64,000 nt of DNA from NCBI RefSeq assembly GCF_044324785.1, contig NZ_CP172127.1, one strand, 5' to 3'. Source of the stretch: Escherichia coli. Its GTDB lineage: Bacteria > Pseudomonadota > Gammaproteobacteria > Enterobacterales > Enterobacteriaceae. The translations under genes were made by a program, and so were the position numbers. Positions 1 through 64,000 of this stretch are shown one piece after another. A model generated the notes under the pieces. That model did no database searches and was not told the DNA's origin. It saw nothing but the letters and a program-made list of their open reading frames with translations. Within the stretch, counting starts at the first letter, position 1. The number at the start of each line of letters is the position of its first letter.

Positions 1-12
1 TGCTGGCATTAA
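1..12 (+). CDS. argE: 3' end of acetylornithine deacetylase gene (partial; only the last 3 codons and stop are visible)
   Basis: Window opens in frame on Cys-Trp-His-stop (tgc tgg cat taa); remembered K-12 order puts argE immediately upstream of ppc on the same strand. Very short, so weakly supported. Confidence 0.35.
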   Translation, partial: CWH

Positions 13-46
13 AAAAGCAAATCAGGCTGATGACAAAGCCATGCAA

Positions 47-106
47 GCGCACGGACAGTCCCCTCGCCCCTTCGGGGAGAGGGTTAGGGTGAGGGGAAAA
101 CCGTGC
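47..106. repeat. GC-rich imperfect-palindromic intergenic repeat (boxC-like; family assignment tentative), copy 1 of 3
   Basis: Motif gtcccctcgccccttcggggagagggttagggtgaggggaaaa recurs near-identically at 62581-62625 and in rearranged form at 15603-15706; always intergenic. Confidence 0.6.
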
Positions 107-423
107 CCATACTGACCCGTAAGCGAGTTTGTCAGCAATCTCAAATGATGCCCAAATGGTAACTACAACTCATAACTCTTTGGTGTTAATTGAGGCGATT
201 TTTTAACATTCCCATAAGTTACGCTTATTTAAAGCGTCGTGAATTTAATGGCGTAAATTCCTGCTATTTATTCGTTTGCTGAAGCGATTTCGCAGCATTT
301 GACGTCATCGCTTTTACGTGGCTTTATAAAAGACGACGAAAAGCAAAGCCCGAGCATATTCGCGCCAATGCGACGTGAAGGATACAGGGCTATCAAACGA
401 TAAGATGGGGTGTCTGGGGTAAT

Positions 424-3075
424 ATGAACGAACAATATTCCGCATTGCGTAGTAATGTCAGTATGCTCGGCAAAGTGCTGGGAGAAACCATCAAGGATGC
501 GTTGGGAGAACACATTCTTGAACGCGTAGAAACTATCCGTAAGTTGTCGAAATCTTCACGCGCTGGCAATGATGCTAACCGCCAGGAGTTGCTCACCACC
601 TTACAAAATTTGTCGAACGACGAGCTGCTGCCCGTTGCGCGTGCGTTTAGTCAGTTCCTGAACCTGGCCAACACCGCTGAGCAATACCACAGCATTTCGC
701 CGAAAGGCGAAGCTGCCAGCAACCCGGAAGTGATCGCCCGCACCCTGCGTAAACTGAAAAACCAGCCGGAACTGAGCGAAGACACCATCAAAAAAGCAGT
801 GGAATCGCTGTCGCTGGAACTGGTCCTCACGGCTCACCCAACCGAAATTACCCGTCGTACACTGATCCACAAAATGGTGGAAGTGAACGCCTGTTTAAAA
901 CAGCTCGATAACAAAGATATCGCCGACTACGAACACAACCAGCTGATGCGCCGCCTGCGCCAGTTGATCGCCCAGTCATGGCATACCGATGAAATCCGTA
1001 AACTGCGTCCAAGCCCGGTAGATGAAGCCAAATGGGGCTTTGCCGTAGTAGAAAACAGCCTGTGGCAAGGCGTACCGAATTACCTGCGCGAACTGAACGA
1101 ACAACTGGAAGAGAATCTCGGCTACAAACTGCCCGTCGAATTTGTTCCAGTCCGTTTTACCTCGTGGATGGGCGGTGACCGCGACGGCAACCCGAACGTC
1201 ACTGCCGATATCACCCGCCACGTCCTGCTGCTCAGTCGCTGGAAAGCCACCGATCTGTTCCTGAAAGATATTCAGGTGCTGGTTTCTGAACTGTCGATGG
1301 TTGAAGCGACCCCTGAACTGCTGGCGCTGGTTGGCGAAGAAGGTGCCGCAGAACCGTATCGCTATCTGATGAAAAACCTGCGTTCTCGCCTGATGGCGAC
1401 ACAGGCATGGCTGGAAGCGCGCCTGAAAGGCGAAGAACTGCCAAAACCAGAAGGCCTGCTGACACAAAACGAAGAACTGTGGGAACCGCTCTACGCTTGC
1501 TACCAGTCACTTCAGGCGTGTGGCATGGGTATTATCGCCAACGGCGATCTGCTCGACACCCTGCGCCGCGTGAAATGTTTCGGCGTACCGCTGGTCCGTA
1601 TTGATATCCGTCAGGAGAGCACCCGCCATACCGAAGCGCTGGGCGAGCTGACCCGCTACCTCGGTATCGGCGACTACGAAAGCTGGTCAGAGGCCGACAA
1701 ACAGGCGTTCCTGATCCGCGAACTGAACTCCAAACGTCCGCTGCTACCGCGCAACTGGCAACCAAGCGCCGAAACGCGCGAAGTGCTCGATACCTGCCAG
1801 GTGATTGCCGAAGCACCGCAAGGCTCCATTGCCGCCTACGTGATCTCGATGGCGAAAACGCCGTCCGACGTGCTTGCTGTCCACCTGCTGCTGAAAGAAG
1901 CGGGTATCGGCTTTGCGATGCCGGTTGCTCCGCTGTTTGAAACTCTCGATGACCTGAACAACGCCAACGATGTCATGACTCAGTTGCTGAATATCGACTG
2001 GTATCGCGGCCTGATTCAGGGCAAACAGATGGTGATGATTGGCTATTCCGACTCAGCAAAAGATGCGGGCGTGATGGCAGCGTCCTGGGCGCAATATCAG
2101 GCACAGGATGCATTAATCAAAACCTGCGAAAAAGCGGGTATTGAGCTGACGTTGTTCCACGGTCGCGGCGGTTCCATTGGTCGCGGCGGCGCACCTGCTC
2201 ATGCGGCGCTGCTGTCACAACCGCCAGGAAGCCTGAAAGGTGGCCTGCGCGTGACTGAACAGGGCGAGATGATCCGCTTTAAATATGGTCTGCCAGAAAT
2301 CACCGTCAGCAGCCTGTCGCTTTACACCGGGGCGATTCTGGAAGCCAACCTGCTGCCACCACCTGAGCCGAAAGAGAGCTGGCGTCGCATTATGGATGAA
2401 CTATCAGTCATCTCCTGCGATCTCTACCGTGGCTACGTACGTGAAAACAAAGATTTTGTGCCTTACTTCCGCTCCGCTACGCCGGAACAGGAACTGGGCA
2501 AACTGCCGTTGGGTTCACGTCCGGCGAAACGTCGCCCAACCGGCGGCGTCGAGTCACTACGCGCCATTCCGTGGATCTTCGCCTGGACGCAAAACCGTCT
2601 GATGCTCCCCGCCTGGCTGGGTGCAGGTACGGCGCTGCAAAAAGTGGTCGAAGATGGCAAACAGAGCGAGCTGGAGGCTATGTGCCGCGATTGGCCATTC
2701 TTCTCGACGCGTCTCGGCATGCTGGAGATGGTCTTCGCCAAAGCAGACCTGTGGCTGGCGGAATACTATGATCAACGTCTGGTAGACAAAGCACTGTGGC
2801 CGTTAGGTAAAGAGTTACGCAATCTGCAAGAAGAAGACATCAAAGTGGTGCTGGCGATTGCCAACGATTCCCATCTGATGGCCGATCTGCCGTGGATTGC
2901 AGAGTCTATTCAGCTACGGAATATTTACACCGACCCGCTGAACGTATTGCAGGCCGAGTTGCTGCACCGCTCCCGCCAGGCAGAAAAAGAAGGCCATGAG
3001 CCGGATCCTCGCGTCGAGCAGGCGTTAATGGTCACTATTGCCGGGATTGCGGCAGGTATGCGTAATACCGGCTAA
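424..3075 (+). CDS. ppc: phosphoenolpyruvate carboxylase
   Basis: 883-aa ORF starting [29 protein letters not shown], recognised as E. coli Ppc; length matches. Confidence 0.97.
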
Positions 3076-3089
3076 TCTTCCTCTCCTGC

Positions 3090-3124
3090 AAACCCTCGCG
3101 CTTTTGCGCGAGGGTTTTCTGAAA
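3090..3124 (+). terminator. rho-independent terminator downstream of ppc
   Basis: Inverted repeat aaaccctcgcgc-ttttg-cgcgagggttt followed by a T-rich tail, directly after the ppc stop. Confidence 0.7.
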
Positions 3125-3257
3125 TACTTCTGTTCTAACACCCTCGTTTTCAATATATTTCTGTCTGCATTTTATTCAAATTCTGGATATCCCTTCAGAT
3201 ATCCTTAAGGAATTGTCGGTACATTCGGCGATATTTTTTTCAAGACAGGTTCTTACT

Positions 3258-4991
3258 ATGCATTCCACAGAAGTCCAGGCTAAACCTCTTTTTAGCTGGA
3301 AAGCCCTGGGTTGGGCACTGCTCTACTTTTGGTTTTTCTCTACTCTGCTACAGGCCATTATTTACATCAGTGGTTATAGTGGTACTAACGGCATTCGCGA
3401 CTCGCTGTTATTCAGTTCGCTGTGGTTGATCCCGGTATTCCTCTTTCCGAAGCGGATTAAAATTATTGCCGCAGTGATCGGCGTGGTGCTATGGGCGGCC
3501 TCTCTGGCGGCGCTGTGCTATTACGTCATCTACGGTCAGGAGTTCTCGCAGAGCGTTCTGTTTGTGATGTTCGAAACCAACACCAACGAAGCCAGCGAGT
3601 ATTTAAGCCAGTATTTCAGCCTGAAAATTGTGCTTATCGCGCTGGCCTATACGGCGGTGGCAGTTCTGCTGTGGACACGCCTGCGCCCGGTCTATATTCC
3701 AAAGCCGTGGCGTTATGTTGTCTCTTTTGCCCTGCTTTATGGCTTGATTCTGCATCCGATCGCCATGAATACGTTTATCAAGAACAAGCCGTTTGAGAAA
3801 ACGTTGGATAACCTGGCATCGCGTATGGAGCCTGCCGCACCGTGGCAATTCCTGACCGGCTATTATCAGTATCGTCAGCAACTAAACTCGCTAACAAAGC
3901 TACTGAATGAAAATAATGCCTTGCCGCCGCTGGCTAATTTCAAAGATGAATCGGGTAACGAACCGCGCACCTTAGTGCTGGTAATTGGCGAGTCGACCCA
4001 GCGTGGACGCATGAGTCTGTACGGTTATCCGCGTGAAACCACGCCGGAGCTGGATGCGCTGCATAAAACCGATCCTAATCTGACCGTGTTTAATAACGTA
4101 GTTACGTCTCGTCCGTACACCATTGAAATCCTGCAACAGGCGCTGACCTTTGCCAATGAAAAGAACCCGGACCTGTACCTGACACAGCCGTCGCTGATGA
4201 ACATGATGAAACAGGCGGGTTATAAAACCTTCTGGATCACCAACCAGCAGACAATGACCGCCCGCAATACCATGCTGACGGTATTTTCGCGCCAGACCGA
4301 CAAGCAGTACTACATGAACCAGCAACGTACGCAGAGTGCGCGTGAATACGACACCAACGTGCTGAAGCCGTTCCAGGAAGTGTTGAAGGACCCTGCACCG
4401 AAGAAACTGATCATCGTTCATCTGCTGGGTACGCATATCAAATACAAATACCGCTACCCGGAAAATCAGGGCAAGTTTGATGACAATACCGATCATGTTC
4501 CACCGGGATTAAGCGCAGAAGAGCTGGAGTCATATAACGATTATGACAACGCTAACCTGTATAACGATCATGTGGTTGCCAGCCTGATTAAAGACTTTAA
4601 AGCAGCAGACCCGAACGGTTTCCTGGTTTACTTCTCTGACCACGGTGAAGAGGTTTACGACACGCCGCCGCACAAAACTCAGGGGCGTAATGAAGACAAC
4701 CCGACGCGTCATATGTACACCATTCCGTTCCTGCTGTGGACGTCAGAAAAATGGCAAGCGACTCATCCGCGTGATTTCTCACAGGATGTTGATCGTAAAT
4801 ACAGCCTGGCGGAATTGATCCACACCTGGTCAGATTTAGCGGGCTTATCTTACGACGGTTACGACCCAACCCGTTCAGTGGTGAATCCGCAGTTCAAAGA
4901 AACTACCCGCTGGATTGGTAACCCGTACAAGAAAAACGCGCTGATCGATTACGACACGCTGCCGTATGGCGACCAGGTAGGTAATCAGTAA
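3258..4991 (+). CDS. eptC: phosphoethanolamine transferase (LPS core modification), sulfatase-family membrane protein
   Basis: ORF 3213-4991; the remembered EptC/YijP N-terminus MHSTEVQAKPLFSWKALGW begins at the internal ATG 3258 (577 aa). Multi-TM N-terminus plus sulfatase-like C-terminus. Confidence 0.9.
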   Translation: MHSTEVQAKPLFSWKALGWALLYFWFFSTLLQAIIYISGYSGTNGIRDSLLFSSLWLIPVFLFPKRIKIIAAVIGVVLWAASLAALCYYVIYGQEFSQSVLFVMFETNTNEASEYLSQYFSLKIVLIALAYTAVAVLLWTRLRPVYIPKPWRYVVSFALLYGLILHPIAMNTFIKNKPFEKTLDNLASRMEPAAPWQFLTGYYQYRQQLNSLTKLLNENNALPPLANFKDESGNEPRTLVLVIGESTQRGRMSLYGYPRETTPELDALHKTDPNLTVFNNVVTSRPYTIEILQQALTFANEKNPDLYLTQPSLMNMMKQAGYKTFWITNQQTMTARNTMLTVFSRQTDKQYYMNQQRTQSAREYDTNVLKPFQEVLKDPAPKKLIIVHLLGTHIKYKYRYPENQGKFDDNTDHVPPGLSAEELESYNDYDNANLYNDHVVASLIKDFKAADPNGFLVYFSDHGEEVYDTPPHKTQGRNEDNPTRHMYTIPFLLWTSEKWQATHPRDFSQDVDRKYSLAELIHTWSDLAGLSYDGYDPTRSVVNPQFKETTRWIGNPYKKNALIDYDTLPYGDQVGNQ

Positions 4992-5054
4992 ATGACCTTT
5001 GTATCGCGTCTGGCGCTATTTGCCGGATGCGATACTGTCACAATGTTTACATCG

Positions 5055-5084
5055 AACTCCCCTCAGGCCACACTTTTCAGGTGG
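5055..5084 (+). terminator. rho-independent terminator downstream of eptC
   Basis: Hairpin aggccacac-ttttca-ggtggcct followed by tttttt. Confidence 0.65.
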
Positions 5085-5139
5085 CCTTTTTTAATAATGC
5101 CAGTTACTGTTTTCCCGTCTACATACCTAAGGGAATAAC

Positions 5140-5991
5140 ATGTATCACGACGTCAGCTATCTGCTCTCCCGCCTGATCAACGGCCCGCTGTCCCTGCGCC
5201 AGATTTACTTTGCCAGCAGTAACGGCCCGGTGCCCGATCTTGCGTATCAGGTCGATTTTCCACGACTGGAAATTGTGCTGGAAGGTGAGTTTGTTGATAC
5301 CGGCGCTGGAGCAACGTTAGTTCCCGGCGATGTGCTGTACGTTCCCGCTGGTGGCTGGAATTTTCCACAATGGCAAGCCCCCGCCACTACCTTTAGCGTG
5401 CTGTTTGGCAAACAGCAACTCGGCTTCAGCGTCGTGCAATGGGATGGCAAACAATATCAAAATCTGGCGAAGCAACACGTCGCCCGACGCGGCCCACGCA
5501 TAGGCTCTTTTCTGCTACAAACGCTCAATGAAATGCAAATGCAGTCGCAGGAGCAGCAAACGGCAAGGCTTATCGTCGCCAGCCTGCTTAGCCACTGCCG
5601 CGATTTGCTTGGCAGCCAAATCCAGACCGCCTCACGCAGCCAGGCACTGTTCGAAGCTATTCGTGATTATATCGACGAACGCTATGCCTCCGCGCTTACC
5701 CGCGAATCTGTCGCACAGGCATTCTATATTTCGCCAAATTACCTCTCGCACCTGTTTCAAAAAACGGGGGCCATTGGTTTTAACGAATACCTGAATCACA
5801 CGCGACTGGAGCACGCTAAGACGTTGTTGAAAGGCTATGACCTGAAGGTAAAAGAAGTGGCGCACGCCTGCGGCTTTGTCGACAGCAACTACTTCTGCCG
5901 TCTGTTTCGTAAAAATACCGAACGCTCACCGTCGGAATATCGTCGGCAGTACCACAGCCAACTGACAGAAAAACCGACTACTCCAGAATGA
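5140..5991 (+). CDS. yijO: AraC-family transcriptional regulator
   Basis: 283-aa ORF with a C-terminal AraC-type HTH region (NYLSHLFQK...SPSEYRRQ); position matches K-12 yijO. 3' end overlaps the convergent frwD by 14 bp. Confidence 0.9.
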   Translation: MYHDVSYLLSRLINGPLSLRQIYFASSNGPVPDLAYQVDFPRLEIVLEGEFVDTGAGATLVPGDVLYVPAGGWNFPQWQAPATTFSVLFGKQQLGFSVVQWDGKQYQNLAKQHVARRGPRIGSFLLQTLNEMQMQSQEQQTARLIVASLLSHCRDLLGSQIQTASRSQALFEAIRDYIDERYASALTRESVAQAFYISPNYLSHLFQKTGAIGFNEYLNHTRLEHAKTLLKGYDLKVKEVAHACGFVDSNYFCRLFRKNTERSPSEYRRQYHSQLTEKPTTPE

Positions 5992-6319
5992 GATGGGTTT
6001 GCTGCGGCGCAGAAAGCACTTTGCGTACCGCGCTCATCACCCGCTGCGGCTCACGCAGGAAAGCGTAGATGCTGCATTGCACATAGCGGCAATGTTCAAA
6101 TCGCTCGGCACCGGCAAGCTCGATATCCGTAATCAACAGAGCAACATCCGCGCGACGGATATCCTCGTCCGCTAAACGATTCTCCGTTCCCAACGCGCCC
6201 TGAGTTTCAATGCTGACGCCCCACTTCTCTAACAGGCACAACTTTTCCAGCCGTTCCGCCGCCATATAAGTATGCGCCACGCCGCTTACGCAGGCGGTTA
6301 CTGCCACCAGGTATGCCAT
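5978..6319 (-). CDS. frwD: PTS fructose-like EIIB component
   Basis: 113-aa ORF MAYLVAVTACVSGVAHTYMAAERLE with the EIIB(Fru) active-site Cys motif (TAC.SGVAHTYMAAE). Confidence 0.9.
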   Translation of the reverse strand: MAYLVAVTACVSGVAHTYMAAERLEKLCLLEKWGVSIETQGALGTENRLADEDIRRADVALLITDIELAGAERFEHCRYVQCSIYAFLREPQRVMSAVRKVLSAPQQTHLILE

Positions 6320-6320
6320 T

Positions 6321-7199
6321 TTAACCTCCCACGGTAACCTGAAATCCGGCCCGTTCTGCCATTTCGCGCATCGTTGCTACATCAGCTGACGACGGCGCAG
6401 GCACCTCTTTCATCGACCATGTTTTCCCCAGCAGGCGGTATTTTGGTTCGCCGTACTGATGAAACGGTAAAAGATGGATCTGCCTGATATTCAGCGGGAT
6501 CAGCACGTCCAGCGCCTGCTGCATATTCTCCCGGCTGAGCGTAAAACCAGGGATCAGCGGTAAACGCGGGATCACGTTGACGCCCTCACTCACCAGCAAA
6601 CGCAGATTCTCCAGCACGCGTGGCAGGTTCATCTTCACCACATCCCGCGCCTGAGTCACGTCCATAATTTTTAAATCGAACAACACTTCATCGCACAATT
6701 TCGCCAGCGGTAACAGCTTGCTGGCTGGCGCGTCTCCGGCAGTTTCAATGGCACATGACACACCCCACAGCCGCAGTCGCTGTAAAAAACGGGTAGCAAA
6801 TTCCGCCTGCATTAACACTTCGCCGCCAGAAAGCGTGACGCCGCCGCCGGACGTGCGAAAGAAAATGTCATCTTTCATCACTTCCCGTTCCAGCGCGTCA
6901 AGGCTGATATCGCGACCAATCCGTTCAAACGCCCCGGAGGGGCATTCATCCGCATCACGCAAACATTTCGCACAGTGCAGACATTTCGCCTCTCTGCGTA
7001 CCGTCTGGATTTTGCCTGAGATCGACTCCGGATTAGCACACCACGGGCAAAGATGCGGACAGCCTTTAAAAAAGACCACCGTACGAATGCCCTCGCCGTC
7101 ATTCAGTGAATAACGCTGAATGTTGAAAATGCGCGCCACATCATCGCGGCGCGTTTCCACAACGTTACAGCTGATGCGCTGTCCGGCGGATGATGTCAT
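6321..7199 (-). CDS. pflC: glycyl-radical enzyme activating protein (radical SAM; pyruvate formate-lyase 2 activase)
   Basis: ORF track gives 315 aa; the remembered PflC start MTSSAGQRISCNVVETRRDD corresponds to ATG at 7199 (292 aa). Radical-SAM Cys cluster CPHLCPWC present. Overlaps the pflD 3' end. Confidence 0.9.
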   Translation of the reverse strand: MTSSAGQRISCNVVETRRDDVARIFNIQRYSLNDGEGIRTVVFFKGCPHLCPWCANPESISGKIQTVRREAKCLHCAKCLRDADECPSGAFERIGRDISLDALEREVMKDDIFFRTSGGGVTLSGGEVLMQAEFATRFLQRLRLWGVSCAIETAGDAPASKLLPLAKLCDEVLFDLKIMDVTQARDVVKMNLPRVLENLRLLVSEGVNVIPRLPLIPGFTLSRENMQQALDVLIPLNIRQIHLLPFHQYGEPKYRLLGKTWSMKEVPAPSSADVATMREMAERAGFQVTVGG

Positions 7200-9462
7200 C
7201 CTGGATCTCCTTCGACAGTTCGACAAAGAAGGCGCTGTATCCGGCAACGCGCACCACCAGCCCGGCATAATCTTGTGGGCGCTGTTGCGCTTCCCGCAAC
7301 GTGTCGGCGTTCACCACGTTAAACTGAATGTGTTGTAACTTAAGCTGGGTAAATGCCCGTAAGAAGTCGGCCAGTTTGCGTAATCCCGCTTCACCTTCCA
7401 GGGTCGCCGGAGTGAATTTCACGTTCAGCAACGTACCGTTAGACAGCAGCGTATTATCGAGCTTACTGACTGACTTCAGTACCGCCGTTGGCCCTTGTGC
7501 GTCCTGACCCAGCATAGGTGACAAGCCGCCGTCTGCCAGTTGTTCCCCGGCAAAACGACCGTCTGGCGTCGCGCCAACCACCGATCCCAACGGGACGTGA
7601 GCAGAAACGGTATACGATCCCGGCGTGAAGTAGCCGCCGCGCGGGTTTTGGTATTTTTCCACTTCTTTGCAGTAGTGGCGTAACAGTTCGGCGCTAATGT
7701 TATCCACCTCGTCGATATCGTTACCGTATTTCTCGAAGCGGTTAATTAAGCGAGCGCGGACTTTTTCGCCTTCTGGCGTTGCGAAGTTGGCTTTTAATAC
7801 CGACAGCAATTCGTCAAAACTTAAACGCTGTTGATCAAAAACCATCCCTTTCAACGCATGGAGAGAATCGCTCAGGTTGGCGATACCAATTCCCTGTACG
7901 CCGGAGAAGTTATAACGCGCGCCGCCATCGGTAATATCGCGACCTTTTTCCAGACAATCGCTGATAAAAGACGAGAGCAGCGGTACAGGTGCCCAGTCGC
8001 GATGGCCGATATCACAAATATTGCTGCCCTCTACCATCAGGGTGATGTAGTGGCTGATCTTGGCGCGGATCTGCTCCAGTAAACCTTCATAAGTCAGCGC
8101 AGCATTGCCTTCATTTTCATGCAGGCAGATTTCCATCACTTTCAGCAGATTAAACATCGCGATGTCATGCAAGCCGTAGGTTCTGCCGGGAATAGATAAT
8201 TCCACACAGCCCACTACGGAATAGTCGCGCGCATCTTCCAGCGAAACGCCACGGTTGAGGAACGCTGGTACCACCACTTCATCGTTAAAGATTTGCGGAA
8301 TGCCGGTGCCGAGGCGAATGGTTTCTGCGGTTTTCATCAGGAACGGCGTGTCGATCAAGGCGTTAGTTCGCACACCGAGGTTCGGTTGCGGTAATTGCAC
8401 GCTTTGATAAGCGTCAAGGCAGAGGAACGAAAGCACGTTCACCGCGCTACGTCCGTTTTCGGTTAACCCGCCGAGCAGTGCGGTATAGCCGGTCGGGAAA
8501 CCTGCGAAATAACGCGCACTGCTGGTGGAGCGCAACAGCACGATGTCGTTGCATTTCACCCATAAAGATTCGAGCAGTTCTTTCAGGAACGCCGGATCTT
8601 CGCCCTGGGTTAATGATGCCTGATAGAACGGCAACATATACTGGTCGAAGCGCCCCAACGATAGCGAACTGGCGTTGGATTCGTATTGCAGAATGATGTT
8701 CATGTACCAGAATAACTGGCACGCCTGCCAGAACGTCTGCGGCTTATGTTCGGCGTTATGGCGAGAGATCTCCGCAATAGTCAGCAGTTCTTCGCGACGC
8801 TGGGCATCTGTGCAGTTTGCCGCCATCGTTTCCGCCAGTTCGGCGTAACGCAAAATGTGTTTCTGCGAGGCTTCGAGCAGTAACAGCGCTGCCTGATAAA
8901 AGTGATTCTCCGGCTGTTGCTGACAATGTTGCTGCATTTGCGCTACCAGCTCACCCAGCCCGTGATTCAGCAGGCGCGGGTAATCAATAATAATGTGCCC
9001 CTGGCCTTTATCCGTCTGGTTGATGCTGAAAATCTGCGTGCTGGTCGCGGCTTTTACTTCATCCGTCATCTGCCCGTTAATGAAATCTTTCATCGAACGT
9101 TTTTCCCAGTACGGGAACAACTCTTCGCGGTAGATACGTTTATCTTCTTCGCTGATAGCAAAGCGGTCCTGCGGACGCGTCGGGAATTGATCCAGCTCTT
9201 TCAGCAGCCAGTAAGGGTCCATTTCCGGCGACATAATCCCGGCGCGTGGTTTTACGGTGCGGTTACCGGCAATCAGTTCTTCATCACGAATCGAAATTTC
9301 AACATGTTCAAGGATATACGCTGTTGCTTTCGCCCGGCGCAATATCACCGGTTCGCCTTCGGTTTGCCGATGGCTGGCGGTATAAAGCAGCGCCCGCTCC
9401 AGCGAGATTTCACGGGTATTGGCAAACAGTGCAGTTTTGAGGCGAGAGATACGATTCGTCAT
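7165..9462 (-). CDS. pflD: glycyl radical enzyme (putative formate acetyltransferase 2), substrate unknown
   Basis: 765-aa ORF MTNRISRLKTALFANTREISLERALLY; C-terminal glycyl-radical motif region VRVAGYSAFFVEL. Confidence 0.95.
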   Translation of the reverse strand: MTNRISRLKTALFANTREISLERALLYTASHRQTEGEPVILRRAKATAYILEHVEISIRDEELIAGNRTVKPRAGIMSPEMDPYWLLKELDQFPTRPQDRFAISEEDKRIYREELFPYWEKRSMKDFINGQMTDEVKAATSTQIFSINQTDKGQGHIIIDYPRLLNHGLGELVAQMQQHCQQQPENHFYQAALLLLEASQKHILRYAELAETMAANCTDAQRREELLTIAEISRHNAEHKPQTFWQACQLFWYMNIILQYESNASSLSLGRFDQYMLPFYQASLTQGEDPAFLKELLESLWVKCNDIVLLRSTSSARYFAGFPTGYTALLGGLTENGRSAVNVLSFLCLDAYQSVQLPQPNLGVRTNALIDTPFLMKTAETIRLGTGIPQIFNDEVVVPAFLNRGVSLEDARDYSVVGCVELSIPGRTYGLHDIAMFNLLKVMEICLHENEGNAALTYEGLLEQIRAKISHYITLMVEGSNICDIGHRDWAPVPLLSSFISDCLEKGRDITDGGARYNFSGVQGIGIANLSDSLHALKGMVFDQQRLSFDELLSVLKANFATPEGEKVRARLINRFEKYGNDIDEVDNISAELLRHYCKEVEKYQNPRGGYFTPGSYTVSAHVPLGSVVGATPDGRFAGEQLADGGLSPMLGQDAQGPTAVLKSVSKLDNTLLSNGTLLNVKFTPATLEGEAGLRKLADFLRAFTQLKLQHIQFNVVNADTLREAQQRPQDYAGLVVRVAGYSAFFVELSKEIQDDIIRRTAHQL

Positions 9463-9512
9463 GAGGAACTCCTGTGGGAAAGCGAACCCGCCCTTGCGAG
9501 CGGGAGAAGAAC

Positions 9513-9833
9513 TTAAGCGGTTTGTGCCAGGTGAGCTTCAATTTTGCTCATAATGGCATCAGCGCGTTTTACCGCGTCGCTGATGTTGACGCGCACGATG
9601 GTCTTGCCAGCAAAACGCTCTTCAAACTTGATGCCGATATCTTTGGTCAGAATCACCATATCGGCGCTCGCCACGTCTTCCGCAGTCAGTTCATTTTCCA
9701 GACCAATTGAGCCCTGGGTTTCTACTTTCACTTCCCAGCCTTTCGCTTTCGCGGCACTTTCCAGCGCCTCTGCCGCCATATAGGTATGGGCAACACCAGA
9801 TGGACACGCGGTTACTGCAATAATTTTCGTCAT
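9513..9833 (-). CDS. frwB: PTS fructose-like EIIB component
   Basis: 106-aa ORF MTKIIAVTACPSGVAHTYMAAEALE, EIIB(Fru)-type. Confidence 0.92.
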   Translation of the reverse strand: MTKIIAVTACPSGVAHTYMAAEALESAAKAKGWEVKVETQGSIGLENELTAEDVASADMVILTKDIGIKFEERFAGKTIVRVNISDAVKRADAIMSKIEAHLAQTA

Positions 9834-9847
9834 GGCTCGTTCCTCAA

Positions 9848-10927
9848 TTAATTAATTTCAAAATCCAAATCCAGGTCGTCTTCCTTCTCATCAGTCGAAG
9901 ACCCATTTTTACGCGCCAGACTTTTCAGCACGTTCACGCAGACTGCTGTCACAACCGCCCCGACAGCCACTGCTGCGATATAACCCAGCTTGCCTTCAAC
10001 CACCGGCAGCACAATCAGACCACCCCAGCCTGCATAGCACTGCGCACCGACCAGCGCCGCAGTTACCGCACCACAAACTGAACCGACCATGATGGAAGGA
10101 ATGACACGCAGCGGATCGGCAGCGGCGAAAGGAATCGCCCCTTCAGTAACGCCAACACAGCCCATCACCAGTGCCGCCTTGCCGGTTTCGCGCTCTTCTG
10201 CGGAGAAATTTTTACGACCAATCAGCGTCGCCAGCCCCATCCCCAGCGGCGGGATACAAATACCCACGGCAGCAATGGCCACCACGGTATAAACACCCTG
10301 AGCAACGCAAATCAGCATGAAGGCATAGGCCACTTTGTTAACCGGGCCGCCCATATCGAACGCCAGCATCAGACCCATGATCACCGCCAGCATAACAATG
10401 CTGCCCTGCTGCATCCCCTGAAGCCACTGAGTCAGGCTGTTGGTCAATGCCCCCACAGGCTCGCCCAGCCCCCACATCATGACGCCAGCGGTAATCAGTG
10501 TGCCGACGATAGGAATAATGAAGATTGGCATCACCGAGCGCAGAACTTTATGCACCGGAATTTTCTTCAGGTAATGCACCACGATGCCGCCGATAATCCC
10601 GGCGATCAGCGCACCAAAAAAACCCGCACCAAAGCTGTTACCGACCCAGGCACCGATAGCGCACGGGGCCAGCGCAGAGCGTTCTGCAATGGAATAACCG
10701 ATGTAAGCGGCGAGGAAAGGCACCATCAGCGTCAACCCCGCAACGCCGATATCAAACAGTTTTTTCAGATTCGGATCGGCTACGGCATCCGGCACTGCGC
10801 CTTTGCCATACAACATGACGGAAACCGCCAGCAAAATACCGCCCGATACCACGAAGGGAATCATGTGTGAAACGCCCGTCATTAAATGCTGACGGGTATT
10901 TTTCAGGATCTGCACCAACTCATTCAT
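9848..10927 (-). CDS. frwC: PTS fructose-like EIIC permease
   Basis: 359-aa polytopic membrane ORF, immediately upstream of frwB in the same operon orientation. Confidence 0.92.
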   Translation of the reverse strand: MNELVQILKNTRQHLMTGVSHMIPFVVSGGILLAVSVMLYGKGAVPDAVADPNLKKLFDIGVAGLTLMVPFLAAYIGYSIAERSALAPCAIGAWVGNSFGAGFFGALIAGIIGGIVVHYLKKIPVHKVLRSVMPIFIIPIVGTLITAGVMMWGLGEPVGALTNSLTQWLQGMQQGSIVMLAVIMGLMLAFDMGGPVNKVAYAFMLICVAQGVYTVVAIAAVGICIPPLGMGLATLIGRKNFSAEERETGKAALVMGCVGVTEGAIPFAAADPLRVIPSIMVGSVCGAVTAALVGAQCYAGWGGLIVLPVVEGKLGYIAAVAVGAVVTAVCVNVLKSLARKNGSSTDEKEDDLDLDFEIN

Positions 10928-11235
10928 AAGCTGCTCCCGGGCTTGCGAAAGCCCATGTCCATATTTTTGATGGAAGAAACAATAGGCAATCGCAGGCGGA
11001 GCAAACAGTGGATAAAAAGGCCATTTACTGGACTTTTGTAATATCAGTACAAAAATGCGATCCGCCTCATAACTTGCGATAATCCGGAAGTACGCCGCAA
11101 AACGGCGTCTTGTGAGACGCGTCGCAAATTGACGGTTACATTACATTTGTCCAGCTTTTGGCAGATTTGTCACATGGCAGGCCGTTGTCGTGCGCTCTTA
11201 TCCTGTAAACAGAAAACCGTACCGGGAGAAAGGCA

Positions 11236-13737
11236 ATGGCCCTGATTGTGGAATTTATTTGTGAGCTACCTAACGGCGTCCATGCGCGTCCGGCAAGCCA
11301 CGTTGAAACGCTGTGTAATACTTTTTCATCACAAATTGAGTGGCATAACCTGCGCACTGACCGCAAGGGCAACGCCAAAAGCGCCCTTGCGCTGATTGGC
11401 ACCGATACGCTGGTGGGCGATAACTGCCAGTTGCTGATTTCCGGGGCCGACGAACAGGAAGCGTACCAGCGTTTAAGCCAATGGCTGCGCGATGAATTCC
11501 CCCACTGCGACGCACCGCTGGCGGAAGTTAAATCTGACGAGCTGGAGCCGCTGCCGGTTTCACTGACCAACCTGAATCCGCGAATTATCCGCGCCCGCAC
11601 CGTGTGCAGCGGTAGCGCAGGCGGCATTCTGACGCCGATCTCTTCTTTAGATCTCAATGCGCTGGGTAATCTTCCCGCTGCCAAAGGCGTTGACGCCGAG
11701 CAATCCGCGCTGGAAAACGGCCTGACGCTGGTACTGAAAAACATTGAGTTTCGTCTGCTGGATAGTGACGGTGCCACCAGCGCGATTCTGGAAGCGCACC
11801 GCTCCCTGGCTGGCGATACTTCCCTGCGCGAACATTTACTGGCAGGCGTCAGCGCCGGATTAAGCTGCGCCGAAGCAATTGTTGCCAGCGCGAATCACTT
11901 TTGTGAAGAGTTCACCCGTTCCAGCAGCAGCTACCTGCAAGAACGTGCCCTGGACGTACGCGACGTCTGCTTCCAGTTACTCCAGCAAATCTACGGTGAG
12001 CAACGCTTCCCGGCACCGGGCAAACTGACGCAGCCCGCCATTTGTATGGCTGATGAACTGACCCCCAGCCAGTTCCTCGAACTGGATAAAAATCACCTCA
12101 AAGGATTGTTGCTCAAAAGCGGCGGCACCACCTCACATACGGTGATCCTTGCCCGTTCGTTCAACATTCCGACGCTGGTTGGTGTGGATATTGATGCCCT
12201 TACCCCGTGGCAACATCAAACGATTTATATCGACGGCAACGCCGGAGCGATTGTGGTTGAGCCAGGGGAAGCCGTAGCCCGTTATTATCAGCAAGAAGCC
12301 CGCGTACAGGATGCCCTGCGTGAGCAACAGCGTGTCTGGCTGACCCAACAAGCCCGTACCGCTGACGGTATCCGCATTGAAATTGCTGCTAACATCGCTC
12401 ACTCCGTGGAAGCGCAGGCCGCATTCGGCAATGGTGCGGAAGGCGTTGGTTTGTTCCGCACTGAAATGCTCTATATGGATCGCACCAGCGCACCGGGCGA
12501 AAGCGAGTTGTATAACATTTTTTGTCAGGCGCTGGAGTCCGCCAACGGGCGCAGCATTATTGTGCGCACTATGGACATTGGCGGTGACAAACCCGTTGAT
12601 TATCTGAACATTCCCGCAGAGGCAAACCCGTTCCTCGGTTATCGCGCCGTGCGTATTTATGAAGAGTACGCGTCGTTATTTACCACACAACTACGGTCGA
12701 TTCTCCGTGCCTCCGCTCACGGCAGCCTGAAAATCATGATCCCGATGATCTCTTCAATGGAAGAGATCTTATGGGTGAAAGAAAAACTGGCGGAAGCCAA
12801 ACAGCAACTGCGTAACGAACACATTCCGTTTGATGAGAAGATCCAGCTCGGCATCATGCTGGAAGTGCCGTCGGTGATGTTCATCATCGATCAATGCTGT
12901 GAAGAGATTGATTTCTTTAGTATTGGTAGTAATGACCTGACGCAATATCTGCTGGCAGTGGATCGCGATAACGCTAAGGTTACTCGTCACTATAACAGCC
13001 TGAATCCAGCATTCTTGCGGGCGCTCGATTACGCCGTGCAGGCGGTGCATCGCCAGGGCAAATGGATTGGTCTGTGCGGTGAACTGGGAGCGAAAGGTTC
13101 CGTGCTGCCATTGCTGGTCGGTTTAGGGCTGGATGAACTCAGCATGAGCGCACCATCAATTCCGGCGGCGAAAGCGCGAATGGCGCAACTTGATAGCCGT
13201 GAGTGCCGCCAGTTGCTCAACCAGGCAATGGCCTGCCGTACTTCGCTGGAAGTGGAACACCTGCTGGCACAATTCCGCATGACCCAACAGGACGCACCAC
13301 TGGTCACCGCCGAGTGCATCACGCTGGAAAGCGACTGGCGCAGCAAAGAAGAAGTGCTCAAAGGCATGACCGATAACCTGCTGCTGGCAGGGCGCTGCCG
13401 CTATCCGCGTAAACTGGAAGCCGACTTGTGGGCGCGCGAGGCCGTTTTCTCTACCGGTCTGGGCTTTAGTTTTGCCATTCCACACAGCAAATCAGAACAC
13501 ATTGAGCAATCCACCATCAGCGTAGCGCGTCTGCAAGCGCCGGTGCGCTGGGGCGATGATGAAGCGCAATTCATCATTATGTTAACCCTGAACAAACACG
13601 CTGCGGGCGATCAGCATATGCGCATTTTCTCGCGCCTCGCTCGCCGCATCATGCACGAAGAATTCCGTAACGCGCTGGTTAACGCCGCCTCTGCCGACGC
13701 TATCGCCAGCCTGCTGCAACATGAACTGGAACTGTAA
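11236..13737 (+). CDS. ptsA: multidomain PEP-protein phosphotransferase (HPr-like / Enzyme I / EIIA-like fusion)
   Basis: 833-aa ORF; N-terminal HPr-like region (GVHARPASH), central Enzyme I PEP-utilising region, C-terminal EIIA(Fru)-like region; divergent from frwC. Confidence 0.93.
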
Positions 13738-13748
13738 AAGGAAACATC

Positions 13749-14411
13749 ATGGAACTGTATCTGGACACCGCTAACGTCGCAGAAGTCGAACGTCTGGCAC
13801 GCATATTCCCGATTGCCGGGGTGACAACTAACCCGAGCATTATCGCTGCCAGCAAGGAGTCCATCTGGGAAGTGCTGCCGCGTCTGCAAAAAGCGATTGG
13901 TGATGAAGGCATTCTGTTTGCACAGACCATGAGTCGTGATGCGCAGGGAATGGTGGAAGAAGCGAAGCGCCTGCGCGACACCATTCCGGGCATTGTGGTG
14001 AAAATCCCGGTGACTTCCGAAGGTCTGGCCGCCATTAAGATGCTGAAAAAAGAGGGTATTACTACACTTGGCACCGCAGTGTACAGTGCTGCACAAGGGT
14101 TACTGGCCGCGCTGGCAGGGGCAAAATACGTTGCTCCGTATGTTAATCGCGTAGATGCCCAGGGCGGAGACGGCATTCGTACGGTTCAGGAGCTGCAAGC
14201 ACTGTTAGAAATGCACGCGCCAGAAAGCATGGTGCTGGCAGCCAGCTTTAAAACGCCGCGTCAGGCGCTGGACTGTTTACTAGCAGGATGTGAATCCATC
14301 ACCCTGCCCTTAGATGTAGCGCAACAAATGCTCAACACCCCTGCGGTAGAGTCAGCTATAGAGAAGTTCGAACACGACTGGAATGCCGCATTTGGCACTA
14401 CTCATCTCTAA
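13749..14411 (+). CDS. fsaB: fructose-6-phosphate aldolase 2 (transaldolase-like)
   Basis: 220-aa [35 protein letters not shown], recognised as FsaB/TalC. Confidence 0.95.
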
Positions 14412-14421
14412 AGGAGCAATT

Positions 14422-15525
14422 ATGGACCGCATTATTCAATCACCGGGTAAATACATCCAGGGCGCTGATGTGATTAATCGTCTGGGAGAATACCTGAAGC
14501 CACTGGCAGAACGCTGGTTAGTGGTGGGTGACAAATTTGTTTTAGGTTTTGCTCAATCCACTGTCGAGAAAAGCTTTAAAGATGCTGGACTGGTAGTAGA
14601 AATTGCGCCGTTTGGCGGTGAATGTTCGCAAAATGAGATCGACCGTCTGCGTGGCATCGCGGAGACTGCGCAGTGTGGCGCAATTCTCGGTATCGGTGGC
14701 GGAAAAACCCTCGATACTGCCAAAGCACTGGCACATTTCATGGGTGTTCCGGTAGCGATCGCACCGACTATCGCCTCTACCGATGCACCGTGCAGCGCAT
14801 TGTCTGTTATCTACACCGATGATGGTGAATTTGACCGCTATCTGATGTTGCCAAATAACCCGAATATGGTCATTGTCGACACCAAAATCGTCGCTGGCGC
14901 ACCTGCACGTCTGTTAGCGGCGGGTATCGGCGATGCGCTGGCAACCTGGTTTGAAGCGCGTGCTTGCTCTCGTAGCGGCGCGACCACCATGGCGGGCGGC
15001 AAGTGCACCCAGGCGGCGCTGGCACTGGCTGAACTGTGCTACAACACCCTGCTGGAAGAAGGCGAAAAAGCGATGCTTGCCGCCGAACAGCATGTAGTGA
15101 CTCCGGCGCTGGAGCGCGTGATTGAAGCGAACACCTATTTGAGCGGCGTGGGTTTTGAAAGCGGAGGTCTGGCTGCGGCGCACGCAGTACATAACGGCCT
15201 GACCGCTATTCCAGATGCGCATCACTATTATCACGGTGAAAAAGTGGCATTCGGTACGCTGACGCAGCTGGTTCTGGAAAACGCGCCGGTGGAGGAAATC
15301 GAAACCGTAGCTGCACTTAGCCATGCGGTAGGTTTGCCAATAACTCTCGCTCAACTGGATATTAAAGAAGATGTCCCGGCGAAAATGCGAATTGTGGCAG
15401 AAGCGGCATGTGCAGAAGGTGAAACCATTCACAACATGCCTGGCGGCGCGACGCCAGATCAGGTTTACGCCGCACTGCTGGTAGCTGACCAGTATGGACA
15501 ACGTTTCCTGCAAGAGTGGGAATAA
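14422..15525 (+). CDS. gldA: glycerol dehydrogenase (iron-containing ADH family)
   Basis: ORF 14383-15525; internal ATG at 14422 preceded by aaggag gives [24 protein letters not shown] (367 aa), the GldA N-terminus. Confidence 0.93.
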
Positions 15526-15529
15526 CCTA

Positions 15530-15564
15530 CTCCAAACTCCCGGCTTGTCCGGGAGTTTGAGAGT
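15530..15564 (+). terminator. stem-loop downstream of gldA (possible terminator; no clear T-tract)
   Basis: Perfect inverted repeat ctccaaactcccgg-cttgt-ccgggagtttgagag. Confidence 0.4.
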
Positions 15565-15602
15565 GCAGGCAAAGTGGCTCACTCGTCACTGCGGGCATGT
15601 TT

Positions 15603-15706
15603 TTCCCCCTCGCCCTTTCAGGGAGAGGTGCGGGGTGAGGGTAAATATTCGCCCCGGAGCTGGCCTGTTCCCCTCACCCTAACCCTCTCCCCAAAGGGGA
15701 GAGGGG
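15603..15706. repeat. GC-rich intergenic repeat (boxC-like), copy 2; two inverted partial units
   Basis: Contains tccccctcgccctttcagggagaggtgcggggtgagggtaaa and ccctcaccctaaccctctccccaaaggggagagggg, related to the copies at 47-106 and 62445-62625. Confidence 0.6.
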
Positions 15707-15855
15707 ACTGTTCGAGCACTTTTTATACGTTATCACCCGTCTGAAACTCCCACGTTGTTCAGGAATTTTTTATCCGCTTCTGGACATTTTCTCTACAGAA
15801 CAATCGTTAGCCCGGTAGGTCGAATCTGTGACTCTTATTTTCACGGACGAACCAG

Positions 15856-16473
15856 ATGAAAGCTTCACTGGCGCTGGTCAGCCTGCTAACGGCATTTACC
15901 AGCCACTCCTTAAAATCTCCCGCCATTCCACCAACCGTGGTACAAATTCAGGCCAACACCAACCTTGCCATCGCAGACGGTGCCAGACAGCAAATTGGCA
16001 GCACTCTATTTTACGATCCGGCGTATGTGCAGCTTACCTATCCTGGCGGTGATGTCCCACAAGAACGCGGTGTATGTTCCGATGTGGTGATCCGTGCATT
16101 GCGCAGCCAGAAGGTTGATTTGCAGAAACTGGTTCACGAAGATATGGCGAAGAATTTTGCCGATTATCCGCAAAAGTGGAAGTTAAAGCGCCCGGACAGC
16201 AACATCGATCACCGTCGGGTGCCTAATCTGGAAACCTGGTTTACCCGCCACGATAAAACACGCCCCACCAGCAAGAACCCCAGTGACTATCAAGCGGGCG
16301 ATATTGTCTCCTGGCGACTGGATAACGGGCTGGCGCATATTGGGGTGGTGTCAGATGGCTGTGCCCGCGACGGTACGCCGCTGGTGATACATAACATTGG
16401 CGCAGGCGCGCAGGAAGAAGACGTGCTGTTTAGCTGGCGGATGGTGGGGCACTATCGGTATTTTGTTCAATAA
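15856..16473 (+). CDS. yijF: DUF1287-family protein with N-terminal signal peptide
   Basis: 205-aa ORF MKASLALVSLLTAFTSHS; synteny between gldA and yijE. Confidence 0.88.
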   Translation: MKASLALVSLLTAFTSHSLKSPAIPPTVVQIQANTNLAIADGARQQIGSTLFYDPAYVQLTYPGGDVPQERGVCSDVVIRALRSQKVDLQKLVHEDMAKNFADYPQKWKLKRPDSNIDHRRVPNLETWFTRHDKTRPTSKNPSDYQAGDIVSWRLDNGLAHIGVVSDGCARDGTPLVIHNIGAGAQEEDVLFSWRMVGHYRYFVQ

Positions 16474-16499
16474 GCGATCGCCCCACATGAAGAAAAAAT

Positions 16500-17405
16500 T
16501 CAGATGCTTTTTACACTGACAGCTTCTTTTTTCTTACGGCTCACCAGCGCCAGTGCCAGCACAATCAGCACAATACCGCTACCTTCAACGGCCCCCGGAT
16601 TCTCACCGAGCAGCCACCAGGAAAAGAGTACGCCGCAAACGGGAACGGCCAGTGTGCTTAAACTGGCAATACTGGCAGGCAAGTTTTTCAATACAAACAA
16701 CCATAAGCTCCACGCCAGCGCCGTCGCCAGAATCGCACTGTAGGCCAGCGCCCAGAACACGGTAGGCTGCCAGTCAATTTCACGTTGCGGCACCAGTAAA
16801 GCGACCACACTCATCACCAGCGCCGCATACAGCATCTGCCAGGATGTTAACGACAATAAATCCACGCGCGGATGACGGGCATACAGACGTTTAGCAACAA
16901 TCGCGCTCGCCCCCCAACTAACACCGGAGAGGATTGCCAGCATGGCACTTTTCATCGAAGAGAAATCGAGTTGCCACGGCTGCAACACCAAAAATAAGCC
17001 GAAAGCGGCAATCAGTATCGCGAAATATTGCCCACGTCGCAGGCGTTCACCGAGAAACAACGCGGCGAAAATCACCACCCAGAACGGCATGGTATAGCTC
17101 AGGATCGCCACCTTCCCCGCTCCTCCGCTGACCAGCGCCCACTGCGCCAGGCCAACCATCCCACAGGTTTGTAACAGGGCAATGGCTAAGGTGTATTTAA
17201 ACGGTGTCGGGCGCATTCCGCGACCACGTAATAAAAGGACAATGAATAAAACGAGAGCGCCGAAAATGCAGCGTAAGGCGGTAAAGTCGAAGGCACCGAT
17301 GTAGCTGGTGACTTGCTTCATGAAAATCCAGCTATAACTCCAGATAAGTGTGAGCACAACCAGGCCACTGATTGCCAGTGGGTTGCTCTTTCCTGCGGCA
17401 GACAT
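16500..17405 (-). CDS. yijE: EamA/DMT-family inner-membrane transporter
   Basis: ORF 16500-17438 (312 aa); start placed at the internal Met ([17 protein letters not shown], 301 aa) to match the remembered annotation. The upstream ATG at 17438 is an alternative; neither has a strong SD. Confidence 0.85.
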
Positions 17406-17497
17406 GAGAGATCCAGTGTGTAGTTTTCCTGTGGACACTATACGCCGGTAAAGAAACTTCAGCGACTGCCATCAGGCAGTCGCTGAAGAAGGTCAGA

Positions 17498-19790
<2,293 letters not shown>

Positions 19791-20006
19791 GAGATGTAGA
19801 TCAAATTGATCGTAATTAAGACTTTTTGATTATGTCCGATTTAGGACAAATGCTTTATAAAAAAGGGTTTTAGATTTGTATCCTTCAAGTAATGAGGGAG
19901 AAAACAAGGCTGATAACCTTATTTTCCCGCCCTCATTTCGAGGCAGCATTTTGTGCTCTGTTTAAAATTTGTGATCACTGTGTGATTTTCACAAAAGGCA
20001 CAATAC

Positions 20007-20900
<894 letters not shown>

Positions 20901-20939
20901 TTACCTCATCAATCGCTTGTCGTTATATGTTGTGTTGTG

Positions 20940-20980
20940 CACATCTATCCGTTTAGACGTCCAGATGTAAAGATGAAGGA
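20940..20980 (-). promoter_or_regulatory. candidate MetJ operator (tandem met-box-like 8-mers) in the metF promoter
   Basis: Minus strand reads ...tacatctggacgtctaaacggatagatgt, i.e. tandem degenerate AGACGTCT-like boxes 45-85 bp upstream of metF. Confidence 0.5.
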
Positions 20981-21189
20981 AAAGCTAAAGGGCGTCAACC
21001 GAAAAATGACCAATGATAGTGAGGAAAAATCAGGGAAGATGAAAAAAACTCATCTTAATTAGAGGCGATAAGAGATTTCTCTATAGCGCAATCCATCTCG
21101 CACGTTTTGACTAATATTCTGACAACACAGCGACACCTGGGCTAATTCGAAAAACAACCTCCTGCCACCGGATGGTGATGCTAAGGCAT

Positions 21190-21222
21190 CTGATTCGGCC
21201 TGCGCTCTCACGTAGGCCGAAT
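21190..21222. repeat. REP-like palindromic unit near the left edge of the metF-metL insert
   Basis: Inverted repeat attcggcctgcg...cgtaggccgaat. Confidence 0.4.
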
Positions 21223-21279
21223 AATGGATCTGCAAAATCAACTGGTAGCAAACAGATGAATCAACTTAATACATACTTT

Positions 21280-22833
21280 TTACTTGATATCCTTCACACG
21301 CATACCGTTGATCTGTTCATCCGTGATGGTATTGCCCGCTTTGAAGTAATCAACCACGGCGTGATAAACGTAATAACCGCCCGTTGTGTTACGCGCTCTC
21401 CCTTCGGTGAAGGCGCTAAAACCATCGCCACCATCAGCAAGGAAACTCTGAGTAGCAATGTGGTAAACCGTCGCATCTTCAATGGGTTTGCCATTCAGAG
21501 TCAGCGAGATAACCCGCTGACCAACCGGCTTACTGCTGTCGTACTTCATTTCCAGGCCTTTCGATACCTGTAAAACGCCATTACTTAAACTTGCGCCGTG
21601 TTCCATCAAACTGCGTAATTGTTTACCCGTGAGATCCATCGTCACCAGTTCGTTGGGGAACGGGAAGGTACTGATGACGCCGCCCATCGTAATCGCCCCT
21701 GCGGGGATCTCATTGCGAATACCGCCAGAGTTGGTTAAAGCCAATTGAGTGTTTTTACCCGCCGCTACCAGTAAAGCGTCCGCCGCCAGGTTCCCCAGGG
21801 ATGCCGATTCACCATAGGCACGTTTTAATTCAACCGGCGATTTCGCGACCGTTTGTTGCACCACTTCATCAAGCTTTTTATTCCAGCCGTCGATCACCTG
21901 TTTCGTTTGCGGATCGGGCTTCCACTCGTCGGCGTAAATGGTTTTAAGCTCGAAGTTTTTCACCGTAAAATCATGCGGCTTCTCTTTGTAGTCGAGAACC
22001 AGTTTGCCCACATCAATCCCGCCACTGTCAGTGGAAAGGATGAGCGTATTGCCGACTTTAATCGGTTCCGGCGTACCCACATGTGCATGTCCGGTGATCA
22101 AAATATCCAGCCCTTTCACCTGACTTGCCGTCTGAATATCTTTATCCAGTGCGCGACGCACATCAGTCCCTCCCATACTGGACTGGCGGGCCGGAACACC
22201 TTCGTGGATCAGGGCGACGGTCAAATCAACCTTGCCTTTGAGTTCATCGATATAACGTTGTAGCCATTTAATTTCATCACGCGCTTCAATACCCACTCGC
22301 GTGGCAGCAGATACTGTGTCATTAAAGGCAAATACACCGTGCAAACCTATAACGCCTATTTTCACACCGTCTTTTTCGATGATGGTATAGGGCTTATCCC
22401 AGAATGATTTACTGCTGTTCTGATAAAAAACATTGCCCTGCACAATCGGGAATTTTGCCTGACTCAACTGTAATAATGTGTTGTCCCAGCCGTGGTCAAA
22501 TTCATGGTTACCCATCGTGACAGCATCGAATGGCATGGTATTCATAATATCGATAATAGCCTTGCCTTTGGTCAGGCTGCTGATATATGGCCCGGTAAAA
22601 TAGTCGCCCGCATCAAAAAACCATGTCGCCTTATTTTTTGCTTTTTCTTGCTTAACCAGCGTAGTGATATTTGCCCAGCCGCCAATATCCCGTTTACCGT
22701 CCGCAATCCACGGCACTTTATAAGGCTCTACATGTGCATGGAGGTCGTTGGTATAAATAATGGTGACATCTTTAGCGCAAGCCCAGAATGGCAGTGTTAA
22801 TGCGATACCCGCAGCAAGTATTTTAATTTTCAT
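21280..22833 (-). CDS. secreted bifunctional metallophosphatase / 5'-nucleotidase (UshA-like)
   Basis: 517-aa ORF with signal peptide ([20 protein letters not shown]), calcineurin-like metallophosphoesterase motifs (DLHAHV, GNHEFD, GHAH) and a C-terminal 5'-nucleotidase-like region. Low-GC; absent from the K-12 metF-metL interval as I remember it. Confidence 0.8.
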
Positions 22834-22965
22834 AAACAGTCCCTTTCAGTGAGATAAAGGATTGCTACATTACGTTCTGAAAGAGTTATTTATGTGAGAG
22901 TAATCACATCCACAGGGGAGCGTTGCCGGACAAAATCAACGACCATGTGAAATCGTTGGTGATAT

Positions 22966-24096
22966 ATGTCGACTCTGTTTACGATTAATGCCTGCAAGTC
23001 GTTTGGTTGCCGTAATTTAGGGCAGCCAACATCGACAGATTATAGCTGGCCCGACTATCGACTGGGTTATCCGGCACTGCACTGTCGGGCATGTGGCAGT
23101 TACCCGCCGTTGTTTGACGAGCAACAATTTCGTGACTGGTTGACAGTTCACTTATCTACTTTTGCAACAGAGAAAGGCCATTTTTGCCCGGTATGTTATG
23201 GTACAGATACGATTTGTTATGGTCACAATCCACAGGGTTCGCAACGCATTCAATGCCGTAACTGCAAAAAAGTATGGACACCCAAACAATATCAGAAAGA
23301 AATAACGACTCCCGAAATAATCGAAACGGTTGCTTTTCTCGTGCCATTTCAGGGAGTCAGCAGCGGGCAGAAACTGTATGTTTTAATCAGTTTTGATGCT
23401 CTTCGCGGTAATATTCTTCATCTTTCTACTAATTACACGCAGCATCAGGCTGGAGAAAGTCTGCATTATCGATACAGAGGGAATGCAGAACCAGAGTTAC
23501 ACGAGAGTAATATTGTACAACGCGTTGATATGCGGGAAGCACAATTTCTACGCCGCAGTCAGTTTGATGAAATTCAGTATGGCAGCGCAGCGCTCAAACG
23601 CAATGCTAAAGGTGTTATTCTGCGTCCGGTTATCACTGCACACGGGCATTTCAGAGTACTGAATATTTTATTCCCTACAGTAAAAACACATGTAATTTCA
23701 CACGAGTGTTTTTTAAGAGGTGCCATTATTACGGCATGGGCTGATCTGTTTCGCCAACAGCAAGGTGAGATTTGGTTTATTGAAGAGGAAATAGCTGACG
23801 ATACCGATAATATGCCCTGGAGTTTTCAGGGAACAACTTATCACGGCTGGTGGAAAAATCAGTGGCAACTTTGGGGTCAGGGCAAAAATCGTAAAATGGT
23901 ATGTGCATTAACGGGCGGAAAGAGTAGCAAAGCAGAAATGCTCTCTTTAGCAACCAGCAGACATTTTATCGACTGGCTACATAAACAAGCAGTATTTACT
24001 CACAGCACCCCGCTTTCCGCAGGGCGCGTTACGCAAATACTGCTTTCTCTGGCTCAGGATTACAACAACTGCGCCAGGCGGTTAATATCCGACTGA
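22966..24096 (+). CDS. hypothetical protein with N-terminal Cys-rich zinc-ribbon-like motifs
   Basis: 376-aa ORF; N-terminal CxxC pairs (CKSFGC, CRAC, CPVC, CRNC) within ~100 aa; no recognisable catalytic motif in the remainder; low-GC; 3' end overlaps the convergent metL by 37 bp. Confidence 0.55.
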   Translation: MSTLFTINACKSFGCRNLGQPTSTDYSWPDYRLGYPALHCRACGSYPPLFDEQQFRDWLTVHLSTFATEKGHFCPVCYGTDTICYGHNPQGSQRIQCRNCKKVWTPKQYQKEITTPEIIETVAFLVPFQGVSSGQKLYVLISFDALRGNILHLSTNYTQHQAGESLHYRYRGNAEPELHESNIVQRVDMREAQFLRRSQFDEIQYGSAALKRNAKGVILRPVITAHGHFRVLNILFPTVKTHVISHECFLRGAIITAWADLFRQQQGEIWFIEEEIADDTDNMPWSFQGTTYHGWWKNQWQLWGQGKNRKMVCALTGGKSSKAEMLSLATSRHFIDWLHKQAVFTHSTPLSAGRVTQILLSLAQDYNNCARRLISD

Positions 24097-26492
24097 ATCG
24101 CCCCTGCGGTGACGTCGCGCCCCGCGCCAGGCCCACGGATCACCAGAGGGTTATCGCGATACCAGCGGCTTTCGATGGCAAAGACGTTATCGCACGGCAG
24201 CAGTGATGCCAGCGGATGGTCTTCACGCACCGCTTCCACGCCCACACGCGCTTTGCCATTGGCATCGAAACGCGCCACGTAGCGCAGCACCAGCCCCATT
24301 TCGCGGGCCGCTTCCAGCCGTTGCAACATCTGCTCGTTGAGTTCATCGCCGTTTTCAAAGAAATGGTCGATGCTACCGCCTTCGCAATGGGCAGGCACCA
24401 GCGATTCCACGCGCACCTGATCTGGTTCGATGTCGTAACCCGCTTCACGCGCCAGAATCACCAGCTTGCGCATCACGTCTTTGCCGGAAAGGTCATCACG
24501 CGGGTCAGGCTCGGTTAAGCCCTGCTGCCACGCCTGATCCACCAGTTCGGTAAACGGCACGCTACCGTCGAATTGCAGGAACAGCCAGGAGAGCGTGCCG
24601 GAGAAGATCCCGCTGATCGACAAAATAGTATCGCCGCTGTCGATCAGATCGCGCACGGTATGGTTGATCGGCAATCCCGCACCGACGGTGGCGTTGTACA
24701 GCCAGTGACGCCCGGTTTTTTCGAAGGCGTCGTGGATCTGGCGATATTTATTGCTGTCGCTCGCTCCTGCCAGTTTGTTGGCACTGATGACGTGGAAACC
24801 GTGGCTGGCGAAATCAAGATACTGGTCAGCGAGCTGCTGGCTGGCGGTAACGTCCAGCACCACTAAATCATCATACGGATGGGCGCGCATCCACAGGAAC
24901 AGCGACTCTTCATCCTGCTCGACCGCTTCATCGTTGAAGAAGGCTAGCGCGCGGCTGGCATCCAGCCCGCCATAACTCAACAGGCTGCGGCGGCTGTCCA
25001 CCACGCCTGCCAGCACAAATTCAAAGCCGGTACGTGCCGAAAGCGTGCTCTGCTCACGGGCGAACAGTTCCAGCCAGCGGGAACCGATATTGCCCTTGCC
25101 GAACAATACCAGGCCGATGCGTTTTTCTGCGCGGAAGACGGACTGATGCAGCCCCTGAATCAGGCTTTCGGTTGGTCCGGTGCGCAGTACTGCCACCAGG
25201 CTGATGCCGTCATCGGACTGCCAGGTAAATTCGACCGGCTGGCCTTTCAGTTGCTGCCAGAAGCGGTGGCAATGCAGCGGGTTACGGGTGACGCCTGCAC
25301 CGACCATCGCCACCAGCGCCAGCCCCTGACGCAGGCGCAGTTCGCCAGGTAATCCCGCTTCGTCGAGGATTTTCAGCGCACTGTCAGCGACTTCTGAGGT
25401 GTAGCAAAATTGCAGCAACTGGCGATCGTTATGCACGCCAACCGCCAGTGGACGCACCTGGGCACGTTTCAGGATCTGGTCGATCTCTTTATGTGCCAGT
25501 TTGAAATCCTGACTGGCGGGCACCTGAAACTCAATCAAACAGACATCATCGTGGCTGGTGACAATACGCGCACCAGTACCAGAGGCCAGCACGCGTTCAA
25601 TGCGCGTGGAGCCTTGATCCGGCGTGTAGCTACAGCGCAGTTGCAGGTCGATTTCGCTACCGGATACCGGCTGTAAAGTACGGGCGTGAAGAACGGGAGC
25701 CGCCAGACGCGCCAGTTCGCTGGCCTCATCCAGACGCAGCAACGGCAGCAGGCAGGCATCTTTCACTTTACGCGGGTCGGCACTGTATACCCCGGCGACG
25801 TCGCTCCAGATGGTTACACGAGAAACACCCGCCAGCGCACCGATTTGTGTCGCGGAATAGTCGGAACCGTTACGCCCCAGCAGCACCGTTTCACCGGCGT
25901 TGTTACGGCTGATAAACCCGGTCACCACCAGACGTTTGCCCGGATGTTGTACCAGTAGCTGTTGCAGCAACGGGTAAGAAAGTCCTTCATCAACCTGCGG
26001 TTGCGCAGCGCGTTCAGCGCGTAAAAACTCGCGGGCATCAAGCCAGGCCGCTGGCAGCCCTTGTTGATTAAGTACCGCAGACATCAGGCGTGCCGACCAT
26101 ACTTCCCCGTGGCCCACCACTTCCGCATACACCGCATCGTTAATACCACTGTCGAGCAACGCCGCCAGGCGCTCAAGATCGCTGACAAAAGCGCTAATGA
26201 GGCTATCGGCTTCTTCGGCGGGTAACAGGCCGCTAATCAGATCGCACTGATAGCGACGCAGCGTTTGTTGAACCTGATGCGCAGAGAGACGATCGGTCTG
26301 GCTTAGTTTCAACCAGTTAATCAACTGGTTAGTGGTGCTACCGGCGGCGGAAACCACCATCATATCGTCAGGCAGAGAGTACTCCGCCATAATGCCCGCG
26401 ACACGCAAATAACACTTCACATCAGCCAGACTACTGCCACCAAATTTATGCAGTTGACGACCTTTCGCCCCTGCCTGCGCAATCACACTCAT
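24060..26492 (-). CDS. metL: bifunctional aspartokinase II / homoserine dehydrogenase II
   Basis: 810-aa ORF MSVIAQAGAKGRQLHKFGGSSLADVKCYLRVAGIMAEYS; 2 bp downstream of metB (operon). Confidence 0.97.
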   Translation of the reverse strand: MSVIAQAGAKGRQLHKFGGSSLADVKCYLRVAGIMAEYSLPDDMMVVSAAGSTTNQLINWLKLSQTDRLSAHQVQQTLRRYQCDLISGLLPAEEADSLISAFVSDLERLAALLDSGINDAVYAEVVGHGEVWSARLMSAVLNQQGLPAAWLDAREFLRAERAAQPQVDEGLSYPLLQQLLVQHPGKRLVVTGFISRNNAGETVLLGRNGSDYSATQIGALAGVSRVTIWSDVAGVYSADPRKVKDACLLPLLRLDEASELARLAAPVLHARTLQPVSGSEIDLQLRCSYTPDQGSTRIERVLASGTGARIVTSHDDVCLIEFQVPASQDFKLAHKEIDQILKRAQVRPLAVGVHNDRQLLQFCYTSEVADSALKILDEAGLPGELRLRQGLALVAMVGAGVTRNPLHCHRFWQQLKGQPVEFTWQSDDGISLVAVLRTGPTESLIQGLHQSVFRAEKRIGLVLFGKGNIGSRWLELFAREQSTLSARTGFEFVLAGVVDSRRSLLSYGGLDASRALAFFNDEAVEQDEESLFLWMRAHPYDDLVVLDVTASQQLADQYLDFASHGFHVISANKLAGASDSNKYRQIHDAFEKTGRHWLYNATVGAGLPINHTVRDLIDSGDTILSISGIFSGTLSWLFLQFDGSVPFTELVDQAWQQGLTEPDPRDDLSGKDVMRKLVILAREAGYDIEPDQVRVESLVPAHCEGGSIDHFFENGDELNEQMLQRLEAAREMGLVLRYVARFDANGKARVGVEAVREDHPLASLLPCDNVFAIESRWYRDNPLVIRGPGAGRDVTAGAIQSDINRLAQLL

Positions 26493-26494
26493 TT

Positions 26495-27655
26495 TTACCC
26501 CTTGTTTGCAGCCCGGAAGCCATTTTCCAGGTCGGCAATTAAATCTTCGCCATCTTCAATACCGGTGGAGATACGCAGCAGCGTCTCGGAGATCCCGGCG
26601 GCAGCACGCGCTTCTGGTGCCATGCCTGCATGTGTCATGGTTGCGGCGTGAGAGATTAAACTTTCCACTCCCCCTAATGATTCCGCCAGCGTAAACAACG
26701 ACAGCCCGCCCAAGAAACGACGCAGCGTCTGCTCATCGCCATCCAGTTCAAAACTCAACATTGCGCCAAAGCCTTTTTGCTGGCGCGCGGCAATTTCATG
26801 CCCCTGATTTTCCGGCAGCGACGGGTGATACAGTTTTTTCACCAACGGCTGGGTTTGCAGATATTTCACAATCGCCTGCGCGTTGCGCTGGGCCAGCTCC
26901 ATACGCGGCACCAGAGTTCGCAACCCGCGTAGCAGCAGATAGCTGTCAAACGCGCCGCCCGTCACGCCAATATTGTTTGCCCACCAGGCAAGTTCAGTGA
27001 CAACGTCCGGATCTTTAGCAATCACCACGCCGGCCACCACGTCTGAGTGACCGTTCAGATATTTCGTGCATGAATGCAACACCAGATCGGCACCTAATGC
27101 CAGCGGATTTTGTAATGCCGGGCTTAAGAAGGTGTTATCCACCACGCTCACCGCCCCGACTTCCCTTGCCAGATGGCAGATTTTCGCAATATCCACGACG
27201 CGTAACAATGGATTACTTGGGCTTTCTACCAGTACCAGTTTGGGGTTTTCTGCCAGCGCTGCCCGTAATGCCTGTTCATCGCCTTGATCAACAAACAACA
27301 CGCGATAGCAACCGCGTTTCGCCAGGCTGTCGAACAGGCGATAGCTGCCTCCGTAGCAGTCGTGCGGCGCAACCAGCAGATCGCCTGGTTTCAAAAAGAC
27401 GGTCGTTACCAGGTGAATCGCGGACATGCCGGTATTAGTAAGTACGGCACCAGCACCGCCTTCCAGTTCTGCCAGCGCACGCTGAACCACATCGCGCGTT
27501 GGGTTGCCGCGCCGCGAGTAATCATGCGCGCGCGGTTCATTAAATCCGGTAAAGTTATAGGTGCTGGAAAGATGGATGGGAGGGACAACGCAACCATACT
27601 GTTCGTCGTCATTTAACCCGCTACGCACTGCGATGGTGGCCTGTTTACGCGTCAT
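26495..27655 (-). CDS. metB: cystathionine gamma-synthase (PLP-dependent)
   Basis: ORF 26495-27832 (445 aa) is over-extended; remembered MetB start MTRKQATIAVRSGLNDDEQYG is the ATG at 27655 (386 aa). Confidence 0.95.
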   Translation of the reverse strand: MTRKQATIAVRSGLNDDEQYGCVVPPIHLSSTYNFTGFNEPRAHDYSRRGNPTRDVVQRALAELEGGAGAVLTNTGMSAIHLVTTVFLKPGDLLVAPHDCYGGSYRLFDSLAKRGCYRVLFVDQGDEQALRAALAENPKLVLVESPSNPLLRVVDIAKICHLAREVGAVSVVDNTFLSPALQNPLALGADLVLHSCTKYLNGHSDVVAGVVIAKDPDVVTELAWWANNIGVTGGAFDSYLLLRGLRTLVPRMELAQRNAQAIVKYLQTQPLVKKLYHPSLPENQGHEIAARQQKGFGAMLSFELDGDEQTLRRFLGGLSLFTLAESLGGVESLISHAATMTHAGMAPEARAAAGISETLLRISTGIEDGEDLIADLENGFRAANKG

Positions 27656-27724
27656 GTGATGAAGTTCCCTGGGCTTTGTCGGTGAAATGTCAGGCACCAG
27701 AGTAAACATTGTGTTAATGGACGT

Positions 27725-27750
27725 CAATACATCTGGACATCTAAACTTCT
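27725..27750. promoter_or_regulatory. candidate MetJ operator (met-box repeats) in the metB-metJ divergent control region
   Basis: acatctggacatctaaac = tandem degenerate met boxes (consensus AGACGTCT) between the divergent metB and metJ starts. Confidence 0.5.
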
Positions 27751-27931
27751 TTGCGTATAGATTGAGCAAATCCCAAATAGCCGTTAAAATTATATGCATT
27801 ATCACGCCGACAGGTGCATTACACGATGTCACGGTAGCGCCTGTACGGTAAACTATGCGGGTTTACGGTCAGTACCCACATAAATTGTGTGGTCTGGTCT
27901 CAATTTATTGACGAAGAGGATTAAGTATCTC

Positions 27932-28249
27932 ATGGCTGAATGGAGCGGCGAATATATCAGCCCATACGCTGAGCACGGCAAGAAGAGTGAACAAGTCAAA
28001 AAGATTACGGTTTCCATTCCTCTTAAGGTGTTAAAAATCCTCACCGATGAACGCACGCGTCGTCAGGTGAACAACCTGCGTCACGCTACCAACAGCGAGC
28101 TGCTGTGCGAAGCGTTTCTGCATGCCTTTACCGGGCAACCTTTGCCGGATGATGCCGATCTGCGTAAAGAGCGCAGCGACGAAATCCCGGAAGCGGCAAA
28201 AGAGATCATGCGTGAGATGGGGATTAACCCGGAGACGTGGGAATACTAA
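27932..28249 (+). CDS. metJ: methionine repressor (ribbon-helix-helix)
   Basis: ORF 27887-28249; canonical Met[36 protein letters not shown] begins at ATG 27932 (105 aa). Confidence 0.96.
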
Positions 28250-28255
28250 AGCGGA

Positions 28256-28290
28256 AAAGAGCGGCGCGGAGTTAACCAGCCGCTTTTTTC
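28256..28290 (+). terminator. probable rho-independent terminator after metJ
   Basis: agcggc...gccgct inverted repeat followed by tttttt. Confidence 0.5.
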
Positions 28291-28308
28291 ATACATGGAC
28301 GTTTAACG

Positions 28309-28917
28309 ATGAAAATCAGGCTACTGATCCTCAGCCTGCTGGTTTCTGTGCCTGCATTTGCCTGGCAACCACAAACCGGCGACATCATCTTTCAGATCTC
28401 TCGCTCATCGCAAAGTAAAGCGATCCAACTGGCGACCCATTCCGATTACAGCCACACCGGTATGCTGGTGATACGCAACAAAAAGCCCTACGTTTTTGAA
28501 GCGGTCGGCCCGGTGAAATACACCCCGCTCAAGCAGTGGATTGCCCATGGTGAAAAGGGCAAATACGTTGTTCGCCGCGTTGAAGGCGGACTGAGTGTTA
28601 AACAACAGCAAAAACTGGCGCAAACGGCAAAACGTTATCTCGGCAAACCGTATGATTTCAGCTTCTCATGGAGCGACGATCGCCAGTACTGTTCGGAAGT
28701 GGTGTGGAAGGTTTACCAGAATGCGCTGGGAATGCGCGTGGGCGAACAGCAAAAGTTGAAAGAGTTCGATCTGAGTAACCCGCTGGTTCAGGCAAAGCTC
28801 AAAGAACGTTACGGCAAGAATATTCCGCTTGAGGAAACGGTGGTCTCGCCACAAGCCGTTTTCGACGCGCCACAACTCACCACGGTTGCCAAAGAGTGGC
28901 CGCTGTTTTCGTGGTAA
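28309..28917 (+). CDS. yiiX: putative lipid-binding hydrolase (NlpC/P60-like, DUF830), signal peptide
   Basis: 202-aa ORF MKIRLLILSLLVSVPAFAWQPQTGDIIFQ; synteny downstream of metJ. Confidence 0.9.
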   Translation: MKIRLLILSLLVSVPAFAWQPQTGDIIFQISRSSQSKAIQLATHSDYSHTGMLVIRNKKPYVFEAVGPVKYTPLKQWIAHGEKGKYVVRRVEGGLSVKQQQKLAQTAKRYLGKPYDFSFSWSDDRQYCSEVVWKVYQNALGMRVGEQQKLKEFDLSNPLVQAKLKERYGKNIPLEETVVSPQAVFDAPQLTTVAKEWPLFSW

Positions 28918-29021
28918 TGGATGATAAAAAAATAATTCCCGCCGTAGTCTGTTTGTTGCTTTGTAGTTGCACGACCTTTCCGCAAGCTGTCGCTCCGGTA
29001 AACGGTGATGCCTCCAATTAG
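28917..29021 (+). pseudogene. possible 5' fragment of a small lipoprotein-like gene truncated by the IS1-like element
   Basis: ATG overlaps the yiiX stop (taATGg); encodes MDDKKIIPAVVCLLLCSCTTFPQAVAPVNGDASN (hydrophobic stretch plus Cys) then runs into the IS1 left end at 29004. Short and speculative. Confidence 0.25.
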
Positions 29022-29766
29022 TTGAATTAAGGATATAATACTCGCTTCTAAGGTTGTTTCATGGTCACAGTTAACCTTCATTGTCCCCGTTGCCAGTCCG
29101 TTTAGGTTTACCGTCACGGGCAGAACCCCAAAAGACATGATCGATTCCGCGGCCGTGACTGTCACCGGGTATTTCAGCTCAGTTACTGTTACGAGCCCCG
29201 TAAACCGGGAGTTAAAGACCAAATCGCTGAAATGGCTTTCAACGGTGCCGGGGTTCGCTATACTGCCCGTACGCTGAAAATCGGCATTAATACAGTCATC
29301 CGAACTTTAAAAAACTCTCGCCACGAAGAATAACGTCATCCCCGGTCGCTCATGCTGATGTGGCACTCAACTGCGAACTTAGTCAGCAATGGAGCTTTGT
29401 CGGCAGTAAAGCGCGACAGCACTGGCTCTGGTACGTGTACAACACGAAAACTGGTGGTGTTCTGGCCTACACTTTTGGCCCCCGGACTGATGAAACCTGT
29501 CGTGAATTGCTGGCGCTGCTTACCCTTTTACCATCGGCATGTTGACCACTGACGAATGGGGTAGTTACACCAGAGAGTTACCAAAGGAGAAGCATCTGAC
29601 TGGTAAGATTTTTACTCAGCACATTGAGCGTAACAATCTGACCCTGAGAACCCGAATCAAACGTCTGGCCCGCAGAACCATCTATTTCTCGCGTTCTGTA
29701 GAACTTCATGAAAAAGTCATCGGTGCTTTTATCGAAAATATATGTTCTACTGATTGGAGTCATCAC
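29004..29766 (+). mobile_element. IS1-family insertion sequence, degenerate (insA disrupted, insB frameshifted)
   Basis: Left end ggtgatgcctccaa and right end ttggagtcatcac resemble IS1 terminal inverted repeats; ~763 bp; internal ORF fragments resemble InsB. No obvious flanking target-site duplication. Confidence 0.8.
29360..29763 (+). pseudogene. insB: IS1 transposase insB, frameshifted
   Basis: InsB-like peptides in two different frames (29360-29545 WSFVGSKARQHWLWYVY...; 29539-29853 DEWGSYTRE...IERNNLTLRTRIKRLARRTIYFSRSVELHEKVIG); the upstream insA frame is interrupted by a stop. Confidence 0.75.
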
Positions 29767-29866
29767 TCTTCTGATGAGCTTTCCTTGGATGATTACCAGA
29801 CTGAATACACAGCCAAAGATTTTTACCTCATTCTGCTCTTTTTTCTCAAATGACATATATTATATT

Positions 29867-30145
29867 TTACATCATATTCATAGGCATATGACATTCCCCC
29901 GCCCCCATTATGTCATTGTGGGTTGATGTTGGGCTTTCATAAAAAAATACATCTTTTTTTGAACTAGCATTAATTATATTTACTTTATACATTAAAATAT
30001 TTTCTCCATCTGGAAATATTTTAGCCACACAATATAAAGCAGCTAAATCCGAATTACTTAAAAATATATTGTCATCACTCATAACTCCAGCCATTAAATG
30101 ACTGGAGACTAAAGCAAGGAAATAACAACATTGTATTGCCTTCAT
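29867..30145 (-). CDS. candidate Rhs immunity protein (RhsI) for the orphan CT module
   Basis: Small AT-rich ORF immediately downstream of the orphan rhs-CT stop (30206); internal start at 30145 (MKAIQCCYFLALVSSHLMAG...) preceded by SD aagggag; ORF track's longer version starts at 30181. Function inferred from position only. Confidence 0.55.
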   Translation of the reverse strand: MKAIQCCYFLALVSSHLMAGVMSDDNIFLSNSDLAALYCVAKIFPDGENILMYKVNIINASSKKDVFFYESPTSTHNDIMGAGECHMPMNMM

Positions 30146-30205
30146 TTTAATTACTCCCTTGCCTGATAATTGTAACTCCATTCCCTTTAGCTTTGGGATT
30201 ATATT

Positions 30206-31636
30206 TTAGATAGGTGTTATTTGGTGTTCCCAAGTAACTACTGTATTCTTTTTTTCCATTCCATTCATATAAGAATTCGTTAAATCTTTGCTTGAAAAAT
30301 TTAGACTATCATAAACATCATTTTCTTTTGTTACTTTATTTCCTTTATCGTCAGAGTAAAAACCGTGAGTGTGATAATCGCCTACTCTCTCTGAACCTTC
30401 AGGGCGTTTTATATTTCGCAAGTCTACACTATCATTATCATTTGAACTTATCGGATTCATGGGGGAATATTCACCTTGCTTCTTACATATTAGTCCACCA
30501 TATTCTTTATTCTCGTTAATTGATTCTCCATTACACATTGCCAATGCAAATATTCCAATATCATCTATATTTTTTGATTTAAATTCATATAATCCTAATG
30601 GATCCATGCCATTCACCGGGCTCAGCGGATATGTATACAGGTTCCATCCCCCCTTCAGCCCAATCGGATCCTGAGTGATATACCGCCCCTGCAGCGGGTC
30701 ATAATAGCGGTGGCGGTTGTAATACAGGCCGGACTCCTCATCATACTGCTGCCCCGGCAGGCGGATGAGCTGCTGCAGTTGATGCGGGTTCTCTTCATTC
30801 AGCAGATTGCCCCACTCATCGTATTCTGCGCACCATTCTGTTGCCCCTTCCGTGCTGACAAGCGCCAGCGGCAGGCCGCGATGGTCGCAGTGGTACAGGT
30901 GGATTTTTCGCGCCGGCGTGTACACCGGGTCCATCTGGTTTTGCATCTGCTCCACCGTCAGGCCGCACGATGCCAGCCAGCGGCGGCTTTCCTCACTCAC
31001 CCGGTCAGCCAGGATTTCACTTTCCAGCCGGTCGAGCATCTGCACCAGCACCGGCGGGAACACCACACTGCCACCGTCTTCACCGCCGGACTGCTGAAGC
31101 GCATCCGCCAGGCTGCGGCGCTGCGTTTTCGCCAGCTCACCGGTGGCGGTTTCGACCCTGATGAGTGGCGTGAAGCTCCCCGGCTGATAAACCGTCTGGA
31201 TGCGGGTTCTGTCGTTCTGTATCGTGGTCAGCCGGTCGCCGTCCCAGCCGTACCAGGTCACTTCCGGTTTCCGTGACAGCGACATCCAGCCCGTCAGGTC
31301 CCGTTCACGCCGCCACACCCGTTTTGCCACCCTGCGGCCCAGCGGGTCGTAAAGATAGCGACTTTCGACCAGCGGCTCTGCATATTGTGTCCGCGTGTAG
31401 TGCACCAGCCGGTGCTGACTGTCGTAATGGTACCGGTGAGTCCGCTCATCATCCGTGCGGATAACCCCTTCCGGGATGAGGTCGGTTTTCTCTGTCAGCC
31501 TGCCGTGACGGTCATACCGGTAAAGATAGTGCGCGTCACGGGCGATACGGTTATCCGGCCACATGCTGAGGGTGCTGTCCGGGTGCAGCTCCGGGTCGGG
31601 CAGGCGGTTGCCTGCCGGGTCCGTGGCATACGGGAT
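30206..31636 (-). CDS. orphan Rhs C-terminal module: 3' part of the rhs core plus a distinct C-terminal toxin domain (5'-truncated gene)
   Basis: ORF 30206-31564 (452 aa); Rhs-core homology continues upstream to ~31636 with an in-frame stop beyond. Core ends with ...[28 protein letters not shown] (DPxGL), followed by a 127-aa unique AT-rich C-terminal domain ([10 protein letters not shown]...[12 protein letters not shown]...). Confidence 0.8.
30642..31636. repeat. ~1 kb direct repeat (rhs core 3' region), copy A, near-identical to 34963-35957
   Basis: Base-by-base comparison of the two intervals shows the same sequence with only a handful of substitutions at a constant offset of 4321 bp; the ORF track shows identical antisense peptides at 31273-31464 and 35594-35785. 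Confidence 0.9.
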
Positions 31637-31678
31637 ATCAATGCCCAGGTTACATATAATAAGAGCAATTAACTTAAT

Positions 31679-32005
31679 TTATTTGTTTATAATGCGCTTA
31701 CTTAATACAAACCATTGAATATACCCTCCTGACAGAAAATAAAGCCATGTTATTATCGCCATAATATACTTACTATCAATCCTTACGCCAATAATGTCTG
31801 AAACAGTCCCTATAAATATTAGAGCAATAAAGAATACTATGCCTGTTGGAAAACATATTACCATCATTCCATAAGACATGAGACTAATTAACTCGCTCAC
31901 ATCACGAGTGGAGTCTAATAGTGAAAGTCTATGCATGGAAAAGAATAGTATTAAAAGCGATAAAGCCAGCCATGTAGCTCTGAATAAAAAAATAATACAT
32001 TTCAT
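31679..32005 (-). CDS. small hydrophobic membrane protein (about 3 TM segments); candidate orphan immunity protein
   Basis: 108-aa AT-rich ORF MKCIIFLFRATWLALSLLILFF... between the H-repeat element and the orphan rhs fragment; function inferred from context only. Confidence 0.45.
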   Translation of the reverse strand: MKCIIFLFRATWLALSLLILFFSMHRLSLLDSTRDVSELISLMSYGMMVICFPTGIVFFIALIFIGTVSDIIGVRIDSKYIMAIITWLYFLSGGYIQWFVLSKRIINK

Positions 32006-32039
32006 TACATCACTCCGGTGAATACAAATCTAATAAAGC

Positions 32040-33330
32040 GTCCAATGTTATTTCCGGAGCACTTCATCTTACATGTTTCTAAAGAATCATTAGACCAGTC
32101 AGGGCAAGATTACGAAAGCCCGCTCCCCGCAAGGACTGACGCGAGATAGTTTCTGTCCATGGCTGCTTTTCGCATCTTACGTCTTAACCCTGCCTTGAAT
32201 ACCTTATCATTCGTCAAAATATTAATAGCAATGTGCCGTATCCCTGAAAATAATTCTGCTGCGTTTCCTCTTCTTATTTTGCAGTCGTCTTCATTCATTA
32301 CCACGTCCAGACGCCAGTGCAGCTTATTCTCCACGTGCCAGTGGTTTCGGATTGCTGTGGCGAACTTCTCAGCGGTTAAATCAGCAGAACTGATATAATA
32401 TCTGACCGTCATTTCTGGCTCTTTCTTTTATTCTGCTATTATTGACCGAAAGGAGACTGCCACGCATAATTTTTCAGTCCTTTCTATTCAAATGTAAAAT
32501 CAATAAGTTCATCAGCGACATCGCAAACAATATGAAGACGGATTTCTTCTCTGCCGTGACTCTTTTCACTAATTGCGTAACTGTCATGCTCTGGATTATT
32601 TAATTCTTTCAGCGGAAATGTTTCCTCAAAGGCTTTATTCAACCGCCCCTGGTTTCCTTTTACAGCGAATAAGTAATCACCACCCTGTTTTTGTATCTTC
32701 TCTGCAATATCTTTCTGGCAACCTATCGCATCAGTTGTGATGATTTTCCCTTTAATATACAAAATGTTAAGAAGTTCAGGGATAGCTGTGATCTCATTAG
32801 ATTTCTCATCCGTCCTGATCTGCCCCAGGACCAGAATGTGCATTGTTGAGAACGCACTAATAACATGAATCGCTCCCCTTCGGCGACTCTTATCATAAGA
32901 GTGTCGGAGCATTTTTCCATCAATTGCAATGACGTCTTTATCATCTGAAGAATGGCAGTCACGCATCCAGTTAATAAAGCACTCATGAAATTTTGCAGGG
33001 CTGATACAGGATACAACTCTGGCAATGGTATCGTGGACAGGAATACCATTTTCAAAATCACCGTATTGTTTTAAAAAATCGAGATGTGTTTCCCCAAAAT
33101 CCTCTATATCTTCCCAACCTTCTGCACCCGAAATAACGGCACAAATAGTCAACAGTAGAATATCCGATAATTTATGTTCCACTTTCCAGGCTTGTCTGTA
33201 ATCGGGGATAATAGAAATATGCTCCATCAATTTTTTAAGTTCCATTTTGTTCTCCTTAATTATGTAAGGAGTATTTGATCATGTATAAGCAATAAAAAAC
33301 AGCTTTAGGTAATGAGGAATATCTCAATTT
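32040..33330 (-). mobile_element. H-repeat (H-rpt) element, ISAs1-family, with a frameshifted transposase; boundaries approximate
   Basis: Two consecutive minus-strand ORFs in different frames (32484-33245 [55 protein letters not shown]...; 32110-32412 [44 protein letters not shown]...) together resemble the ~378-aa H-repeat-associated ISAs1-family transposase of E. coli Rhs elements. Confidence 0.8.
32110..33245 (-). pseudogene. ISAs1-family (H-repeat) transposase, split by a frameshift near 32413-32486
   Basis: N-terminal 253-aa and C-terminal 100-aa pieces are in different reading frames separated by ~70 bp. Confidence 0.8.
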
Positions 33331-33348
33331 TCAAACATAAAATGCGAA

Positions 33349-33935
33349 TTATTTAGTACAAAAAAGCAGCGTTACGTGATCTTTCCCTGGCATGTCATTA
33401 GATGAACCAGTTATACAACCCTCGGAACAGAATCGAGGTCCTAAAGACGGACCAAAAGCGTTTAAACAACTATGTATTGAAAATCCATTACGATTATAAG
33501 TTCCTGTATTAACTGACGGTACTAATCGTATGCCGTCAGGTTTTCTATTGCTTGCTCCCGGGTCATTAACATTCCAACTCCATAGGCCTTGAGGTATTGG
33601 CCCTCTATTTATAAATGTGTACAACGGGGATTATTTTTACATTGCATATTATTACCAGAAGCGACTGGAATACTAAGCACATCATAAAAATTATCATCAC
33701 CTGGTATATCTGAAACACACGAAAGCATACCTAAAGTTATGCTGTATAAACAGGTGGCTAATCCCAAGGGGATCGATTCCAGAAATCGGGTTCAACGGAT
33801 ACTGATAAAAATTCCACCTACCTTCCAGCCCAATCGGAGCCTGAGTGTTATACCGCCCCTGCTGCGGTTAATGTTACCGATAATAGTTATAGTACAGCCC
33901 TGATTCATCATCATACTACTGCTGCGGCAGTCTGA
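33349..33935 (-). pseudogene. degenerate orphan rhs remnant (diverged core 3' end plus disrupted C-terminal region)
   Basis: 33800-33935 is a diverged, indel-containing copy of the rhs core 3' end (compare 34963-35100); downstream frames are interrupted; the 91-aa ORF 33349-33624 is in a different frame. Confidence 0.6.
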
Positions 33936-33948
33936 TGAATTATTGCTT

Positions 33949-34410
33949 TTACGGATTCTCCTTATTCTTCCTTCTATCCATTCGCTTTAGCTTTTTGAGA
34001 TCTTGAAGTTTGCTCTTTGCATCAATATTACCGTTATTTACAGCGAATTCCATCCAATAAATAGCTTTATTCAAATTATAATGTTCTGATAATATTGGAT
34101 TTGTATCCGATAAAAAAACCCCATAATTAAACTGCGCTGTAACATTCCCCTGAGATGCTGATCTTTCTAAGTATCGCAATTGTTTGTAAATGTTATTTTT
34201 AGTAAAGCAGTAATATTGATATAGTCGAAATGATGCCTCTGAATCACCATGTTGTGATTTATACTTCAGTTTCATCAACTTTTCTTCACTTAAATCATAG
34301 GTCATTGCTGTAGACCCCATCATACTTTCGTTTTGTTTTATTTTCACATCAGCACCATGCAATTGAAAAATAAAAGAAAAATAAAAAAATAGTAACAAGC
34401 ATGCTTTCAT
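33949..34410 (-). CDS. Sel1-like repeat protein with N-terminal signal peptide; candidate cognate Rhs immunity protein (RhsI)
   Basis: 153-aa AT-rich ORF starting 12 bp downstream of the main rhs stop; signal-like N-terminus MKACLLLFFYFSFIFQLHGA; Sel1/TPR-like motifs (...YQYYCFTKNNIYKQLRYLERSASQGNVTAQFNYGVFL...). Confidence 0.65.
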   Translation of the reverse strand: MKACLLLFFYFSFIFQLHGADVKIKQNESMMGSTAMTYDLSEEKLMKLKYKSQHGDSEASFRLYQYYCFTKNNIYKQLRYLERSASQGNVTAQFNYGVFLSDTNPILSEHYNLNKAIYWMEFAVNNGNIDAKSKLQDLKKLKRMDRRKNKENP

Positions 34411-34421
34411 ACATCTACAAC

Positions 34422-37400
34422 CTATCTTATATCACTGGGTTTTTCTGGCGTACCTTGCATATTAGAAATGGGGTGCCCAGATGGCCCATATGTTATCCAA
34501 TTACCAAGGTCTTTTGTTGTTATAGCCATTAGATCCTTATTTGAATTAAGGTTCGTTGGTGCTGTTAGCACTGTATCCATTTTTAACTTACCATTAGTTC
34601 CTCGCCCCCACCACGTCCATAGCGTGTCAGGTCCTATTACATTTGTATGTAACTCTTTAGCTAATTGGCTAGCAAATGAATTTTGTCCTTTACCTGTATT
34701 ACAAGAAAATAACCAAACTGTCATCCCATCTTTATAATTCCCATCAAATTTAATTAGATATGCTAGATCTTTAGCTGTCATGATACTGCGCGTTGCGGAT
34801 TCAATAGATGTGGGGGTACCATGCCCCCCGATTGTGAAAACGCCTGGGATATTAATCTCATCAGCTACAGAATGGATAAGATCACTTTCGGGGTATAAAT
34901 TTATATCAACCAAACCTTGCGGATCTACATTTATGACCGGATTCAACGGATACTGATAAAAATTCCATCCCCCCTTCAGCCCAATCGGATCCTGAGTGAT
35001 ATACCGCCCCTGCAGCGGGTCATAATAGCGGTGGCGGTTGTAATACAGGCCGGACTCCTCATCATACTGCTGACCCGGCAGGCGGATGAGCTGCTGCAGC
35101 TGGTGCGGGTTCTCTTCATTCAGCAGGTTGCCCCACTCATCGTATTCTGCGCACCATTCTGTTGCCCCTTCCGTGCTGACAAGCGCCAGCGGCAGGCCGC
35201 GATGGTCGCAGTGGTACAGGTGGATTTTTCGCGCCGGCGTGTACACCGGGTCCATCTGGTTTTGCATCTGCTCCACCGTCAGGCCGCACGATGCCAGCCA
35301 GCGGCGGCTTTCCTCACTCACCCGGTCAGTAAGGATTTCACTTTCCAGCCGGTCGAGCATCTGCACCAGCACCGGCGGGAACACCACACTGCCACCGTCT
35401 TCACCGCCGGACTGCTGAAGCGCATCCGCCAGGCTGCGGCGCTGCGTTTTCGCCAGCTCACCGGTGGCGGTTTCGACCCTGATGAGTGGCGTGAAGCTCC
35501 CCGGCTGATAAACCGTCTGGATGCGGGTTCTGTCGTTCTGTATCGTGGTCAGCCGGTCGCCGTCCCAGCCGTACCAGGTCACTTCCGGTTTCCGTGACAG
35601 CGACATCCAGCCCGTCAGGTCCCGTTCACGCCGCCACACCCGTTTTGCCACCCTGCGGCCCAGCGGGTCGTAAAGATAGCGACTTTCGACCAGCGGCTCT
35701 GCATATTGTGTCCGCGTGTAGTGCACCAGCCGGTGCTGACTGTCGTAATGGTACCGGTGAGTCCGCTCATCATCCGTGCGGATAACCCCTTCCGGGATGA
35801 GGTCGGTTTTCTCTGTCAGCCTGCCGTGACGGTCATACCAGTAAAGATAGTGCGCGTCACGGGCGATACGGTTATCCGGCCATGCGCTGAGGGTGCTGTC
35901 CGGGTGCAGCTCCGGGTCGGGCAGGCGGTTGCCCGCCGGGTCCGTGGCATACGGGATGCGGATATCAAGGTTCGCTGCCGTGGTGTGGACGCCGGTCAGC
36001 CTGCCGGTGTCGCTGTAGCTGTAACTCCGGGTCTGGCGCGGGCTGCTGATGCGGATGAGTTCGCCGTTGTCGTTCCAGGTGTAATCGCGGTCATACTGCA
36101 GGCTGTTCAGGTGCTGGCTCTGTAACTGCCCGGCAGGGGTGTAAGCGGTGGTGAGTTCATAACGGCCGAAGCTGCGCAGCGTTTCCCGGTGCAGGCGGTC
36201 GCGGGTGTACTCCACCAGCGGTGTGTCGCCGAGTTTCATGCCTGCCAGCCAGCCGCTGCCGTAAGTCAGCCATTCCACGGCGGGCAGGCTGTCCGGTATA
36301 CAGCGGTTCGCCAGCCCCTGCGCGTTGTACGCATGTCTGGTCTCATGCTGCCAGACCAGTGCTTCCGTCTGCGGGTGATGCACCGTCTGGCGCTCACCGG
36401 TCAGGCGGCCTTTCTCATCATACCCGTAATGCACCGTCACCCGGTGGCCTTCGCTGAGATGGCTGATGCCTGTCAGCCAGCCGCGTTCGTCATACTGCCA
36501 CTGCTCTGCAGGTTCACCCTTCACGGTACGCTGCGTGATGCGGTCTGCTTCGTCATAGTGCCAGTGGGTGACCAGCCCCTCATCCTCGCTGCGGATAAGT
36601 TTGCCGGTCAGGTCGTGGTGATAACGCTGTGTACGGCCGTCAAAGCCGGTTTCCTGTATCAGACGGTCAAGTACATCGTAACGGAAGGTGGTGTGGCTGC
36701 CGTTTTCACTGGTCAGGCGGATGACCCGTCCGGCAGCATCGTATTCCATACTGCGCGTCAGACCACCCTGCGTGGTACGGATGGCCTTTCCCCACGTATC
36801 GTACTGTGTCCCGTTTCTGCTGCCGTCCGGGGCAATGACGGCGGTCAGGTCACCGGCGGCGTTGTATTCATACCGCGTTTCATGGCCCTGCATGTCTTTC
36901 ACCGCAATTAACTGTCCACGGCTGTCGTATGCGCGGTACTGGCTCAGGCCTTCCTCGCGGTGCACCGCCGTCACCTGACCAAAACGGTCATGGTCATAAC
37001 GGGTTACATAACCGGAACAGTCAGTGACGGTCAGCAACTGACCGTAACGGCTCCATGTCATGGTTTTCCGGCTGCCGGTGGCATCTTCCGTTGCGCAGGG
37101 TAAGTCACTGTGTGGATTATCATAACGGTAGCGGGTGATATCGCCGTTGTGTGCGGTTTCCTGAATCAGACGGCCGGATTCATCATATTCCCGGCGCAAC
37201 TCCAGCCCGTCAGTCCCGGTGGCTGACGTTAACTGGTTGTGGTGGTTATAGTAAAACGCCGATGCCCTGCCATCCGGTGTGGTGATGCGCGTGATGAGTC
37301 CCGTCACCACATCCGGGCTGTACTCAGTCGTCCGGCCTGCGGCATCCGTCTGTGCCTTAAGCCTGCCCACCGCGTCAAACTGACTCTGCGTGACGCTGCC

Positions 37401-38651
37401 GTCCGCGTGTTCCTTTTTCACCACCCGCTTCAGCCCGCCTTCGCCCTGCGTGTGCAGGACTTCACGGCGGTCCAGGCTGTCGGTGATGGTGATGTGGTCT
37501 TTCTCATACTGATACGTGTAGCTTAAGCCTGCCGGGTTTAGCTGTTCTGTCACCCGCCCGTCACTGTCGTAACGGTAACGGATTTCCGGCCGGCCCGTGT
37601 GACGGTGCGCCACCATCCGGCCCCGGTATTTATCATCGTAAGTAAAGCTGCGCACCTGTGTGCCGCTGCGGTCATACACCGCCGCCAGTTCGCCGCGTGG
37701 CGTCCAGCCATAGCGTACCAGCGGCGCGGCTGGCAGGTTGTCCGGATATTCCGGGTCGTGCGTCAGCCACACGGCAGACAGACGGATGCCGTTGTCCCGG
37801 CCATATTCGGTGTAACCCGGCAGGGTATCAGGAAAAGCGGACGGTTCCGCCCCGCCGGAAATGGCCTGCTGCCGGGCCTCTTCTGCCCGCAACGCCTGCG
37901 TGGTCAGTACCAGCCGGAAGTGACGCCCGGCACCATCCGTCACGCCGGTGATTTCGCCGCTGAATTCGCCGCCAGCCTCACGGTGGAACGTCTGTGTGCG
38001 CCCGAAGCGGTCCACCAGCCCGGTCAGTACCCGGTACGGCGGCAGTGGCGCAGGCAGCACCTCATCCGCCTCCGGCACCCGCTCACACCAGCCGAGTACC
38101 CACCACGGCCCCTGCGGACTGTTCGTCGCCAGATAACGATGCGGACTCAGGCGAAGCTCTTCCGGCAGCGCCTGCCAGAGTGCGGCCAGCCGGTGACCTT
38201 CATCCAGTTTCGCCACGCCGCCGCGCACCAGCCAGAGTGACTCGCTGCGGCTGTAACCGTCCTCACCGGGAAACAGGTGCTCAAAATACAGGCTTCTGCC
38301 GCCGTTATCACTGAGTATCAGTGTGTTATCGCGCAGCTGTAAGCGGATATCCGCAGGCATTTTCCAGCCGGGGCCGAGGCTCCCCACCGGCGCGGGCGTT
38401 TTTGTCCGGTAACTGCTGTAGGTGCGGGAGAGGATGAACGGCAGCGGGCCGGGCAGGGCAAGGTCGGTTTCTCCGGGAAGGACCTTCGCACCGAGCAGCG
38501 GATTGACCGGATGGCCGGACGTCACCCCGCCGGGGCACACCGAACAGGCCACGCCGGTGGGGGCACCAATACGTACCCCGGCTGAACCCTGAACAATGCT
38601 ACCGCCATACTGCGTCATGTCGCCCTGACGCGCCGCCGGTTTTCCGCTCAT
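34422..38651 (-). CDS. rhs: full-length Rhs protein (PAAR-like N-terminal domain, YD-repeat core, DPxGL, unique C-terminal toxin domain)
   Basis: 1409-aa ORF; N-terminus [42 protein letters not shown] typical of E. coli Rhs; many YD/RYxYD repeats; core ends ...[11 protein letters not shown]; 162-aa C-terminal domain ([10 protein letters not shown]...FTIGGHGTP...[10 protein letters not shown]...) not recognised by me. Confidence 0.95.
34963..35957. repeat. ~1 kb direct repeat (rhs core 3' region), copy B, near-identical to 30642-31636
   Basis: See copy A; lies within the main rhs gene. Confidence 0.9.
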
Positions 38652-38770
38652 CGTAAAATCCTTTTGAAATAAATAAGAACCAGAAGCCTAGCGCCAGTCA
38701 ACAACAGGAAATGATAATGAGTTAACACCCCGGAATTTTTCAGAATTTATAAAAGGCAAATTACAGGCAC

Positions 38771-38799
38771 AAAAAAAGCGCCGTGCGGCGCTTTTTTCG
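38771..38799 (-). terminator. rho-independent terminator downstream of rpmE
   Basis: aaaaaaagcgccg-tgc-ggcgcttttttc hairpin flanked by A- and T-runs (potentially bidirectional); the 3' end of rpmE is at 38811. Confidence 0.7.
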
Positions 38800-38810
38800 G
38801 AAATCCGGTC

Positions 38811-39062
<252 letters not shown>

Positions 39063-39066
39063 CTAA

Positions 39067-41424
<2,358 letters not shown>

Positions 41425-41579
41425 ACCGCTCACGATGCGAGGCGGATCGAAAAATTCAATATTCATCACACTTTTCATGAAAATTCTGTAACCGTTTTCA
41501 CGCGCTATCTGCTAAAAATGTTGCCGATGTGAAGTAAACATGGATGTAGTACGCCTGACGTGCCAGGCGAGGAGTGAGT

Positions 41580-42605
41580 GTGAAAGCGAAGAAGCAGGAA
41601 ACTGCCGCGACCATGAAAGACGTTGCCCTCAAGGCAAAAGTCTCTACAGCGACTGTCTCCCGAGCATTAATGAATCCCGATAAAGTCTCCCAGGCCACCC
41701 GTAATCGGGTTGAAAAAGCGGCCCGGGAAGTGGGTTATTTACCGCAGCCTATGGGGCGCAACGTCAAGCGTAATGAATCCCGCACCATTCTGGTGATTGT
41801 CCCGGATATCTGCGATCCCTTCTTTAGCGAAATTATTCGCGGTATCGAAGTTACGGCGGCAAATCACGGATATCTGGTGCTGATTGGCGACTGTGCGCAT
41901 CAAAATCAGCAGGAAAAAACCTTTATCGATTTGATCATCACCAAGCAAATTGATGGCATGTTGCTGCTGGGTTCAAGGCTGCCGTTTGATGCCAGCATTG
42001 AGGAACAGCGTAATCTGCCGCCGATGGTGATGGCGAACGAATTTGCACCGGAACTGGAGCTGCCTACAGTTCATATCGACAATCTGACCGCCGCATTTGA
42101 TGCAGTAAATTATTTATATGAGCAAGGGCATAAACGGATTGGCTGTATAGCCGGTCCCGATGAGATGCCGCTGTGTCACTACCGCCTGCAAGGTTACGTT
42201 CAGGCGCTGCGTCGCTGCGGCATTATGGTTGATCCGCAATACATCGCCCGTGGTGACTTCACCTTCGAAGCCGGAAGCAAAGCAATGCAACAACTGCTTG
42301 ATCTTCCACAACCGCCTACTGCTGTCTTCTGCCATAGCGATGTGATGGCGCTCGGCGCACTTTCTCAGGCAAAACGCCAGGGGCTGAAAGTCCCGGAAGA
42401 CCTTTCCATAATCGGTTTTGATAACATCGACCTGACGCAATTTTGTGATCCGCCGCTGACAACCATCGCGCAGCCGCGTTACGAAATCGGTCGGGAAGCT
42501 ATGCTGTTATTGCTTGATCAAATGCAGGGGCAACACGTTGGCAGTGGCTCTCGTTTAATGGACTGCGAACTTATCATCCGGGGATCAACACGCGCGTTAC
42601 CTTAA
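41580..42605 (+). CDS. cytR: LacI-family transcriptional repressor CytR
   Basis: ORF from 41574; remembered CytR MKAKKQETAATMKDVALKAKVSTATVSRAL starts at GTG 41580 (341 aa). Confidence 0.93.
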   Translation: MKAKKQETAATMKDVALKAKVSTATVSRALMNPDKVSQATRNRVEKAAREVGYLPQPMGRNVKRNESRTILVIVPDICDPFFSEIIRGIEVTAANHGYLVLIGDCAHQNQQEKTFIDLIITKQIDGMLLLGSRLPFDASIEEQRNLPPMVMANEFAPELELPTVHIDNLTAAFDAVNYLYEQGHKRIGCIAGPDEMPLCHYRLQGYVQALRRCGIMVDPQYIARGDFTFEAGSKAMQQLLDLPQPPTAVFCHSDVMALGALSQAKRQGLKVPEDLSIIGFDNIDLTQFCDPPLTTIAQPRYEIGREAMLLLLDQMQGQHVGSGSRLMDCELIIRGSTRALP

Positions 42606-42696
42606 AGTAAACCTTTAAGACTGCCGTGACTGGTCAAAGGCCCGCCGCTTAAGTAACATGGCGGGCTGACGAACGAATAAATACAGCGAAACGATA

Positions 42697-43656
42697 GTGG
42701 CACAACGAGATTATGTACGCCGCAGCCAACCGGCACCTTCGCGGCGAAAAAAGAGCACCTCACGGAAAAAGCAACGAAATCTGCCTGCGGTTTCTCCCGC
42801 TATGGTCGCTATTGCTGCCGCCGTTCTTGTGACCTTTATCGGTGGTCTGTACTTCATTACGCATCACAAGAAAGAAGACTCCGAGACGCTGCAAAGCCAG
42901 AAAGTGACCGGAAACGGACTACCACCAAAACCAGAAGAACGCTGGCGCTACATCAAAGAGCTGGAAAGTCGCCAGCCGGGTGTGCGTGCGCCTACAGAAC
43001 CTTCTGCCGGTGGTGAAGTGAAAACGCCGGAGCAACTGACACCAGAACAACGCCAACTTCTTGAACAAATGCAGGCCGATATGCGCCAGCAGCCAACGCA
43101 GCTGGTTGAAGTTCCGTGGAATGAGCAGACGCCGGAACAGCGTCAGCAAACGCTACAGCGCCAGCGTCAGGCGCAGCAATTAGCGGAGCAGCAACGCCTG
43201 GCTCAGCAGTCGCGTACGACTGAACAAAGCTGGCAGCAGCAGACGCGTACGTCGCAAGCCGCACCGGTACAGGCGCAACCGCGCCAGTCTAAACCGGCTT
43301 CTACTCAGCAGCCGTACCAGGATCTGCTGCAAACTCCTGCGCACACGACCGCGCAGTCGAAGCCGCAGCAAGCTGCGCCGGTTGCTCGTGCCGCTGACGC
43401 GCCAAAACCGACGGCGGAGAAAAAAGACGAACGCCGCTGGATGGTGCAGTGCGGTTCGTTCAGAGGCGCGGAACAGGCAGAGACGGTACGTGCTCAGCTG
43501 GCGTTTGAAGGCTTTGACTCGAAGATCACCACCAACAATGGCTGGAATCGTGTGGTCATTGGCCCGGTGAAAGGCAAAGAGAACGCAGACAGCACCCTCA
43601 ATCGCTTGAAGATGGCGGGTCATACAAACTGCATTCGGCTCGCCGCCGGGGGTTGA
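42697..43656 (+). CDS. ftsN: cell division protein FtsN (SPOR domain)
   Basis: 319-aa ORF (GTG start) MAQRDYVRRSQPAPSRRKK; Gln/Pro-rich linker; C-terminal SPOR-like region. Confidence 0.95.
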   Translation: MAQRDYVRRSQPAPSRRKKSTSRKKQRNLPAVSPAMVAIAAAVLVTFIGGLYFITHHKKEDSETLQSQKVTGNGLPPKPEERWRYIKELESRQPGVRAPTEPSAGGEVKTPEQLTPEQRQLLEQMQADMRQQPTQLVEVPWNEQTPEQRQQTLQRQRQAQQLAEQQRLAQQSRTTEQSWQQQTRTSQAAPVQAQPRQSKPASTQQPYQDLLQTPAHTTAQSKPQQAAPVARAADAPKPTAEKKDERRWMVQCGSFRGAEQAETVRAQLAFEGFDSKITTNNGWNRVVIGPVKGKENADSTLNRLKMAGHTNCIRLAAGG

Positions 43657-43680
43657 AACCCTCAAAATCCCCCCCATCTA
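43652..43680 (+). promoter_or_regulatory. candidate sigma-32 heat-shock promoter of hslVU
   Basis: TTGAAA followed 13 bp later by CCCCATCTA, matching the sigma-32 consensus (CTTGAAA ... CCCCATnT), ~70 bp upstream of hslV; a gccccgtac...gtacggggt hairpin lies in the leader. Confidence 0.55.
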
Positions 43681-43748
43681 TAATTGCATTATGCCCCGTA
43701 CTTTTGTACGGGGTTTGTACTCTGTATTCGTAACCAAGGGGTCAGCTC

Positions 43749-44279
43749 GTGACAACTATAGTAAGCGTACGCCGTAACGGCCATGTGGTCATCGCTGGTG
43801 ATGGTCAGGCCACGTTGGGCAATACCGTAATGAAAGGCAACGTGAAAAAGGTCCGCCGTCTGTACAACGACAAAGTCATCGCGGGCTTTGCGGGCGGTAC
43901 TGCGGATGCTTTTACGCTGTTCGAACTGTTTGAACGTAAACTGGAAATGCATCAGGGCCATCTGGTCAAAGCCGCCGTTGAGCTGGCGAAAGACTGGCGT
44001 ACCGATCGCATGCTGCGCAAACTTGAAGCACTGCTGGCAGTCGCGGATGAAACTGCATCGCTTATCATCACCGGTAACGGTGACGTGGTGCAGCCAGAAA
44101 ACGATCTTATTGCTATCGGCTCCGGCGGCCCTTACGCCCAGGCTGCGGCGCGCGCGCTGTTAGAAAACACTGAACTTAGCGCCCGTGAAATTGCTGAAAA
44201 GGCGTTGGATATTGCAGGCGACATTTGCATCTATACCAACCATTTCCACACCATCGAAGAATTAAGCTACAAAGCGTAA
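43749..44279 (+). CDS. hslV: ATP-dependent protease subunit HslV
   Basis: 176-aa ORF (GTG start) [30 protein letters not shown]. Confidence 0.97.
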
Positions 44280-44288
44280 GGATCTCCC

Positions 44289-45620
44289 ATGTCTGAAATG
44301 ACCCCACGCGAAATCGTCAGCGAACTGGATAAGCACATCATCGGCCAGGACAACGCCAAGCGTTCCGTGGCGATTGCTCTGCGTAACCGCTGGCGTCGCA
44401 TGCAGCTCAACGAAGAGCTGCGCCATGAAGTGACCCCGAAAAATATCCTGATGATCGGCCCGACCGGTGTCGGTAAAACTGAAATCGCCCGTCGTCTGGC
44501 TAAGCTGGCGAATGCGCCGTTCATCAAAGTTGAAGCGACCAAATTCACCGAAGTGGGCTATGTCGGTAAGGAAGTGGATTCTATTATTCGCGATCTGACC
44601 GATGCCGCCGTGAAAATGGTACGCGTCCAGGCTATCGAGAAAAACCGTTATCGCGCTGAAGAACTGGCAGAAGAACGTATTCTCGACGTGCTGATCCCAC
44701 CTGCTAAAAACAACTGGGGACAGACCGAACAGCAGCAGGAACCGTCCGCTGCTCGTCAGGCATTCCGCAAGAAACTGCGTGAAGGCCAGCTTGATGACAA
44801 AGAAATCGAGATCGATCTTGCCGCAGCACCGATGGGCGTTGAAATTATGGCTCCTCCGGGCATGGAAGAGATGACCAGCCAGCTGCAGTCCATGTTCCAG
44901 AACCTGGGCGGCCAGAAGCAAAAAGCACGTAAGCTGAAAATCAAAGACGCCATGAAGCTGCTGATTGAAGAAGAAGCGGCGAAACTGGTGAATCCGGAAG
45001 AGCTGAAGCAAGACGCTATCGACGCTGTTGAGCAGCACGGGATCGTGTTTATCGACGAAATCGACAAAATCTGTAAGCGCGGCGAGTCTTCCGGTCCGGA
45101 TGTTTCTCGTGAAGGTGTTCAGCGTGACCTGCTGCCGCTGGTAGAAGGTTGCACCGTTTCCACCAAACACGGGATGGTCAAAACTGACCACATTCTGTTT
45201 ATCGCTTCTGGCGCGTTCCAGATTGCGAAACCGTCTGACCTGATCCCGGAACTGCAAGGTCGTCTGCCAATCCGTGTTGAGCTGCAGGCACTGACCACCA
45301 GCGACTTCGAGCGTATTCTGACCGAGCCGAATGCCTCTATCACCGTGCAGTACAAAGCACTGATGGCGACTGAAGGCGTAAATATCGAGTTTACCGACTC
45401 CGGTATTAAGCGCATCGCGGAAGCGGCATGGCAGGTGAACGAATCTACCGAAAACATCGGTGCTCGTCGTTTACATACCGTTCTGGAGCGTTTAATGGAA
45501 GAGATTTCCTACGACGCCAGCGATTTAAGCGGTCAAACCATCACTATTGACGCAGATTATGTGAGCAAACATCTGGATGCGTTGGTGGCAGATGAAGATC
45601 TGAGCCGTTTTATCCTATAA
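44289..45620 (+). CDS. hslU: ATP-dependent protease ATPase subunit HslU
   Basis: 443-aa [40 protein letters not shown]; Walker [16 protein letters not shown]. Confidence 0.97.
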
Positions 45621-45649
45621 TCGCGTTCAATCATTTTCATCATTGTTTG

Positions 45650-45675
45650 ATGGGGCTGAAAGGCCCCATTTTTAT
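45650..45675 (+). terminator. rho-independent terminator after hslU
   Basis: tgggg-ctgaaagg-cccca hairpin followed by a T-rich tail. Confidence 0.6.
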
Positions 45676-45686
45676 TGGCGCGTATT

Positions 45687-46613
45687 ATGACTGAACAACA
45701 AATTAGCCGAACTCAGGCGTGGCTGGAAAGTTTACGACCTAAAACCCTCCCCCTCGCCTTTGCTGCAATTATCGTCGGGACGGCGCTGGCATGGTGGCAA
45801 GGTCACTTCGATCCGCTGGTCGCCCTGCTGGCACTGATTACCGCCGGGCTATTACAGATCCTTTCTAACCTCGCCAATGATTACGGCGATGCGGTAAAAG
45901 GCAGCGATAAACCTGACCGTATCGGACCGCTACGCGGCATGCAAAAAGGGGTCATTACCCAGCAAGAGATGAAACGGGCGCTCATTATTACCGTCGTGCT
46001 CATCTGTCTCTCCGGGCTGGCACTGGTTGCAGTGGCGTGCCATACGCTGGCCGATTTTGTCGGTTTCCTGATTCTTGGCGGGTTGTCGATCATTGCCGCT
46101 ATCACCTACACCGTGGGCAATCGTCCTTATGGTTATATCGGTCTGGGTGATATTTCCGTACTGGTTTTCTTTGGCTGGTTAAGCGTCATGGGCAGCTGGT
46201 ATTTACAGGCTCATACATTGATTCCGGCGCTGATCCTTCCTGCGACCGCATGCGGCTTGCTGGCAACGGCAGTACTGAACATTAATAACCTGCGTGATAT
46301 CAATAGCGACCGCGAAAATGGCAAAAACACGCTGGTGGTGCGCTTAGGTGAAGTGAATGCGCGTCGTTATCATGCCTGCCTGCTGATGGGCTCTCTGGTG
46401 TGTCTGGCGCTGTTTAATCTCTTTTCACTGCATAGCCTGTGGGGCTGGCTGTTCCTGCTGGCGGCACCATTACTGGTGAAGCAAGCCCGTTATGTGATGC
46501 GGGAAATGGACCCGGTGGCGATGCGACCGATGCTGGAACGCACTGTCAAGGGAGCGTTACTGACTAACCTGCTGTTTGTTTTAGGGATATTCCTAAGCCA
46601 GTGGGCAGCATAA
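45687..46613 (+). CDS. menA: 1,4-dihydroxy-2-naphthoate octaprenyltransferase
   Basis: ORF from TTG 45675; ATG at 45687 gives MTEQQISRTQAWLESLRPKTLPLAFAAIIVG (308 aa), UbiA-family membrane prenyltransferase. Confidence 0.93.
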   Translation: MTEQQISRTQAWLESLRPKTLPLAFAAIIVGTALAWWQGHFDPLVALLALITAGLLQILSNLANDYGDAVKGSDKPDRIGPLRGMQKGVITQQEMKRALIITVVLICLSGLALVAVACHTLADFVGFLILGGLSIIAAITYTVGNRPYGYIGLGDISVLVFFGWLSVMGSWYLQAHTLIPALILPATACGLLATAVLNINNLRDINSDRENGKNTLVVRLGEVNARRYHACLLMGSLVCLALFNLFSLHSLWGWLFLLAAPLLVKQARYVMREMDPVAMRPMLERTVKGALLTNLLFVLGIFLSQWAA

Positions 46614-46705
46614 CTGACAAATATCAATTAACAATTGATGATTTTGCCAACAGCCTACATAGCGCGATATACTGAAAATTCTCGCAGCAACTGAATGTTA
46701 AGCCT

Positions 46706-47191
46706 ATGAAATACGATACTTCCGAGCTTTGTGACATCTATCAAGAAGATGTTAACGTCGTGGAACCGCTGTTCTCCAACTTTGGCGGACGGGCGTCGTT
46801 TGGCGGACAAATAATCACGGTAAAATGTTTCGAGGACAACGGGTTGCTGTACGATCTGCTCGAACAGAATGGCCGTGGTCGTGTTCTTGTCGTCGATGGC
46901 GGTGGTTCTGTTCGTCGCGCACTGGTCGATGCTGAACTGGCGCGTCTGGCAGTACAAAATGAATGGGAAGGTCTGGTCATTTACGGCGCGGTGCGTCAGG
47001 TAGATGACCTGGAAGAGTTGGATATCGGCATCCAGGCGATGGCGGCAATTCCGGTTGGTGCCGCTGGCGAAGGCATTGGCGAAAGCGATGTCCGCGTCAA
47101 TTTTGGCGGTGTTACCTTCTTCTCCGGCGACCATCTTTATGCCGACAATACCGGGATTATTCTTTCAGAAGATCCGCTGGATATTGAATGA
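46706..47191 (+). CDS. rraA: regulator of RNase E activity A
   Basis: 161-aa [49 protein letters not shown]. Confidence 0.95.
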
Positions 47192-47194
47192 TAG

Positions 47195-47221
47195 AAAAGG
47201 CACCGCAAGGTGCCTTTTTTC
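47195..47221. terminator. bidirectional rho-independent terminator between convergent rraA and zapB
   Basis: aaaaggcacc-gcaa-ggtgcctttttt. Confidence 0.75.
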
Positions 47222-47275
47222 TGCGTTACCTGTTGGCCTACACAGTAAAGAAATTACGCGGAAGATGAAGCGTAA

Positions 47276-47569
<294 letters not shown>

Positions 47570-47699
47570 TTACCGGTGACGCCTTAATAAATACGAGCGC
47601 ACTTTAGTTAGCTCCGATTGTATGAAGCCGCGCCATCGCTGTCCAGCGGCACGCCTTGCAGATTACGGTTTGCCACACTTTTCATCCTTCTCCTGGTGA

Positions 47700-47945
47700 C
47701 ATAATCCACATCAATCGAAAATGTTAATAAATTTGTTGCGCGAATGATCTAACAAACATGCATCATGTACAATCAGATGGAATAAATGGCGCGATAACGC
47801 TCATTTTATGACGAAGCACACACATTTTAAGTTCGATATTTCTCGTTTTTGCTCGTTAACGATAAGTTTACAGCATGCCTACAAGCATCGTGGAGGTCCG
47901 TGACTTTCACGCATACAACAAACATTAACTCTTCAGGATCCGATT
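47700..47945 (+). promoter_or_regulatory. glpFKX promoter region with candidate GlpR operator half-sites (about 47826-47867)
   Basis: agttcgatatttctcg and tgctcgttaacgataag resemble the GlpR operator consensus (ATGTTCGATAACGAACAT-like); AT-rich region upstream of glpF. CRP sites expected but not pinpointed. Confidence 0.5.
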
Positions 47946-50322
<2,377 letters not shown>

Positions 50323-50325
50323 TGT

Positions 50326-50372
50326 AAATGCCGGATGAAGCGTTTATGCCGCATCCGGTAGTCCTGAATCGT
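50326..50372. repeat. REP (palindromic unit) element between glpK and glpX
   Basis: atgccggatgaagcgtttatgccgcatccggtagtcctga has the REP-like gccggatg...catccggc palindrome. Confidence 0.7.
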
Positions 50373-50456
50373 GCGGGGGCAACCCCGCACACATCAATAA
50401 TCCCGCCCTTCCCCTGTGCTACACTTCGCGCCATCCCTTACTGCTTAGAGTTTGCT

Positions 50457-51467
50457 ATGAGACGAGAACTTGCCATCGAATTTTCCCGCGTCACCGAATC
50501 TGCGGCGCTGGCTGGCTACAAATGGTTAGGACGCGGCGATAAAAACACCGCGGACGGCGCAGCGGTAAACGCCATGCGTATTATGCTCAACCAGGTCAAC
50601 ATTGACGGCACCATCGTTATTGGTGAAGGTGAAATCGACGAAGCACCGATGCTCTACATTGGTGAAAAAGTCGGTACTGGTCGCGGCGACGCGGTAGATA
50701 TTGCTGTTGATCCGATTGAAGGCACGCGCATGACGGCGATGGGCCAGGCTAACGCGCTGGCGGTGCTGGCAGTAGGCGATAAAGGCTGCTTCCTCAACGC
50801 ACCAGATATGTATATGGAGAAGCTGATCGTCGGACCGGGAGCCAAAGGCACCATTGATCTGAACCTGCCGCTGGCGGATAACCTGCGCAATGTTGCGGCG
50901 GCGCTCGGCAAACCGTTGAGCGAACTGACAGTAACGATTCTGGCGAAACCACGCCACGATGCCGTTATCGCTGAAATGCAACAACTCGGCGTACGCGTAT
51001 TTGCTATTCCGGACGGCGACGTTGCGGCCTCAATTCTCACCTGTATGCCAGACAGCGAAGTTGACGTGCTGTATGGTATTGGTGGCGCGCCGGAAGGCGT
51101 GGTTTCTGCAGCGGTGATCCGCGCATTAGATGGTGACATGAACGGTCGTCTGCTGGCGCGTCATGACGTCAAAGGCGACAACGAAGAGAATCGTCGCATT
51201 GGCGAGCAGGAGCTGGCACGCTGCAAAGCAATGGGCATCGAAGCCGGTAAAGTATTGCGTCTGGGCGATATGGCACGCAGCGATAACATCATCTTTTCTG
51301 CCACCGGTATTACCAAAGGCGATCTGCTGGAAGGCATTAGCCGCAAAGGCAATATCGCGACTACCGAAACGCTGCTGATCCGCGGCAAGTCACGCACTAT
51401 TCGCCGCATTCAGTCCATCCACTATCTGGATCGCAAAGACCCGGAAATGCAGGTGCACATTCTCTGA
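50457..51467 (+). CDS. glpX: fructose-1,6-bisphosphatase class II
   Basis: ORF over-extended from 50328; canonical GlpX MRRELAIEFSRVTESAALAGYKWLGRGDKN starts at ATG 50457 (336 aa). Confidence 0.95.
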   Translation: MRRELAIEFSRVTESAALAGYKWLGRGDKNTADGAAVNAMRIMLNQVNIDGTIVIGEGEIDEAPMLYIGEKVGTGRGDAVDIAVDPIEGTRMTAMGQANALAVLAVGDKGCFLNAPDMYMEKLIVGPGAKGTIDLNLPLADNLRNVAAALGKPLSELTVTILAKPRHDAVIAEMQQLGVRVFAIPDGDVAASILTCMPDSEVDVLYGIGGAPEGVVSAAVIRALDGDMNGRLLARHDVKGDNEENRRIGEQELARCKAMGIEAGKVLRLGDMARSDNIIFSATGITKGDLLEGISRKGNIATTETLLIRGKSRTIRRIQSIHYLDRKDPEMQVHIL

Positions 51468-51489
51468 GTGATTTGATCGATTGAGCCTT

Positions 51490-51517
51490 CCAGTCCTTCG
51501 GGACTGGAATTTTTTTG
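51490..51517 (+). terminator. rho-independent terminator after glpX
   Basis: ccagtcc-ttcg-ggactgg followed by aattttttt. Confidence 0.75.
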
Positions 51518-51563
51518 TTCGGAGAACGAAGATAAGGCAAGTCAATCAAAACAGGAGAAAAAC

Positions 51564-52310
51564 ATGGCTGATTGGGTAACAGGCAAAGTCACTAAAGTGC
51601 AGAACTGGACCGACGCCCTGTTTAGTCTCACCGTTCACGCCCCCGTGCTTCCGTTTACCGCCGGGCAATTTACCAAGCTTGGGCTTGAAATCGACGGCGA
51701 ACGCGTCCAGCGCGCTTACTCCTATGTTAACTCGCCCGATAATCCCGATCTGGAGTTTTACCTGGTCACCGTCCCCGATGGCAAATTAAGCCCACAATTG
51801 GCGGCACTAAAACCGGGCGATGAAGTGCAGGTGGTTAGCGAAGCAGCTGGCTTCTTTGTTCTGGATGAAGTACCAGATTGCGAAACGCTATGGATGCTGG
51901 CAACCGGTACAGCGATTGGCCCTTATTTATCGATTCTGCAACTGGGCAAAGATTTAGAGCGCTTCAAAAATCTGGTCCTGGTTCACGCCGCACGTTATGC
52001 CGCCGACTTAAGCTATTTGCCACTGATGCAAGAACTTGAAAAACGCTACGAAGGCAAACTGCGCATTCAGACGGTGGTCAGTCGGGAAACGGCTGCAGGC
52101 TCACTCACCGGGAGAATACCGGCGTTAATTGAAAGTGGTGAACTGGAAAGCGCGGTTGGCCTGCCGATGAATAAAGAAACCAGCCATGTGATGCTGTGCG
52201 GCAATCCACAGATGGTGCGCGATACGCAACAGTTACTGAAAGAGACCCGGCAGATGACGAAACATTTACGTCGCCGACCGGGCCATATGACAGCGGAGCA
52301 TTACTGGTAA
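51564..52310 (+). CDS. fpr: ferredoxin/flavodoxin-NADP+ reductase
   Basis: 248-aa ORF MADWVTGKVTKVQNWTDALFSLTVHAPVLPFTAGQFTKLGL; FAD-binding motif RAYSY. Confidence 0.96.
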   Translation: MADWVTGKVTKVQNWTDALFSLTVHAPVLPFTAGQFTKLGLEIDGERVQRAYSYVNSPDNPDLEFYLVTVPDGKLSPQLAALKPGDEVQVVSEAAGFFVLDEVPDCETLWMLATGTAIGPYLSILQLGKDLERFKNLVLVHAARYAADLSYLPLMQELEKRYEGKLRIQTVVSRETAAGSLTGRIPALIESGELESAVGLPMNKETSHVMLCGNPQMVRDTQQLLKETRQMTKHLRRRPGHMTAEHYW

Positions 52311-52314
52311 GCGG

Positions 52315-52743
52315 TTACTTATCGATAAACGGCACGATGAGCAAATCCGCACTCAACTTATTGATCATCCCGCGATATGCCGGCATCAAACGGTTGATAA
52401 ATGAGTGGTGATGACCACAGACAAGGAGGTCGCACTGCTCTTTTTGCATAATTTCCAGCAGTGTTTCCGGCATTTCTCCGCGTTCAATACGCAGTTTTGT
52501 CTTCGGCCATTGAATATTTTTCGTCAGTTTATACAGCTTGTTATCCGACTTATTCTTCAACAATTGAAGAATATCTTCTGTTGCAGGGAAGTAGATACCC
52601 GGATACAACTCGCTTAAGCCATCATCAATATGAATTAACGTCAGGTGAGCGTCATTATGTCTGGCAAGCTCCAGGGCTTTATTCACCAGTAAGGCATCTT
52701 CTTCATTCCCGGAAATTGCCACGCCAATGTGTTTATAAGCCAT
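52315..52743 (-). CDS. uspD: universal stress protein D
   Basis: 142-aa [42 protein letters not shown] (UspA family). Confidence 0.93.
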
Positions 52744-52769
52744 GTTTAACTCCTTCTAAAGCAACTCCA

Positions 52770-53069
52770 TCAAGCTAACGAACGCAGTGATAACTCAAAA
52801 ATAATCATCTCGGCCTGGCATGAGAAGGTGAAGGCCGCATCAAGCTCAACTTGCCCCTCCAGATCCTTAATCTTATAGGCCACGCTGGCCCCTTCATCTG
52901 CAGAGGATGCAGCGGCGGCAAGCTCTTTCAGTTTGGTCATAAAGGACTCTGCTTCTTCGCGGGTGGCAAAAAAGCGCGAAAACTTACTGGTACAGTTGTC
53001 GTTATCAATCACCGTACCGATATCAATCGCACATCCTTTAGTACTGCATTTATCTACGACATCTTTCAT
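52770..53069 (-). CDS. yiiS: DUF406-family protein YiiS
   Basis: 99-aa [46 protein letters not shown]; synteny. Confidence 0.85.
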
Positions 53070-53280
53070 AGGGCACCTCTGTATATTCGCCTCTCTGTCG
53101 ATTACGACTTAAGAATAATGCGCCGTTAAGGGAAGAACAAACAAGTAATGATCTTATGGATTACCATTTTTTTTGATATTGCTTAAGGTGAAGAGTTCAG
53201 AAGGATTTTCCGGGCATTGTCATTTGCATCGAGGAAATAACAATCCCGGAAAAAAATAGCAGTAAGAGATATATTAAAGG

Positions 53281-53721
53281 TTAATTACTTGATTTATTGT
53301 CGGCTTTATACTTCACATCCTGAGTATCTTTACCATATTTATTTTCGCCTTGTGTGCCAACAAACGCACCAAGATCGATAAGCATCATCACCAGAATCAA
53401 CGTCGGGACAAAACGCCCCACCGCCCATTGCCAGACACCCGGTAAAATCGCCCAGTTACCCGCCAGCAGCATCCACGCCACAATCATCAGAAATGCCCAT
53501 GCGCCGGAACGCCCGCGATCATGCAAGCGCTTAACGGTTACTGCCGCTGTTGGCCAGAGCAAGCACACAAGGCAAAACGCCGCGGTCTGAATATCGAGTA
53601 AATTTTTACCCGCCAGTGAGAAAAGCACCAGCATGCCTGCGAACCACAGGCCTATCCAAATCCAGAAATCACGGCGTCCAATACGCCCTTTAAATGAGAA
53701 TAACCATTGCTGTATGGTCAT
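53281..53721 (-). CDS. yiiR: DUF805-family inner membrane protein
   Basis: 146-aa hydrophobic ORF MTIQQWLFSFKGRIGRRDFWIWIGLWFAGMLVLF. Confidence 0.85.
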   Translation of the reverse strand: MTIQQWLFSFKGRIGRRDFWIWIGLWFAGMLVLFSLAGKNLLDIQTAAFCLVCLLWPTAAVTVKRLHDRGRSGAWAFLMIVAWMLLAGNWAILPGVWQWAVGRFVPTLILVMMLIDLGAFVGTQGENKYGKDTQDVKYKADNKSSN

Positions 53722-53821
53722 GTAAGTTCCTTGATGGTTGTCTTTTCCAGGATTCTACCCTTTTGACAAGGGCGACAGATATCGTTTTAATCGGAGCCAG
53801 TCATAACAAAAGGTACTGTCA

Positions 53822-54421
53822 ATGAAGCCAGGGTGTACGCTGTTTTTTCTCTTATGTTCTGCATTAACCGTTACAACAACGGCGCATGCACAAACACCAG
53901 ATACGGCAACGACCGCGCCTTATCTGCTGGCTGGAGCCCCTACTTTCGATCTCTCCATCAGCCAGTTTCGAGAAGACTTTAACAGCCAGAATCCCAGCCT
54001 GCCACTGAACGAATTTCGTGCCATCGACAGCAGTCCCGACAAAGCCAATCTCACTCGTGCTGCCAGTAAAATTAATGAGAACTTGTATGCTTCTACAGCG
54101 CTGGAGCGCGGTACCTTAAAAATCAAAAGCATTCAAATGACCTGGCTACCCATCCAGGGGCCAGAGCAAAAAGCCGCGAAAGCGAAAGCTCAGGAATACA
54201 TGGCAGCGGTGATCCGCACACTCACCCCATTAATGACCAAAACACAAAGCCAGAAAAAACTGCAGTCGCTACTAACGGCGGGGAAAAACAAACGTTATTA
54301 CACCGAGACCGAAGGTGCACTGCGTTATGTTGTCGCGGACAACGGCGAAAAGGGGCTGACCTTCGCTGTTGAACCGATTAAGCTGGCGCTATCTGAATCG
54401 CTTGAAGGTTTGAATAAATGA
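53822..54421 (+). CDS. yiiQ: DUF1454-family periplasmic protein (signal peptide)
   Basis: 199-aa ORF MKPGCTLFFLLCSALTVTTTAHAQTPD. Confidence 0.85.
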   Translation: MKPGCTLFFLLCSALTVTTTAHAQTPDTATTAPYLLAGAPTFDLSISQFREDFNSQNPSLPLNEFRAIDSSPDKANLTRAASKINENLYASTALERGTLKIKSIQMTWLPIQGPEQKAAKAKAQEYMAAVIRTLTPLMTKTQSQKKLQSLLTAGKNKRYYTETEGALRYVVADNGEKGLTFAVEPIKLALSESLEGLNK

Positions 54422-54528
54422 CAAAAAGCAAAGCCTTTGTGCCGATGAATCTCTATACTGTTTCACAGACCTGCTGCCCTGCGGGGCGGCCATCTTCCTT
54501 TATTCGCTTATAAGCGTGGAGAATTAAA

Positions 54529-55296
54529 ATGCGACATCCTTTAGTGATGGGTAACTGGAAACTGAACGGCAGCCGCCACATGGTTCACGAGCTGGTTTCT
54601 AACCTGCGTAAAGAGCTGGCAGGTGTTGCTGGCTGTGCGGTTGCAATCGCACCACCGGAAATGTACATCGATATGGCGAAGCGTGAAGCTGAAGGCAGCC
54701 ACATCATGCTGGGTGCGCAAAACGTGGACCTGAACCTGTCCGGCGCATTCACCGGTGAAACCTCTGCTGCTATGCTGAAAGACATCGGCGCACAGTACAT
54801 CATCATCGGCCACTCTGAACGTCGTACTTACCACAAAGAGTCTGACGAACTGATCGCGAAAAAATTCGCGGTGCTGAAAGAGCAGGGTCTGACTCCGGTT
54901 CTGTGCATCGGTGAAACCGAAGCTGAAAACGAAGCGGGCAAAACTGAAGAAGTTTGCGCACGTCAGATCGACGCGGTACTGAAAACTCAGGGTGCTGCAG
55001 CATTCGAAGGTGCGGTAATCGCTTACGAACCAGTATGGGCAATCGGTACTGGCAAATCTGCAACTCCGGCGCAGGCACAGGCTGTTCACAAATTCATCCG
55101 TGACCACATCGCTAAAGTTGACGCTAACATCGCTGAACAAGTGATCATCCAGTACGGCGGCTCTGTAAACGCGTCTAACGCTGCAGAACTGTTTGCTCAG
55201 CCAGACATCGACGGCGCGCTGGTTGGCGGTGCTTCTCTGAAAGCTGACGCTTTCGCAGTGATCGTTAAAGCTGCAGAAGCGGCTAAACAGGCTTAA
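54529..55296 (+). CDS. tpiA: triosephosphate isomerase
   Basis: 255-aa [33 protein letters not shown]; active-site region [16 protein letters not shown]. Confidence 0.98.
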
Positions 55297-55306
55297 GTCT
55301 GACAGG

Positions 55307-55335
55307 TGCCGGATTTCATATCCGGCACTTACTTT
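55307..55335. terminator. bidirectional terminator hairpin between convergent tpiA and cdh
   Basis: gtgccggat-ttcat-atccggcac inverted repeat followed by a T-rich tail. Confidence 0.6.
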
Positions 55336-55350
55336 CCTTAACTCCTCGCC

Positions 55351-56106
55351 TTAACGCAAAATCTCACACTCATGATCCTGGATTTCCTCGGCTGAAGCAC
55401 GGTTCAGCGTCAGTAGATTTCGTTGTGTCGCCAGCAACACAAACGAATTATCACTCTGCCGCACCATCGCCAGCCCGTAGCTTCCCATATGTTCCCGCGC
55501 CTCAGGCACTTCCTCTGCAAGCATCATAAATGGGCTGCGTTGTACCAGTTCGCTTTCCGTTACCCGACGCGCCAGGTATTCATGCCCGCGCAAACCACCT
55601 GGCAGTGGCAACCAGCGGCTGCTGATGTTCGCCAGATTGTTATCCAGCTGTTCGCGCACATCAGGACGAATACAAGAGATATGAATATGAAAATGGTTTT
55701 GCGTACGCCCGGTGCGGGAGTTGATCGCCAAAGAAACCGCGCGATCGGGAACCGACTGACCGTATTTTTTGCTCATAAAATCACGCGCCTGCCAGGCCAA
55801 CCAAAAGAAGTTCGGCGTTGAAGGATCGGTCAACAAAGGACTTTCAGTTCCGTTAATACGATACGTTGGCATCAACAGATATTGCAGTGGGCCATTAAGA
55901 TCTTTTAAAACCACGTATCCGGCATTGGGTTTGACTTCCGCACATGGCGAAGGATTTTGATTTTGCTGCTGATTGGGCAAACATTCCTCAAGGACAATCT
56001 TACGTAATGTATCCGACTCTTCACCGGTTAATTTCCAGTAACCAATACCGGCAGCCACAACGGCGATAACTATCATCACCAAAAAAAGAAGACCCGCTTT
56101 TTTCAT
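55351..56106 (-). CDS. cdh: CDP-diacylglycerol pyrophosphatase
   Basis: ORF over-extended to 56298; canonical Cdh [26 protein letters not shown] starts at ATG 56106 (251 aa). Confidence 0.93.
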
Positions 56107-56212
56107 CTTTTTTTCCCTGTACCTCAAAGAGATGCAAGGGTAACGCAAAATCGTGACAAATAAAAAACCCGGTCGCGAGAAACCACCGGGTTTGATAATT
56201 ATCCTGGAGAAA

Positions 56213-57202
56213 TCAGCGTTTGCTGATCTGATCGAACGTACCGCCGTTAGCAAAATGCTCTTTTTGCGCTTTCGTCCAGCCGCCGAACTCTTCATCAATG
56301 GTGAATAACTTCAATTTTGGAAACGCATTTTCGTACTTTTTCGCTACCTCAGCGTCGCGCGGACGATAGTAGTTTTTCGCGGCAATTTCCTGACCTTCTG
56401 GCGAGTAGAGATATTTCAGGTAGGCTTCCGCCACCTCTTTAGTACCTTTTTTCTCAACCACTTTATCGACCACCGACACGGTTGGCTCTGCGAGGATAGA
56501 CTCACTCGGCGTGACGATTTCGAATTTATCTTTCCCCAGTTCATTCGCTGCCAGCAGAGCTTCGTTTTCCCAGGCAATCAGTACATCGCCAATTCCGCGC
56601 TCGACAAAAGTGTTAGTGGAGCCGCGCGCGCCAGAATCCAGAACTTCGACGTTTTTATACAGTGCCCGAACAAAATCCTGCGCTTTTGCCTGATCGTTGT
56701 TGTTGTGGTGCAGCGCGTAGCCCCAGGCAGCCAGGTAGTTCCAGCGCGCGCCACCAGAGCTTTTCGGATTAGGCGTGATCACCGAAACACCCGGTTTAAT
56801 CAGATCGTTCCAGTCATGGATCTGCTTCGGATTGCCCTTACGCACCAGGAAAACAATGGTGGAAGTGTACGGTGCGGAGTTATCCGGCAGACGTTTGATC
56901 CACTCTTTATCAATCCGCCCGCGTTCCGCAATCGCGTCCACGTCATAGGCCAGAGCCAGCGTGACAACATCAGCTTCAATACCGTTGATTACCGACGTCG
57001 CTTGTTTGCCTGAACCACCGTGGGACTGACGGATCACCACGTTATCGCCAGTTTGCTGTTTCCAGTGGGCGCTGAATGCCTTGTTGTACTGTTCGTACAA
57101 TTCGCGCGTTGGATCATATGAAACGTTAAGAAGCTGAATATCCTTTGCCATAACGCTGGTTGCCGCCAGCAAAAATGTTAACCCTACGCCCCACTTGTTC
57201 AT
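56213..57202 (-). CDS. sbp: periplasmic sulfate-binding protein
   Basis: 329-aa [46 protein letters not shown]. Confidence 0.96.
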
Positions 57203-57315
57203 CGCCCGACTCTCTTATGTTGTGTTGTGATGAGCAAAGCGTGCCAGAAGGTTAACCAAACATTAAAGAATAAAAAAAGATTGGCTATAACTTGCGGGTA
57301 TATGTTGGGGGATTA

Positions 57316-57345
57316 AAAAGGCGGAAGAAATCCGCCTCATATTGC
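57316..57345 (-). terminator. rho-independent terminator of pfkA (minus strand)
   Basis: Minus strand reads gaggcgga-tttctt-ccgcc followed by tttttaatc, downstream of pfkA and the REP pair. Confidence 0.6.
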
Positions 57346-57368
57346 TGACAAAGTGCGCTTTGTCCATG

Positions 57369-57466
57369 CCGGATGCGGCGCGAACGCCTTATCCGGCCTA
57401 CAAAAGTTTGCAAATTCAATAAATTGCAGAATTCATGTAGGCCTGATAAGCGAAGCGCATCAGGCA
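57369..57466. repeat. BIME: two REP elements in inverted orientation
   Basis: gccggatgcggcgcgaacgccttatccggcctac (57369-57402) and gtaggcctgataagcgaagcgcatcaggca (57437-57466) match the REP consensus in opposite orientations. Confidence 0.85.
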
Positions 57467-57521
57467 TTTCTGCTTCTGTCATCGGTTTCAGGCTAAAGGA
57501 ATCTGCCTTTTTCCGAAATCA

Positions 57522-58484
57522 TTAATACAGTTTTTTCGCGCAGTCCAGCCAGTCGCCTTTGAACGGACGCTTCATGTTTTCGATAGCGTCGATGATGTCG
57601 TGGTGAACCAGCTGTTCGTTCTGGATACCTACGCAACGACCGCCGTAACCTGCCAGCAGCAGATCGATAGCGTAAGCGCCCATACGGGAAGCCAGAATAC
57701 GGTCGTAAGGCACCGGAGAACCACCGCGCTGGATGTGGCCCAGCACAGTTGCGCGGGTTTCACGACCGGTTTCTTTCTCGATGAAATGCGCCAGTTCGTC
57801 AACATCACACATATGTTCGGTAATCGCCACGATCGCGTGTTTTTTACCTTTCGCGATACCCGCTTTGATTTCGTTTACCAGGTCTTCACGGCTGAATTCA
57901 ACTTCCGGAACTACAACGAATTCACAGCCACCGGCAATGGCCGCAGCCAGGGTCAGATCGCCACAATAACGACCCATCACTTCCACCACGGAAATACGCT
58001 GGTGAGAAGAAGAGGTGTCACGCAGACGGTCGATCGCTTCTACAACGGTGCTCAGCGCAGTGAAGAAACCGATAGTGTAGTCAGTGCCTTTGATGTCGTT
58101 GTCGATAGTGCCAGGCAGACCGATGCACGGGAAGCCCATTTCGGTCAGACGCATTGCACCCATGTAGGAACCGTCACCGCCGATAACCACCAGCGCGTCG
58201 ATACCACGTTTTTTCAGGTTTTCGATAGCCACGGCGCGGATGTTCTCGTCGCGGAATTCCGGGAAACGCGCAGAACCGAGGAACGTACCGCCACGGTTGA
58301 TCATGTCAGAAACGCTGTAACGGTCTAGCTGTACCATACGGTCTTCATACAGACCCAGATAGCCGTCATAAATGCCCATTACTTCCAGACCTTCTGTCAG
58401 CGCAGAACGAACAACCCCGCGAATTGCGGCGTTCATGCCTGGCGCATCACCGCCGCTTGTCAACACACCGATTTTCTTAATCAT
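57522..58484 (-). CDS. pfkA: 6-phosphofructokinase I
   Basis: ORF over-extended to 58580; canonical Pfk[30 protein letters not shown] starts at ATG 58484 (320 aa). Confidence 0.98.
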
Positions 58485-58664
58485 GACTACCTCTGAACTT
58501 TGGAATGCAAAATGAAATCTGTTGCCGGAAGTCTTCTTGCACATCGAAGTGATCCAACGAATGTGCAAATAGTATAACAATCACTTCCTGCTGAATTGAT
58601 TCAGGTCAGGCCAAATGGCGGTATTTTATACACAAAATGCGGGTCTGGCTCTCTTTTATACTGA

Positions 58665-59567
58665 TTATGAAAGCATAGACCGTTTACCCTCTCTGGGTAC
58701 GACGGAACAGGGGTCCTGATGGATAATCACATCCGATCCCGGAAAACGCCGTAAAATAGCCTGCTCTACCTGATCCGCCACCATATGTGCCTGAACCAAA
58801 GGCAGAGAGTCTTCCATTTCCAAATGAATCTGAATAAAGCGGGTCGGCCCTGACTGCCGCGTGCGAAGATCGTGAGCGCCGCTAACACCCGGCCAGGAAG
58901 TCACGATATCAATAATTTCTTGCCGTTCTTCATCAGGCAATGCGCGATCCAGTAATGACTGTACCGCCTCATATCCCATGCGTAACGCGCTATATAAAAT
59001 ATAGATGCCGATTCCCAATGCAAACAGAGCATCGGCGCGATGCCAGCCGTACCAGGACAACCCCAGCGCCAGCAGAATTGCGCCGTTCATCATAACATCA
59101 GACTGGTAATGTAGCATATCAGCCCGCACCGCCTGGCTTTGCGTCCGGCGCACCACCCACCGCTGAAACGAGACAAGGATAATCGTACAAATTAGCGCCA
59201 CAATTGTCACGATTACCCCGACGCCTGGATCTGTCATCGGTGTTGGAGATATCAAATGTTGAATACCCGTCAAAAAGAGGAATAGTGCCGAACCGGAGAT
59301 AAACATACTTTGCGCCAGCGCCGCGAGGGACTCAGCTTTACCGTGACCAAACGAGTGATTATCGTCGGCAGGTTGCAGGGAATATCGCACCACCAGTAAA
59401 TTCGTCAACGACGCGCCGATATCCACCAGCGAATCCACCAGCGCGGCGAGAATACTCACCGACCCGGTATACCACCATGCAAAAATTTTAATCAGCAATA
59501 GCAGTGAAGCCATCGCCGTTGCAGCAATCGCCGCCCGACTGACCAGCCGTCCATAAGATTGATTCAT
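58665..59567 (-). CDS. fieF: cation-diffusion-facilitator Fe/Zn efflux transporter
   Basis: ORF to 59585; canonical FieF/Yii[37 protein letters not shown] starts at ATG 59567 (300 aa). Confidence 0.95.
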
Positions 59568-59648
59568 AAATACTCCCGCTATCAACTGACGCTAGTATAA
59601 CGGAAGCAAATCATCTGCAATGCATTAAGCAGCAGGCAAATTGAGGAT

Positions 59649-59706
59649 AAAAAAAACCCCCACATCATGTGGGGGAAGACAGGGATGGTGTCTATGGCAA
59701 GGAAAA
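59649..59706 (-). ncRNA. cpxQ: CpxQ-like sRNA from the cpxP 3' UTR (ends at the cpxP terminator)
   Basis: Minus strand reads ...ccttgccatagacaccatccctgtcttcccccacatgatgtgggggtttttttt, matching my recollection of CpxQ; terminal hairpin ccccca-catgatg-tggggg plus U-run. The 5' end is approximate (produced by RNase E processing). Confidence 0.5.
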
Positions 59707-59715
59707 CAGGGTTTA

Positions 59716-60216
59716 CTACTGGGAACGTGAGTTGCTACTACTCAATAGCTTCAACGATGAACTTTTTTGCCATTGCGTCACGTCACGCAACTGCTCCATT
59801 CGTTGTTGATGTTTCTCATTTAAAACCGCTTGCTGCTCCGGCGTTAACAGGCGATACATTTGGTTGCGGACTTTTGCCATCTCAACCTGACGAGCAATTT
59901 GCTCATTCGCCATTTTTTCTGCCTGTGCGCGCACAGCGTTTTCATCAAAATTTTCTGCGGTGACAAGGCGATGCATTGTCTCCAGTTCGCTAACATTAAC
60001 AGGAGGCTGTTCGTGCCGGGCCTGTTGCATAAGATCTCGCATCTGCTGACGCTGATGTTCGGTTAAACTTATGCCGTCGAACATATGGCTCTGCGTACTG
60101 CGCTGCGTAAGTTCTTCACCCGGATGCCAGTTATCGCCTGAACCGACTTCAGCAGCGTGGCTTAATGAACTGACTGCCAGCGTTGAGGCCATGACGGCAG
60201 CGGTAACTATGCGCAT
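59716..60216 (-). CDS. cpxP: periplasmic Cpx-pathway inhibitor / adaptor CpxP
   Basis: ORF MMRIV...; canonical Cpx[37 protein letters not shown] from ATG 60216 (166 aa); two LTxxQ motifs. Confidence 0.95.
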
Positions 60217-60295
60217 CATTTGCTCCCAAAATCTTTCTGTCGCGATTCAACGATAGAGAGTTTACGATTCAGGCTGCAAACATGCGTCAGGGGGT

Positions 60296-60310
60296 GTAAA
60301 ACAACGTAAA
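60296..60310. promoter_or_regulatory. CpxR-P binding box (GTAAA-N5-GTAAA) in the cpxP/cpxRA divergent control region
   Basis: gtaaaacaacgtaaa matches the CpxR consensus tandem GTAAA pentamers with a 5-bp spacer. Confidence 0.75.
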
Positions 60311-60365
60311 GTCATGGATTAGCGACGTCTGATGACGTAATTTCTGCCTCGGAGGTATTTAAACA

Positions 60366-61064
60366 ATGAATAAAATCCTGTTAGTTGATGATGACCGAGA
60401 GCTGACTTCCCTATTAAAGGAGCTGCTCGAGATGGAAGGCTTCAACGTGATTGTTGCCCACGATGGGGAACAGGCGCTTGATCTTCTGGACGACAGCATT
60501 GATTTACTTTTGCTTGATGTAATGATGCCGAAGAAAAATGGTATCGACACATTAAAAGCACTTCGCCAGACACACCAGACGCCTGTCATTATGTTGACGG
60601 CGCGCGGCAGTGAACTTGATCGCGTTCTCGGCCTTGAGCTGGGCGCAGATGACTATCTCCCGAAACCGTTTAATGATCGTGAGCTGGTGGCACGTATTCG
60701 CGCGATCCTGCGCCGTTCGCACTGGAGTGAGCAACAGCAAAATAACGACAACGGTTCACCGACACTGGAAGTTGATGCCTTAGTGCTGAATCCAGGCCGT
60801 CAGGAAGCCAGCTTCGACGGGCAAACGCTGGAGTTAACCGGCACTGAGTTTACCCTGCTCTATTTGCTGGCACAGCATCTGGGTCAGGTGGTTTCCCGTG
60901 AGCATTTAAGCCAGGAAGTGCTGGGCAAACGCCTGACGCCTTTCGACCGCGCTATCGATATGCACATTTCCAACCTGCGTCGTAAACTGCCGGATCGTAA
61001 AGATGGTCACCCGTGGTTTAAAACCTTGCGTGGTCGCGGCTATCTGATGGTTTCTGCTTCATGA
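60366..61064 (+). CDS. cpxR: OmpR-family response regulator CpxR
   Basis: 232-aa ORF MNKILLVDDDRELTSLLKELLEMEGFNVIVAHDGEQALDLL; receiver domain plus winged-helix C-terminus. Confidence 0.98.
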   Translation: MNKILLVDDDRELTSLLKELLEMEGFNVIVAHDGEQALDLLDDSIDLLLLDVMMPKKNGIDTLKALRQTHQTPVIMLTARGSELDRVLGLELGADDYLPKPFNDRELVARIRAILRRSHWSEQQQNNDNGSPTLEVDALVLNPGRQEASFDGQTLELTGTEFTLLYLLAQHLGQVVSREHLSQEVLGKRLTPFDRAIDMHISNLRRKLPDRKDGHPWFKTLRGRGYLMVSAS

Positions 61065-62434
61065 TAGGCAGCTTAACCGCGCGCATCTTCGCCATCTTCT
61101 GGCTGACGCTGGCGCTGGTGTTGATGTTAGTTTTGATGTTACCCAAGCTCGATTCACGCCAGATGACCGAGCTTCTGGATAGCGAACAGCGTCAGGGGCT
61201 GATGATTGAGCAGCATGTTGAAGCGGAGCTGGCGAACGATCCGCCCAACGATTTAATGTGGTGGCGGCGTCTGTTCCGGGCGATTGATAAGTGGGCACCG
61301 CCAGGACAGCGTTTGTTATTGGTGACCACCGAAGGCCGCGTGATCGGCGCTGAACGCAGCGAAATGCAGATCATTCGTAACTTTATTGGTCAGGCCGATA
61401 ACGCCGATCATCCGCAGAAGAAAAAGTATGGCCGCGTGGAACTGGTCGGTCCGTTCTCCGTGCGTGATGGCGAAGATAATTACCAACTTTATCTGATTCG
61501 TCCGGCCAGCAGTTCTCAATCCGATTTCATTAACTTACTGTTTGACCGCCCGCTATTACTGCTGATTGTCACCATGTTGGTCAGTACGCCGCTGCTGTTG
61601 TGGTTGGCCTGGAGTCTGGCAAAACCGGCGCGTAAGCTGAAAAACGCTGCCGATGAAGTTGCCCAGGGAAACTTACGCCAGCACCCGGAACTGGAAGCGG
61701 GGCCACAGGAATTCCTTGCCGCCGGTGCCAGTTTTAACCAGATGGTCACCGCGCTGGAGCGCATGATGACCTCTCAGCAGCGTCTGCTTTCTGATATCTC
61801 TCACGAGCTGCGCACCCCGCTGACGCGTCTGCAACTGGGTACGGCGTTACTGCGCCGTCGTAGTGGTGAAAGCAAGGAACTGGAGCGTATTGAAACCGAA
61901 GCGCAACGTCTGGACAGCATGATCAACGATCTGTTGGTGATGTCACGTAATCAGCAGAAAAATGCGCTGGTTAGCGAGACCATCAAAGCCAACCAGTTGT
62001 GGAGTGAAGTGCTGGATAACGCGGCGTTCGAAGCCGAGCAGATGGGCAAGTCGTTGACGGTTAACTTCCCGCCTGGGCCGTGGCCGCTGTACGGCAACCC
62101 GAACGCCCTGGAGAGTGCGCTGGAAAACATTGTTCGTAATGCTCTGCGTTATTCCCATACGAAGATTGAAGTGGGCTTTGCGGTAGATAAAGACGGTATC
62201 ACCATTACGGTGGACGACGATGGTCCTGGCGTTAGCCCGGAAGATCGCGAACAGATTTTTCGTCCGTTCTATCGGACCGATGAAGCACGCGATCGTGAAT
62301 CTGGCGGTACGGGCTTAGGGCTGGCAATTGTTGAAACCGCCATTCAGCAGCATCGTGGCTGGGTTAAAGCGGAAGACAGCCCGCTGGGCGGTTTACGGCT
62401 GGTGATTTGGTTGCCGCTGTATAAGCGGAGTTAA
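61061..62434 (+). CDS. cpxA: envelope-stress sensor histidine kinase CpxA
   Basis: 457-aa ORF overlapping the cpxR stop by 4 bp; H-box SHELRTPLTRL; HATPase motifs DDDGPGV and GGTGLGLAIV. Confidence 0.97.
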   Translation: MIGSLTARIFAIFWLTLALVLMLVLMLPKLDSRQMTELLDSEQRQGLMIEQHVEAELANDPPNDLMWWRRLFRAIDKWAPPGQRLLLVTTEGRVIGAERSEMQIIRNFIGQADNADHPQKKKYGRVELVGPFSVRDGEDNYQLYLIRPASSSQSDFINLLFDRPLLLLIVTMLVSTPLLLWLAWSLAKPARKLKNAADEVAQGNLRQHPELEAGPQEFLAAGASFNQMVTALERMMTSQQRLLSDISHELRTPLTRLQLGTALLRRRSGESKELERIETEAQRLDSMINDLLVMSRNQQKNALVSETIKANQLWSEVLDNAAFEAEQMGKSLTVNFPPGPWPLYGNPNALESALENIVRNALRYSHTKIEVGFAVDKDGITITVDDDGPGVSPEDREQIFRPFYRTDEARDRESGGTGLGLAIVETAIQQHRGWVKAEDSPLGGLRLVIWLPLYKRS

Positions 62435-62444
62435 ACTCGGCGCA

Positions 62445-62625
62445 GGGCCGTCCCCTTCGGGGTCAAGGCAACAGGTCAGCACTGTGCGAACTGATACCCT
62501 CACCCCGGCCCTCTCCCTGAAAGGGCGAGGGGGAAAAACGTAGCCCTGTTCAGCAACGGAGCTGAGCACCGCTCCGGACAGTCCCCTCGCCCCTCTGGGG
62601 AGAGGGTTAGGGTGAGGGGAAAAAT
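62445..62625. repeat. GC-rich intergenic repeat cluster (boxC-like), copy 3, composite
   Basis: Contains ccctcaccccggccctctccctgaaagggcgaggggg and tcccctcgcccctctggggagagggttagggtgaggggaaaa (the latter near-identical to 61-102). Confidence 0.6.
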
Positions 62626-62689
62626 TCAGCACAATGCAAACGGCACTGCTCTCACCGGAAACCATGCCAGATTTCGTATTAAGACAGCC

Positions 62690-63364
62690 TTATTTTCCCC
62701 ACAACCGGCGGGAAAAATCTTCGATCTTGCCGCTCAGTCGGCGCTTTTGCATCGTCCGCGTCCAGCTTTTCGATAACCCGGCGGCGGAGAGTAAACGGTG
62801 ATACTGCTCGTCATCAAACGGCATATGCCATGCGATGGCGGCAGCCTCCTGCACGGTCACATCACTGACACGGGAAACCAACTCCAGCGGAGCATCAGCA
62901 GATACCAACCCTGGCGCAATCACGCTATACAACCACCCAACTTTACCCGTATTTTGCATCAACTGCGCTATATCGCTGATATCAAAATGGTAATTGAGTT
63001 TATAGCAAGGTGAGCGTGGCTGGCTGACCTGAATTAATGCCTCTCCCCAGCGGAAAATATCGCCAATATAAACATTACTTTCCGTCAGACCGTCGGTTGA
63101 GAGATTTTCGCCAAACGCAGGCGCAACAAACAACTCCGCCTGTTCCGGAAATTCCCGCGCCCAGTAGAGATAATGCTCACGAGGATAATGACACAGCGCT
63201 CTGTCTGGCCCGCCGTGAACCTTCTTCTCCGCCTGCTCGTCACCTTCCAGCCCCAGCTCCGTCAGCATCAACTCACCATCAACCTGGATTTTAGCAATTG
63301 CGCTGGGTTTGCCTTCGGGATAAGCCTGAATCTTGCCTGTGTATACATCAACCGGATATCGCAT
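62690..63364 (-). CDS. yiiM: MOSC-domain protein (N-hydroxylated base analogue detoxification)
   Basis: ORF to 63394; canonical YiiM MRYPVDVYTGKIQAYPEGKPSAIAKIQVDG starts at ATG 63364 (224 aa). Confidence 0.9.
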   Translation of the reverse strand: MRYPVDVYTGKIQAYPEGKPSAIAKIQVDGELMLTELGLEGDEQAEKKVHGGPDRALCHYPREHYLYWAREFPEQAELFVAPAFGENLSTDGLTESNVYIGDIFRWGEALIQVSQPRSPCYKLNYHFDISDIAQLMQNTGKVGWLYSVIAPGLVSADAPLELVSRVSDVTVQEAAAIAWHMPFDDEQYHRLLSAAGLSKSWTRTMQKRRLSGKIEDFSRRLWGK

Positions 63365-63512
63365 CTGTTCCCTCTCCACGAGAAATTTCCCCATTAGACC
63401 ATATTTATTTTATGTCAGGCGTGCTGTTTTCGCGGTAAGTATCCAGGCAAGAACTCAATAGCAAACCGGACGAACGTTAGTTCATCCGGCTGTGGGGATT
63501 AAGGAAGCAGGT

Positions 63513-64000
63513 TTATTTCACCGTACCTAAAATTTCGATTTTCGCTGCTCTGGCTTTGACTTTACGTGACCAGATAGAGGTAAGAATTGGCACCAGAATC
63601 GAAGTCACAATGACCGCCGTCGCGACCAGCGAAGTTGCTGCCGGAGCCATCGGTTTAAACGCAGGCACCATTTCAGCAATCAGCACAGGTGTCGCTACCG
63701 CGGCCCCTGCGGAACTGGAAGCGGCAATTCCGGCAGTGCCATCGCCACCGCCAATCAATTTATCGGCGATAATCAACGGAATACCGGTCACGATAATTAC
63801 TGCCACACCCAACAGGATCCCCAGCAAACCTGTCTGGGCAATTACAGTCAAATCAATGGTATTGCCCAGCGCGAAGGCAAAGAATGGAATCAGCGTCTGC
63901 ACCGCTTTGCTGAAAAATTCTCGTAATTCAGGGTCAAGGTTCCCAAGGGCAAAGCCCACCAGGAACGGTAATACTGCGCCGACGAAAACATGCGGTTCAA
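63513..64000 (-). CDS. kdgT: 2-keto-3-deoxygluconate permease, 3' portion (gene continues beyond the window end)
   Basis: Minus-strand hydrophobic ORF ...[54 protein letters not shown] ending at 63513; open at the window boundary; synteny next to yiiM. Confidence 0.8.

Follow-up and report, generated by a model that had tools for sequence, protein, structure and literature searches.

What does a glycyl-radical enzyme do when it is encoded, together with its activase, amid the genes of a phosphotransferase system (PTS), and how many of the surrounding genes work with it? In the 64,000-nt stretch of Escherichia coli contig NZ_CP172127.1 analyzed here (the window), such a pair, pflD-pflC, lies within the region 5978-13737, described in a sequence-only reading as a cryptic, fructose-like PTS (frw) cluster with an enzyme of unestablished substrate. 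That reading stands in its gene identifications, its layout and its functional hypothesis, but not in its account of the substrate, its labels and the extent it gave to the unit. With a probability that we put at roughly 87%, the locus encodes, complete and intact, the E. coli pathway by which the sugar analogue 1,5-anhydro-D-mannitol is used anaerobically ('anhydroglycolysis'). The evidence computed here comes from orthology and catalytic motifs, from the integrity of the genes and the purifying selection on them, and from cross-phylum gene linkage.

Organization and conservation of the locus

The genes frwC-frwB-pflD-pflC-frwD form a minus-strand block (5978-10927) that is indeed co-oriented and tightly packed, with gaps of 14 bp (frwC-frwB), 50 bp (frwB-pflD), −35 bp (pflD-pflC, an overlap) and 1 bp (pflC-frwD) (Table 1). 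As was also claimed, this block diverges from ptsA-fsaB-gldA on the opposite strand, the frwC/ptsA spacer measuring 308 bp and the gaps between the plus-strand genes 11 bp (ptsA-fsaB) and 10 bp (fsaB-gldA). The 35-bp overlap presupposes that pflC starts at 7199, as annotated, the longest open reading frame starting at 7268; the annotated start is backed by an AAGGAG Shine-Dalgarno sequence 7 nt upstream of the ATG and by the match of PflC to NF007483 over the whole length of the model (1-292 of 292; 628 bits, cut-off 326). At the other end of the block, yijO overlaps the 3' end of frwD by 14 bp.

Table 1. Genes and predicted elements of the locus, in window positions
Feature	Position	Strand	Basis or remark
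yijO	5140..5991	+	AraC-family gene; convergent with frwD
frwD	5978..6319	-	Intact ORF
pflC	6321..7199	-	Intact ORF
pflD	7165..9462	-	Intact ORF
GC-rich hairpin, then T-rich run	9487..9504	-	Terminator-like match in the 50-nt frwB-pflD spacer
frwB	9513..9833	-	Intact ORF
frwC	9848..10927	-	Intact ORF
Predicted frwC promoter module	10977..11071	-	Footprint; in-register alignment with ptsA-side module
Predicted ptsA promoter module	11110..11205	+	Footprint, alignment, motif recurrence
ptsA	11236..13737	+	Intact ORF
fsaB	13749..14411	+	Intact ORF; beyond the end of region 5978-13737
gldA	14422..15525	+	Intact ORF; beyond the end of region 5978-13737

The 7.76-kb stretch is present in 5425 of the 5426 complete E. 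coli genomes and at least 80% covered in 5393 of those, which agrees with its earlier designation as conserved core and not a novelty of this strain; the closest of the complete genomes matches it at 98.6% DNA identity. No internal stops occur in the open reading frames of the locus, and each protein gives a full-length, above-cut-off match to its own NCBIfam equivalog or subfamily model. For all nine genes dN/dS is 0.014-0.09, indicating strong purifying selection. 'Cryptic' and 'fructose-like' are legacy labels. This is an ordinary, intact E. coli core locus, already known, the function of which was published in 2024.

Gene linkage was analyzed in 64 gammaproteobacterial loci, each of at least 20 kb. 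Of all neighbors, yijO shows the tightest cross-species linkage to pflD (64/64), followed by the frw PTS (58-59/64), fsaB (54/64) and gldA (35/64), and the linkage of pflD survives at least seven rearrangements as well as loss of the ppc/eptC neighborhood. The association of a glycyl-radical enzyme (GRE) with a fructose-family PTS and an Fsa aldolase is kept in about 60 species of Gammaproteobacteria and is met again in Streptococcus, while variant loci keep the PTS in Lacticaseibacillus and the Fsa aldolase in a Clostridium. In Streptococcus dysgalactiae the operon reads EIIA-EIIB-EIIC-GRE-activase-Fsa-FeADH, and its GRE (PDB 8id0) is 61% identical to PflD. More generally, gldA also lies within Streptococcus operons, fsaB is linked to the GRE in Streptococcus and Clostridium, and the PTS-pflD-mipB-gldA genes of S. 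pyogenes have been described as co-regulated as one operon. The limits of the cluster were originally drawn too narrowly, since ptsA-fsaB-gldA appear to serve the same pathway and yijO had been left out. The functional unit would accordingly be wider and include fsaB, gldA and yijO.

PflD and its activase PflC

PflD differs at 6 of 765 residues from the crystallized K-12 protein (PDB 8yjo, 'Probable dehydratase PflD'). One of the differences is at position 383, where K-12 carries Phe and the window protein the Leu that all other aligned orthologues share. The motifs GCVE (417-420) and RVAGY (737-741) designate C418, E420 and G740. PflD matches the PFL2 family model TIGR01774 (1348 bits, cut-off 678), and its closest non-orthologous folds are B12-independent glycerol dehydratase and diol dehydratase: in the structure database it scores 653 bits against the former and 118 bits against pyruvate formate-lyase (PFL), the latter over residues 247-763 only. 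The molecule names of PDB 8yjo, 8id7 and 8yjn read 'Probable dehydratase PflD/YbiW', and substrate-bound crystal structures have reportedly been solved as well. The RefSeq product name for pflD, formate C-acetyltransferase, is misleading.

The substrate, held earlier not to be established, is given in the literature. As reviewed in PMC12441222, Ma et al. (J Am Chem Soc 146:26187, 2024) found that PflD cleaves 1,5-anhydromannitol-6-P, and YbiW 1,5-anhydroglucitol-6-P, in both cases to 1-deoxyfructose-6-P. PTS phosphorylation precedes cleavage by either enzyme, and anaerobic growth is reported explicitly only for 1,5-anhydroglucitol (PMC12441222). The review (PMC12441222) and the conserved PTS linkage bear out the proposal of anaerobic processing, by a GRE, of a sugar imported through a PTS. 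From the review's summary and the PDB names, we take PflD to be an oxygen-sensitive glycyl-radical C-O lyase, that is, a 1,5-anhydromannitol-6-phosphate ring-opening 'dehydratase'.

PflC is assigned as the radical-SAM activating enzyme for PflD. In addition to the NF007483 match it exceeds the cut-off of TIGR02494 (261 bits, cut-off 174), and it carries a CX3CX2C motif at C47-C54 as well as cysteines C73xxC76xxC79...C86.

From transport to redox balance

All four PTS proteins can be assigned from family models and motifs. FrwC is identified as a Fru-family EIIC permease (NF007787, 720 bits, cut-off 426; TIGR01427, 301 bits, cut-off 158), and FrwB as its Fru-family EIIB partner (NF007783, 210 bits, cut-off 135), with Cys10 kept in 76/76 orthologues. 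FrwD (NF007747, 224 bits, cut-off 153) is classified as a second, Fru-type EIIB paralogue: it shares 44% identity with FrwB, its phospho-Cys10 motif TAC[VI]SGVAHTYM is kept in 72/72 orthologues, and its gene remains beside yijO in rearranged modules. PtsA combines the Pfam domains PTS-HPr (7-84), PEP-utilisers_N, PEP-utilizers, PEP-utilizers_C and PTS_EIIA_2 (690-829), and its phospho-His contexts, including FAIPHS, are legible in the translation; it is accordingly annotated as a fused HPr-EI-EIIA(Fru) protein, predicted to form a private phosphorelay from PEP to FrwB/FrwD. FrwBC would be the specific anhydromannitol permease, a reading against which counts the absence of the frw PTS within 10 kb of pflDC-yijO in four Kluyvera-group loci and in Edwardsiella piscicida.

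FsaB is assigned as a fructose-6-phosphate-aldolase-type enzyme (TIGR00875, 351 bits, cut-off 246; 70% identity to FsaA), and GldA matches NF047954 (752 bits, cut-off 700). Hydroxyacetone is the donor that Fsa prefers and is also accepted by GldA. The 2024 study reportedly showed cleavage of 1-deoxyfructose-6-P by FsaB to hydroxyacetone and glyceraldehyde-3-P, and is also said to have included growth on anhydromannitol. Together with gene linkage, this points to pathway roles for FsaB and GldA, the latter as an NADH-dependent hydroxyacetone/1,2-propanediol (glycerol) dehydrogenase and redox sink of the pathway. The genes ptsA-fsaB-gldA constitute one operon, for the anaerobic induction of which there is evidence (PMC6643234).

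In the pathway as we propose it, phosphate would pass from PEP through PtsA (fused EI-HPr-EIIA) to the EIIB protein FrwB (and FrwD), and the anhydro-sugar would be imported by FrwC as its 6-phosphate. PflC would generate the glycyl radical of PflD at G740, and the thiyl radical at C418 would then, assisted by E420, bring about a radical C-O elimination in which the pyranose ether ring opens to give 1-deoxyfructose-6-phosphate. FsaB would split this product into hydroxyacetone and glyceraldehyde-3-phosphate. Reduction of hydroxyacetone to 1,2-propanediol by GldA would consume NADH and so balance the NADH formed between glyceraldehyde-3-phosphate and pyruvate.

Predicted regulation

YijO, listed among uncharacterized transcription factors in 2016 and 2022, carries Pfam HTH_18 and HTH_AraC in its C-terminal part. 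Its AF2 model (pLDDT 85) combines an N-terminal beta-sandwich with an AraC double HTH and finds full-length Foldseek matches in ToxT, Rns and CsvR. Co-localization suggests for YijO the role of a regulator dedicated to this locus.

A phylogenetic footprint of 53 dereplicated orthologous spacers revealed blocks that are at least 80% conserved, versus a region mean of 59%, on which the promoter and operator predictions are based. Read on the minus strand, the frwC module would consist of a CRP-like site (11056-11071), an operator (11004-11044, TTACAAAAGTCCAGTAAATGGCC..TTTTTATCCAC) and a −10 element TATTGT (10979-10984); the putative ptsA module comprises a CRP-like site TGTGAGACGCGTCGCA (11111-11126), an operator ACATTACATTTGTCCAGCTTTTGGCAGATTTGTCACAT (11138-11175), inside which ATTTGTC is repeated 20 bp apart, and a −10 element TATCCT (11199-11204). 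The two modules align in register with a score of 60, compared with 37.8 ± 5.0 (maximum 56) for shuffles. Moreover, the 64-kb window contains exactly two copies of TACAWWWDTCCAG, which lie in the divergent spacer, inverted relative to each other, and 63 of 80 related loci likewise carry two copies each, the chance expectation being roughly 1 in 1.6 Mb. The regulatory motifs of the spacer are conserved from E. coli to Vibrio. Neither an FNR box with up to three mismatches nor, by simple scan, a strong sigma-70 promoter was found in the divergent spacer. We infer that YijO and CRP may activate both divergent promoters via two mirrored operators of ~40 bp, in an araBAD-like manner.

The terminator-like hairpin may be a partial terminator or an mRNA-stabilizing element between transporter and enzyme genes, and could adjust the transporter:enzyme ratio. 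The entire 50-nt frwB-pflD spacer folds at −15.3 kcal/mol, the median over all 74 loci being −18.5 kcal/mol. Spacers were inspected in 16 genera, most of which have a hairpin, the stems being unrelated in sequence; it is missing from Yersinia, Rahnella, Necropsobacter and one Buttiauxella.

Alternative functions of the locus

It is scarcely credible that PflD/PflC are a spare pyruvate (or 2-ketoacid) formate-lyase embedded among PTS genes by accident, the case that the sequence-only reading had named as its own refutation. The formate C-acetyltransferase name, used for PflD in RefSeq and in NCBIfam NF007437, and the Pfam PFL-like and Gly_radical domains of the protein speak for such an enzyme. 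Yet PflD has G417-C418 where PflB has a Cys-Cys pair, its single-Cys GCVE loop being of the eliminase type and that of PflB reading ACCVSP; it fails the PFL equivalog TIGR01255 (121 bits, cut-off 994) and is 25% identical to PflB. Furthermore, its nearest solved relatives are dehydratases, it does not bind the formate channel FocA, in contrast to the formate-forming PflB and TdcE (PMC5600444), and its linkage to PTS and Fsa is conserved across phyla. Since the literature moreover gives PflD another reaction (PMC12441222), the formate-lyase reading is already contradicted.

More substantial, though still unlikely, is that the locus serves a true anaerobic pathway for fructose or another natural ketose or polyol, with 1,5-anhydromannitol a laboratory surrogate for a different gut substrate. 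The EIIC, EIIB and EIIA domains are of the fructose family, earlier work cited in PMC6643234 tied PtsA to anaerobic fructose catabolism, and 1,5-anhydromannitol has been termed a 'non-physiological polyol' in a mammalian context (PMC12441222). Against this, two pathways are described that break down 1,5-anhydroglucitol and 1,5-anhydromannitol (PMC12441222), structure 8yjo has been deposited in the PDB, and FsaB/GldA suit a 1-deoxy-ketose product and not fructose-6-P, which requires no radical chemistry. That the cluster is an unexpressed, functionless or decaying remnant in this strain is very improbable: despite the historical label 'cryptic', the lack of a strong consensus sigma-70 promoter by scan of the spacer and the low aerobic laboratory expression (PMC6643234), every open reading frame is full length and under purifying selection in a near-universal locus, the regulatory motifs are kept as far as Vibrio, and weak core promoters are what is expected of activator-dependent AraC/CRP-type promoters. 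Anaerobic 1,5-anhydro-D-mannitol use remains our preferred reading.

Comparison with known systems

The frwCB-pflDC-frwD/ptsA-fsaB-gldA locus of E. coli K-12 (b3945-b3953) is identical to that of the window in gene order, orientation and spacing, with allelic differences only; its PflD is the GRE of the pathway named 'radical-mediated glycolysis' (Ma et al., 2024). Within K-12, the 1,5-anhydroglucitol-6-phosphate branch (YbiW/YbiY and FsaA) shares the design of a GRE and activase divergent from an Fsa aldolase, ybiY-ybiW being divergent from fsaA. YbiW and PflD agree in their Cys loop, GC[IV]E, and in the motif RVAGYSA, and they form the same product, the substrate of YbiW being the C2 epimer (PMC12441222). 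Identities are 37% for PflD-YbiW, 36% for PflC-YbiY and 70% for FsaB-FsaA, and no PTS, gldA or AraC-type gene lies alongside ybiW.

The S. dysgalactiae and S. pyogenes operons have the same gene content as E. coli (Fru-family EIIA, EIIB, EIIC, GRE, activase, Fsa, Fe-ADH/GldA), but as a single co-directional operon, with a separate small EIIA in place of the fused EI-HPr-EIIA, only one EIIB and no regulator of the YijO type; DeoR-type regulators are encoded in related Firmicutes loci. Among GREs, the eliminases (glycerol/propanediol dehydratase, CutC, HypD) are the best non-orthologous structural relatives of PflD (653 and 600 bits), sharing with it one catalytic Cys that has a Glu at +2, as well as radical C-O/C-N elimination. 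Whereas other eliminases lose water or amine, the leaving group in PflD is, according to the literature, the intramolecular ring ether oxygen of the sugar phosphate, and the net reaction is therefore an isomerizing ring opening. Like PflB/PflA, PflD/PflC pair a GRE-superfamily enzyme, with its C-terminal glycyl-radical domain, with an activase of the radical-SAM type, but they lack the traits that set PflB apart, namely the Cys-Cys pair, passage of the PFL model and the FocA partner.

At araBAD, CRP binds near −93 and the AraC half-sites extend from about −75 to −35. Similarly, each predicted promoter of the locus has a CRP-like site centered ~92 bp upstream of the predicted start, a putative two-repeat operator of ~40 bp between this site and a weak −10, and a tightly linked AraC-family gene. 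Unlike at araBAD, however, the predicted module is duplicated in mirror image to face two divergent operons, and yijO is not divergently transcribed but convergent with, and overlapping, the end of one of them.

Organization and conservation of the locus

Gene calls were based on an ORF map of positions 1-20000, compared with how E. coli N3, the closest complete genome, is annotated. Both agree on the layout first read from the sequence alone, with five co-oriented minus-strand genes (frwC-frwB-pflD-pflC-frwD) divergent from ptsA-fsaB-gldA and a 35-bp overlap between pflD and pflC. The other minus-strand genes are separated by 1 bp (frwD-pflC), 50 bp (pflD-frwB) and 14 bp (frwB-frwC), the plus-strand genes by 11 bp (ptsA-fsaB) and 10 bp (fsaB-gldA), and the divergent frwC-ptsA spacer measures 308 bp. 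The 35-bp overlap hinges on the annotated pflC start, which is backed by an AAGGAG Shine-Dalgarno sequence 7 nt upstream and yields a 292-residue protein matching NCBIfam NF007483 end to end.

Features of the locus and of the surrounding window
Feature	Position	Strand	Remarks
yijO	5140-5991	+	AraC family; convergent with frwD, 14-bp overlap
frwD	5978-6319	-	ORF map and E. coli N3 annotation
pflC	6321-7199	-	ORF map and E. coli N3 annotation
pflD	7165-9462	-	ORF map and E. coli N3 annotation
Hairpin	9487-9504	-	frwB-pflD spacer; GC-rich, followed by a T-rich run
frwB	9513-9833	-	ORF map and E. coli N3 annotation
frwC	9848-10927	-	ORF map and E. coli N3 annotation
Core copy, left half	11028-11040	-	TACAAAAGTCCAG
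Core copy, right half	11142-11154	+	TACATTTGTCCAG
CRP-like site, left half			TATGAGGCGGATCGCA (plus strand TGCGATCCGCCTCATA); 2 mismatches
CRP-like site, right half			TGTGAGACGCGTCGCA; 1 mismatch
Predicted operator			~40 bp; core TTACAwwwnTCCAG, second T-rich repeat 20 bp downstream
Predicted -10 hexamers			TATTGT (left), TATCCT (right); weak
ptsA	11236-13737	+	ORF map and E. coli N3 annotation
fsaB	13749-14411	+	ORF map and E. coli N3 annotation
gldA	14422-15525	+	ORF map and E. coli N3 annotation
Accessory genes	~21,280-24,100		metF-metL interval
Rhs element	~29,060-38,660		between yiiX and rpmE
L31 ribosomal-protein leader	39030-39082	-	Rfam, above gathering score
ClpQY promoter element	43694-43751	+	Rfam, above gathering score
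ES036 (CssrF) sRNA	57403-57444	+	Rfam, above gathering score

None of the locus genes contains an internal stop, and no known RNA family was matched inside the locus when the whole window was scanned against Rfam. The locus is core, as had been claimed, since 5425 of the 5426 complete E. coli genomes compared carry its 7.76-kb stretch; at best they are only 98.6% identical to it, and the E. coli lineage of the window therefore has no exact representative among those genomes. Relative to Citrobacter braakii, dN/dS lies between 0.014 and 0.09 for all nine genes (dS ~1-1.9). Selection thus maintains all nine; the label "cryptic", attached to the cluster by the sequence-only reading, is a legacy one. 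That the locus is weakly expressed in laboratory media under aerobic conditions (PMC6643234) agrees with an anaerobic pathway that is inducible.

Most of the 16 genera inspected have a hairpin at this place in the frwB-pflD spacer, though the stems are unrelated in sequence, and several genera have none. The hairpin of the window may be a partial terminator or stabiliser and may determine how abundant transporter transcripts are relative to enzyme transcripts.

Elsewhere in the window, the Rhs element comprises a 4.2-kb RHS core protein, a sel1-repeat protein, orphan Rhs C-terminal fragments, and ISAs1 and IS1 remnants. Positions 15600-40000 are covered to at least 80% in only 334 of the 5426 complete E. 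coli genomes. The metF-metL interval holds accessory genes for a bifunctional metallophosphatase/5'-nucleotidase and a hypothetical protein; K-12 is not known to carry any gene at that position. The three Rfam matches outside the locus are all normal for this chromosomal region, as expected.

PflD is a dehydratase-type glycyl radical enzyme

PflD belongs to the glycyl radical enzyme (GRE) superfamily, with an RVAGY motif at residues 737-741 (radical residue G740) and a Gly_radical domain (Pfam PF01228, residues 645-747, E = 4e-31). Its Cys loop reads VVGCVEL, where GCVE at 417-420 provides C418 and E420, and C418 is invariant in both alignments (A1, A2). In a four-way alignment, VGCVE of PflD stands opposite IGCIET of YbiW, VGCVET of the Streptococcus dysgalactiae GRE (PDB 8id0) and ACCVSP of PflB. 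Because the loop has a single Cys together with a Glu, PflD bears the signature of eliminase/dehydratase GREs and lacks the Cys-Cys pair of pyruvate formate-lyases. PflD also scores above the cut-off of TIGR01774 (1347.6 bits, cut-off 678.2), the model of the PFL2/glycerol-dehydratase-type GRE eliminases, and has the single Cys and the general-base Glu at Cys+2 (GCxE) that mark this group; YbiW and 8id0 share the motif.

The sequence-only reading had named, as the alternative to its own proposal, that PflD is simply a redundant pyruvate formate-lyase (EC 2.3.1.54). The Cys loop, which has no C418-C419-type pair as in PflB, argues against this, as does the score of 121 bits against the PFL equivalog TIGR01255 (cut-off 994). 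Moreover, PflD fails to bind the formate channel FocA in pull-downs, in which PflB and TdcE do bind (PMC5600444). The alternative is therefore not borne out.

In the PDB, the protein of the window matches K-12 PflD, deposited as "Probable dehydratase PflD" (8yjo), with 1729 bits and 6 substitutions in 765 residues. Of the other entries there, a B12-independent glycerol dehydratase scores 653 bits and a pyruvate formate-lyase 118 bits (residues 247-763 only); YbiW is likewise named "Probable dehydratase YbiW" (8id7, 8yjn). Together with a score of 1727 bits against NF007437 (cut-off 1109) and the syntenic position of the locus, this match identifies an orthologue of the crystallised K-12 enzyme. 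At residue 383 the K-12 protein (8yjo) has Phe and the protein of the window Leu, which is invariant in the latter and the other aligned orthologues, from Salmonella, Edwardsiella, Streptococcus and a 47%-identical metagenomic protein; it may be the laboratory strain that has the unusual allele.

PflC has the features of the adjacent cognate activase: a radical-SAM CX3CX2C motif (C47-x3-C51-x2-C54), one further Cys cluster, 261 bits against TIGR02494 (cut-off 174), and a gene overlapping pflD by the said 35 bp. The PTS proteins are of the Fru family, with EIIC, the phospho-Cys of EIIB, and EIIA, HPr and EI all found. FrwC is the EIIC (TIGR01427, 301 bits, cut-off 158), whereas FrwB and FrwD are EIIB(Fru) paralogues of 44% identity scoring 138 and 86 bits against TIGR00829 (cut-off 77), with phospho-Cys10 kept in 76/76 FrwB and 72/72 FrwD orthologues. 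PtsA is a fused HPr-EI-EIIA(Fru) protein, whose HPr, EI and EIIA_2 domains have His-containing motifs. FsaB is an Fsa/TalC/MipB member (TIGR00875, 351 bits, cut-off 246), in which IVVKIPVT aligns with the Schiff-base Lys context IVVKVPVT of FsaA, and GldA matches equivalog NF047954 over residues 1-365 of 365 (752 bits, cut-off 700).

Substrate and pathway

The sequence-only reading is out of date in stating that no substrate of PflD has been established. According to a 2025 review (PMC12441222), both anhydro-sugar pathways begin with PTS phosphorylation to the 6-phosphate; in E. coli, YbiW cleaves 1,5-anhydroglucitol-6-phosphate (1,5-AG6P) and PflD 1,5-anhydromannitol-6-phosphate (1,5-AM6P), each to 1-deoxyfructose-6-phosphate. 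The PflD reaction is summarised there as a result of Ma et al. 2024 with the K-12 enzyme, and cleavage requires the glycyl radical, hence strict anaerobiosis (PMC12441222). The hypothesis of the sequence-only reading, that a PTS-imported sugar is handled anaerobically by the GRE, was correct.

By sequence, the PflD of the window is an orthologue of the K-12 enzyme and hence predicted to cleave 1,5-AM6P. FsaA and FsaB reportedly split 1-deoxyfructose-6-phosphate into hydroxyacetone and glyceraldehyde-3-phosphate, and GldA is said to turn hydroxyacetone into 1,2-propanediol by reduction, both from the 2024 work. The locus encodes a self-contained phosphorelay and permease, the GRE with the activase PflC, the aldolase FsaB and GldA; together they provide a full path by which an anhydro-sugar from outside enters glycolysis, along with a redox sink. 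FrwBC may be specific for anhydromannitol, the only evidence being the linkage to pflD (58-59 of 64 loci, and Firmicutes) and the review's statement on PTS phosphorylation (PMC12441222).

The function of the locus was thus already published in 2024, and the finding is correct at the level of genes. That work explains the purpose of PflD, the frw PTS, the Fsa aldolases and GldA, a long-standing puzzle. RefSeq/PGAP and NCBIfam NF007437 still label PflD "formate C-acetyltransferase" and FrwBCD "fructose-like", which misleads metabolic reconstructions. The pathway also bears on gut ecology and on clinical 1,5-anhydroglucitol questions.

Linkage of pflD, the frw PTS and yijO across species

A linkage scan with one genome per species yielded 80 loci from, among others, Escherichia, Citrobacter, Enterobacter, Klebsiella, Yersinia, Hafnia, Rahnella, Serratia, Edwardsiella, Gilliamella, Zophobihabitans, Necropsobacter and Vibrio. 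Neighbours were counted on the 64 loci of at least 20 kb. Besides pflD, yijO is the only gene present in all of them (64/64), followed by pflC (62/64), ptsA, frwB and frwD (59/64 each), frwC (58/64), fsaB (54/64) and gldA (35/64); ppc, a chromosomal neighbour in E. coli, lies beside pflD in 33/64. At least seven distinct gene orders occur, indicating that the module moves and rearranges as a unit. The proposed functional tie of PflD to the frw PTS is strongly supported by comparative genomics, independently of biochemistry.

Three Kluyvera loci and one of an Enterobacteriaceae bacterium (L035, L036, L040, L053), as well as one of Edwardsiella piscicida (L082), keep pflD-pflC and a yijO-like gene, with no frw PTS, fsaB or gldA gene within 10 kb. 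These loci may use a transporter encoded elsewhere or may be remnants. In Kluyvera the trio adjoins hypD/hypE and fhlA-like genes; the small ORF that separates pflC from the yijO-like gene there is no degenerate frwD. For the nearest cluster representatives below 50% identity (P0122, P0124), the contigs were short or unrelated and gave no information on gene context.

Mirrored modules in the frwC-ptsA spacer

The frwC-ptsA spacer was aligned over 53 species, dereplicated to less than 85% pairwise identity. Sharp footprints at 10977-10991, 11004-11044, 11050-11071, 11110-11127, 11138-11175 and 11197-11205 stand out from a mean conservation of 59%. The left half (toward frwC) and the right half (toward ptsA) align in register with a score of 60, against 37.8 ± 5.0 (maximum 56) in 500 shuffles. 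In each half, a CRP-like site, an operator-like element and a weak -10 hexamer follow in this order. These modules, spanning 10977-11205 and conserved from E. coli to Vibrio, were missed by an exact-seed repeat search and were seen only by gapped local alignment and the cross-species footprint. Of the 13-nt core TACAWWWDTCCAG, the 64-kb window holds exactly two copies, which lie in the spacer and are inverted relative to each other. It is found twice per locus in 63 of the 80 related loci, where by our own estimate about one occurrence in all 1.6 Mb is expected by chance.

With the predicted -10 elements, transcription would start at about 10972 on the minus strand and about 11211 on the plus strand. 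This would place the CRP sites ~92 bp upstream of the starts, and the operators at about -75 to -35, a geometry of the araBAD type. In view of the conserved mirrored modules, this geometry and the linkage of yijO, we propose that YijO and cAMP-CRP would activate both divergent operons, frwC and ptsA, via the predicted operators. No FNR box (TTGAT-N4-ATCAA) was present at up to 3 mismatches in the 308-bp spacer, and direct FNR control is therefore not claimed. A sigma-54 reading of TGGCAG-N5-TCACA was rejected, with 3 mismatches and GG/GC elements not conserved in other genera. With a generic sigma-70 scan, the spacer gave no promoter, and the total number of sites was below that of shuffled sequences; such a scan is uninformative for activator-dependent promoters.

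YijO as candidate regulator and a possible role of FrwD

YijO, absent from the cluster as delimited by the sequence-only reading, is an AraC/XylS family protein (PF12833, PF00165) with a C-terminal double helix-turn-helix and an N-terminal sensory domain. Its AlphaFold model (AF2, pLDDT 85) shows an N-terminal beta-sandwich (22-115), a long helix and the AraC double HTH, and its full-length Foldseek matches are the ligand-binding regulators ToxT, Rns and CsvR. Papers of 2016 and 2022 count YijO as an uncharacterised transcription factor, and frwD-yijO figures among the convergent transcriptional overlaps of a 2025 survey. In the literature searched, no target was assigned to YijO, and regulation of the locus is apparently undescribed. 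Co-localisation in 64/64 loci and the mirrored motifs suggest that YijO may bind the conserved operators and activate frwC and ptsA in a ligand-dependent manner. To the simple proposal that YijO regulates the locus we give a probability of roughly 0.6.

An extended version holds that YijO and CRP activate both operons at mirrored operators with the TACAWWWDTCCAG core, that FrwD serves not in transport but as a phosphorylation-state sensor linking PTS flux to YijO, comparable to EIIB(Glc)-Mlc, and that the 14-bp frwD/yijO overlap adds antisense "excludon" feedback. The phospho-Cys of FrwD is kept, frwD adjoins yijO through most rearrangements, and the Firmicutes versions of the pathway lack both proteins. 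The four Kluyvera-group loci and Edwardsiella piscicida, which keep yijO and pflDC without frwD, speak against an obligatory pairing. As a whole we regard the extended version as unlikely, and control of the locus by YijO as such is considerably likelier. Either form of control would, if true, be of modest interest; the prediction of YijO/CRP action at mirrored promoters offers a route to the function of one of the E. coli transcription factors that are still uncharacterised.

Comparison with related systems

In Streptococcus dysgalactiae, the source of 8id0, the genes are arranged as EIIA(Fru type)-EIIB-EIIC-GRE-activase-Fsa-FeADH, and in S. pyogenes PTS-pflD-mipB-gldA form a co-regulated operon (PMC10210942). 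In S. pyogenes of the epidemic M1UK lineage, the related Streptococcus operon is perturbed. A Lacticaseibacillus locus has a DeoR gene followed by GRE-activase-EIIA-EIIB-EIIC, and one Clostridium locus DeoR followed by GRE-activase-Fsa-oxidoreductase. On a metagenome contig of Clostridium sp. (L087), a second GRE-activase pair with its own DeoR and mannose-family PTS sits 4.5 kb downstream of PflD-type GRE-activase-Fsa genes, an arrangement suggestive of anhydro-sugar or related radical pathways lying in tandem at a single locus. Within E. coli K-12, ybiY-ybiW/fsaA forms a paralogous module, in which ybiY-ybiW is divergent from fsaA; identities between the proteins of the window and these paralogues amount to 37% for PflD/YbiW, 36% for PflC/YbiY and 70% for FsaB/FsaA.

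Follow-up and report, generated by a model that had tools for sequence, protein, structure and literature searches.

The closest described relative of the gene analyzed here is found in the insertion sequence IS1, whose InsA protein binds the IS1 ends, represses its own promoter, and needs its helix-turn-helix (HTH) for DNA binding. Domesticated transposases acting as DNA-binding regulators include FHY3/FAR1, CENP-B, and DAYSLEEPER in eukaryotes and the TnpB-derived TldR repressors in bacteria. To our knowledge, there are well-documented eukaryotic cases of such exaptation and essentially no described ones among bacterial DDE transposases, and host recruitment of cut-and-paste transposases is thought to be rare in prokaryotes. 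A second known system is the set of E. coli nucleoside scavenging genes controlled by CRP/CytR (tsx, cdd, udp, deo, and nupC/nupG). The literature searched on the locus, on Salmonella STM4102-4104, and on bacterial transposase-derived regulators contained no functional study, nothing tying the 376-aa protein described below to regulation, and no account of a bacterial DDE (IS1-type) transposase with a comparable recruitment. The nucleotidase/Tsx module treated here was noted in pathogenic E. coli (GR31, metL..metF) by a 2026 genome paper, which left its control unexplained.

We analyzed a gene for a 376-aa protein in a 64-kb window, which is the whole stretch of E. coli DNA under study. The explanation that we favor, and to which we give an even chance, is that it encodes a domesticated, immobile IS1-type transposase that would regulate the nucleotidase/Tsx genes together with its own promoter. 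The features of the locus, numbered by position in the window, are as follows.

21048..24058, no strand assigned: 3.0-kb segment with the nucleotidase gene and the 376-aa gene, absent from K-12 in a blastn comparison of the window with the metL-metF region of K-12
21280..22833, minus strand: divergent partner gene for a 517-aa metallophosphatase/5′-nucleotidase (UshA-like) with an N-terminal signal-peptide-like sequence; its best NCBIfam matches are nucleotidase families
22966..24096, plus strand: gene for the 376-aa protein, predicted to be transposase-derived, with an ATG start and comprising an extra zinc ribbon, an InsA-type zinc ribbon, an RNase H-like core, and a C-terminal helical part

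Coding status and distribution

The open reading frame (ORF) at 22966..24096 is an uninterrupted run of 376 codons in a single frame, and the same ORF is annotated as a CDS by RefSeq in E. coli 042. Orthologues with 58–95% identity occur in many enterobacterial genera, 20 orthologues drawn from many genera share 116 invariant residues, and a dN/dS of 0.10–0.16 over a long divergence, with synonymous sites saturated, indicates purifying selection. The original prediction had allowed for a spurious ORF lacking conservation; given this identity across genera, the dN/dS, and the synteny described below, the ORF is instead a genuine conserved gene and not a chance one. A version of it is present in roughly one-fifth to one-third of complete E. 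coli genomes, ExPEC lineages included, and in many Enterobacteriaceae and Vibrionaceae. The protein lacks a signal sequence. If true, the assignments made below provide a fold and an origin for a protein that databases name only as “cytoplasmic” or “hypothetical protein”, with some relatives entered as “IS1 family transposase”.

The gene evolves faster than its neighbors, several-fold so relative to its nucleotidase partner, and Salmonella, Kluyvera, and some Escherichia have copies that are truncated or split. In Salmonella arizonae (L046) and an Escherichia sp. (L042), a truncated gene lies beside an intact nucleotidase gene, and many Salmonella entries are fragmentary; the 376-aa gene is therefore dispensable for keeping the nucleotidase. 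A decaying relic without present function could show these traits, as well as the loss of the HTH described below, but we regard this as extremely improbable in view of the low dN/dS over saturated synonymous divergence, the invariant residues, a compact and very confident AF2 model, and the persistence of the family from the Vibrionaceae to the Enterobacteriaceae.

Genomic neighborhood

The original prediction suggested looking for conserved neighbors in other genomes, and one is evident: the nucleotidase gene lies divergently at ~132 bp in nearly all enterobacterial loci fetched, with locus L022 truncated immediately upstream of the gene. In its fuller forms, the module carries two or three nucleotidase genes plus the Tsx nucleoside channel. 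Homologues at 20–40% identity (Vibrionaceae and other Gammaproteobacteria) adjoin genes for a porin, a class-B acid phosphatase, and a class-II cNMP phosphodiesterase; others adjoin nucleotidase genes, NupC, Tsx, and TatD genes, or a nucleoside phosphorylase gene, and further homologues adjoin Tsx-family, sulfatase, and sulfatase-maturase genes. Members of the sulfatase-linked subfamily come last in an operon whose products include a cytoplasmic maturase. The linkage of the family to nucleotidase/Tsx-type genes is obligate and, since the 376-aa gene stands head-to-head with periplasmic nucleotidase genes, its product would most likely be a regulator of nucleotide scavenging. PADLOC gave no known defense match for the 376-aa protein or the neighboring nucleotidase, and a reading as an anti-phage defense component was rejected on this basis.

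Zinc ribbons

Three domains were delimited in the 376-aa protein.

22987..23109, plus strand: first predicted zinc ribbon, residues ~8–48 (N8-x-C10-K-x3-C15-x-N17 ... C40-x2-C43-G-x2-PP), family-specific, with the four Cys each present in at least 60 of 64 members
23179..23283, plus strand: second predicted zinc ribbon, residues ~72–106 (C74-x2-C77 ... Y85-G86 ... R94 ... C97-x2-C100), of the IS1 InsA / IS1-IS1595 transposase type
23314..23910, plus strand: predicted RNase H-like (DDE transposase/integrase-type) core, residues ~117–315, with V122, V222, and E247 at the canonical acidic positions

The cysteines within residues 1–100 are C10, C15, C40, C43, C74, C77, C84, C97, and C100. The “four CxxC-type pairs” first reported here were nearly exact, as three are strict CxxC pairs (40/43, 74/77, and 97/100) and the fourth is Cx4C (10/15). 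All eight paired cysteines (C10/C15/C40/C43/C74/C77/C97/C100) are invariant in 20 orthologues, and among 64 family members, C97/C100 are kept in 64/64, C10/C15/C40/C43 in 60–61/64, C74 in 55/64, and C77 in 53/64; C84 is not conserved. Where one or two zinc ribbons had been anticipated, two are predicted, each a set of four cysteines whose ligand pairs are conserved across homologues, with the second homologous to that of InsA.

The first ribbon matched no Pfam family. The second scored 22 bits against NCBIfam NF050000 (cutoff 28) and an E of 0.02 against PF03811, both sub-threshold when taken alone; two relatives (P0123 and P0140) exceed the cutoff of NF050000, an IS1/IS1595 Zn-domain model, and Pfam InsA matches were obtained for 9/64 family members at E ≤ 1e-3 and for 26/64 at E ≤ 0.1. 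Using hhalign, the family profile aligned to IS1 InsAB′ with 96.8% probability (E 2e-10), with the 376-aa protein gapped over the HTH. This HTH, which follows the second ribbon, is kept in longer relatives (aligning to InsA 40–87) and missing in the 376-aa subfamily, leaving a gap of ~40 residues relative to P0123. With the HTH missing, any DNA binding would have to come from the zinc ribbons by themselves.

RNase H-like core and catalytic positions

An AF2 model of the 376-aa protein, built on an alignment that included distant homologues, was compact with a pLDDT of 95.3 and a pTM of 0.94; an AlphaFold model from 20 close orthologues alone reached a pLDDT of 39.8. The former matches the RNase H-like cores of DDE transposases/integrases, with a five-stranded mixed sheet and flanking helices in the order b1-b2-b3-a1-b4-a2-b5-a3. 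Compared with ISCth4 (IS256/Mutator family), Tn7 TnsB, and HIV-1 integrase, the RNase H-like fold is shared at an identity of 8–14%, with the triad incomplete. Foldseek with this model against the PDB yielded nothing significant, and matches to C2H2 zinc fingers in a PDB-sequence profile search were set aside as compositional only. Pfam and NCBIfam gave no significant family for residues 107–376, and the earlier statement that no catalytic domain is recognizable thus holds at the sequence level; the C-terminal ~270 aa, left unassigned at that stage, are nonetheless assignable through the high-confidence model. When the C-terminal domain alone was compared with IS1 InsB by hhalign, the match was not significant (E 0.2), so that in this subfamily the homology of the core holds for DDE cores generally and not for IS1 specifically.

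The catalytic positions were mapped from alignments and from the order of secondary structures in the model, not from model coordinates. By this mapping, V122, V222, and E247 align where the five most distant, IS1-like members of the family have D, E/D, and E/D, respectively, and the first-Asp strand reads “TDRQEY” in these five members versus “MDEQWGY” in IS1. An alternative IS1-based hhalign alignment places the second Asp position at H167 of the 376-aa protein, which is also non-acidic. As judged from alignments and model, the D-D-E triad is incomplete, with two of the three acidic residues lost and E247 kept, and DNA cutting by the protein has probably been lost. The non-canonical residues that are conserved in the core are N156, Y168, R197, D201, H228, H246, E247, and R251. 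E247 and several of the conserved His, Arg, and Asn residues would fit an enzyme too.

Like IS1 InsAB′/InsA, the family has a homologous second zinc ribbon and, in its longer relatives, a homologous HTH (NCBIfam IS1 models and hhalign); like IS1, its parts are ordered as zinc ribbon, (HTH), and RNase H-like core, and its most distant members keep a “TD.QEY” first-Asp strand. Unlike IS1, for which the layout of IS1A was compared (two overlapping frames joined by a programmed −1 frameshift), the 376-aa gene is one ORF, and its product has an extra N-terminal zinc ribbon, an HTH deleted in its subfamily, and a core about twice the size of InsB that IS1 sequence models do not detect beyond position ~83. 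The gene also differs from IS1 in having two catalytic acids replaced, no terminal inverted repeats, a single copy, and a syntenic position. On the combined evidence of sequence and model, the 376-aa gene derives from an IS1-type transposase. What the original prediction had named as counting against it, namely clear homology with a transposase or IS accessory protein already known, is therefore present as to ancestry, through the DDE-like core and the InsA-type second ribbon; the gene is nonetheless neither a spurious ORF nor a live insertion sequence.

Immobility at the metF-metL locus

The slot between metF and metL is occupied by the 376-aa gene in Escherichia, Citrobacter, Klebsiella, Kosakonia, Phytobacter, Salmonella, Kluyvera, and Superficieibacter, while K-12 has 198 unrelated bp between metF and metL in place of the 3.0-kb segment. 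The median copy number is 1 per E. coli genome, and bursts of near-identical copies are not seen. No inverted repeats flank the ORF, and the ends of the 3.0-kb segment show neither inverted or direct repeats nor target duplications. The “plasmid” matches inspected, including all those at least 56% identical, proved to be chromosomes or pieces of the chromosomal metF..metL region entered as plasmids, and a plasmid- or phage-borne reading was rejected on account of these misfiled pieces (phage-collection matches were not inspected individually). No terminal repeats were seen on short contigs with the most distant and possibly active relatives, which gives no support for these as live insertion sequences.

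Within the Enterobacteriaceae, the module of nucleotidase plus 376-aa gene is found in at least three unrelated chromosomal contexts, always with the 376-aa gene at one module edge, and between two E. coli alleles, dS is 1.07 in the 376-aa gene versus 0.19 in the adjacent nucleotidase gene, which reveals recombination at the locus. Both observations, along with the “IS1 family transposase” annotation of some relatives, would suit a still active transposase or recombinase that moves the nucleotidase/Tsx module between chromosomal sites. We consider this very unlikely, as valines occupy catalytic positions (V122 and V222), the segment ends lack terminal inverted repeats and target duplications, the gene is single copy in a metF-metL position common to many genera, no genuine plasmid carried it among the matches inspected, and dN/dS stays at ~0.1 over long divergence with no near-identical copy bursts.

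Divergent control region

The two divergent genes share a short intergenic region, which contains the following features.

22834..22965, no strand assigned: divergent control region of 132 bp between the nucleotidase gene and the 376-aa gene, conserved in length and sequence across genera
22893..22908, no strand assigned: putative perfect CRP-type core, TGTGA-N6-TCACA, at the center of the control region and ~65–67 bp from each start codon
22937..22958, no strand assigned: inverted repeat CAACGA-N10-TCGTTG, a candidate operator or leader hairpin just 5′ of the start codon, with an almost invariant right arm, AAATCGTTGGT
22842..22883, no strand assigned: conserved inverted repeat CCTTTCAG ... 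CTGAAAG that encloses the leader and promoter of the nucleotidase gene, with the nucleotidase Shine-Dalgarno in one arm

The control region has a mean column identity of 85% over five genera and retains near-invariant blocks in 37 distinct sequences, although synonymous sites of the flanking genes are saturated. TGTGA-N6-TCACA, which we take to be a CRP site from the known consensus, has its sole match in the window here (versus 0.03 expected); Escherichia and Citrobacter retain the whole core, and Klebsiella and Enterobacter retain a single half-site. Like the CRP/CytR regulon, the module joins a Tsx-type channel and nucleotide/nucleoside hydrolysis and uptake with a CRP-type promoter site; unlike that regulon, its candidate regulator is unrelated to the LacI-family CytR, and its UshA-like nucleotidase paralogues are absent from K-12.

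As RNA, the CAACGA/TCGTTG repeat folds no better than shuffled sequence (z −0.14), while the 78-nt nucleotidase leader (z −2.55) may form a hairpin hiding the Shine-Dalgarno and AUG. No covariation was seen in the inverted repeats of the control region; the RNA and DNA roles of the CCTTTCAG/CTGAAAG repeat are therefore not separable, and an RNA-structure explanation for both conserved inverted repeats was set aside, covariation giving it no support. A search for extra copies of control-region motifs upstream of other module genes returned only a recurrent 11-mer, which is the TNDL-coding stretch of nucleotidase genes; an 11-nt block in the leader of the 376-aa gene is complementary to this stretch in nucleotidase mRNAs. 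A generic promoter/terminator scan of the region gave nothing convincing, and Rfam gave no known RNA there.

The leader hairpin and the complementary 11-nt block bear on a different role, in which the 376-aa protein would act as a non-DNA accessory factor for secreted hydrolases, either as a cytoplasmic zinc-dependent chaperone/maturation factor or as an RNA-binding controller of the nucleotidase mRNA leader. The sulfatase-linked homologue that ends an operon with a cytoplasmic maturase would agree with such a role as well. We nevertheless find this role quite unlikely, given the lack of covariation in the hairpin, the descent of the protein from a DNA-binding module, and linked enzyme classes too varied for a specific maturase (nucleotidase, acid phosphatase, phosphodiesterase, sulfatase, phosphorylase, and transporter).

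Proposed role in nucleotide scavenging

As a domesticated transposase turned regulator, the 376-aa protein would bind the conserved repeats of the shared 132-bp control region through its zinc ribbons, with the former DNA-binding surface of the core perhaps adding to this binding, and would act with cAMP-CRP to control the nucleotidase/Tsx promoter as well as its own, a parallel to the action of InsA on the IS1 promoter. The conserved core residues listed above may together make up a site for a ligand or metal through which this activity is tuned. Counting against the regulatory reading are the missing HTH, the dispensability of the gene for keeping the nucleotidase, its several-fold faster evolution than that of its partner, the conserved residues that would fit an enzyme, and the unconvincing promoter scan. 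Some of the core residues (H228, H246, E247, D201, R197, and N156) could alternatively mark a core rebuilt round a His/Glu/Asp/Arg site, making the protein an enzyme and not a regulator, that is, a cytoplasmic nuclease or phosphotransfer-type enzyme acting on nucleic acids or nucleotides and feeding or complementing nucleoside salvage. This we judge unlikely: we know of no nuclease family with this residue set, the partners are periplasmic or outer-membrane proteins whereas the 376-aa protein has no signal sequence, and the combination of two transposase-type zinc ribbons with a divergent gene pair and a conserved control region common to both genes looks more like a regulator paired with its target.

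The domesticated-transposase reading resembles FHY3/FAR1, CENP-B, DAYSLEEPER, and TldR in that catalysis and mobility are lost, nucleic-acid-binding parts are kept, and the gene is fixed near host genes. It differs in that those cases rest on experiments, whereas for the 376-aa protein we infer DNA binding, any ligand, and, from context, regulation and its direction. If true, it would add a clear example from bacteria of host recruitment of a cut-and-paste transposase and would supply a candidate regulator, with a compact CRP-site control region, for an accessory nucleotide-scavenging module (UshA-like nucleotidases and Tsx), making the regulation of extracellular nucleotide use directly testable. 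A broader reading, which we hold to be possible yet somewhat doubtful, is that the protein is the founding member of a family, spread over the Gammaproteobacteria, in which domesticated DDE (IS1-type) transposases serve as dedicated, possibly ligand-sensing transcription factors. In such a family, the dead active-site pocket would be the sensor and the targets would be scavenging modules of an outer-membrane channel plus periplasmic hydrolases (nucleotidase/Tsx, acid phosphatase/phosphodiesterase/porin, and sulfatase/Tsx-like).

Overlap with metL

Two further features lie at the 3′ end of the 376-aa gene.

24060..24096, plus strand: last 12 codons and stop of the 376-aa gene, from metL 3′-end antisense, a 37-bp convergent overlap
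23987..24045, minus strand: strong hairpin, probable metBL terminator, on the strand of metL, 14 nt past its stop codon and within codons ~341–360 of the 376-aa ORF

With the metL ORF at 24060..26492 on the minus strand, the 37-bp convergent overlap originally described is borne out by the ORF coordinates. Homology to K-12 resumes by blastn at 24059, at the metL stop, from where the 376-aa ORF runs to the first stop in metL antisense, and the tail of the protein after Y366-N367 is not conserved in the family. The overlap results from the locus junction, and from its sequence the antisense arrangement looks incidental. The hairpin folds as RNA at −39.2 kcal/mol (z −5.8) and is followed by GUUUAU, with most metL-adjacent alleles having a stronger one than do alleles at other sites; it is probably the terminator of metBL.

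Conservation of the gene

The ORF at 22966–24096 (+) is ATG-initiated, spans 376 codons and lies in an enterobacterial region ordered katG, metF, a 3-kb segment, metL, metB, and metJ; an identical ORF is annotated in the E. coli 042 RefSeq genome as a "hypothetical protein". Residues 1–100 contain four cysteine pairs (C10-x4-C15, C40-x2-C43, C74-x2-C77, and C97-x2-C100), three of them strict CxxC and one Cx4C, as well as an extra cysteine, C84, which is not conserved. The original prediction had described these pairs, the absence of a recognizable catalytic domain, and a 37-bp overlap with metL, and is correct as written: Pfam and NCBIfam returned sub-threshold zinc-ribbon matches alone (residues 73–121) and were blank over the remaining 270 residues, and the convergent metL ORF ends at 24060.

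The 376-codon ORF is a genuine gene, with 253 relatives recovered among 5.8 billion proteins searched. Orthologues 58–97% identical were found in Escherichia, Pseudocitrobacter, Citrobacter, Klebsiella, Enterobacter, Pluralibacter, Kluyvera, and others, most named merely "cytoplasmic protein". An alignment of 20 orthologues showed 116 of the 376 residues to be invariant along the full length, and pairwise dN/dS against six orthologues was 0.10–0.16, indicating purifying selection that is weaker than on the neighboring nucleotidase gene (0.02–0.05) or metL (0.03–0.06). This rules out the spurious ORF previously raised as an alternative; the same values speak against a reading of the gene as a decaying relic. 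The allele is present in 1,180 of 5,426 complete E. coli genomes (≥80% query coverage), and up to ~570 further genomes, those in the 80–90% identity band, seem to have an allele ~83% identical to it, with a median of one and a maximum of two copies per genome.

Relationship to IS1-type transposases

On the best-supported reading, the protein is a domesticated IS1-type transposase in which the zinc-ribbon module for nucleic-acid binding and the core fold survive and catalysis and mobility have been lost. Among 1.84 billion representative proteins, a profile search gave 149 matches, ~56 of them full-length (350–613 aa). Using a 64-sequence alignment, AlphaFold produced a compact, very confident model (pLDDT 95.3, pTM 0.94), compared to a pLDDT of 39.8 with close orthologues alone, and the order of secondary structure across residues 118–263 is canonical RNase H-like. 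Foldseek found no significant match in the PDB and pointed to RNase H-like proteins too. The second zinc ribbon resembles the zinc domain of IS1 InsA and IS1/IS1595 transposases; the protein itself is sub-threshold, two relatives exceed the curated cutoff of the IS1/IS1595 model, and an InsA-type match at E ≤ 0.1 was seen in 26 of 64 family members. The family profile matched InsAB′ of K-12 IS1 with 96.8% probability (E = 2e-10), spanning the zinc ribbon and the next helix-turn-helix (HTH). Neighbors in the AlphaFold database, from Vibrio, Photobacterium, Proteus, and Serratia, are labeled "IS1 family transposase", "InsA N-terminal zinc ribbon domain-containing protein", or "cytoplasmic protein".

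The zinc-ribbon/HTH matches and the RNase H-like model together indicate IS1-like transposase ancestry, plus an additional family-specific N-terminal zinc ribbon, such that the one or two ribbons first suggested are in fact two. The protein is thus not categorically new, being of a known transposase type and fold; Pfam and NCBIfam have no model for the core of the family, its annotation is hypothetical, and our literature search found no paper on it.

Probable loss of catalysis and mobility

On their first core strand, the five most distant members (570–613 aa) carry "TD.QEY", aligned by hhalign with "MDEQWGY" of IS1, and they also have acidic residues just after the fourth strand and after the fifth. 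The equivalent residues here are V122, V222, and E247, at positions that are acidic in 14, 6, and 63 of 64 members, respectively. In an alternative IS1-guided alignment, the second Asp falls on the residue before the conserved Y168, here the non-acidic H167. Two of the three putative catalytic carboxylates are gone under either mapping, which follows alignment and secondary-structure order, not model coordinates. A set of non-canonical core residues is strongly conserved (N156, Y168, R197, D201, H228, H246, E247, R251, W296, and W300), which suggests a retained or new pocket, possibly one that holds a ligand. These residues would also fit a less likely rival reading, an enzyme with a rebuilt active site.

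A still-active mobilization protein is a further, improbable reading. The InsA-type HTH of longer relatives is deleted in the 376-aa subfamily, and no inverted or direct repeats were found flanking the ORF or the 3-kb segment. In tblastn searches of plasmid and phage collections, the plasmid matches inspected, among them every one ≥56% identical, were whole chromosomes or chromosomal metF–metL fragments misfiled as plasmids. The gene sits in the metF–metL slot in Escherichia, Citrobacter, Klebsiella, Kosakonia, Phytobacter, Superficieibacter, Salmonella, Kluyvera, and Pseudocitrobacter, an arrangement for which long residence and a loss in K-12-like E. coli offer the best explanation. The lost carboxylates and HTH, the lack of repeats, the synteny, and the misfiled plasmid matches among those inspected indicate that this is neither a live transposase nor a live IS. 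Homology to a known transposase, named in the original prediction as a refutation, therefore holds for ancestry (the InsAB′ match) and fails for a live element; ancestry and immobility together are highly probable. Among bacteria, it is unusual for a DDE transposase to have become a host gene lodged next to one specific class of scavenging genes across Gammaproteobacteria.

Genomic neighborhood

In nearly all fetched enterobacterial loci, as the suggested search for conserved neighbors revealed, the gene is divergent from an UshA-like metallophosphatase/5′-nucleotidase gene with a signal-peptide-like N-terminus (21280–22833 (−) here) across a gap of ~132 bp; in the one exception, L022, the sequence breaks off immediately before the 376-aa protein gene on its upstream side. 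The pairing occurs at metF–metL and at least two unrelated chromosomal sites (Klebsiella, Enterobacter), where the first nucleotidase gene is followed by one or two more and the Tsx nucleoside channel, and further non-metL loci exist. In the E. coli 85.0412 allele, tsx and two additional nucleotidase genes, of which one is a pseudogene, lie downstream of the 376-aa protein gene. A 2026 paper describes the segment as genomic region GR31 (metL..metF) of ExPEC strains, remarking on three UshA-like ORFs and Tsx and not on the present ORF.

Relatives at 20–40% identity are found divergent from a porin/class-B acid phosphatase/class-II phosphodiesterase operon, immediately following a nucleotidase gene, flanked by NupC and Tsx/TatD genes (Aliagarivorans), or after a purine/uridine nucleoside phosphorylase gene. 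For a ~420-aa subfamily, the gene closes an operon whose other products are a Tsx-family outer-membrane protein, a sulfatase, and an anaerobic sulfatase maturase, which extends the linkage from nucleotide to sulfate-ester scavenging:

L049 (Franconibacter), 4353–9236: Tsx-family/sulfatase/maturase operon
L057, 2519–7263: Tsx-family/sulfatase/maturase operon

What these neighborhoods share is a channel in the outer membrane together with periplasmic ester hydrolases and the uptake or catabolism of nucleosides.

The whole module is present as two diverged copies in E. coli SCPM-O-B-8794 (L015/L023), Escherichia sp. MOD1-EC7003 (L017/L042), and Citrobacter sp. wls619 (L033/L043), one at metF–metL and the other elsewhere with extra nucleotidase genes and tsx. 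The 376-aa protein gene is truncated or fragmented in Salmonella, Kluyvera, and some Escherichia (L046, L042, L045, and AlphaFold-database matches); its nucleotidase partner is intact in L042 and L046 and split in L045 (Kluyvera). In other Salmonella (L061), the copy is intact at 374 aa, and extra genes, one of them mscS-like, precede metL.

Control region and proposed function

The 132-bp intergenic region (22834–22965) shows 85% mean column identity across five genera, and near-invariant blocks persist in 37 distinct intergenic sequences, with dS of the flanking genes saturated; by these comparisons, the region is far more conserved than neutral sites. Its main features are:

22893–22908: putative CRP-type core TGTGAGAGTAATCACA, a perfect TGTGA-N6-TCACA, at the center of the region
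22842–22849 and 22877–22883: conserved inverted repeat with arms CCTTTCAG and CTGAAAG, located in the leader and promoter of the nucleotidase gene, one arm containing the Shine–Dalgarno sequence
Just before the start codon of the 376-aa protein gene: conserved inverted repeat CAACGA-N10-TCGTTG

The CRP-type core, flanked by both repeats, is the sole one in the 64-kb window (0.03 expected) and lies about 65–67 bp from each start codon; by known consensus and spacing rules, this would fit a single CRP dimer shared by a divergent pair of class II promoters. If transcribed whole, the CCTTTCAG/CTGAAAG repeat would sequester the Shine–Dalgarno sequence and AUG. RNA folding scored the extended leader of the nucleotidase gene at z −2.55 and detected no signal at the CAACGA/TCGTTG repeat, and Rfam recognized no known RNA in the region. 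No covariation was seen in either repeat, leaving a protein-binding site and an RNA hairpin indistinguishable. An RNA-binding or non-DNA accessory factor is an unlikely rival reading of the protein.

We propose that the 376-aa protein may regulate the divergent nucleotidase (and Tsx) genes plus its own gene, jointly with CRP. InsA binds the ends of IS1 and represses its own promoter, and the proposed self-promoter control would be alike. Regulator function is a tentative assignment, at slightly under even likelihood, with the missing HTH as a main weakness.

The near-invariant leader block AAATCGTTGGT (22950–22960) is the reverse complement of a TNDL-coding stretch, ACCAACGATCT, found ~110–130 nt into every nucleotidase paralogue (loci L003, L006, L007, L021, and L023); the two mRNAs could pair over ~10 nt, although coincidence is possible.

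Segment junctions and the metL overlap

K-12 (L056) has 198 unrelated bp in place of 21048–24058 and so lacks the 3.0-kb segment of nucleotidase and 376-aa protein genes. Homology resumes at 24059, exactly at the metL stop, and the last conserved motif of the ORF, Y366-N367, lies at 24061–24066; the non-conserved tail is antisense to metL and runs on to the first stop. Citrobacter and Klebsiella orthologues extend 26 bp into metL with a different tail, and other loci have a gap of ~25–90 bp. Given the tight junction and non-conserved tail, the overlap is a by-product rather than a conserved feature. The right junction is the metL stop codon exactly. The Y366-N367 codons overlap metL at its TTACAACAA end, as a junction formed by microhomology could leave them.

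23987–24045 (−; 24045–23987 on the metL strand): hairpin, −39 kcal/mol, z −5.8, 14 nt past the metL stop

This hairpin, followed by GUUUAU, falls within codons ~341–360 of the convergent ORF and probably terminates metBL transcription; most alleles next to metL have a stronger version of it than alleles at other sites. The convergent metBL and 376-aa protein transcripts would overlap.

Between 21280–24096 and the E. coli 85.0412 allele (L002), dS is 0.19 for the nucleotidase gene and 1.07 for the 376-aa protein gene (77% amino acid identity); the two alleles are mosaic, which implies that a recombination breakpoint lies within the control region or close to it. A REP/BIME-like palindromic element (~21170–21225; …ATTCGGCCTGCG…CGTAGGCCGAAT…) lies just downstream of the nucleotidase stop. 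In several genera, the codon matching the E. coli start ATG reads ATA, and translation probably begins at the TTG that follows, shifting the N-terminus by one residue:

L006, L007, L020, L021, L024, L040, L041, and L044, around position 8001: ATA in place of the ATG

Follow-up and report, generated by a model that had tools for sequence, protein, structure and literature searches.

With a probability that we put at roughly 85%, the degenerate insertion sequence (IS) described here is a fossil IS1H standing at the distal edge of an RhsF island, where it marks a rearrangement junction beside the 27-codon remnant of a lipoprotein gene and would be the outcome of island integration, IS insertion and an adjacent deletion, in that order. 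It lies in a 64,000-nucleotide stretch of Escherichia coli DNA (the window). The region under study, 28917-29866, is larger than the element, including also a 34-codon open reading frame (ORF) on its left and the 99-bp spacer before dsORF-f3 on its right. The locus reads as follows:

28309..28917, plus strand: yiiX, the conserved left neighbor, a YiiX family permuted papain-like enzyme (NF007458, 356 bits, cut-off 216; PGAP annotation of orthologous records)
28917..29021, plus strand: 34-codon ORF, made of the 5' remnant of a TIGR02117/DUF2459 gene (27 codons, to 29003) and of 6 codons and a stop (GDASN-stop) from the IS1H left inverted repeat (alignment to MB56 L004 6219-6305; tblastn; lipobox)
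29004..29767, plus strand: IS1H, 764 bp, a degenerate member of the IS1 family (Sakai repeat_region 'IS1H Family: IS1'; PGAP pseudogene name; IS1N and IS1A identities)
29768..29866: 99-bp spacer from the IS right end to the dsORF-f3 stop, in E. coli always joined to IS1H
29867..30181, minus strand: dsORF-f3, an RHS element protein downstream of an orphan Rhs C-terminal tip (PGAP naming; no Pfam or NCBIfam family match)
30206..31564, minus strand: orphan Rhs core end with a DUF4329 C-terminal tip (NF041261 positions 937-1261; PF14220)
34422..38651, minus strand: main RhsF-locus Rhs core protein, 1409 aa (NF041261, 2626 bits, cut-off 2000)
38764..38797: rpmE-side terminator hairpin CAGGCACAAAAAAAGCGCCGTGCGGCGCTTTTTT, at which the variable slot ends on the right and the K-12-like, MB56-like and RhsF alleles come together

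Inside the element, these parts can be told apart:

29004..29026, plus strand: left terminal inverted repeat (IRL), GGTGATGCCTCCAATTAGTTGAA
29061..29333, plus strand: insA pseudogene, with TAG at 29103-29105 (elsewhere CAG) and GGC in place of the zinc-ribbon Cys31 codon at 29151-29153
29303..29749, plus strand: insB' pseudogene, with one nucleotide lost from a C run after 29523 and another from an A run after 29734, the invariant Asp-Glu being replaced at 29382-29387 by AGTCAG (Ser-Gln)
29307..29315, plus strand: programmed -1 frameshift motif of IS1, TTAAAAAAC, retained and identical in IS1A, IS1N and all IS1H copies
29745..29767, minus strand: right terminal inverted repeat (IRR), its terminal base 29767 changed from C to T in the window/N3 lineage only

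Members of the IS1 family carry imperfect terminal inverted repeats of about 23 bp that start with GGTGATG. The sequence-only reading had reported IS1-like terminal repeats, and these are indeed present: the arms at 29005-29026 and 29745-29766 are 22 nt long and 86% complementary, they align with the repeats of IS1A and IS1N, and a scan of the 64-kb window for GGTGATGMCTCCAATYAGT gives just two hits, which face each other, against none expected by chance. The length of 764 bp falls in the family range (about 0.76-0.77 kb). Homology by alignment and profile is equally strong, as the frame-repaired product of 231 aa reaches 244.5 bits with the IS1 family transposase model NF033558, whose cut-off is 100, and covers all three Pfam IS1 domains end to end, i.e., Zn_ribbon_InsA (PF03811, 66 bits), HTH_Tnp_IS1 (PF12759, 89 bits) and DDE_Tnp_IS1 (PF03400, 226 bits).

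The isoform name rests on the annotations of Sakai (NC_002695.2) and PGAP. The orthologous Sakai repeat_region is identical at 752 of 764 nt (98.4%), and it shares with the window the locus, the length, the boundaries and the non-duplicated flanks; PGAP names the orthologs 'IS1-like element IS1H family transposase', pseudogene. Among the closest known elements is IS1N, the iso-IS1 of Shigella dysenteriae, which together with intact 231-aa relatives such as ISEc30 is collinear throughout (79% nucleotide and 84-85% amino acid identity) and agrees with the window element in its inverted-repeat core GGTGATGCCTC.AATTAGTTGAA, in its A6C frameshift motif and in how its domains are ordered. In contrast to IS1N, which is 766 bp long, intact, multicopy and flanked by 8-bp duplications, IS1H is 2 nt shorter, lacks a duplication and is substituted in both the active site and the zinc ribbon. 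IS1A, the classical IS1 of E. coli K-12, has the same insA, A6C motif, insB' and inverted repeats of about 23 bp with the same start, but the window element is only 52% identical to it in nucleotides, and a blastn search of the window with IS1A gave no match at E below 1e-3. At the protein level, the frame-repaired product is 84-87% identical to intact transposases of the IS1N type (231 aa), and 40% identical to IS1A InsAB'. From these comparisons, we provisionally assign the element to IS1H, an IS1N-like lineage of the IS1 family. The 'IS1H' of PMC7193553 was considered as the window isoform and rejected, being copy H of classical IS1 in K-12.

Both lesions that had been read from the letters, a stop in insA and an insB split between frames, were recovered by comparison. 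The TAG in insA is codon 15; tblastn with IS1A InsAB' matched three frames (29061-29321, 29303-29497 and 29524-29736; E 2.9e-42). One frame change is the normal programmed one, at 29307, in a position homologous to that of IS1A and IS1N, and insB' runs on in the -1 frame after the A6C motif, as in the frame architecture of the family. The other is the 1-nt deletion after 29523. Together with the deletion after 29734, it makes up the two 1-nt gaps that separate IS1H from the 766-bp IS1N; the second gap deletes the insB' stop, so that the ORF reads beyond the IS to 29853. The changes of Cys31 to Gly in the zinc ribbon and of Asp108-Glu109 to Ser-Gln in the DDE region fall in columns conserved in at least 90% of aligned sequences. 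These four lesions (two insB deletions and two replacements) were found in all eight copies sampled at the locus, and a 92%-identical copy at another locus also has the frameshift after 29523. The six other copies at the locus, like the outgroups, all have CAG at codon 15 of insA, which confines the stop to the window/N3 lineage. This lineage shows five extra derived substitutions relative to Sakai IS1H, including the stop and the last base of IRR; a sixth, at 29048, is present in the window only. No intact IS1H transposase was found among 5.8 billion sequences, the nearest intact proteins being at most 87% identical. Judged from its sequence, the IS1H copy is predicted to be dead, unable to make transposase and with no function of its own left. 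The distribution of the lesions indicates that transposase inactivation predates the spread of the allele, and that the insA stop and the coupled start codon of the neighboring ORF are recent in the window lineage.

The ORF that runs into the IS left end had been suspected to be a truncated lipoprotein-like gene, to be refuted by the lack of a homolog downstream of yiiX in other genomes, and the comparison with MB56 supports this proposal. There, a full-length homolog lies directly downstream of yiiX, the TIGR02117 family protein WP_000720774.1 of 207 aa (TIGR02117, 225 bits, cut-off 131; PF09601, 157 bits), and these scores belong to the intact MB56 ortholog, the window fragment being too short for an HMM score of its own. 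Positions 28926-29009 match residues 2-29 of the MB56 protein by tblastn (93% identity, E 1.9e-12). The window DNA is collinear with MB56 L004 up to base 6305, a breakpoint common to all RhsF strains, in which query coverage ends at this same base. The lipobox PAVVCLLLCSC ends in Cys16 of the MB56 protein and Cys18 of the window ORF, and Cys16 is conserved in the orthologs of Escherichia, Phytobacter, Enterobacter, Klebsiella and Budvicia. The lipoprotein call was made from a signal peptide plus a lipobox ending in Cys, by a regular expression based on the PROSITE PS51257-type rule, and the product of the truncated gene is accordingly termed a predicted lipoprotein. Compared with WP_000720774.1, the 34-codon ORF keeps the signal peptide, the lipobox and the first 11 mature residues (27 of 207 codons), whereas the papain-like DUF2459 domain (residues 36-196) is wholly missing. 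Tblastn and alignment found no sequence past residue 29 in the window, from which the 3' 543 nt of the gene are absent. This 3' part, whose end reads ...TAACGATTGT, occurs in 289 E. coli genomes, of which 288 have the intact arrangement yiiX-TIGR02117-rpmE (288 of 5426 E. coli genomes, B lineage included). The synteny metB-metJ-yiiX-TIGR02117-rpmE-priA extends to Phytobacter, Enterobacter and two Klebsiella species.

Translational coupling of the ORF to yiiX, which had also been proposed, stood only in part. The ORF does open at taATGg and overlaps the yiiX stop, but most RhsF strains, like the intact gene, have their native start at ATGATG or ATGATA, 4-7 nt past that stop. The overlap was created by a 1-nt deletion near the native start, shared by the window and N3, which brings the overlapping ATG into frame by chance.

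The RhsF island fills the space from yiiX to rpmE. To the left of IS1H are the 27 codons that survive of the ancestral gene, once tightly paired with yiiX, its other 180 codons being lost; to the right lies unrelated, AT-rich Rhs-tip DNA. The GC content of the Rhs element (0.59-0.67 for the core, 0.30-0.41 for the tips) and the NF041261 score agree with its assignment to this class. The yiiX-rpmE interval exists in E. coli as three alleles, one empty (about 54%), one with IS1H-RhsF (about 40%) and one that keeps the ancestral lipoprotein gene (about 5%; the B lineage belongs here); in other taxa, different cargo is found between TIGR02117 and rpmE, as in a hot spot. The IS1H junction is kept unchanged in 2163 genomes. 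Among 5426 E. coli genomes, megablast and sensitive blastn revealed neither an RhsF/dsORF-f3 allele without IS1H nor paralogs of the right flank, and no genome of this set has an intact TIGR02117 gene plus an Rhs element. A minus-strand ORF at 29856-29578 (Sakai ECs_5769) was considered as a gene truncated from the Rhs side and rejected, as it matches only partial same-locus E. coli hypothetical proteins.

We take the locus to be RhsF, from the PGAP label dsORF-f3; RhsF and dsORF-f3 reportedly come from work of the Hill laboratory in the 1990s. The Rhs locus between yiiX and rpmE/priA has been described as locus 11 by Jackson et al. 2009 (PMC2935791) and as RHS 10, rhsW7, in E. coli W (PMC3032704). 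The published locus has the same slot, the same dsORF-f3 module and the same IS1H at the distal edge, the window being a longer version with the main rhs, an ISAs1 (H-rpt) pseudogene and the orphan tip, of which 179 genomes share at least 80% of the length. The 'RhsF/RhsFI' of EHEC (PMC7618764) was rejected as the window locus, since it is a different one, S-loop 44.

The absence of a flanking direct repeat, already remarked upon from the sequence, holds: the 9-bp flanks of IS1H, CCGGTAAAC on the left and CTTCTGATG on the right, are identical at 3 of 9 bases, without a target duplication, and a published table lists this pair for the IS1H of a different strain (PMC6963479). Active IS1N copies taken for comparison do have an 8-bp duplication. 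Such a duplication of 8-9 bp marks an undisturbed insertion event and not family membership, and its absence here points to a later rearrangement.

The earlier alternative had been between an IS-mediated deletion and an old insertion, and the missing 543 nt favor the former, since they make the IS a rearrangement junction and exclude a plain insertion with eroded repeats. Indeed, a simple old insertion of IS1H into the TIGR02117 gene, with decay of the 9-bp target duplication by point mutation, has next to no chance of being correct. The element is old and mutated, and 3 of 9 flank bases are shared, as such decay might leave them; however, the rest of the gene should then follow immediately on the right of the IS, where Rhs-tip DNA stands instead, and TIGR02117 sequence past residue 29 is found neither in the window nor in E. 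coli beyond the 289 genomes with the intact-gene allele. This reading is thus refuted, as the 3' portion of the gene is missing on the right of the IS. We consider an adjacent IS-mediated deletion to be the likeliest cause of the junction. In the order of events that we infer, the Rhs island would have integrated in the space that separates the lipoprotein gene from the rpmE terminator, IS1H would have inserted close to the distal end of the island, and an IS1-type adjacent deletion from the IS left end would have removed everything up to codon 27 of the TIGR02117 gene, also taking away one copy of the target duplication. With its IS already inactive, the allele would then have reached about 40% of E. 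coli; the insA nonsense codon, the mutated terminal base and the loss of 1 nt where the remnant ORF starts would have been added later in the window lineage. Adjacent deletion is known behavior of IS1, and the deletion step rests on it, since the 5426 genomes yielded no intermediate allele, be it RhsF lacking IS1H or RhsF alongside an intact gene. Against the deletion model, if the IS was already defective on arrival, it could not have promoted the deletion without help in trans.

IS1H could also have acted as the vehicle, the Rhs segment having arrived already joined to it (e.g., by a cointegrate or one-ended event), or as a recombination substrate, with a crossover between an IS1H resident in the TIGR02117 gene and one beside the incoming Rhs and a second crossover on the rpmE side. 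This is unlikely, even though IS1H is fused to dsORF-f3 at the same base in every E. coli genome that has dsORF-f3, the island and IS diverge by 1-2% between the window and typical strains against about 4% for yiiX and priA on either side, in keeping with a joint horizontal spread of island and IS, and missing direct repeats would be expected here too. No second IS1H copy or inverted-repeat remnant occurs at the other island boundary (both matches of the repeat pattern in the window are those of the element, with none at 38700-38763), and no donor arrangement was found. Furthermore, the right boundary of the island is the point where the MB56-like and K-12-like alleles rejoin common sequence, which fits ordinary insertion at a hot spot.

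Co-option of the remnant, either as a terminator or insulator that separates the yiiX transcript from the convergent Rhs immunity genes or as a yiiX-coupled 34-codon ORF made as a small lipobox-bearing peptide, seems highly improbable. The constancy of the junction over 2163 genomes and the intact signal peptide and lipobox of the remnant ORF would agree with it, but promoter-like and terminator-like sites are no commoner than in shuffled sequence, there is no Rfam match, the IS collects lineage-specific substitutions as well as secondary insertions of IS1F and a nonsense codon, and the start of the remnant ORF differs by lineage (ATGATG, ATGATA or the deletion). The junction would rather be retained because it is linked to the Rhs island. 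We likewise see only a slight chance that the remnant as a whole is not inert, with the ORF giving a lipopeptide of about 17 residues or the dead IS keeping the yiiX transcript apart from the convergent Rhs immunity genes as a fixed insulator, or that a transposase-defective IS1H lineage has been moved in trans by another IS1-family enzyme, as the frameshift after 29523 shared with the 92%-identical copy elsewhere could mean.

The fossil IS1H and its Rhs locus are already known from public annotation and the literature and constitute an ordinary feature, and the finding matters little beyond annotation. For the latter, the DNA called 'intergenic' on the left side of IS1H forms the 5' end of a real gene and is left unannotated by PGAP in the RhsF-allele records examined. 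Finally, YiiX has a conserved partner gene, whose product is predicted to have a papain-like fold too and which is missing from K-12, and this may bear on studies of YiiX function.

The 34-codon open reading frame at 28917-29021, whose ATG start overlaps the yiiX stop codon, is the 5' end of a gene that breaks off at the insertion sequence IS1H. Homology between the window and K-12-like genomes ends at 28918, one base past the yiiX stop codon, and restarts at 38757-38764, at the rpmE-side terminator. This slot holds a 624-bp gene in a minority of genomes; in strain MB56, its product is annotated as "TIGR02117 family protein" (WP_000720774.1, 207 aa) and reaches 225 bits against TIGR02117 (cut-off 131) and 157 against DUF2459. 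The window and MB56 are collinear from yiiX through base 81 of this gene, where IS1H starts. Consequently, the reading frame comprises 27 native codons followed by GDASN and a stop from the left terminal inverted repeat (IR). Its protein is 93% identical to residues 2-29 of the TIGR02117 protein and keeps the signal peptide and lipobox (PAVVCLLLCSC), whose cysteine is conserved in orthologues from five other genera, which justifies the label "lipoprotein-like" given by the sequence-only reading. That reading had also suspected a truncated gene, correctly, and had pointed to the region downstream of yiiX in IS-free strains, some of which (e.g., MB56) indeed have the intact TIGR02117 gene there. 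The coupling to yiiX through taATGg that it proposed stands only in part: the overlapping ATG is present, but the native start is ATGATG, 4-7 nt past the yiiX stop (ATGATG or ATGATA in most strains of the RhsF allele, that is, with yiiX, remnant, IS1H, and dsORF-f3 in this order). The overlapping ATG comes into the gene's frame through one base lost at the start in the window and in E. coli N3 (NZ_CP031609), the closest complete genome across the finding (99.9% identity). The identity of the DNA left of IS1H is the only point that we did not find stated elsewhere.

Features of the locus in the window
28309-28917, yiiX, within the gene order metL-metB-metJ-yiiX of this E. coli chromosome segment
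29061-29333, insA, with a TAG at 29103-29105
29307, IS1 programmed frameshift motif TTAAAAAAC, retained
29578-29856, minus strand, 92-codon open reading frame antisense to insB, starting in the spacer (hypothetical protein ECs_5769 in the Sakai annotation)
32110-33245, minus strand, ISAs1-family (H-rpt) transposase split between two open reading frames (253 aa and 100 aa), in the Rhs island, with the main rhs gene on one side and the orphan tip on the other

The PGAP annotation of N3 runs from yiiX to an "IS1 family transposase" pseudogene, which is frameshifted and has an internal stop, then to "RHS element protein dsORF-f3" and finally to an RHS core protein. The minus-strand frame at 29578-29856 matched only partial E. 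coli database entries from the same locus and is probably spurious.

Alignment with reference elements placed the ends of IS1H at 29004 and 29767 (764 bp), and the orthologous stretch in O157 Sakai is a repeat_region labeled "IS1H Family: IS1." The inverted repeats (29005-29026 and 29745-29766) span 22 nt with 86% complementarity, and a degenerate IR pattern matched the 64-kb window only twice, at both IS ends, with 0 matches expected by chance. An IS1A InsAB' query matched by tblastn in three separate frames (29061-29321, 29303-29497, and 29524-29736; E 2.9e-42); thus, insB is broken by more than the normal frameshift. The 9-bp flanks, CCGGTAAAC and CTTCTGATG, reveal no target duplication. 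Every part of the earlier observation is therefore real, including the terminal repeats, the insA stop, the split insB, and the missing direct repeat, and its interpretation is supported. IS1H at the yiiX-rpmE Rhs locus is already known: it has been tabulated in another E. coli strain with exactly these flanks, at a site termed intergenic (PMC6963479), and the Rhs locus between yiiX and rpmE/priA has been described as locus 11 (PMC2935791) and as RHS 10, rhsW7, in E. coli W (PMC3032704), a strain with one IS1H copy. The 'RhsF/RhsFI' of EHEC (ECs0604, S-loop 44) is a different locus, and in papers on K-12 the name 'IS1H' refers to copy H of classical IS1 rather than to the present isoform.

The homology to IS1 also held on alignment. 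At the nucleotide level, IS1H shares 79% identity with IS1N of Shigella dysenteriae and with an Enterobacter relative, and 52% with IS1A of K-12, a similarity undetected by blastn. Restoring three lesions (the TAG and two single-base deletions) yielded a 231-aa product scoring 244.5 bits on NF033558 (IS1 family transposase, cut-off 100) and spanning Zn_ribbon_InsA, HTH_Tnp_IS1, and DDE_Tnp_IS1 end to end. The database sequences closest to it are intact 231-aa transposases of Shigella, Klebsiella, Enterobacter, Izhakiella, and others (84-87% identity; labeled IS1N, ISEc30, or IS1 family), and this search returned no closer intact transposase. Strains DG342-2 and FY10 carry a second degenerate copy, 92% identical, elsewhere in the genome (L007 2501-3264; L008 2501-3261), where it adjoins transketolase and ProQ/FinO gene fragments.

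Against the 766-bp IS1N, IS1H has exactly two single-base gaps. One, after 29523 in a C run, shifts the insB' frame; the other lies in an A run, after 29734, and eliminates the natural stop, and the frame leaves the element and extends to 29853. The first is also present in the second copy, through either inheritance of the defect or an independent slip in the C run. Protein alignment shows the zinc-ribbon Cys31 replaced by Gly and Asp108-Glu109 by Ser-Gln, in columns at least 90% conserved among the aligned sequences; Asp108 is presumably the first residue of the DDE triad in IS1 transposase. These four lesions occur in all eight locus copies compared (window, N3, Res13, Sakai, O128:H27 90-9281, STK77-E, RIVM_C039227, and B-3008), so the transposase had lost its activity before the sampled alleles diverged from their common ancestor. 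Only the window and N3 carry the insA TAG, a C-to-T change at 29767 (the last base of the right IR), and TAA to TGA at 29752; the insA stop noted by the sequence-only reading is a late addition.

Phytobacter diazotrophicus, an Enterobacter species, Klebsiella spallanzanii, and K. oxytoca all have the order metB-metJ-yiiX-TIGR02117-(cargo)-rpmE-priA; a cryptic Escherichia lineage also has the locus, on a contig ending short of rpmE. The TIGR02117 proteins are 62-85% identical to that of E. coli. The gene is thus ancestral at this position. Among 5426 complete E. coli genomes, 2163 have the RhsF arrangement, 288 have the intact gene (B/BL21 strains included), and the rest are K-12-like, with a slot of 13 bp. 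The 3' part of the gene occurs in only 289 genomes, essentially the set with the intact gene. The tight pairing of yiiX with the TIGR02117/DUF2459 lipoprotein gene, 4-8 nt apart, is conserved across Escherichia, Phytobacter, Enterobacter, and Klebsiella (window 28309-29003; MB56 locus L004 5610-6848; comparison loci L009-L013 ~3400-4620); the second member is missing in K-12 and kept in the B lineage. Both products have predicted papain-like folds, DUF2459 being classed as such (PMC10318531) and YiiX as a permuted papain-like enzyme (PMC3142127). Some strains carry IS1F inside IS1H (matches H49-H51 and H122-H125), and strain 8600 (H161) carries IS1A inside an otherwise intact TIGR02117 gene; both kinds of secondary IS insertion arose independently at this locus.

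The interval between TIGR02117 and the rpmE terminator looks like an integration hot spot. Its cargo differs by taxon (window boundary 38764; L009 4586-5438; L010 and L011 4620-7650): the window has the Rhs island, Escherichia sp. MOD1-EC7003 has a gene for an unrelated secreted protein, and Phytobacter and Enterobacter have ~3 kb. At the right boundary (38764), the three E. coli alleles all rejoin at one base. Divergence from typical E. coli (Sakai, K-12-like, MB56) is ~4% in yiiX and priA (39154-41424) and 1-2% in IS1H and the Rhs tip (29004-31564), and metJ and the rpmE side are identical; this mosaic suggests that the island recombined or spread horizontally.

The sequence-only reading had offered an IS-mediated deletion or an old insertion. 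A simple insertion with decayed repeats is excluded, since the sequences on either side of IS1H do not adjoin each other in the ancestral allele. The likeliest route is that the Rhs island would have integrated at the hot spot separating the lipoprotein gene from the rpmE terminator, that IS1H would then have inserted close to its distal end, and that an adjacent deletion would have proceeded from the left end of IS1H. Classical IS1 promotes adjacent deletions, and such an event would remove one duplication copy, which fits the absent target duplication. The deletion step is inferred, as no intermediate between the ancestral and RhsF alleles turned up among the 5426 genomes. The main rival holds that the Rhs DNA arrived with IS1H already attached or that IS1H acted as a recombination substrate; the lower divergence of island and IS relative to yiiX and priA favors it, but the opposite boundary of the island has no second IS end. 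Nothing supports a functional role for the remnant: sites resembling promoters and terminators occur about as often as chance predicts, Rfam gave no match, and the IS1F insertion is tolerated in some strains.

A search of E. coli genomes found no paralogue of the right flank. In all RhsF-allele matches listed, coverage of the TIGR02117 gene breaks off at one identical base, and all dsORF-f3 genomes have IS1H joined at the same point. IS1H marks a junction that formed once, ahead of the spread of the allele.

Follow-up and report, generated by a model that had tools for sequence, protein, structure and literature searches.

A probable long form of the RhsF-type element at the yiiX-rpmE locus of Escherichia coli, with a candidate cysteine peptidase at the tip of its main gene

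What separates yiiX from rpmE on this Escherichia coli chromosome (GCF_044324785.1, NZ_CP172127.1), a new toxin island or an element already catalogued? The two genes are adjacent in K-12, as the initial annotation supposed, with a spacer of 60 bp in MG1655, and lie 9.9 kb apart in the 64,000-nt stretch analysed here (the window).

The yiiX-rpmE site and its element

Alignment of the empty K-12 site to both edges of the interval places the inserted DNA at approximately 28922-38754, an island of ~9.8 kb whose genes K-12 lacks at this site, which bears out the proposal that Rhs polymorphic-toxin genes form an accessory island at yiiX-rpmE. The same alignment identifies the rpmE-proximal ~55 bp, including the shared terminator, as native rather than inserted. 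The flanks, the edges and the main gene are as follows:

28309-28917, plus strand: yiiX, left flank of the island
28922-29002, no strand assigned: left end of the insert, lying between IS1 and the stop codon of yiiX; K-12 homology stops 4 nt past the yiiX stop
34422-38651, minus strand: main rhs gene, full length, 1409 aa; stop codon at 34422-34424, no internal stops
34911-38651, minus strand: conserved part of the main rhs gene, aa 1-1247, comprising a KPAARQGD motif, DUF6531, a YD/RHS-repeat shell and the RHS-associated core
38652-38754, minus strand: island-specific leader upstream of the main rhs gene and right edge of the insert; K-12 homology restarts at ~38755-38764, with rpmE directly after
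38811-39023, minus strand: rpmE, right flank of the island

The gene content lies on the minus strand throughout the island, except for a decayed IS1 on the plus strand, and the predicted alternation of GC-rich cores and AT-rich tips is evident, the cores displaying 58-69% GC whereas the tips and immunity genes fall to 30-42%. A classical integrative island was considered and rejected, given that there is no tRNA, no integrase and no obvious target-site duplication around IS1. The Rfam search returns nothing inside the island, its only match being the native L31 leader outside it.

The long open reading frame is a full-length rhs gene, as proposed, with strong RHS/YD matches: residues 1-1247 score 2626 bits against the NCBIfam RHS_core model (cut-off, 2000 bits) and also match TIGR01643 (YD_repeat_2x), whereas Pfam recognizes DUF6531, at least 12 RHS_repeat units and the RHS domain. 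The N-terminus, which reads KPAARQGD, gives no match to the Pfam PAAR_motif model. The RHS-associated core (TIGR03696) spans residues 1170-1247 and ends in the PxxxxDPxGL motif, with the core/tip junction read as '...[13 protein letters not shown]|VDINLY', the point at which identity to other rhs genes ends. The core shares 96% nucleotide identity with that of K-12 rhsA, and the protein as a whole differs from its counterpart in strain 19A14 by 24 amino acids over 1409 residues.

The RefSeq annotation of the 98.3%-identical 19A14 locus already bears the product name 'RHS element protein dsORF-f3' on a small ORF, a name which we take to refer to the RhsF element of the Hill laboratory. Zhao and Hill reportedly described the RhsF element in 1995, under the title 'Reshuffling of Rhs components to create a new element'. 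The yiiX/priA site corresponds to Rhs locus 11 in Table 3 of Jackson et al. 2009 (BMC Genomics 10:584; PMC2935791), and the likeness between that element and the window extends to (i) the chromosomal site, (ii) the clade-I core, (iii) the DUF4329 tip with dsORF-f3, and (iv) the succession of GC-rich core, AT-rich tips, displaced tips, H-repeat and IS remnant. There is no difference in kind, the window carrying a minority long form, in which a yibJ/yibG-type tip sits on the main gene, the DUF4329 tip is orphaned, and frameshifts affect this orphan as well as dsORF-f3. Very probably, the island represents the E. coli Rhs element of Jackson locus 11 in its long form, of the RhsF type by its dsORF-f3 name, a reading that includes a toxin/T6SS role for the main tip and a reservoir role for the orphans. 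The literature already describes both the element and its site, as well as its mosaic structure and the model of displaced tips, and the RefSeq annotation is correct; as a catalogued RhsF/locus 11 element, present in some form in ~40% of complete E. coli genomes, the island is ordinary.

Nomenclature at this site calls for some care. The so-called RhsF-RhsFI pair of EHEC was rejected as an equivalent, ECs0604/z0705 being another locus with another tip (PMC7618764, PMC7216683). In EDL933 the rhs gene bearing the DUF4329 tip is named 'RhsB' (z5488), and in the O157:H7 strain F3113 the DUF4329 tip occupies the yiiX-rpmE site.

Displaced tips, mobile elements and the two forms of the locus

Downstream of the main gene and its partner, the island comprises a series of displaced tips, immunity genes and mobile elements, given here in the direction of transcription of the main gene:

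33349-33938, minus strand: decayed displaced tip, formed by a 170-nt core-end remnant (33770-33938) and a Tlde1/DUF2778-type tip; equivalent to K-12 yibS/yibW
32100-33393, minus strand: H-repeat, an ISAs1-family element whose transposase a frameshift divides into two ORFs, 32484-33245 and 32110-32412
32002-32106, minus strand: last ~100 nt of an RhsC-type toxin tip, the remainder absent; colinear with the 3' end of K-12 rhsC; 'missing N-terminus' in RefSeq
31679-32005, minus strand: ybfB, intact, 108 aa, a multi-pass membrane protein as predicted from hydropathy; 'protein YbfB' in RefSeq
30590-31636, minus strand: orphan rhs core fragment, 1.05 kb, with no start signal of its own; NCBIfam RHS_core 695 bits, model positions 937-1261
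30206-30589, minus strand: orphan tip, DUF4329 (Tox-JAB-2), with an HTH motif; Pfam DUF4329 E 1.2e-11, residues 339-432, model positions 6-93 of 116
29867-30145, minus strand: dsORF-f3 (RefSeq name), presumably the immunity gene that goes with the DUF4329 tip; N-terminus resembling a signal peptide
29003-29769, plus strand: IS1H-like element, full length, 767 bp, with a frameshifted transposase; partial match to NCBIfam transpos_IS1; 'IS1-like element IS1H family transposase, frameshifted' in RefSeq

The initial annotation counted at least three tip modules, one intact, one degenerate and one orphan; all of them are present, and the count rises to four tip-bearing pieces with the RhsC-type tail beside the intact ybfB. 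The Tlde1-type tip, with its stops, occupies 33349-33769; the stretch that separates a 91-aa ORF from the core remnant contains several stops and changes of frame, with no open frame joined to the core. Its core-end repeat shows 75% identity, an internal stop is flagged in RefSeq, and no immunity gene remains beside it. The Pfam Tlde1_dom match is weak (E 0.21); homologues with 67-86% identity carry PF10908, one of them being named 'tlde1 domain-containing protein'. The ybfB product is presumably the immunity protein of the RhsC-type tip, since ybfB is the small ORF that follows rhsC in K-12, and would here have been kept without its toxin.

The orphan tip displays the sequence DYHTHG, read directly, which fits the H[ST]H motif defined for Tox-JAB-2 (PMC3482391). 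Compared with the 19A14 locus, a T-run at 30255 has lost 1 nt, so that the last ~35 aa of the tip are replaced and the domain is incomplete, and a second 1-nt deletion, at 29901, changes the C-terminal ~22 aa of dsORF-f3 relative to the common allele. The latter gene is flagged as frameshifted also in N3, H10 and O157:H7. Sequencing error appears unlikely, because the independent assembly of strain N3 is 99.9% identical over the region without gaps and has both dsORF-f3 and rhs flagged as frameshifted. Judged from these sequences, the DUF4329 module is probably dead in this strain.

Both mobile elements anticipated at the locus, an H-repeat and a degenerate IS1, are found. The two H-repeat ORFs, which RefSeq describes as 'frameshifted', match NCBIfam transpos_ISAs1 (NF033564) with 286 and 97 bits and share 94.6% identity with K-12 ybfL, whereas the terminal inverted repeats of the IS1H-like element match by eye at ~19 of 22 positions. 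The H-repeat joins an RhsA-type to an RhsC-type segment, both of the K-12 type: the interval 33390-35391 is 98% identical to yibJ-yibG-yibS-yibW, located behind rhsA, and 30615-32106 is 97.5% identical to the K-12 rhsC tail-ybfB-ybfO core. Two differences from the K-12 RhsA downstream region stand out, namely the absence of yibV from the island and the state of yibJ, an orphan pseudogene in K-12, whereas the window has this tip in frame with a full-length core. None of the tips or immunity genes is confined to the island; the pair formed by the main tip and its Sel1 gene (K-12 yibJ/yibG) is found in 3428 of 5426 complete E. coli genomes (63%).

In the same sample of 5426 genomes, 3244 display a continuous yiiX-rpmE junction (empty or with a small insert only) and 2164 the DUF4329 tip with dsORF-f3. 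A short form of the island, in ~2000 to ~2164 genomes, is the majority state of the occupied sites, and the long form is found in 148 genomes from varied hosts. The two forms are related by a direct repeat of core sequence, the orphan fragment being 98.1% identical to 34936-35957 of the main core over 1023 nt, and these 1.02-kb repeats flank a segment that is absent from the short form. Strains H10, N3 and O157:H7 carry the short form at yiiX-rpmE with the same IS1 remnant. From the sequences compared, the short form seems to have arisen by recombination of one core repeat with the other, which would delete 4.3 kb and join the main gene to the DUF4329 tip and dsORF-f3; in the reverse route, a new tip would be inserted and the old one displaced, giving rise to the long form. 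The orphan tips and immunity genes may then serve as a reservoir. This arrangement of a full gene followed by tip/immunity cassettes that keep core homology is that of the C-terminal displacement model of Jackson 2009 and of the orphan cdiA-CT/cdiI arrays of Poole et al. 2011 (PMC3150448); at the present locus the natural short variant equals a deletion between the repeats, and genome comparison suggests the interconversion.

As established for Rhs proteins in general, the YD shell would enclose the tip, an aspartyl autoprotease at the DPxGL motif would free it, the protein would be carried on a T6SS spike into neighbouring bacteria, and the downstream ORF would shield the producer and its kin. 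The decay of the orphan toxin, dsORF-f3, the H-repeat transposase, IS1 and the Tlde1-type tip raises another explanation, namely that the island is an inert relic whose main gene is silent and which persists by hitch-hiking, delivering no toxin here. T6SS genes (vgrG, hcp, a separate PAAR gene, tss) are missing from the 64-kb window and hence from the surroundings of the main gene, and promoter-like sites number 20 against 13.3 ± 4.0 in shuffles, not clearly above chance; terminator scan counts are likewise near those of shuffled sequence. However, the main ORF of 1409 aa, its tip and the Sel1 gene are intact without stops, ybfB is intact, and the long form is preserved intact in the 148 genomes mentioned above, so that we regard an inert relic as unlikely and favor a functional element.

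The main tip and its Sel1 partner

The intact module at the end of the main gene comprises two features:

34425-34910, minus strand: main C-terminal tip, aa 1248-1409, 162 aa; by prediction a CPD-like cysteine peptidase toxin of clan CD, the key residues being His1277-Gly and Cys1317
33949-34410, minus strand: YibG-like Sel1/TPR-repeat protein, 153 aa, presumed immunity protein for the main tip; starts 11 nt past the rhs stop codon; 'sel1 repeat family protein'/yibG in RefSeq

The main tip itself has no match in NCBIfam, in Pfam (even at E<=10) or among PDB sequences. A word-indexed protein search recovers close relatives only, and an exhaustive search yields 562 homologues, in which the domain is almost always C-terminal. 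Across 40 diverse homologues, H30, G31 and C70 of the tip are near-invariant, and in a profile alignment (E 0.14) this His and Cys fall on the equivalent HG...C motif of legumain. DUF4347 is touched by 10 of the 40 homologues at E<=0.1 and by 4 at E<=0.001, and a few touch C80, C13 or C25. The AF2 model (pLDDT 93.5) displays, by fold comparison, the α/β fold of the caspase type, with TM-scores against solved CPDs of only 0.33-0.40. In addition, an I-TASSER model of the RhsA tip of O157:H7 EDL933, which has no known motif and a Sel1/TPR immunity partner, matched 3HO6 (PMC7216683); this is taken to be the same tip, because another O157:H7 strain carries the main tip and yibG, at 99.1%, on a full-length core. 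The model and the conserved residues lead us to place the main tip, by inference, among the CPD-like cysteine peptidases of clan CD, with His1277 and Cys1317 as its predicted dyad.

The reference peptidases comprise (i) the P. aeruginosa T6SS effector Tce1 (PDB code, 9qpe), (ii) the V. cholerae MARTX CPD (3fzy, 3eeb), and (iii) the C. difficile TcdA/TcdB CPD (3ho6). The main tip shares with these CPDs, and with the 'Tox-Caspase' class of Zhang et al. 2012, the order His-Gly ... Cys at similar spacing, but is much smaller, with ~105 conserved residues and a β-rich tail, and shows no family match at the sequence level. It is borne on an Rhs shell, whereas the known CPDs are associated with an Hcp ring or a large exotoxin. 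Tce1, its closest solved relative, is likewise a T6SS cargo, a mode of delivery suggested for the main tip by what is known of Rhs proteins; Tce1 proved non-toxic to E. coli or yeast, and neither Tce1 nor Tce2 has an immunity gene, both being regarded as weapons against eukaryotes (PMC13323088). The main tip, in contrast, is paired with a presumably secreted, putative Sel1 immunity protein, which would imply an antibacterial, periplasmic role.

Such a domain might instead be the peptidase that releases the toxin, the toxic part being the β-rich last ~55 residues, or there being none. Most caspase-like domains in polymorphic toxins were so described by Zhang et al. 2012 (PMC3482391), conservation is strongest in residues 1-105, and the domain is repeated 2-5 times within giant proteins of 2-7 kaa, as is often the case for processing domains. 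On the other hand, Rhs tips are already released by the aspartyl autoprotease at DPxGL, present here; the domain is the last in the protein in 147 of 150 single-copy homologues, whose tips of 100-200 aa leave no room for a second toxin domain; and a dedicated, conserved immunity-type partner lies 3' of the tip. A merely releasing peptidase is accordingly improbable, and a toxic peptidase is the reading preferred.

The Pfam TPR_27 and Sel1 matches to the YibG-like protein are weak, and its N-terminus is hydrophobic and signal-peptide-like, as judged by eye and hydropathy. A Sel1-type ORF with a signal-peptide-like N-terminus also lies 3' of homologous tips, in Salmonella (47% identity) and at a distant vgrG-PAAR-Rhs locus, where vgrG and PAAR genes stand upstream of Rhs. 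Because this signal-peptide-like N-terminus of the partner is conserved across distant homologues, the toxin would most likely act in the periplasm of the target, where the Sel1 protein would block it.

The same N-termini bear on the proposal that the element acts mainly inside the producer, as a toxin-antitoxin-like or regulatory module, with tip and immunity protein made from internal starts without export. Activity of this kind is described for Salmonella Rhs orphans (PMC7043789) and for the unrelated EHEC RhsF-RhsFI pair (PMC7618764), and the orphan core fragment of the island holds in-frame Met codons. Nevertheless, signal-peptide-like immunity N-termini accord more readily with protection from a toxin entering the periplasm than with an antitoxin of the cytoplasm, EHEC RhsF differs in locus and tip, and no sign of an internal promoter rises above chance in the sequence. 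There is little likelihood that the element works mainly in this manner, and the exported, periplasm-acting toxin is retained as the preferred reading.

The island had been singled out as the most likely place for an uncharacterised toxin/immunity pair. No experimental study of the yibJ/yibG-type pair was found in the literature searched; the sequences, however, are not new, all three tips fall into already predicted toxin classes, and the site is occupied in ~40% of genomes. With rather less than even confidence, we propose that the main tip (K-12 yibJ type) may typify a so far uncharacterised toxin family of small clan-CD cysteine peptidases, which has no Pfam model and comprises ~560 cluster representatives across bacteria; its members would act in the periplasm of the target and be neutralized by secreted Sel1 proteins (YibG).

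The island offers a clean natural example of one Rhs locus in two states, and for its main tip a mechanism open to testing can now be put forward, which names the catalytic residues and predicts the compartment in which the toxin would act. If the proposal holds, the main-tip family would be a periplasm-acting antibacterial relative of the MARTX and TcdA/B CPDs and of the T6SS effector Tce1, and yibG, a common E. coli gene, would gain a function.

Insertion site and gene content

In K-12 MG1655, rpmE and yiiX are convergent neighbours separated by a 60-bp gap, the adjacency given in the initial annotation. When this empty site is aligned to both edges of the island, K-12 homology stops 4 nt past the yiiX stop codon and restarts at ~38755, and the inserted DNA therefore spans ~28922-38754, roughly 9.8 kb, close to the ~9.9 kb first proposed; the rpmE terminator is native. 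The flanks preserve the ordinary metL-metB-metJ-yiiX and rpmE-priA-cytR gene order. No tRNA gene was found in the island region and no integrase among its ORFs and annotations. The island comprises GC-rich rhs cores (58-69%) alternating with AT-rich tips and small ORFs (30-42%), as first noted, and includes the following features, listed with their flanking genes.

Features of the yiiX-rpmE region (window positions, strand)
28309-28917, +, yiiX
29003-29769, +, IS1H-like element, full length with recognisable ends, transposase frameshifted
29867-30145, -, dsORF-f3, next after the DUF4329 tip
30206-30589, -, orphan tip of 127 aa fused to the core fragment; Pfam DUF4329, E 1.2e-11
30590-31636, -, orphan core fragment, 1.05 kb, RHS_core model positions 937-1261
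31679-32005, -, ybfB, directly after the RhsC-type tip remnant
32002-32106, -, RhsC-type tip remnant, last roughly 100 nt
about 32100-33393, -, H-repeat element, ISAs1 family, transposase split by a frameshift
33770-33938, -, 170-nt core-end remnant of a decayed displaced tip, 75-79% identical to other copies
33949-34410, -, Sel1/TPR protein of 153 aa, RefSeq 'sel1 repeat family protein' or yibG
34422-38651, -, main rhs gene, 1409 aa
34425-34910, -, main tip, 162 aa, within the main rhs gene
38811-39023, -, rpmE

The long ORF is a full-length rhs gene, as claimed initially: the protein matches the NCBIfam RHS_core model end to end over residues 1-1247 (2626 bits; cut-off, 2000 bits), and also displays NCBIfam YD repeats and the Rhs-associated core, Pfam DUF6531 (residues 46-123), and 12 or more RHS repeats, the core closing with the usual boundary motif. 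The Sel1 gene starts 11 nt 3' of the rhs stop. The window has intact copies of the main rhs gene (tip included), of the Sel1 gene, and of ybfB, and the main Rhs protein differs at 24 of 1409 positions from that of L001, the long-form locus of strain 19A14. The H-repeat and degenerate IS1 noted earlier correspond to the ISAs1 and IS1H-like elements. The island holds four tip-bearing pieces rather than three: the main tip, the decayed tip, the RhsC-type remnant, and the DUF4329 orphan.

Outside the island, an intact leader of ribosomal protein L31 (Rfam RF03157, 60 bits) lies 5' of rpmE at 39030-39082 (-). In strain C41(DE3), of the B lineage, the yiiX-rpmE site contains a small insert annotated 'TIGR02117 family protein', which differs from the Rhs island, so the junction takes more than one kind of cargo. 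A second accessory insertion in the window (21280-24096, between metF and metL) comprises (i) a gene for a 517-aa metallophosphatase/5'-nucleotidase-like protein (-) and (ii) a 376-aa ORF (+) that matches no NCBIfam model. Both genes are also present in strain N3, and strains H10 and O157:H7 show only a 135-nt hypothetical ORF there.

Displaced modules, mosaic origin, and distribution

Downstream of the main module, the decayed tip shows stops and frame changes on translation after the core-end remnant; its longest ORF gives a weak Pfam Tlde1 match (E 0.21), and homologues with 67-86% identity carry PF10908, one of them named 'tlde1 domain-containing protein'. Of the RhsC-type tip presumed to be cognate to ybfB, no more than about 100 nt are left, yet ybfB itself is intact and is presumed to be an immunity-type gene retained without its toxin. 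Its product is a predicted multi-pass membrane protein, a hint that the RhsC tip may act on the membrane.

The orphan tip belongs to the DUF4329 family, the Tox-JAB-2 of Zhang et al. 2012 (PMC3482391). Compared with L001, the most similar long-form genome (98.3% identity over 11.5 kb), the window has one base fewer in a T-run at 30255, which gives the DUF4329 tip a different C-terminus over roughly 35 aa, and one fewer in a C-run at 29901, which changes roughly 22 C-terminal aa in dsORF-f3. The independent assembly of N3 aligns gap-free with the orphan module at 99.9% identity and has the frameshifted flag on both dsORF-f3 and rhs; both deletions are therefore probably real changes. The dsORF-f3 N-terminus resembles a signal peptide (MKAIQCCYFLALVSSHLMAG), pointing to an immunity protein located in the periplasm. 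Zhang et al. 2012 (PMC3482391) suggested a nuclease for DUF4329, and recent T6SS papers, in passages citing Ma et al. 2017, refer to it as an RNase domain; a periplasmic immunity protein would fit better with a periplasmic target.

The downstream array is a mosaic of K-12 components: positions 33390-35391 correspond at 98% identity to the orphan array that follows rhsA (yibJ-yibG-yibS-yibW); the segment at 32100-33393 aligns with ybfL, an H-repeat pseudogene; and 30615-32106 is 97.5% identical to the rhsC tail-ybfB-ybfO core. Given the matches on either side, the H-repeat is placed at the junction of the RhsA-type and RhsC-type segments. A short form occupies the yiiX-rpmE site in H10, N3, and O157:H7 F3113, and comprises an IS1 remnant, dsORF-f3, and an rhs gene of full length to which the DUF4329 tip is directly joined. 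The long form exceeds it by about 4.3 kb, a segment bounded by core copies at 30615-31636 and 34936-35957 that share 98.1% identity over 1023 nt. A deletion between these two repeats would convert the long form into the short one; in the opposite direction, insertion of a new tip, displacing the old one, would generate the long form. Among the complete E. coli genomes of the collection, the best match to window positions 28000-39500 over the island is 98.3%, and none is identical; N3 is the closest locally (99.0% in yiiX, 99.9% in the orphan module), yet displays the short form.

Across 5426 complete E. coli genomes, yiiX and rpmE are at most about 1.3 kb apart (empty site or small insert) in 3244, the DUF4329 tip with dsORF-f3 occurs in 2164, and the long form, defined as coverage of at least 80% of the 11.5-kb stretch, in only 148. 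The main tip and its Sel1 gene occur together in 3428 of these genomes; the K-12-type orphan is the usual arrangement, and some genomes, one O157:H7 strain among them, have the module on a full-length core.

Fold and partner of the main tip

Sequence searches of the main tip against NCBIfam, Pfam, and PDB returned no match; an exhaustive search at E≤0.001 recovered a family of 562 cluster representatives. The domain lies at most 80 residues from the protein C-terminus in 147 of 150 single-copy matches. It also occurs, in 2-5 copies each, in giant proteins of 2000-6800 aa from other organisms (family members P0025, P0028, P0029, P0031, P0033, and P0043). The alignment of 40 diverse members highlights a near-invariant His30-Gly31 pair and Cys70 (His1277 and Cys1317 in full-length numbering), together with a conserved FAxxLA...V.AP stretch. 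The AlphaFold2 model is confident (mean pLDDT 93.5), and Foldseek shows weak agreement with clan CD (E about 0.02, TM 0.33-0.40). In the family profile, the His and Cys align to the HG...C motif of legumain (E 0.14); against Pfam DUF4347, 4 of the 40 members score at E≤0.001, a number that rises to 10 at E≤0.1, and a few touch C80, C13, or C25.

An in-silico study of O157:H7 EDL933 (PMC7216683) described an RhsA tip without known motif, paired with a Sel1/TPR immunity partner, and modelled it on the cysteine protease domain of TcdA (3HO6), a hit that the study interpreted as the glucosyltransferase toxin. We take this to be the main tip, since the tip-yibG module occurs, 99.1% identical, on a full-length core in another O157:H7 strain. 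In addition, the 'Tox-Caspase' class of Zhang et al. 2012 (PMC3482391) includes C-terminal toxin versions on gamma-proteobacterial RHS proteins. Taken with these two papers, the fold and profile comparisons make the clan CD assignment a well-supported prediction that is not new in kind.

The Sel1 protein starts with a Sec-signal-peptide-like sequence (MKACLLLFFYFSFIFQLHG/AD). In Salmonella salamae, an orphan tip 47% identical to the main tip is followed by a 153-aa Sel1/TPR ORF starting MKRILYLSMIVFFVHYKSYG, and a distant 1337-aa Rhs with a same-family tip by a 132-aa Sel1 ORF starting MKLFFLIILVTTMTGFNA; both the pairing of toxin with Sel1 and the signal peptide are therefore conserved. From this conservation we infer that the main tip acts in the periplasm. 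vgrG and PAAR genes lie directly upstream of the distant Rhs, so at least one locus links the family to T6SS by gene neighbourhood. The nearest relatives with solved structures are Tce1 and Tce2, which have no immunity genes; neither was toxic to E. coli, and Tce2 harmed yeast in a Cys-dependent manner (PMC13323088).

A known element and its main tip-YibG pair

Jackson et al. 2009 (PMC2935791) listed 11 sites for Rhs elements across E. coli and Shigella, of which position 11, between yiiX and priA, is occupied by a clade-I rhs, and described common tip pools and displaced tips downstream. RefSeq names the product 'RHS element protein dsORF-f3'. This name presumably follows the RhsF naming of the Hill laboratory; recent EHEC papers use 'RhsF' for another locus, which was rejected as an equivalent of the island. 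The island is thus a known, common, and correctly annotated Rhs element, and its tips fall in predicted classes, including (i) Tox-Caspase/CPD-like, (ii) Tlde1, and (iii) Tox-JAB-2. What open biology the island offers is confined to the widespread pair of main tip and YibG, which gains putative catalytic residues and a predicted site of action.

Follow-up and report, generated by a model that had tools for sequence, protein, structure and literature searches.

A displaced Rhs toxin–immunity cassette of a known type, very probably decayed to two pseudogenes, at the rpmE–yiiX locus of Escherichia coli

Orphan rhs-CT/rhsI modules consist of a 5′-truncated rhs gene downstream of a full-length rhs; they have about 1 kb of near-identical core, a PxxxxDPxGL motif, a low-G+C tip and an adjacent immunity ORF, and they lack a start codon or export region of their own (Poole et al. 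2011, PMC3150448; Koskiniemi et al. 2014, PMC3967940). Activation of an orphan by recombination with the main rhs has been shown in Salmonella (PMC3967940). In Salmonella and EHEC, promoters inside the 3′ part of the rhs core drive the expression of orphan CT/immunity genes: the TSSs of the Salmonella main and orphan rhs lie 89 nt 5′ of the sequence that encodes PxxxxDPxGL (PMC7043789), and EHEC rhsF and rhsG have an internal promoter in their 3′ region (PMC7618764). The toxin family Tox-JAB-2 (= DUF4329) was described by Zhang et al. (2012, PMC3482391), with the motif E, H[ST]H, S and D, without the residues of the ubiquitin-tail tunnel, and with Imm-NTF2-2 as its E. coli immunity. Recent T6SS surveys label Tox-JAB-2/DUF4329 Rhs toxins "RNases"; the searchable literature yielded no biochemical data on a Zn-isopeptidase activity of Tox-JAB-2, and a 2024 preprint calls activity and substrate unknown. 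At the rpmE–yiiX locus of E. coli, the PGAP names are "rhs element protein RhsC" and "RHS element protein dsORF-f3", and EDL933 z5488 is named RhsB in PMC7216683. The module treated here is already named and described, as dsORF-f3 in PGAP and as Tox-JAB-2/Imm-NTF2-2 in PMC3482391.

We analyzed a window of 64,000 nt from E. coli (contig NZ_CP172127.1), in which an orphan rhs-CT/immunity module with a tip unlike that of the main rhs had been proposed at 29,867–31,636. The core, the motif, the tip and the small ORF were all found where the original prediction had placed them. Our analysis of their anatomy, homology, fold, frameshifts and population distribution, from which we deduce the displacement order, the loss of function and the enzymatic mechanism, indicates that the region is very probably a displaced orphan Rhs CT/immunity cassette of the known type, decayed to two pseudogenes. 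Its features and those of its neighbourhood are as follows.

29578..29856, minus strand: degenerate IS1H-like remnant (start), the border of the rhs element on the yiiX side (PGAP in relatives)
29867..30145, minus strand: dsORF-f3 (Imm-NTF2-2 family) as encoded, 92 aa (PGAP name; homology)
29896..29906, minus strand: G5-C-G5 tract, the immunity frameshift site; its first run (29902–29906) is G6 in intact alleles (eight-sequence DNA alignment)
30154..30160, minus strand: Shine-Dalgarno-like AAGGGAG, 8–9 nt 5′ of the dsORF-f3 ATG (read from the sequence)
30206..30589, minus strand: toxin tip as encoded, about 127 aa, a frameshift-truncated Tox-JAB-2/DUF4329 domain (Pfam, AF2, fold matches)
30249..30255, minus strand: A7 homopolymer, the toxin frameshift site, a 1-bp deletion relative to A8 (alignment with CLSC36)
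30590..30619, minus strand: PxxxxDPxGL demarcation/autoproteolysis motif at the core/tip border (sequence and translation)
30642..31636, minus strand: 5′-truncated rhs core fragment, the orphan (local alignment and translation; PGAP equivalents)
31679..32005, minus strand: ybfB-like ORF, 108 aa, intact, the immunity-position gene of an earlier RhsC-type CT, directly upstream of the orphan (PGAP "protein YbfB" in CLSC36 and 4621)
32006..32100, minus strand: 3′ remnant of about 95 nt of the RhsC-type CT before ybfB, cut by the ISAs1 element (alignment with the CLSC36 rhsC–ybfB junction)
32110..33245, minus strand: ISAs1-family (H-repeat) transposase gene, split in two ORFs (PGAP "ISAs1 family transposase, frameshifted" in 4621)
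33949..34410, minus strand: Sel1-like ORF, 153 aa, the immunity-position gene of the main rhs CT (PGAP "SEL1-like repeat protein")
34422..38651, minus strand: main PAAR-Rhs, full-length, 1409 aa, with a different CT (ORF and translation; PGAP "RHS element core protein" in 4621)

The orphan core runs from 31636 to 30642 and comprises 995 nt, or 331 codons, close to the 330 or so that had been predicted. In local alignment it matched positions 35957 to 34963 of the main rhs with 11 mismatches and no gaps (98.9% identity). The truncated core is thus homologous to the upstream full-length rhs of the same locus; the two segments form a direct repeat with copies 4.3 kb apart, and 34963–35957 is the recombination partner of the orphan core. 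The PxxxxDPxGL motif follows, and directly downstream of it the G+C content, which is 62% in the core, drops to 32% in the tip; the adjacent small ORF has 31%. On the upstream side, the frame of the core is closed by the ybfB stop and intergenic sequence. The predicted internal Met is present (ATG at 31564), at a position where the main rhs has Ala. PGAP names the equivalent fragment in CLSC36 and 4621 [quoted passage not shown]; in 4621, the equivalent of the RhsC-type CT remnant is a "hypothetical protein, missing N-terminus", and at the place of the IS1H-like remnant CLSC36, N3, O157 and 4621 have an "IS1-like element IS1H family transposase, frameshifted". The locus thus shares with the described orphan modules (PMC3150448, PMC3967940) the 5′-truncated rhs downstream of a full-length one, the near-identical core of about 1 kb, the motif, the low-G+C tip with its adjacent immunity ORF, and the absence of its own start codon or export region. 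Unlike the Salmonella orphan, which is intact and active after recombination, the toxin and immunity genes of the window both carry 1-bp frameshifts, deletions at A7 and G5 relative to intact alleles and to orthologues from other genera.

The tip starts at 30589 and ends as encoded at 30206–30208; the stop of the ancestral frame is the TAA at 30147–30149. What had been described as a unique tip of 127 aa does have about that length as encoded, but it is the truncation product of a domain that is 147 aa long when intact, and it is unique only in relation to the main rhs of the window. As encoded, it matched Pfam DUF4329 (PF14220) with E=7e-13 over model positions 6–93 of 116, and with the frame restored the match extended to positions 6–108 (E=1.5e-15); the as-encoded domain lacks model positions 94–116. 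Residues E29, H73-T-H75, S99 and D102 are all present in the window toxin and are 95–100% conserved among 147 relatives (E29 in 147, H73 in 144, H75 in 147, S99 in 140 and D102 in 144 sequences). Y119-L-G-T-P123, conserved in 134–145 of the 147, belongs to the C-terminal strand that the window toxin does not have. The domain is C-terminal in 132 of 146 relatives, on Rhs/PAAR/VgrG carriers. A PDB sequence search with a 45-sequence toxin profile gave no match at E≤1, and a fold comparison was therefore needed. The AF2 model of the toxin (pLDDT 95.5) has a predicted JAB/MPN fold, and its best Foldseek matches were AMSH/Sst2, CSN5, Rpn11 and Cap3, all of them JAMM folds. Compared with the JAMM/MPN+ zinc isopeptidases (AMSH/Sst2, BRCC36, Rpn11, CSN5, archaeal JAMM1 and CBASS Cap3) and RadC, the toxin is only 10–17% identical and has a 23-residue insert between HxH and SxxD, and Tox-JAB-2 serves as a secreted antibacterial toxin. 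With the Tox-JAB-2/DUF4329 toxins of PMC3482391 it shares the Pfam match, the E…H[ST]H…S…D motif, the C-terminal position and the JAB fold of the model. Judged from sequence and predicted structure, the toxin is a Tox-JAB-2 (DUF4329) protein with a JAMM/MPN+ fold and the putative mechanism of a zinc hydrolase. The earlier weak guess that the His-x-His motif might indicate a metal-dependent hydrolase is thereby borne out, since Pfam, the conserved E…HxH…SxxD residues and the matches to JAMM isopeptidase folds all point to a JAMM/JAB active site. No meaningful match came from an NCBIfam scan that covered the tip, dsORF-f3, ybfB, the main CT, the Sel1-like ORF and a 91-aa ORF.

The small ORF, "RHS element protein dsORF-f3" in PGAP, has its ATG at 30145, 2 nt past the ancestral toxin stop, and its as-encoded stop at 29867; the ancestral 107-aa frame would reach a TAA at about 29823–29825. 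The original prediction of a 92-aa ORF with a good SD was right about the ORF and the AAGGGAG, but the 92 aa are the truncation product of a 107-aa protein. Homology and the position directly downstream of a Tox-JAB-2 CT place it in the dsORF-f3 family: over the part they have in common, it is 89–96% identical to the 107-aa proteins of E. coli, and its identity to the Enterobacter and Salmonella orthologues is 30–48%. These orthologues follow the toxin in both genera, unlike the "E. coli only" distribution given for Imm-NTF2-2 by Zhang et al. (PMC3482391), and the 107-aa-type C-terminus is conserved in them. This conserved C-terminus, GGGG-x-SY-x-YEYD…C-x-L…K-x-x-M-R, is missing in the window, where the G5 allele ends …MGAGECHMPMNMM* (92 aa). 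Intact 324-nt dsORF-f3 genes occur in L010, L011 and L017; by a sampled estimate, about 58% of dsORF-f3 copies are intact. The N-terminus is signal-peptide-like. The AF2 model has one helix and four strands at a pLDDT of 69, and a Foldseek search of this model against the PDB returned nothing with E<0.2; a Pfam scan of the immunity alignment gave no match. After these searches, the NTF2 fold assigned by Zhang et al. stays a putative one.

The toxin frame shifts after residue 113 or so, which removes the three final β-strands and the near-invariant YLGTP motif; the lost part is structured in the AF2 model (strands at 117–143). Exact matches to the A7 allele were found in only 9 of 2167 carriers; in the others the segment spans 86 nt versus 85. 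In the eight-sequence alignment of the immunity gene, the window, CLSC36 and N3 have G5, and the Logan contigs, NKMR01 and O157 have G6; O157 dsORF-f3 keeps G6, but it has A6 in place of A7 further upstream. The change from G6 to G5 costs dsORF-f3 its conserved C-terminal 24 residues and two of its four strands, again a structured part (strands at 84–106, a C-terminal β-hairpin). With the toxin truncated by A7 and the C-terminal hairpin of dsORF-f3 replaced through G5, the cassette is most likely non-functional and consists of two pseudogenes, a loss of function that we infer from sequence and models.

The truncation spares all four catalytic motif residues, and the toxin might still have some activity. 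Frameshifted or 92-aa immunity variants persist beside an intact full-length toxin in many strains (O157:H7, WCHEC035148); in such strains, truncated immunity forms might suffice, or the toxin might go unexpressed. Because several independent dsORF-f3 frameshift alleles exist, phase variation was considered, with the A8, A7, T-run and G6 tracts as its sites. It was set aside as the main reading, since tracts of 6–8 nt are short and the pattern agrees with ordinary decay under relaxed selection.

Of 5426 complete E. coli genomes, 2170 (~40%) carry the tip and dsORF-f3, usually at the C-terminus of a full-length Rhs at the rpmE–yiiX locus. The pair has this setting in O157:H7 WS4202, N3 and O113:H21, and z5488 of EDL933 bears the same CT. 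The window resembles these strains in the DNA of tip and ORF (98–99.9% identical), in the locus and in the IS1H remnant boundary; it differs from them in that its tip has been displaced by two later CT/immunity layers and ISAs1, and in the rare A7 frameshift. In CLSC36, the pair is orphaned behind rhsC–ybfB. The layout of the window occurs in 148 complete E. coli genomes, for example in strain 4621, where both genes are intact. From a parsimony reading of four extant layouts, we infer that the cassette would first have been the C-terminus of a full-length PAAR-Rhs T6SS effector at rpmE–yiiX, with dsORF-f3 as its immunity gene. Insertion of an RhsC-type CT with ybfB would have pushed the old 3′ end downstream, and later insertions would have added today's CT and its Sel1-like immunity gene, together with a Tlde1-like remnant and the ISAs1 element. 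The displaced 3′ end would have kept 995 nt of core and lost the start codon, the PAAR domain and the shell.

The module had been proposed to be silent until recombined onto the main rhs. As an intact reserve, it would yield, by recombination between the core repeats, a subpopulation that has a new toxin and is already protected by the immunity gene. In its architecture the locus matches exactly the Salmonella orphan in which such a switch has been demonstrated (PMC3967940), with the 98.9% identical 995-nt direct repeats 4.3 kb apart, and because 4621 has the same layout with both genes intact, this reading is probably true of sister strains such as 4621. For the window we consider it very unlikely, as the A7 and G5 frameshifts leave the toxin without the YLGTP motif and last three strands and the immunity protein without its C-terminal hairpin. 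RecA-mediated recombination between the repeats could still fuse the tip to the main rhs, but the fusion would carry the frameshift along, as N3 illustrates, in which the A7 allele sits on the main rhs itself and is labelled "frameshifted" by PGAP. Because both genes are frameshifted, the product would be a truncated toxin, without a full-length immunity protein. The cassette would nonetheless be intact if both frameshifts were homopolymer miscalls, and we regard such an artefact, or an assembly duplication of the core, as very unlikely. Both deletions do lie in homopolymers (A8 and G6), classic error sites of long-read and 454 sequencing; the A7 allele is rare, with 9 of 2167 carriers; and, judged from the assemblies alone, miscalls are possible in both the window and N3. 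Against this, both deletions are common to the independent N3 assembly, which aligned with the window over 7637 nt with zero gaps, and the G5 allele is found in CLSC36 too. The window has only 5 gap openings relative to 4621 over 16.5 kb, and its housekeeping ORFs are intact. Since N3 has both deletions, they are probably real and not sequencing errors. A duplication of the core by assembly is ruled out by the 11 differences between the copies and by the same layout in 148 independent complete genomes.

It is extremely unlikely, in our judgment, that the pair forms a T6SS-independent toxin–antitoxin-like module expressed from a promoter in the rhs core or ybfB and acting in the producing cell. 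Salmonella orphan Rhs (PMC7043789) and EHEC RhsF/RhsG (PMC7618764) provide precedents, dsORF-f3 has a good SD, and the minus strand of ybfB contains two promoter-like hexamer pairs, at 31779→31752 (10 of 12 matches) and 31791→31763. In a promoter/terminator scan, however, the minus strand from 31750 to 29867 had no promoter-like site, and the 9 sites in all did not exceed the number in shuffles (6.9 ± 2.8). Moreover, Met 31564 lacks an SD, both ORFs are frameshifted, and the signal peptide of the immunity protein does not suit a cytoplasmic toxin–antitoxin pair. RhsF/RhsFI of EHEC is encoded at another locus and belongs to another protein family (ECs0604); the 2025 NAR "RhsFI" paper, which concerns ECs0604/z0704, was rejected as a direct match and serves here solely as a precedent for internal promoters. 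That the fragment is silent for want of an upstream promoter, as originally predicted, agrees with the lack of a consensus promoter here, but the inference is unsafe in general, given the internal promoters of Salmonella and EHEC. 

The immunity proteins also bear on where Tox-JAB-2 toxins act, a matter that concerns the family and not the dead copy in the window. A signal-peptide or lipobox-like start is found in the immunity proteins of E. coli, Enterobacter and Salmonella and in 4 of 7 distant loci, and the signal-peptide-like segment was left detached in the AF2 model. No signal peptide is present in 3 of the 10 sampled loci, and a search for hidden upstream signal peptides in those three ORFs found none. 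In all 10 sampled loci, the last residue of the downstream ORF is R or K, preceded by a G-rich turn and a hairpin. Cys35 and Cys62 of the toxin co-occur, as expected for a disulfide pair, and the folds closest to the toxin are isopeptidases. Although the three loci without a signal peptide count against it, we tentatively suggest from the other observations that Enterobacterales Tox-JAB-2/DUF4329 Rhs toxins could be periplasmic zinc (iso)peptidases and not RNases. Their dsORF-f3-type immunity proteins could then be inhibitors exported by the Sec pathway, whose basic C-terminal residue possibly plugs the JAMM groove; on balance we lean slightly against relying on this reading. A RadC-like nuclease activity is possible. 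Comparison by hhalign of the dsORF-f3 profile with ORFs downstream of distant DUF4329 toxins gave a match only for L016 (E=0.0016, probability 16%) and none for L013 or L015. Because these matches are not significant, we do not claim a single immunity family across phyla.

In itself, the window copy is of little significance, being an ordinary relic of a well-known orphan Rhs type that is most likely inactivated here. In annotation, the "127-aa tip" is best treated as a pseudogene fragment of a 147-aa Tox-JAB-2 domain, and the "92-aa ORF" as one of the 107-aa dsORF-f3. The locus displays three stacked layers of CT/immunity displacement. The wider interest lies in the biochemical activity of Tox-JAB-2 toxins: the "RNase" label has been propagated in the literature, and the exported immunity proteins, by virtue of their predicted signal peptides, argue against it.

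The cassette at 31636–29867 lies within the rpmE–yiiX rhs locus of E. coli, between the flanking genes priA–cytR–ftsN–hslVU and yiiX–metJ–metBL.

Features of the locus, in minus-strand order
38651–34422, minus: full-length PAAR-Rhs gene (main rhs), 1409 aa
34410–33949, minus: Sel1-like ORF, 153 aa
33624–33349, minus: ORF of 91 aa that weakly resembles Tlde1 (E = 0.011) and YkuD L,D-transpeptidase domains (E = 0.12)
33245–32110, minus: ISAs1/H-repeat transposase gene, in two pieces
32100–32006, minus: remnant of another Rhs C-terminal toxin tip (CT), ~95 nt
32005–31679, minus: intact ybfB-like ORF, 108 aa
between the ybfB-like ORF and the IS1H remnant, minus: orphan cassette
beyond the orphan, next in minus-strand order: IS1H remnant

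The orphan core (31636–30642; 995 nt, 331 codons) aligns without gaps to main rhs 35957–34963 with 11 mismatches (98.9%), in line with the original prediction of a 5′-truncated rhs fragment of about 330 core codons. It is followed by the demarcation motif (30619–30590); the G+C content, 62% in the core, drops to 32% (tip) and 31% (small ORF). The predicted internal Met at 31564 is present, and arose by substitution at a position occupied by Ala in main rhs. The small ORF (ATG at 30145, end at 29867) indeed has a good Shine–Dalgarno sequence, AAGGGAG, 8–9 nt before the ATG. We considered an assembly artefact as the source of the core duplication and rejected it, because the two copies differ and the layout is shared with 148 complete E. 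coli genomes.

Several other features of the locus were observed. The transposase ORFs encode 253 and 100 aa, and the equivalent in E. coli strain 4621 is likewise annotated as frameshifted. In the same strain, the PGAP annotation includes a short RHS fragment with an internal stop immediately upstream of the place equivalent to the 91-aa ORF; this ORF (33349–33624) is probably left over from one more displaced toxin tip. At 31679–32100 (minus), ybfB is intact, and the RhsC-type toxin that it would neutralise was cut to ~95 nt by the ISAs1 insertion, leaving ybfB as an orphaned immunity gene that has lost its toxin. The main Rhs CT (34422–34940, minus) has no Pfam match at all and its Sel1-like repeat partner (33949–34410, minus) has a signal-peptide-like start; this CT is an uncharacterised toxin that, as proposed below for the DUF4329 toxins, probably acts outside the cytoplasm. 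The priA–cytR–ftsN–hslVU block (39154–45620, plus) has a best identity of 98.9%, with 0 of 5426 complete E. coli genomes reaching 99%, unlike the tip region, which is 99.9% identical to strain N3. Either complete genomes include no close representative of this lineage or the history of the locus is mosaic.

Among the 5426 complete E. coli genomes, 2170 carry tip and small ORF together (749 nt) with 98–99.9% identity, as one copy per genome and on the chromosome in every carrier; the PGAP name of the small ORF is 'RHS element protein dsORF-f3'. In strains O157:H7 WS4202, N3 and O113:H21 FWSEC0010, the tip is the C-terminus of a full-length Rhs at the same rpmE–yiiX locus, with dsORF-f3 and then the same IS1 remnant behind it. 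In strain CLSC36, the tip is orphaned behind an RhsC-type gene and ybfB, and strain 4621 has a layout identical to that described here. In a spread sample of 60 carriers, the tip lay under a full-length rhs annotation in about three quarters and under a partial one in about one quarter.

The frame-restored tip matched Pfam DUF4329 (E = 1.5e-15, model positions 6–108 of 116), and the tip as encoded matched positions 6–93 only (E = 7e-13). It is the same thing as Tox-JAB-2, described as 'DUF4329 in Pfam', RHS-borne and with the motif E, H[ST]H, S, D, for which the immunity family is Imm-NTF2-2, 'E. coli only' (Zhang et al. 2012, PMC3482391). Searching 1.84 billion representative proteins yielded 337 relatives; in 132 of 146, the domain formed the very C-terminal end of a PAAR, Rhs or VgrG carrier. 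E29, H73, H75, S99, D102 and Y119-L-G-T-P123 (tip numbering) are invariant or near-invariant among the relatives, and an AF2 model built from 45 sequences reached a pLDDT of 95.5; no solved structure was detectable by sequence. Given the DUF4329 match, the conserved motif and the model, the guess of a metal-dependent hydrolase from the His-x-His motif holds at the level of the predicted fold and active site. The 'RNase' label (PMC7216683, PMC10469887) goes back to prediction, and according to a 2024 preprint the activity of Tox-JAB-2 was still not established. Cys35 and Cys62 co-occur in 17 of 18 relatives (Fisher p = 1.7e-16, uncorrected for phylogeny), as a disulfide pair would. Position 62 of the toxin (30589–30206, minus) is Arg here, Ser in CLSC36 and Cys in most E. 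coli, three alleles that all differ at the first base of the codon.

The 127-aa tip is encoded as predicted, but it is a frameshift product. The window has A7 at 30249–30255, against A8 in CLSC36 and nearly all other carriers; with an 85-nt probe the A7 allele matched exactly in 9 of 2167 genomes, the remainder spanning 86 nt. The resulting toxin is missing the YLGTP motif together with the final three β-strands (AF2 model residues 117–143), an end that is kept in Enterobacter, Salmonella and distant relatives. The 92-aa ORF, also encoded as predicted, is likewise the frameshift product of the 107-aa dsORF-f3. Intact dsORF-f3 (324 nt, 107 aa; among others WP_001612119.1, WP_001323627.1 and WP_032157710.1) ends in GGGGMSYAYEYDVKYNICHLRKKSRMR, a C-terminus conserved in toxin-following orthologues of Enterobacter (109 aa) and Salmonella (100 aa). 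At 29902–29906, intact alleles have G6 where the window, CLSC36 and N3 have G5, which yields the 92-aa ORF ending in GAGECHMPMNMM before the stop; this product lacks the last two of four β-strands (AF2 model; pLDDT 69 overall, 77–91 in those strands). O157:H7 carries another frameshift, A6 for A7, and T-run changes occur in further alleles in Logan contigs. In a spread sample of carriers, dsORF-f3 was of intact length in ~34 of 59 and not intact in ~22 of 59, roughly 37%. In O157:H7 WS4202 and WCHEC035148, a frameshifted immunity gene stands beside an intact full-length Rhs-JAB-2 toxin.

dsORF-f3 genes frameshifted at homopolymers that differ between lineages (L numbers are other loci compared)
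Window 29867–30145, minus
L003 8472–8794
L012 5845–6167

Both deletions could in principle be sequencing errors, but this is unlikely: the independently assembled N3 aligns to the window from 31636 to 24000 (7637 nt, 107 mismatches) with 0 gaps and thus carries both, only 5 gap openings separate the window from strain 4621 in 16.5 kb, and the housekeeping ORFs are intact. Precedents exist for internal-promoter expression (PMC7043789, PMC7618764); against it, no promoter-like site was found on the minus strand from 31750 to 29867, and the whole scan was not above background. Two overlapping σ70-like hexamer pairs at 31752–31791 (minus), TTGATA-16-GATAAT (10/12) and TTGGCG-17-TATATT (9/12), lie within ybfB towards its 3′ end, ~115–140 nt before the orphan core, and do not exceed shuffled background.

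PAAR-Rhs effectors are delivered by the T6SS as a shell-encased CT that is freed at DPxGL, and the downstream immunity protein shields sibling cells. This scheme would apply to intact alleles on a full-length Rhs. A Salmonella orphan without its own initiation or export signals is usable after recombination with main rhs (PMC3967940), and by analogy the intact orphan of strain 4621 may behave similarly; the 995-nt repeats would offer ample substrate. In the window, the same recombination would yield a truncated JAB domain and no full-length immunity protein, so the cassette is most likely not the usable reserve originally envisaged. We therefore read it as a relic of the locus's ancestral CT/immunity pair, with a frameshift in each gene. 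The anatomy of an orphan rhs-CT/immunity module is confirmed and its original interpretation partly supported; the name, family and mechanism class of the module had been described before.

In the simplest history, with the order taken from extant layouts, the JAB-2 tip would be the original CT of the locus. An RhsC-type CT with ybfB would then have displaced it, and would in turn have given way to the present CT with the Sel1-like gene, the Tlde1-like remnant and ISAs1, leaving ybfB and 95 nt of toxin from the RhsC-type layer.

dsORF-f3 of E. coli, Enterobacter and Salmonella begins with a short basic and hydrophobic segment ending in LMA or AFG, not conserved in sequence and modelled by AF2 as a detached low-confidence helix. 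In 4 of 7 further DUF4329 loci from metagenomes, the downstream ORF has a start resembling a signal peptide or lipobox; the downstream ORFs of the other 3 have no such start, nor any hidden upstream extension. Overall, 7 of 10 ORFs directly downstream of DUF4329 toxins have such a start, and all 10 have Arg or Lys as the last residue after a Gly-rich turn and β-hairpin. No statistical support was obtained for homology between dsORF-f3 and the distant downstream ORFs.

ORFs downstream of DUF4329 toxins
Window 29867–30145, minus
L008 631–960
L009 678–980
L013 3215–3808
L016 4914–5279
L018 5664–6074
L020 940–1272

The signal-peptide-like starts, the Arg/Lys ends, Cys35/Cys62 and the isopeptidase-like fold suggest a periplasmic target. 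On these sequence features and models, we tentatively propose that dsORF-f3-type ORFs might encode an exported inhibitor of a toxin with a periplasmic target, at least in the enterobacterial clade, although we consider this somewhat doubtful. A periplasmic target, if true, would conflict with the published 'RNase' label.
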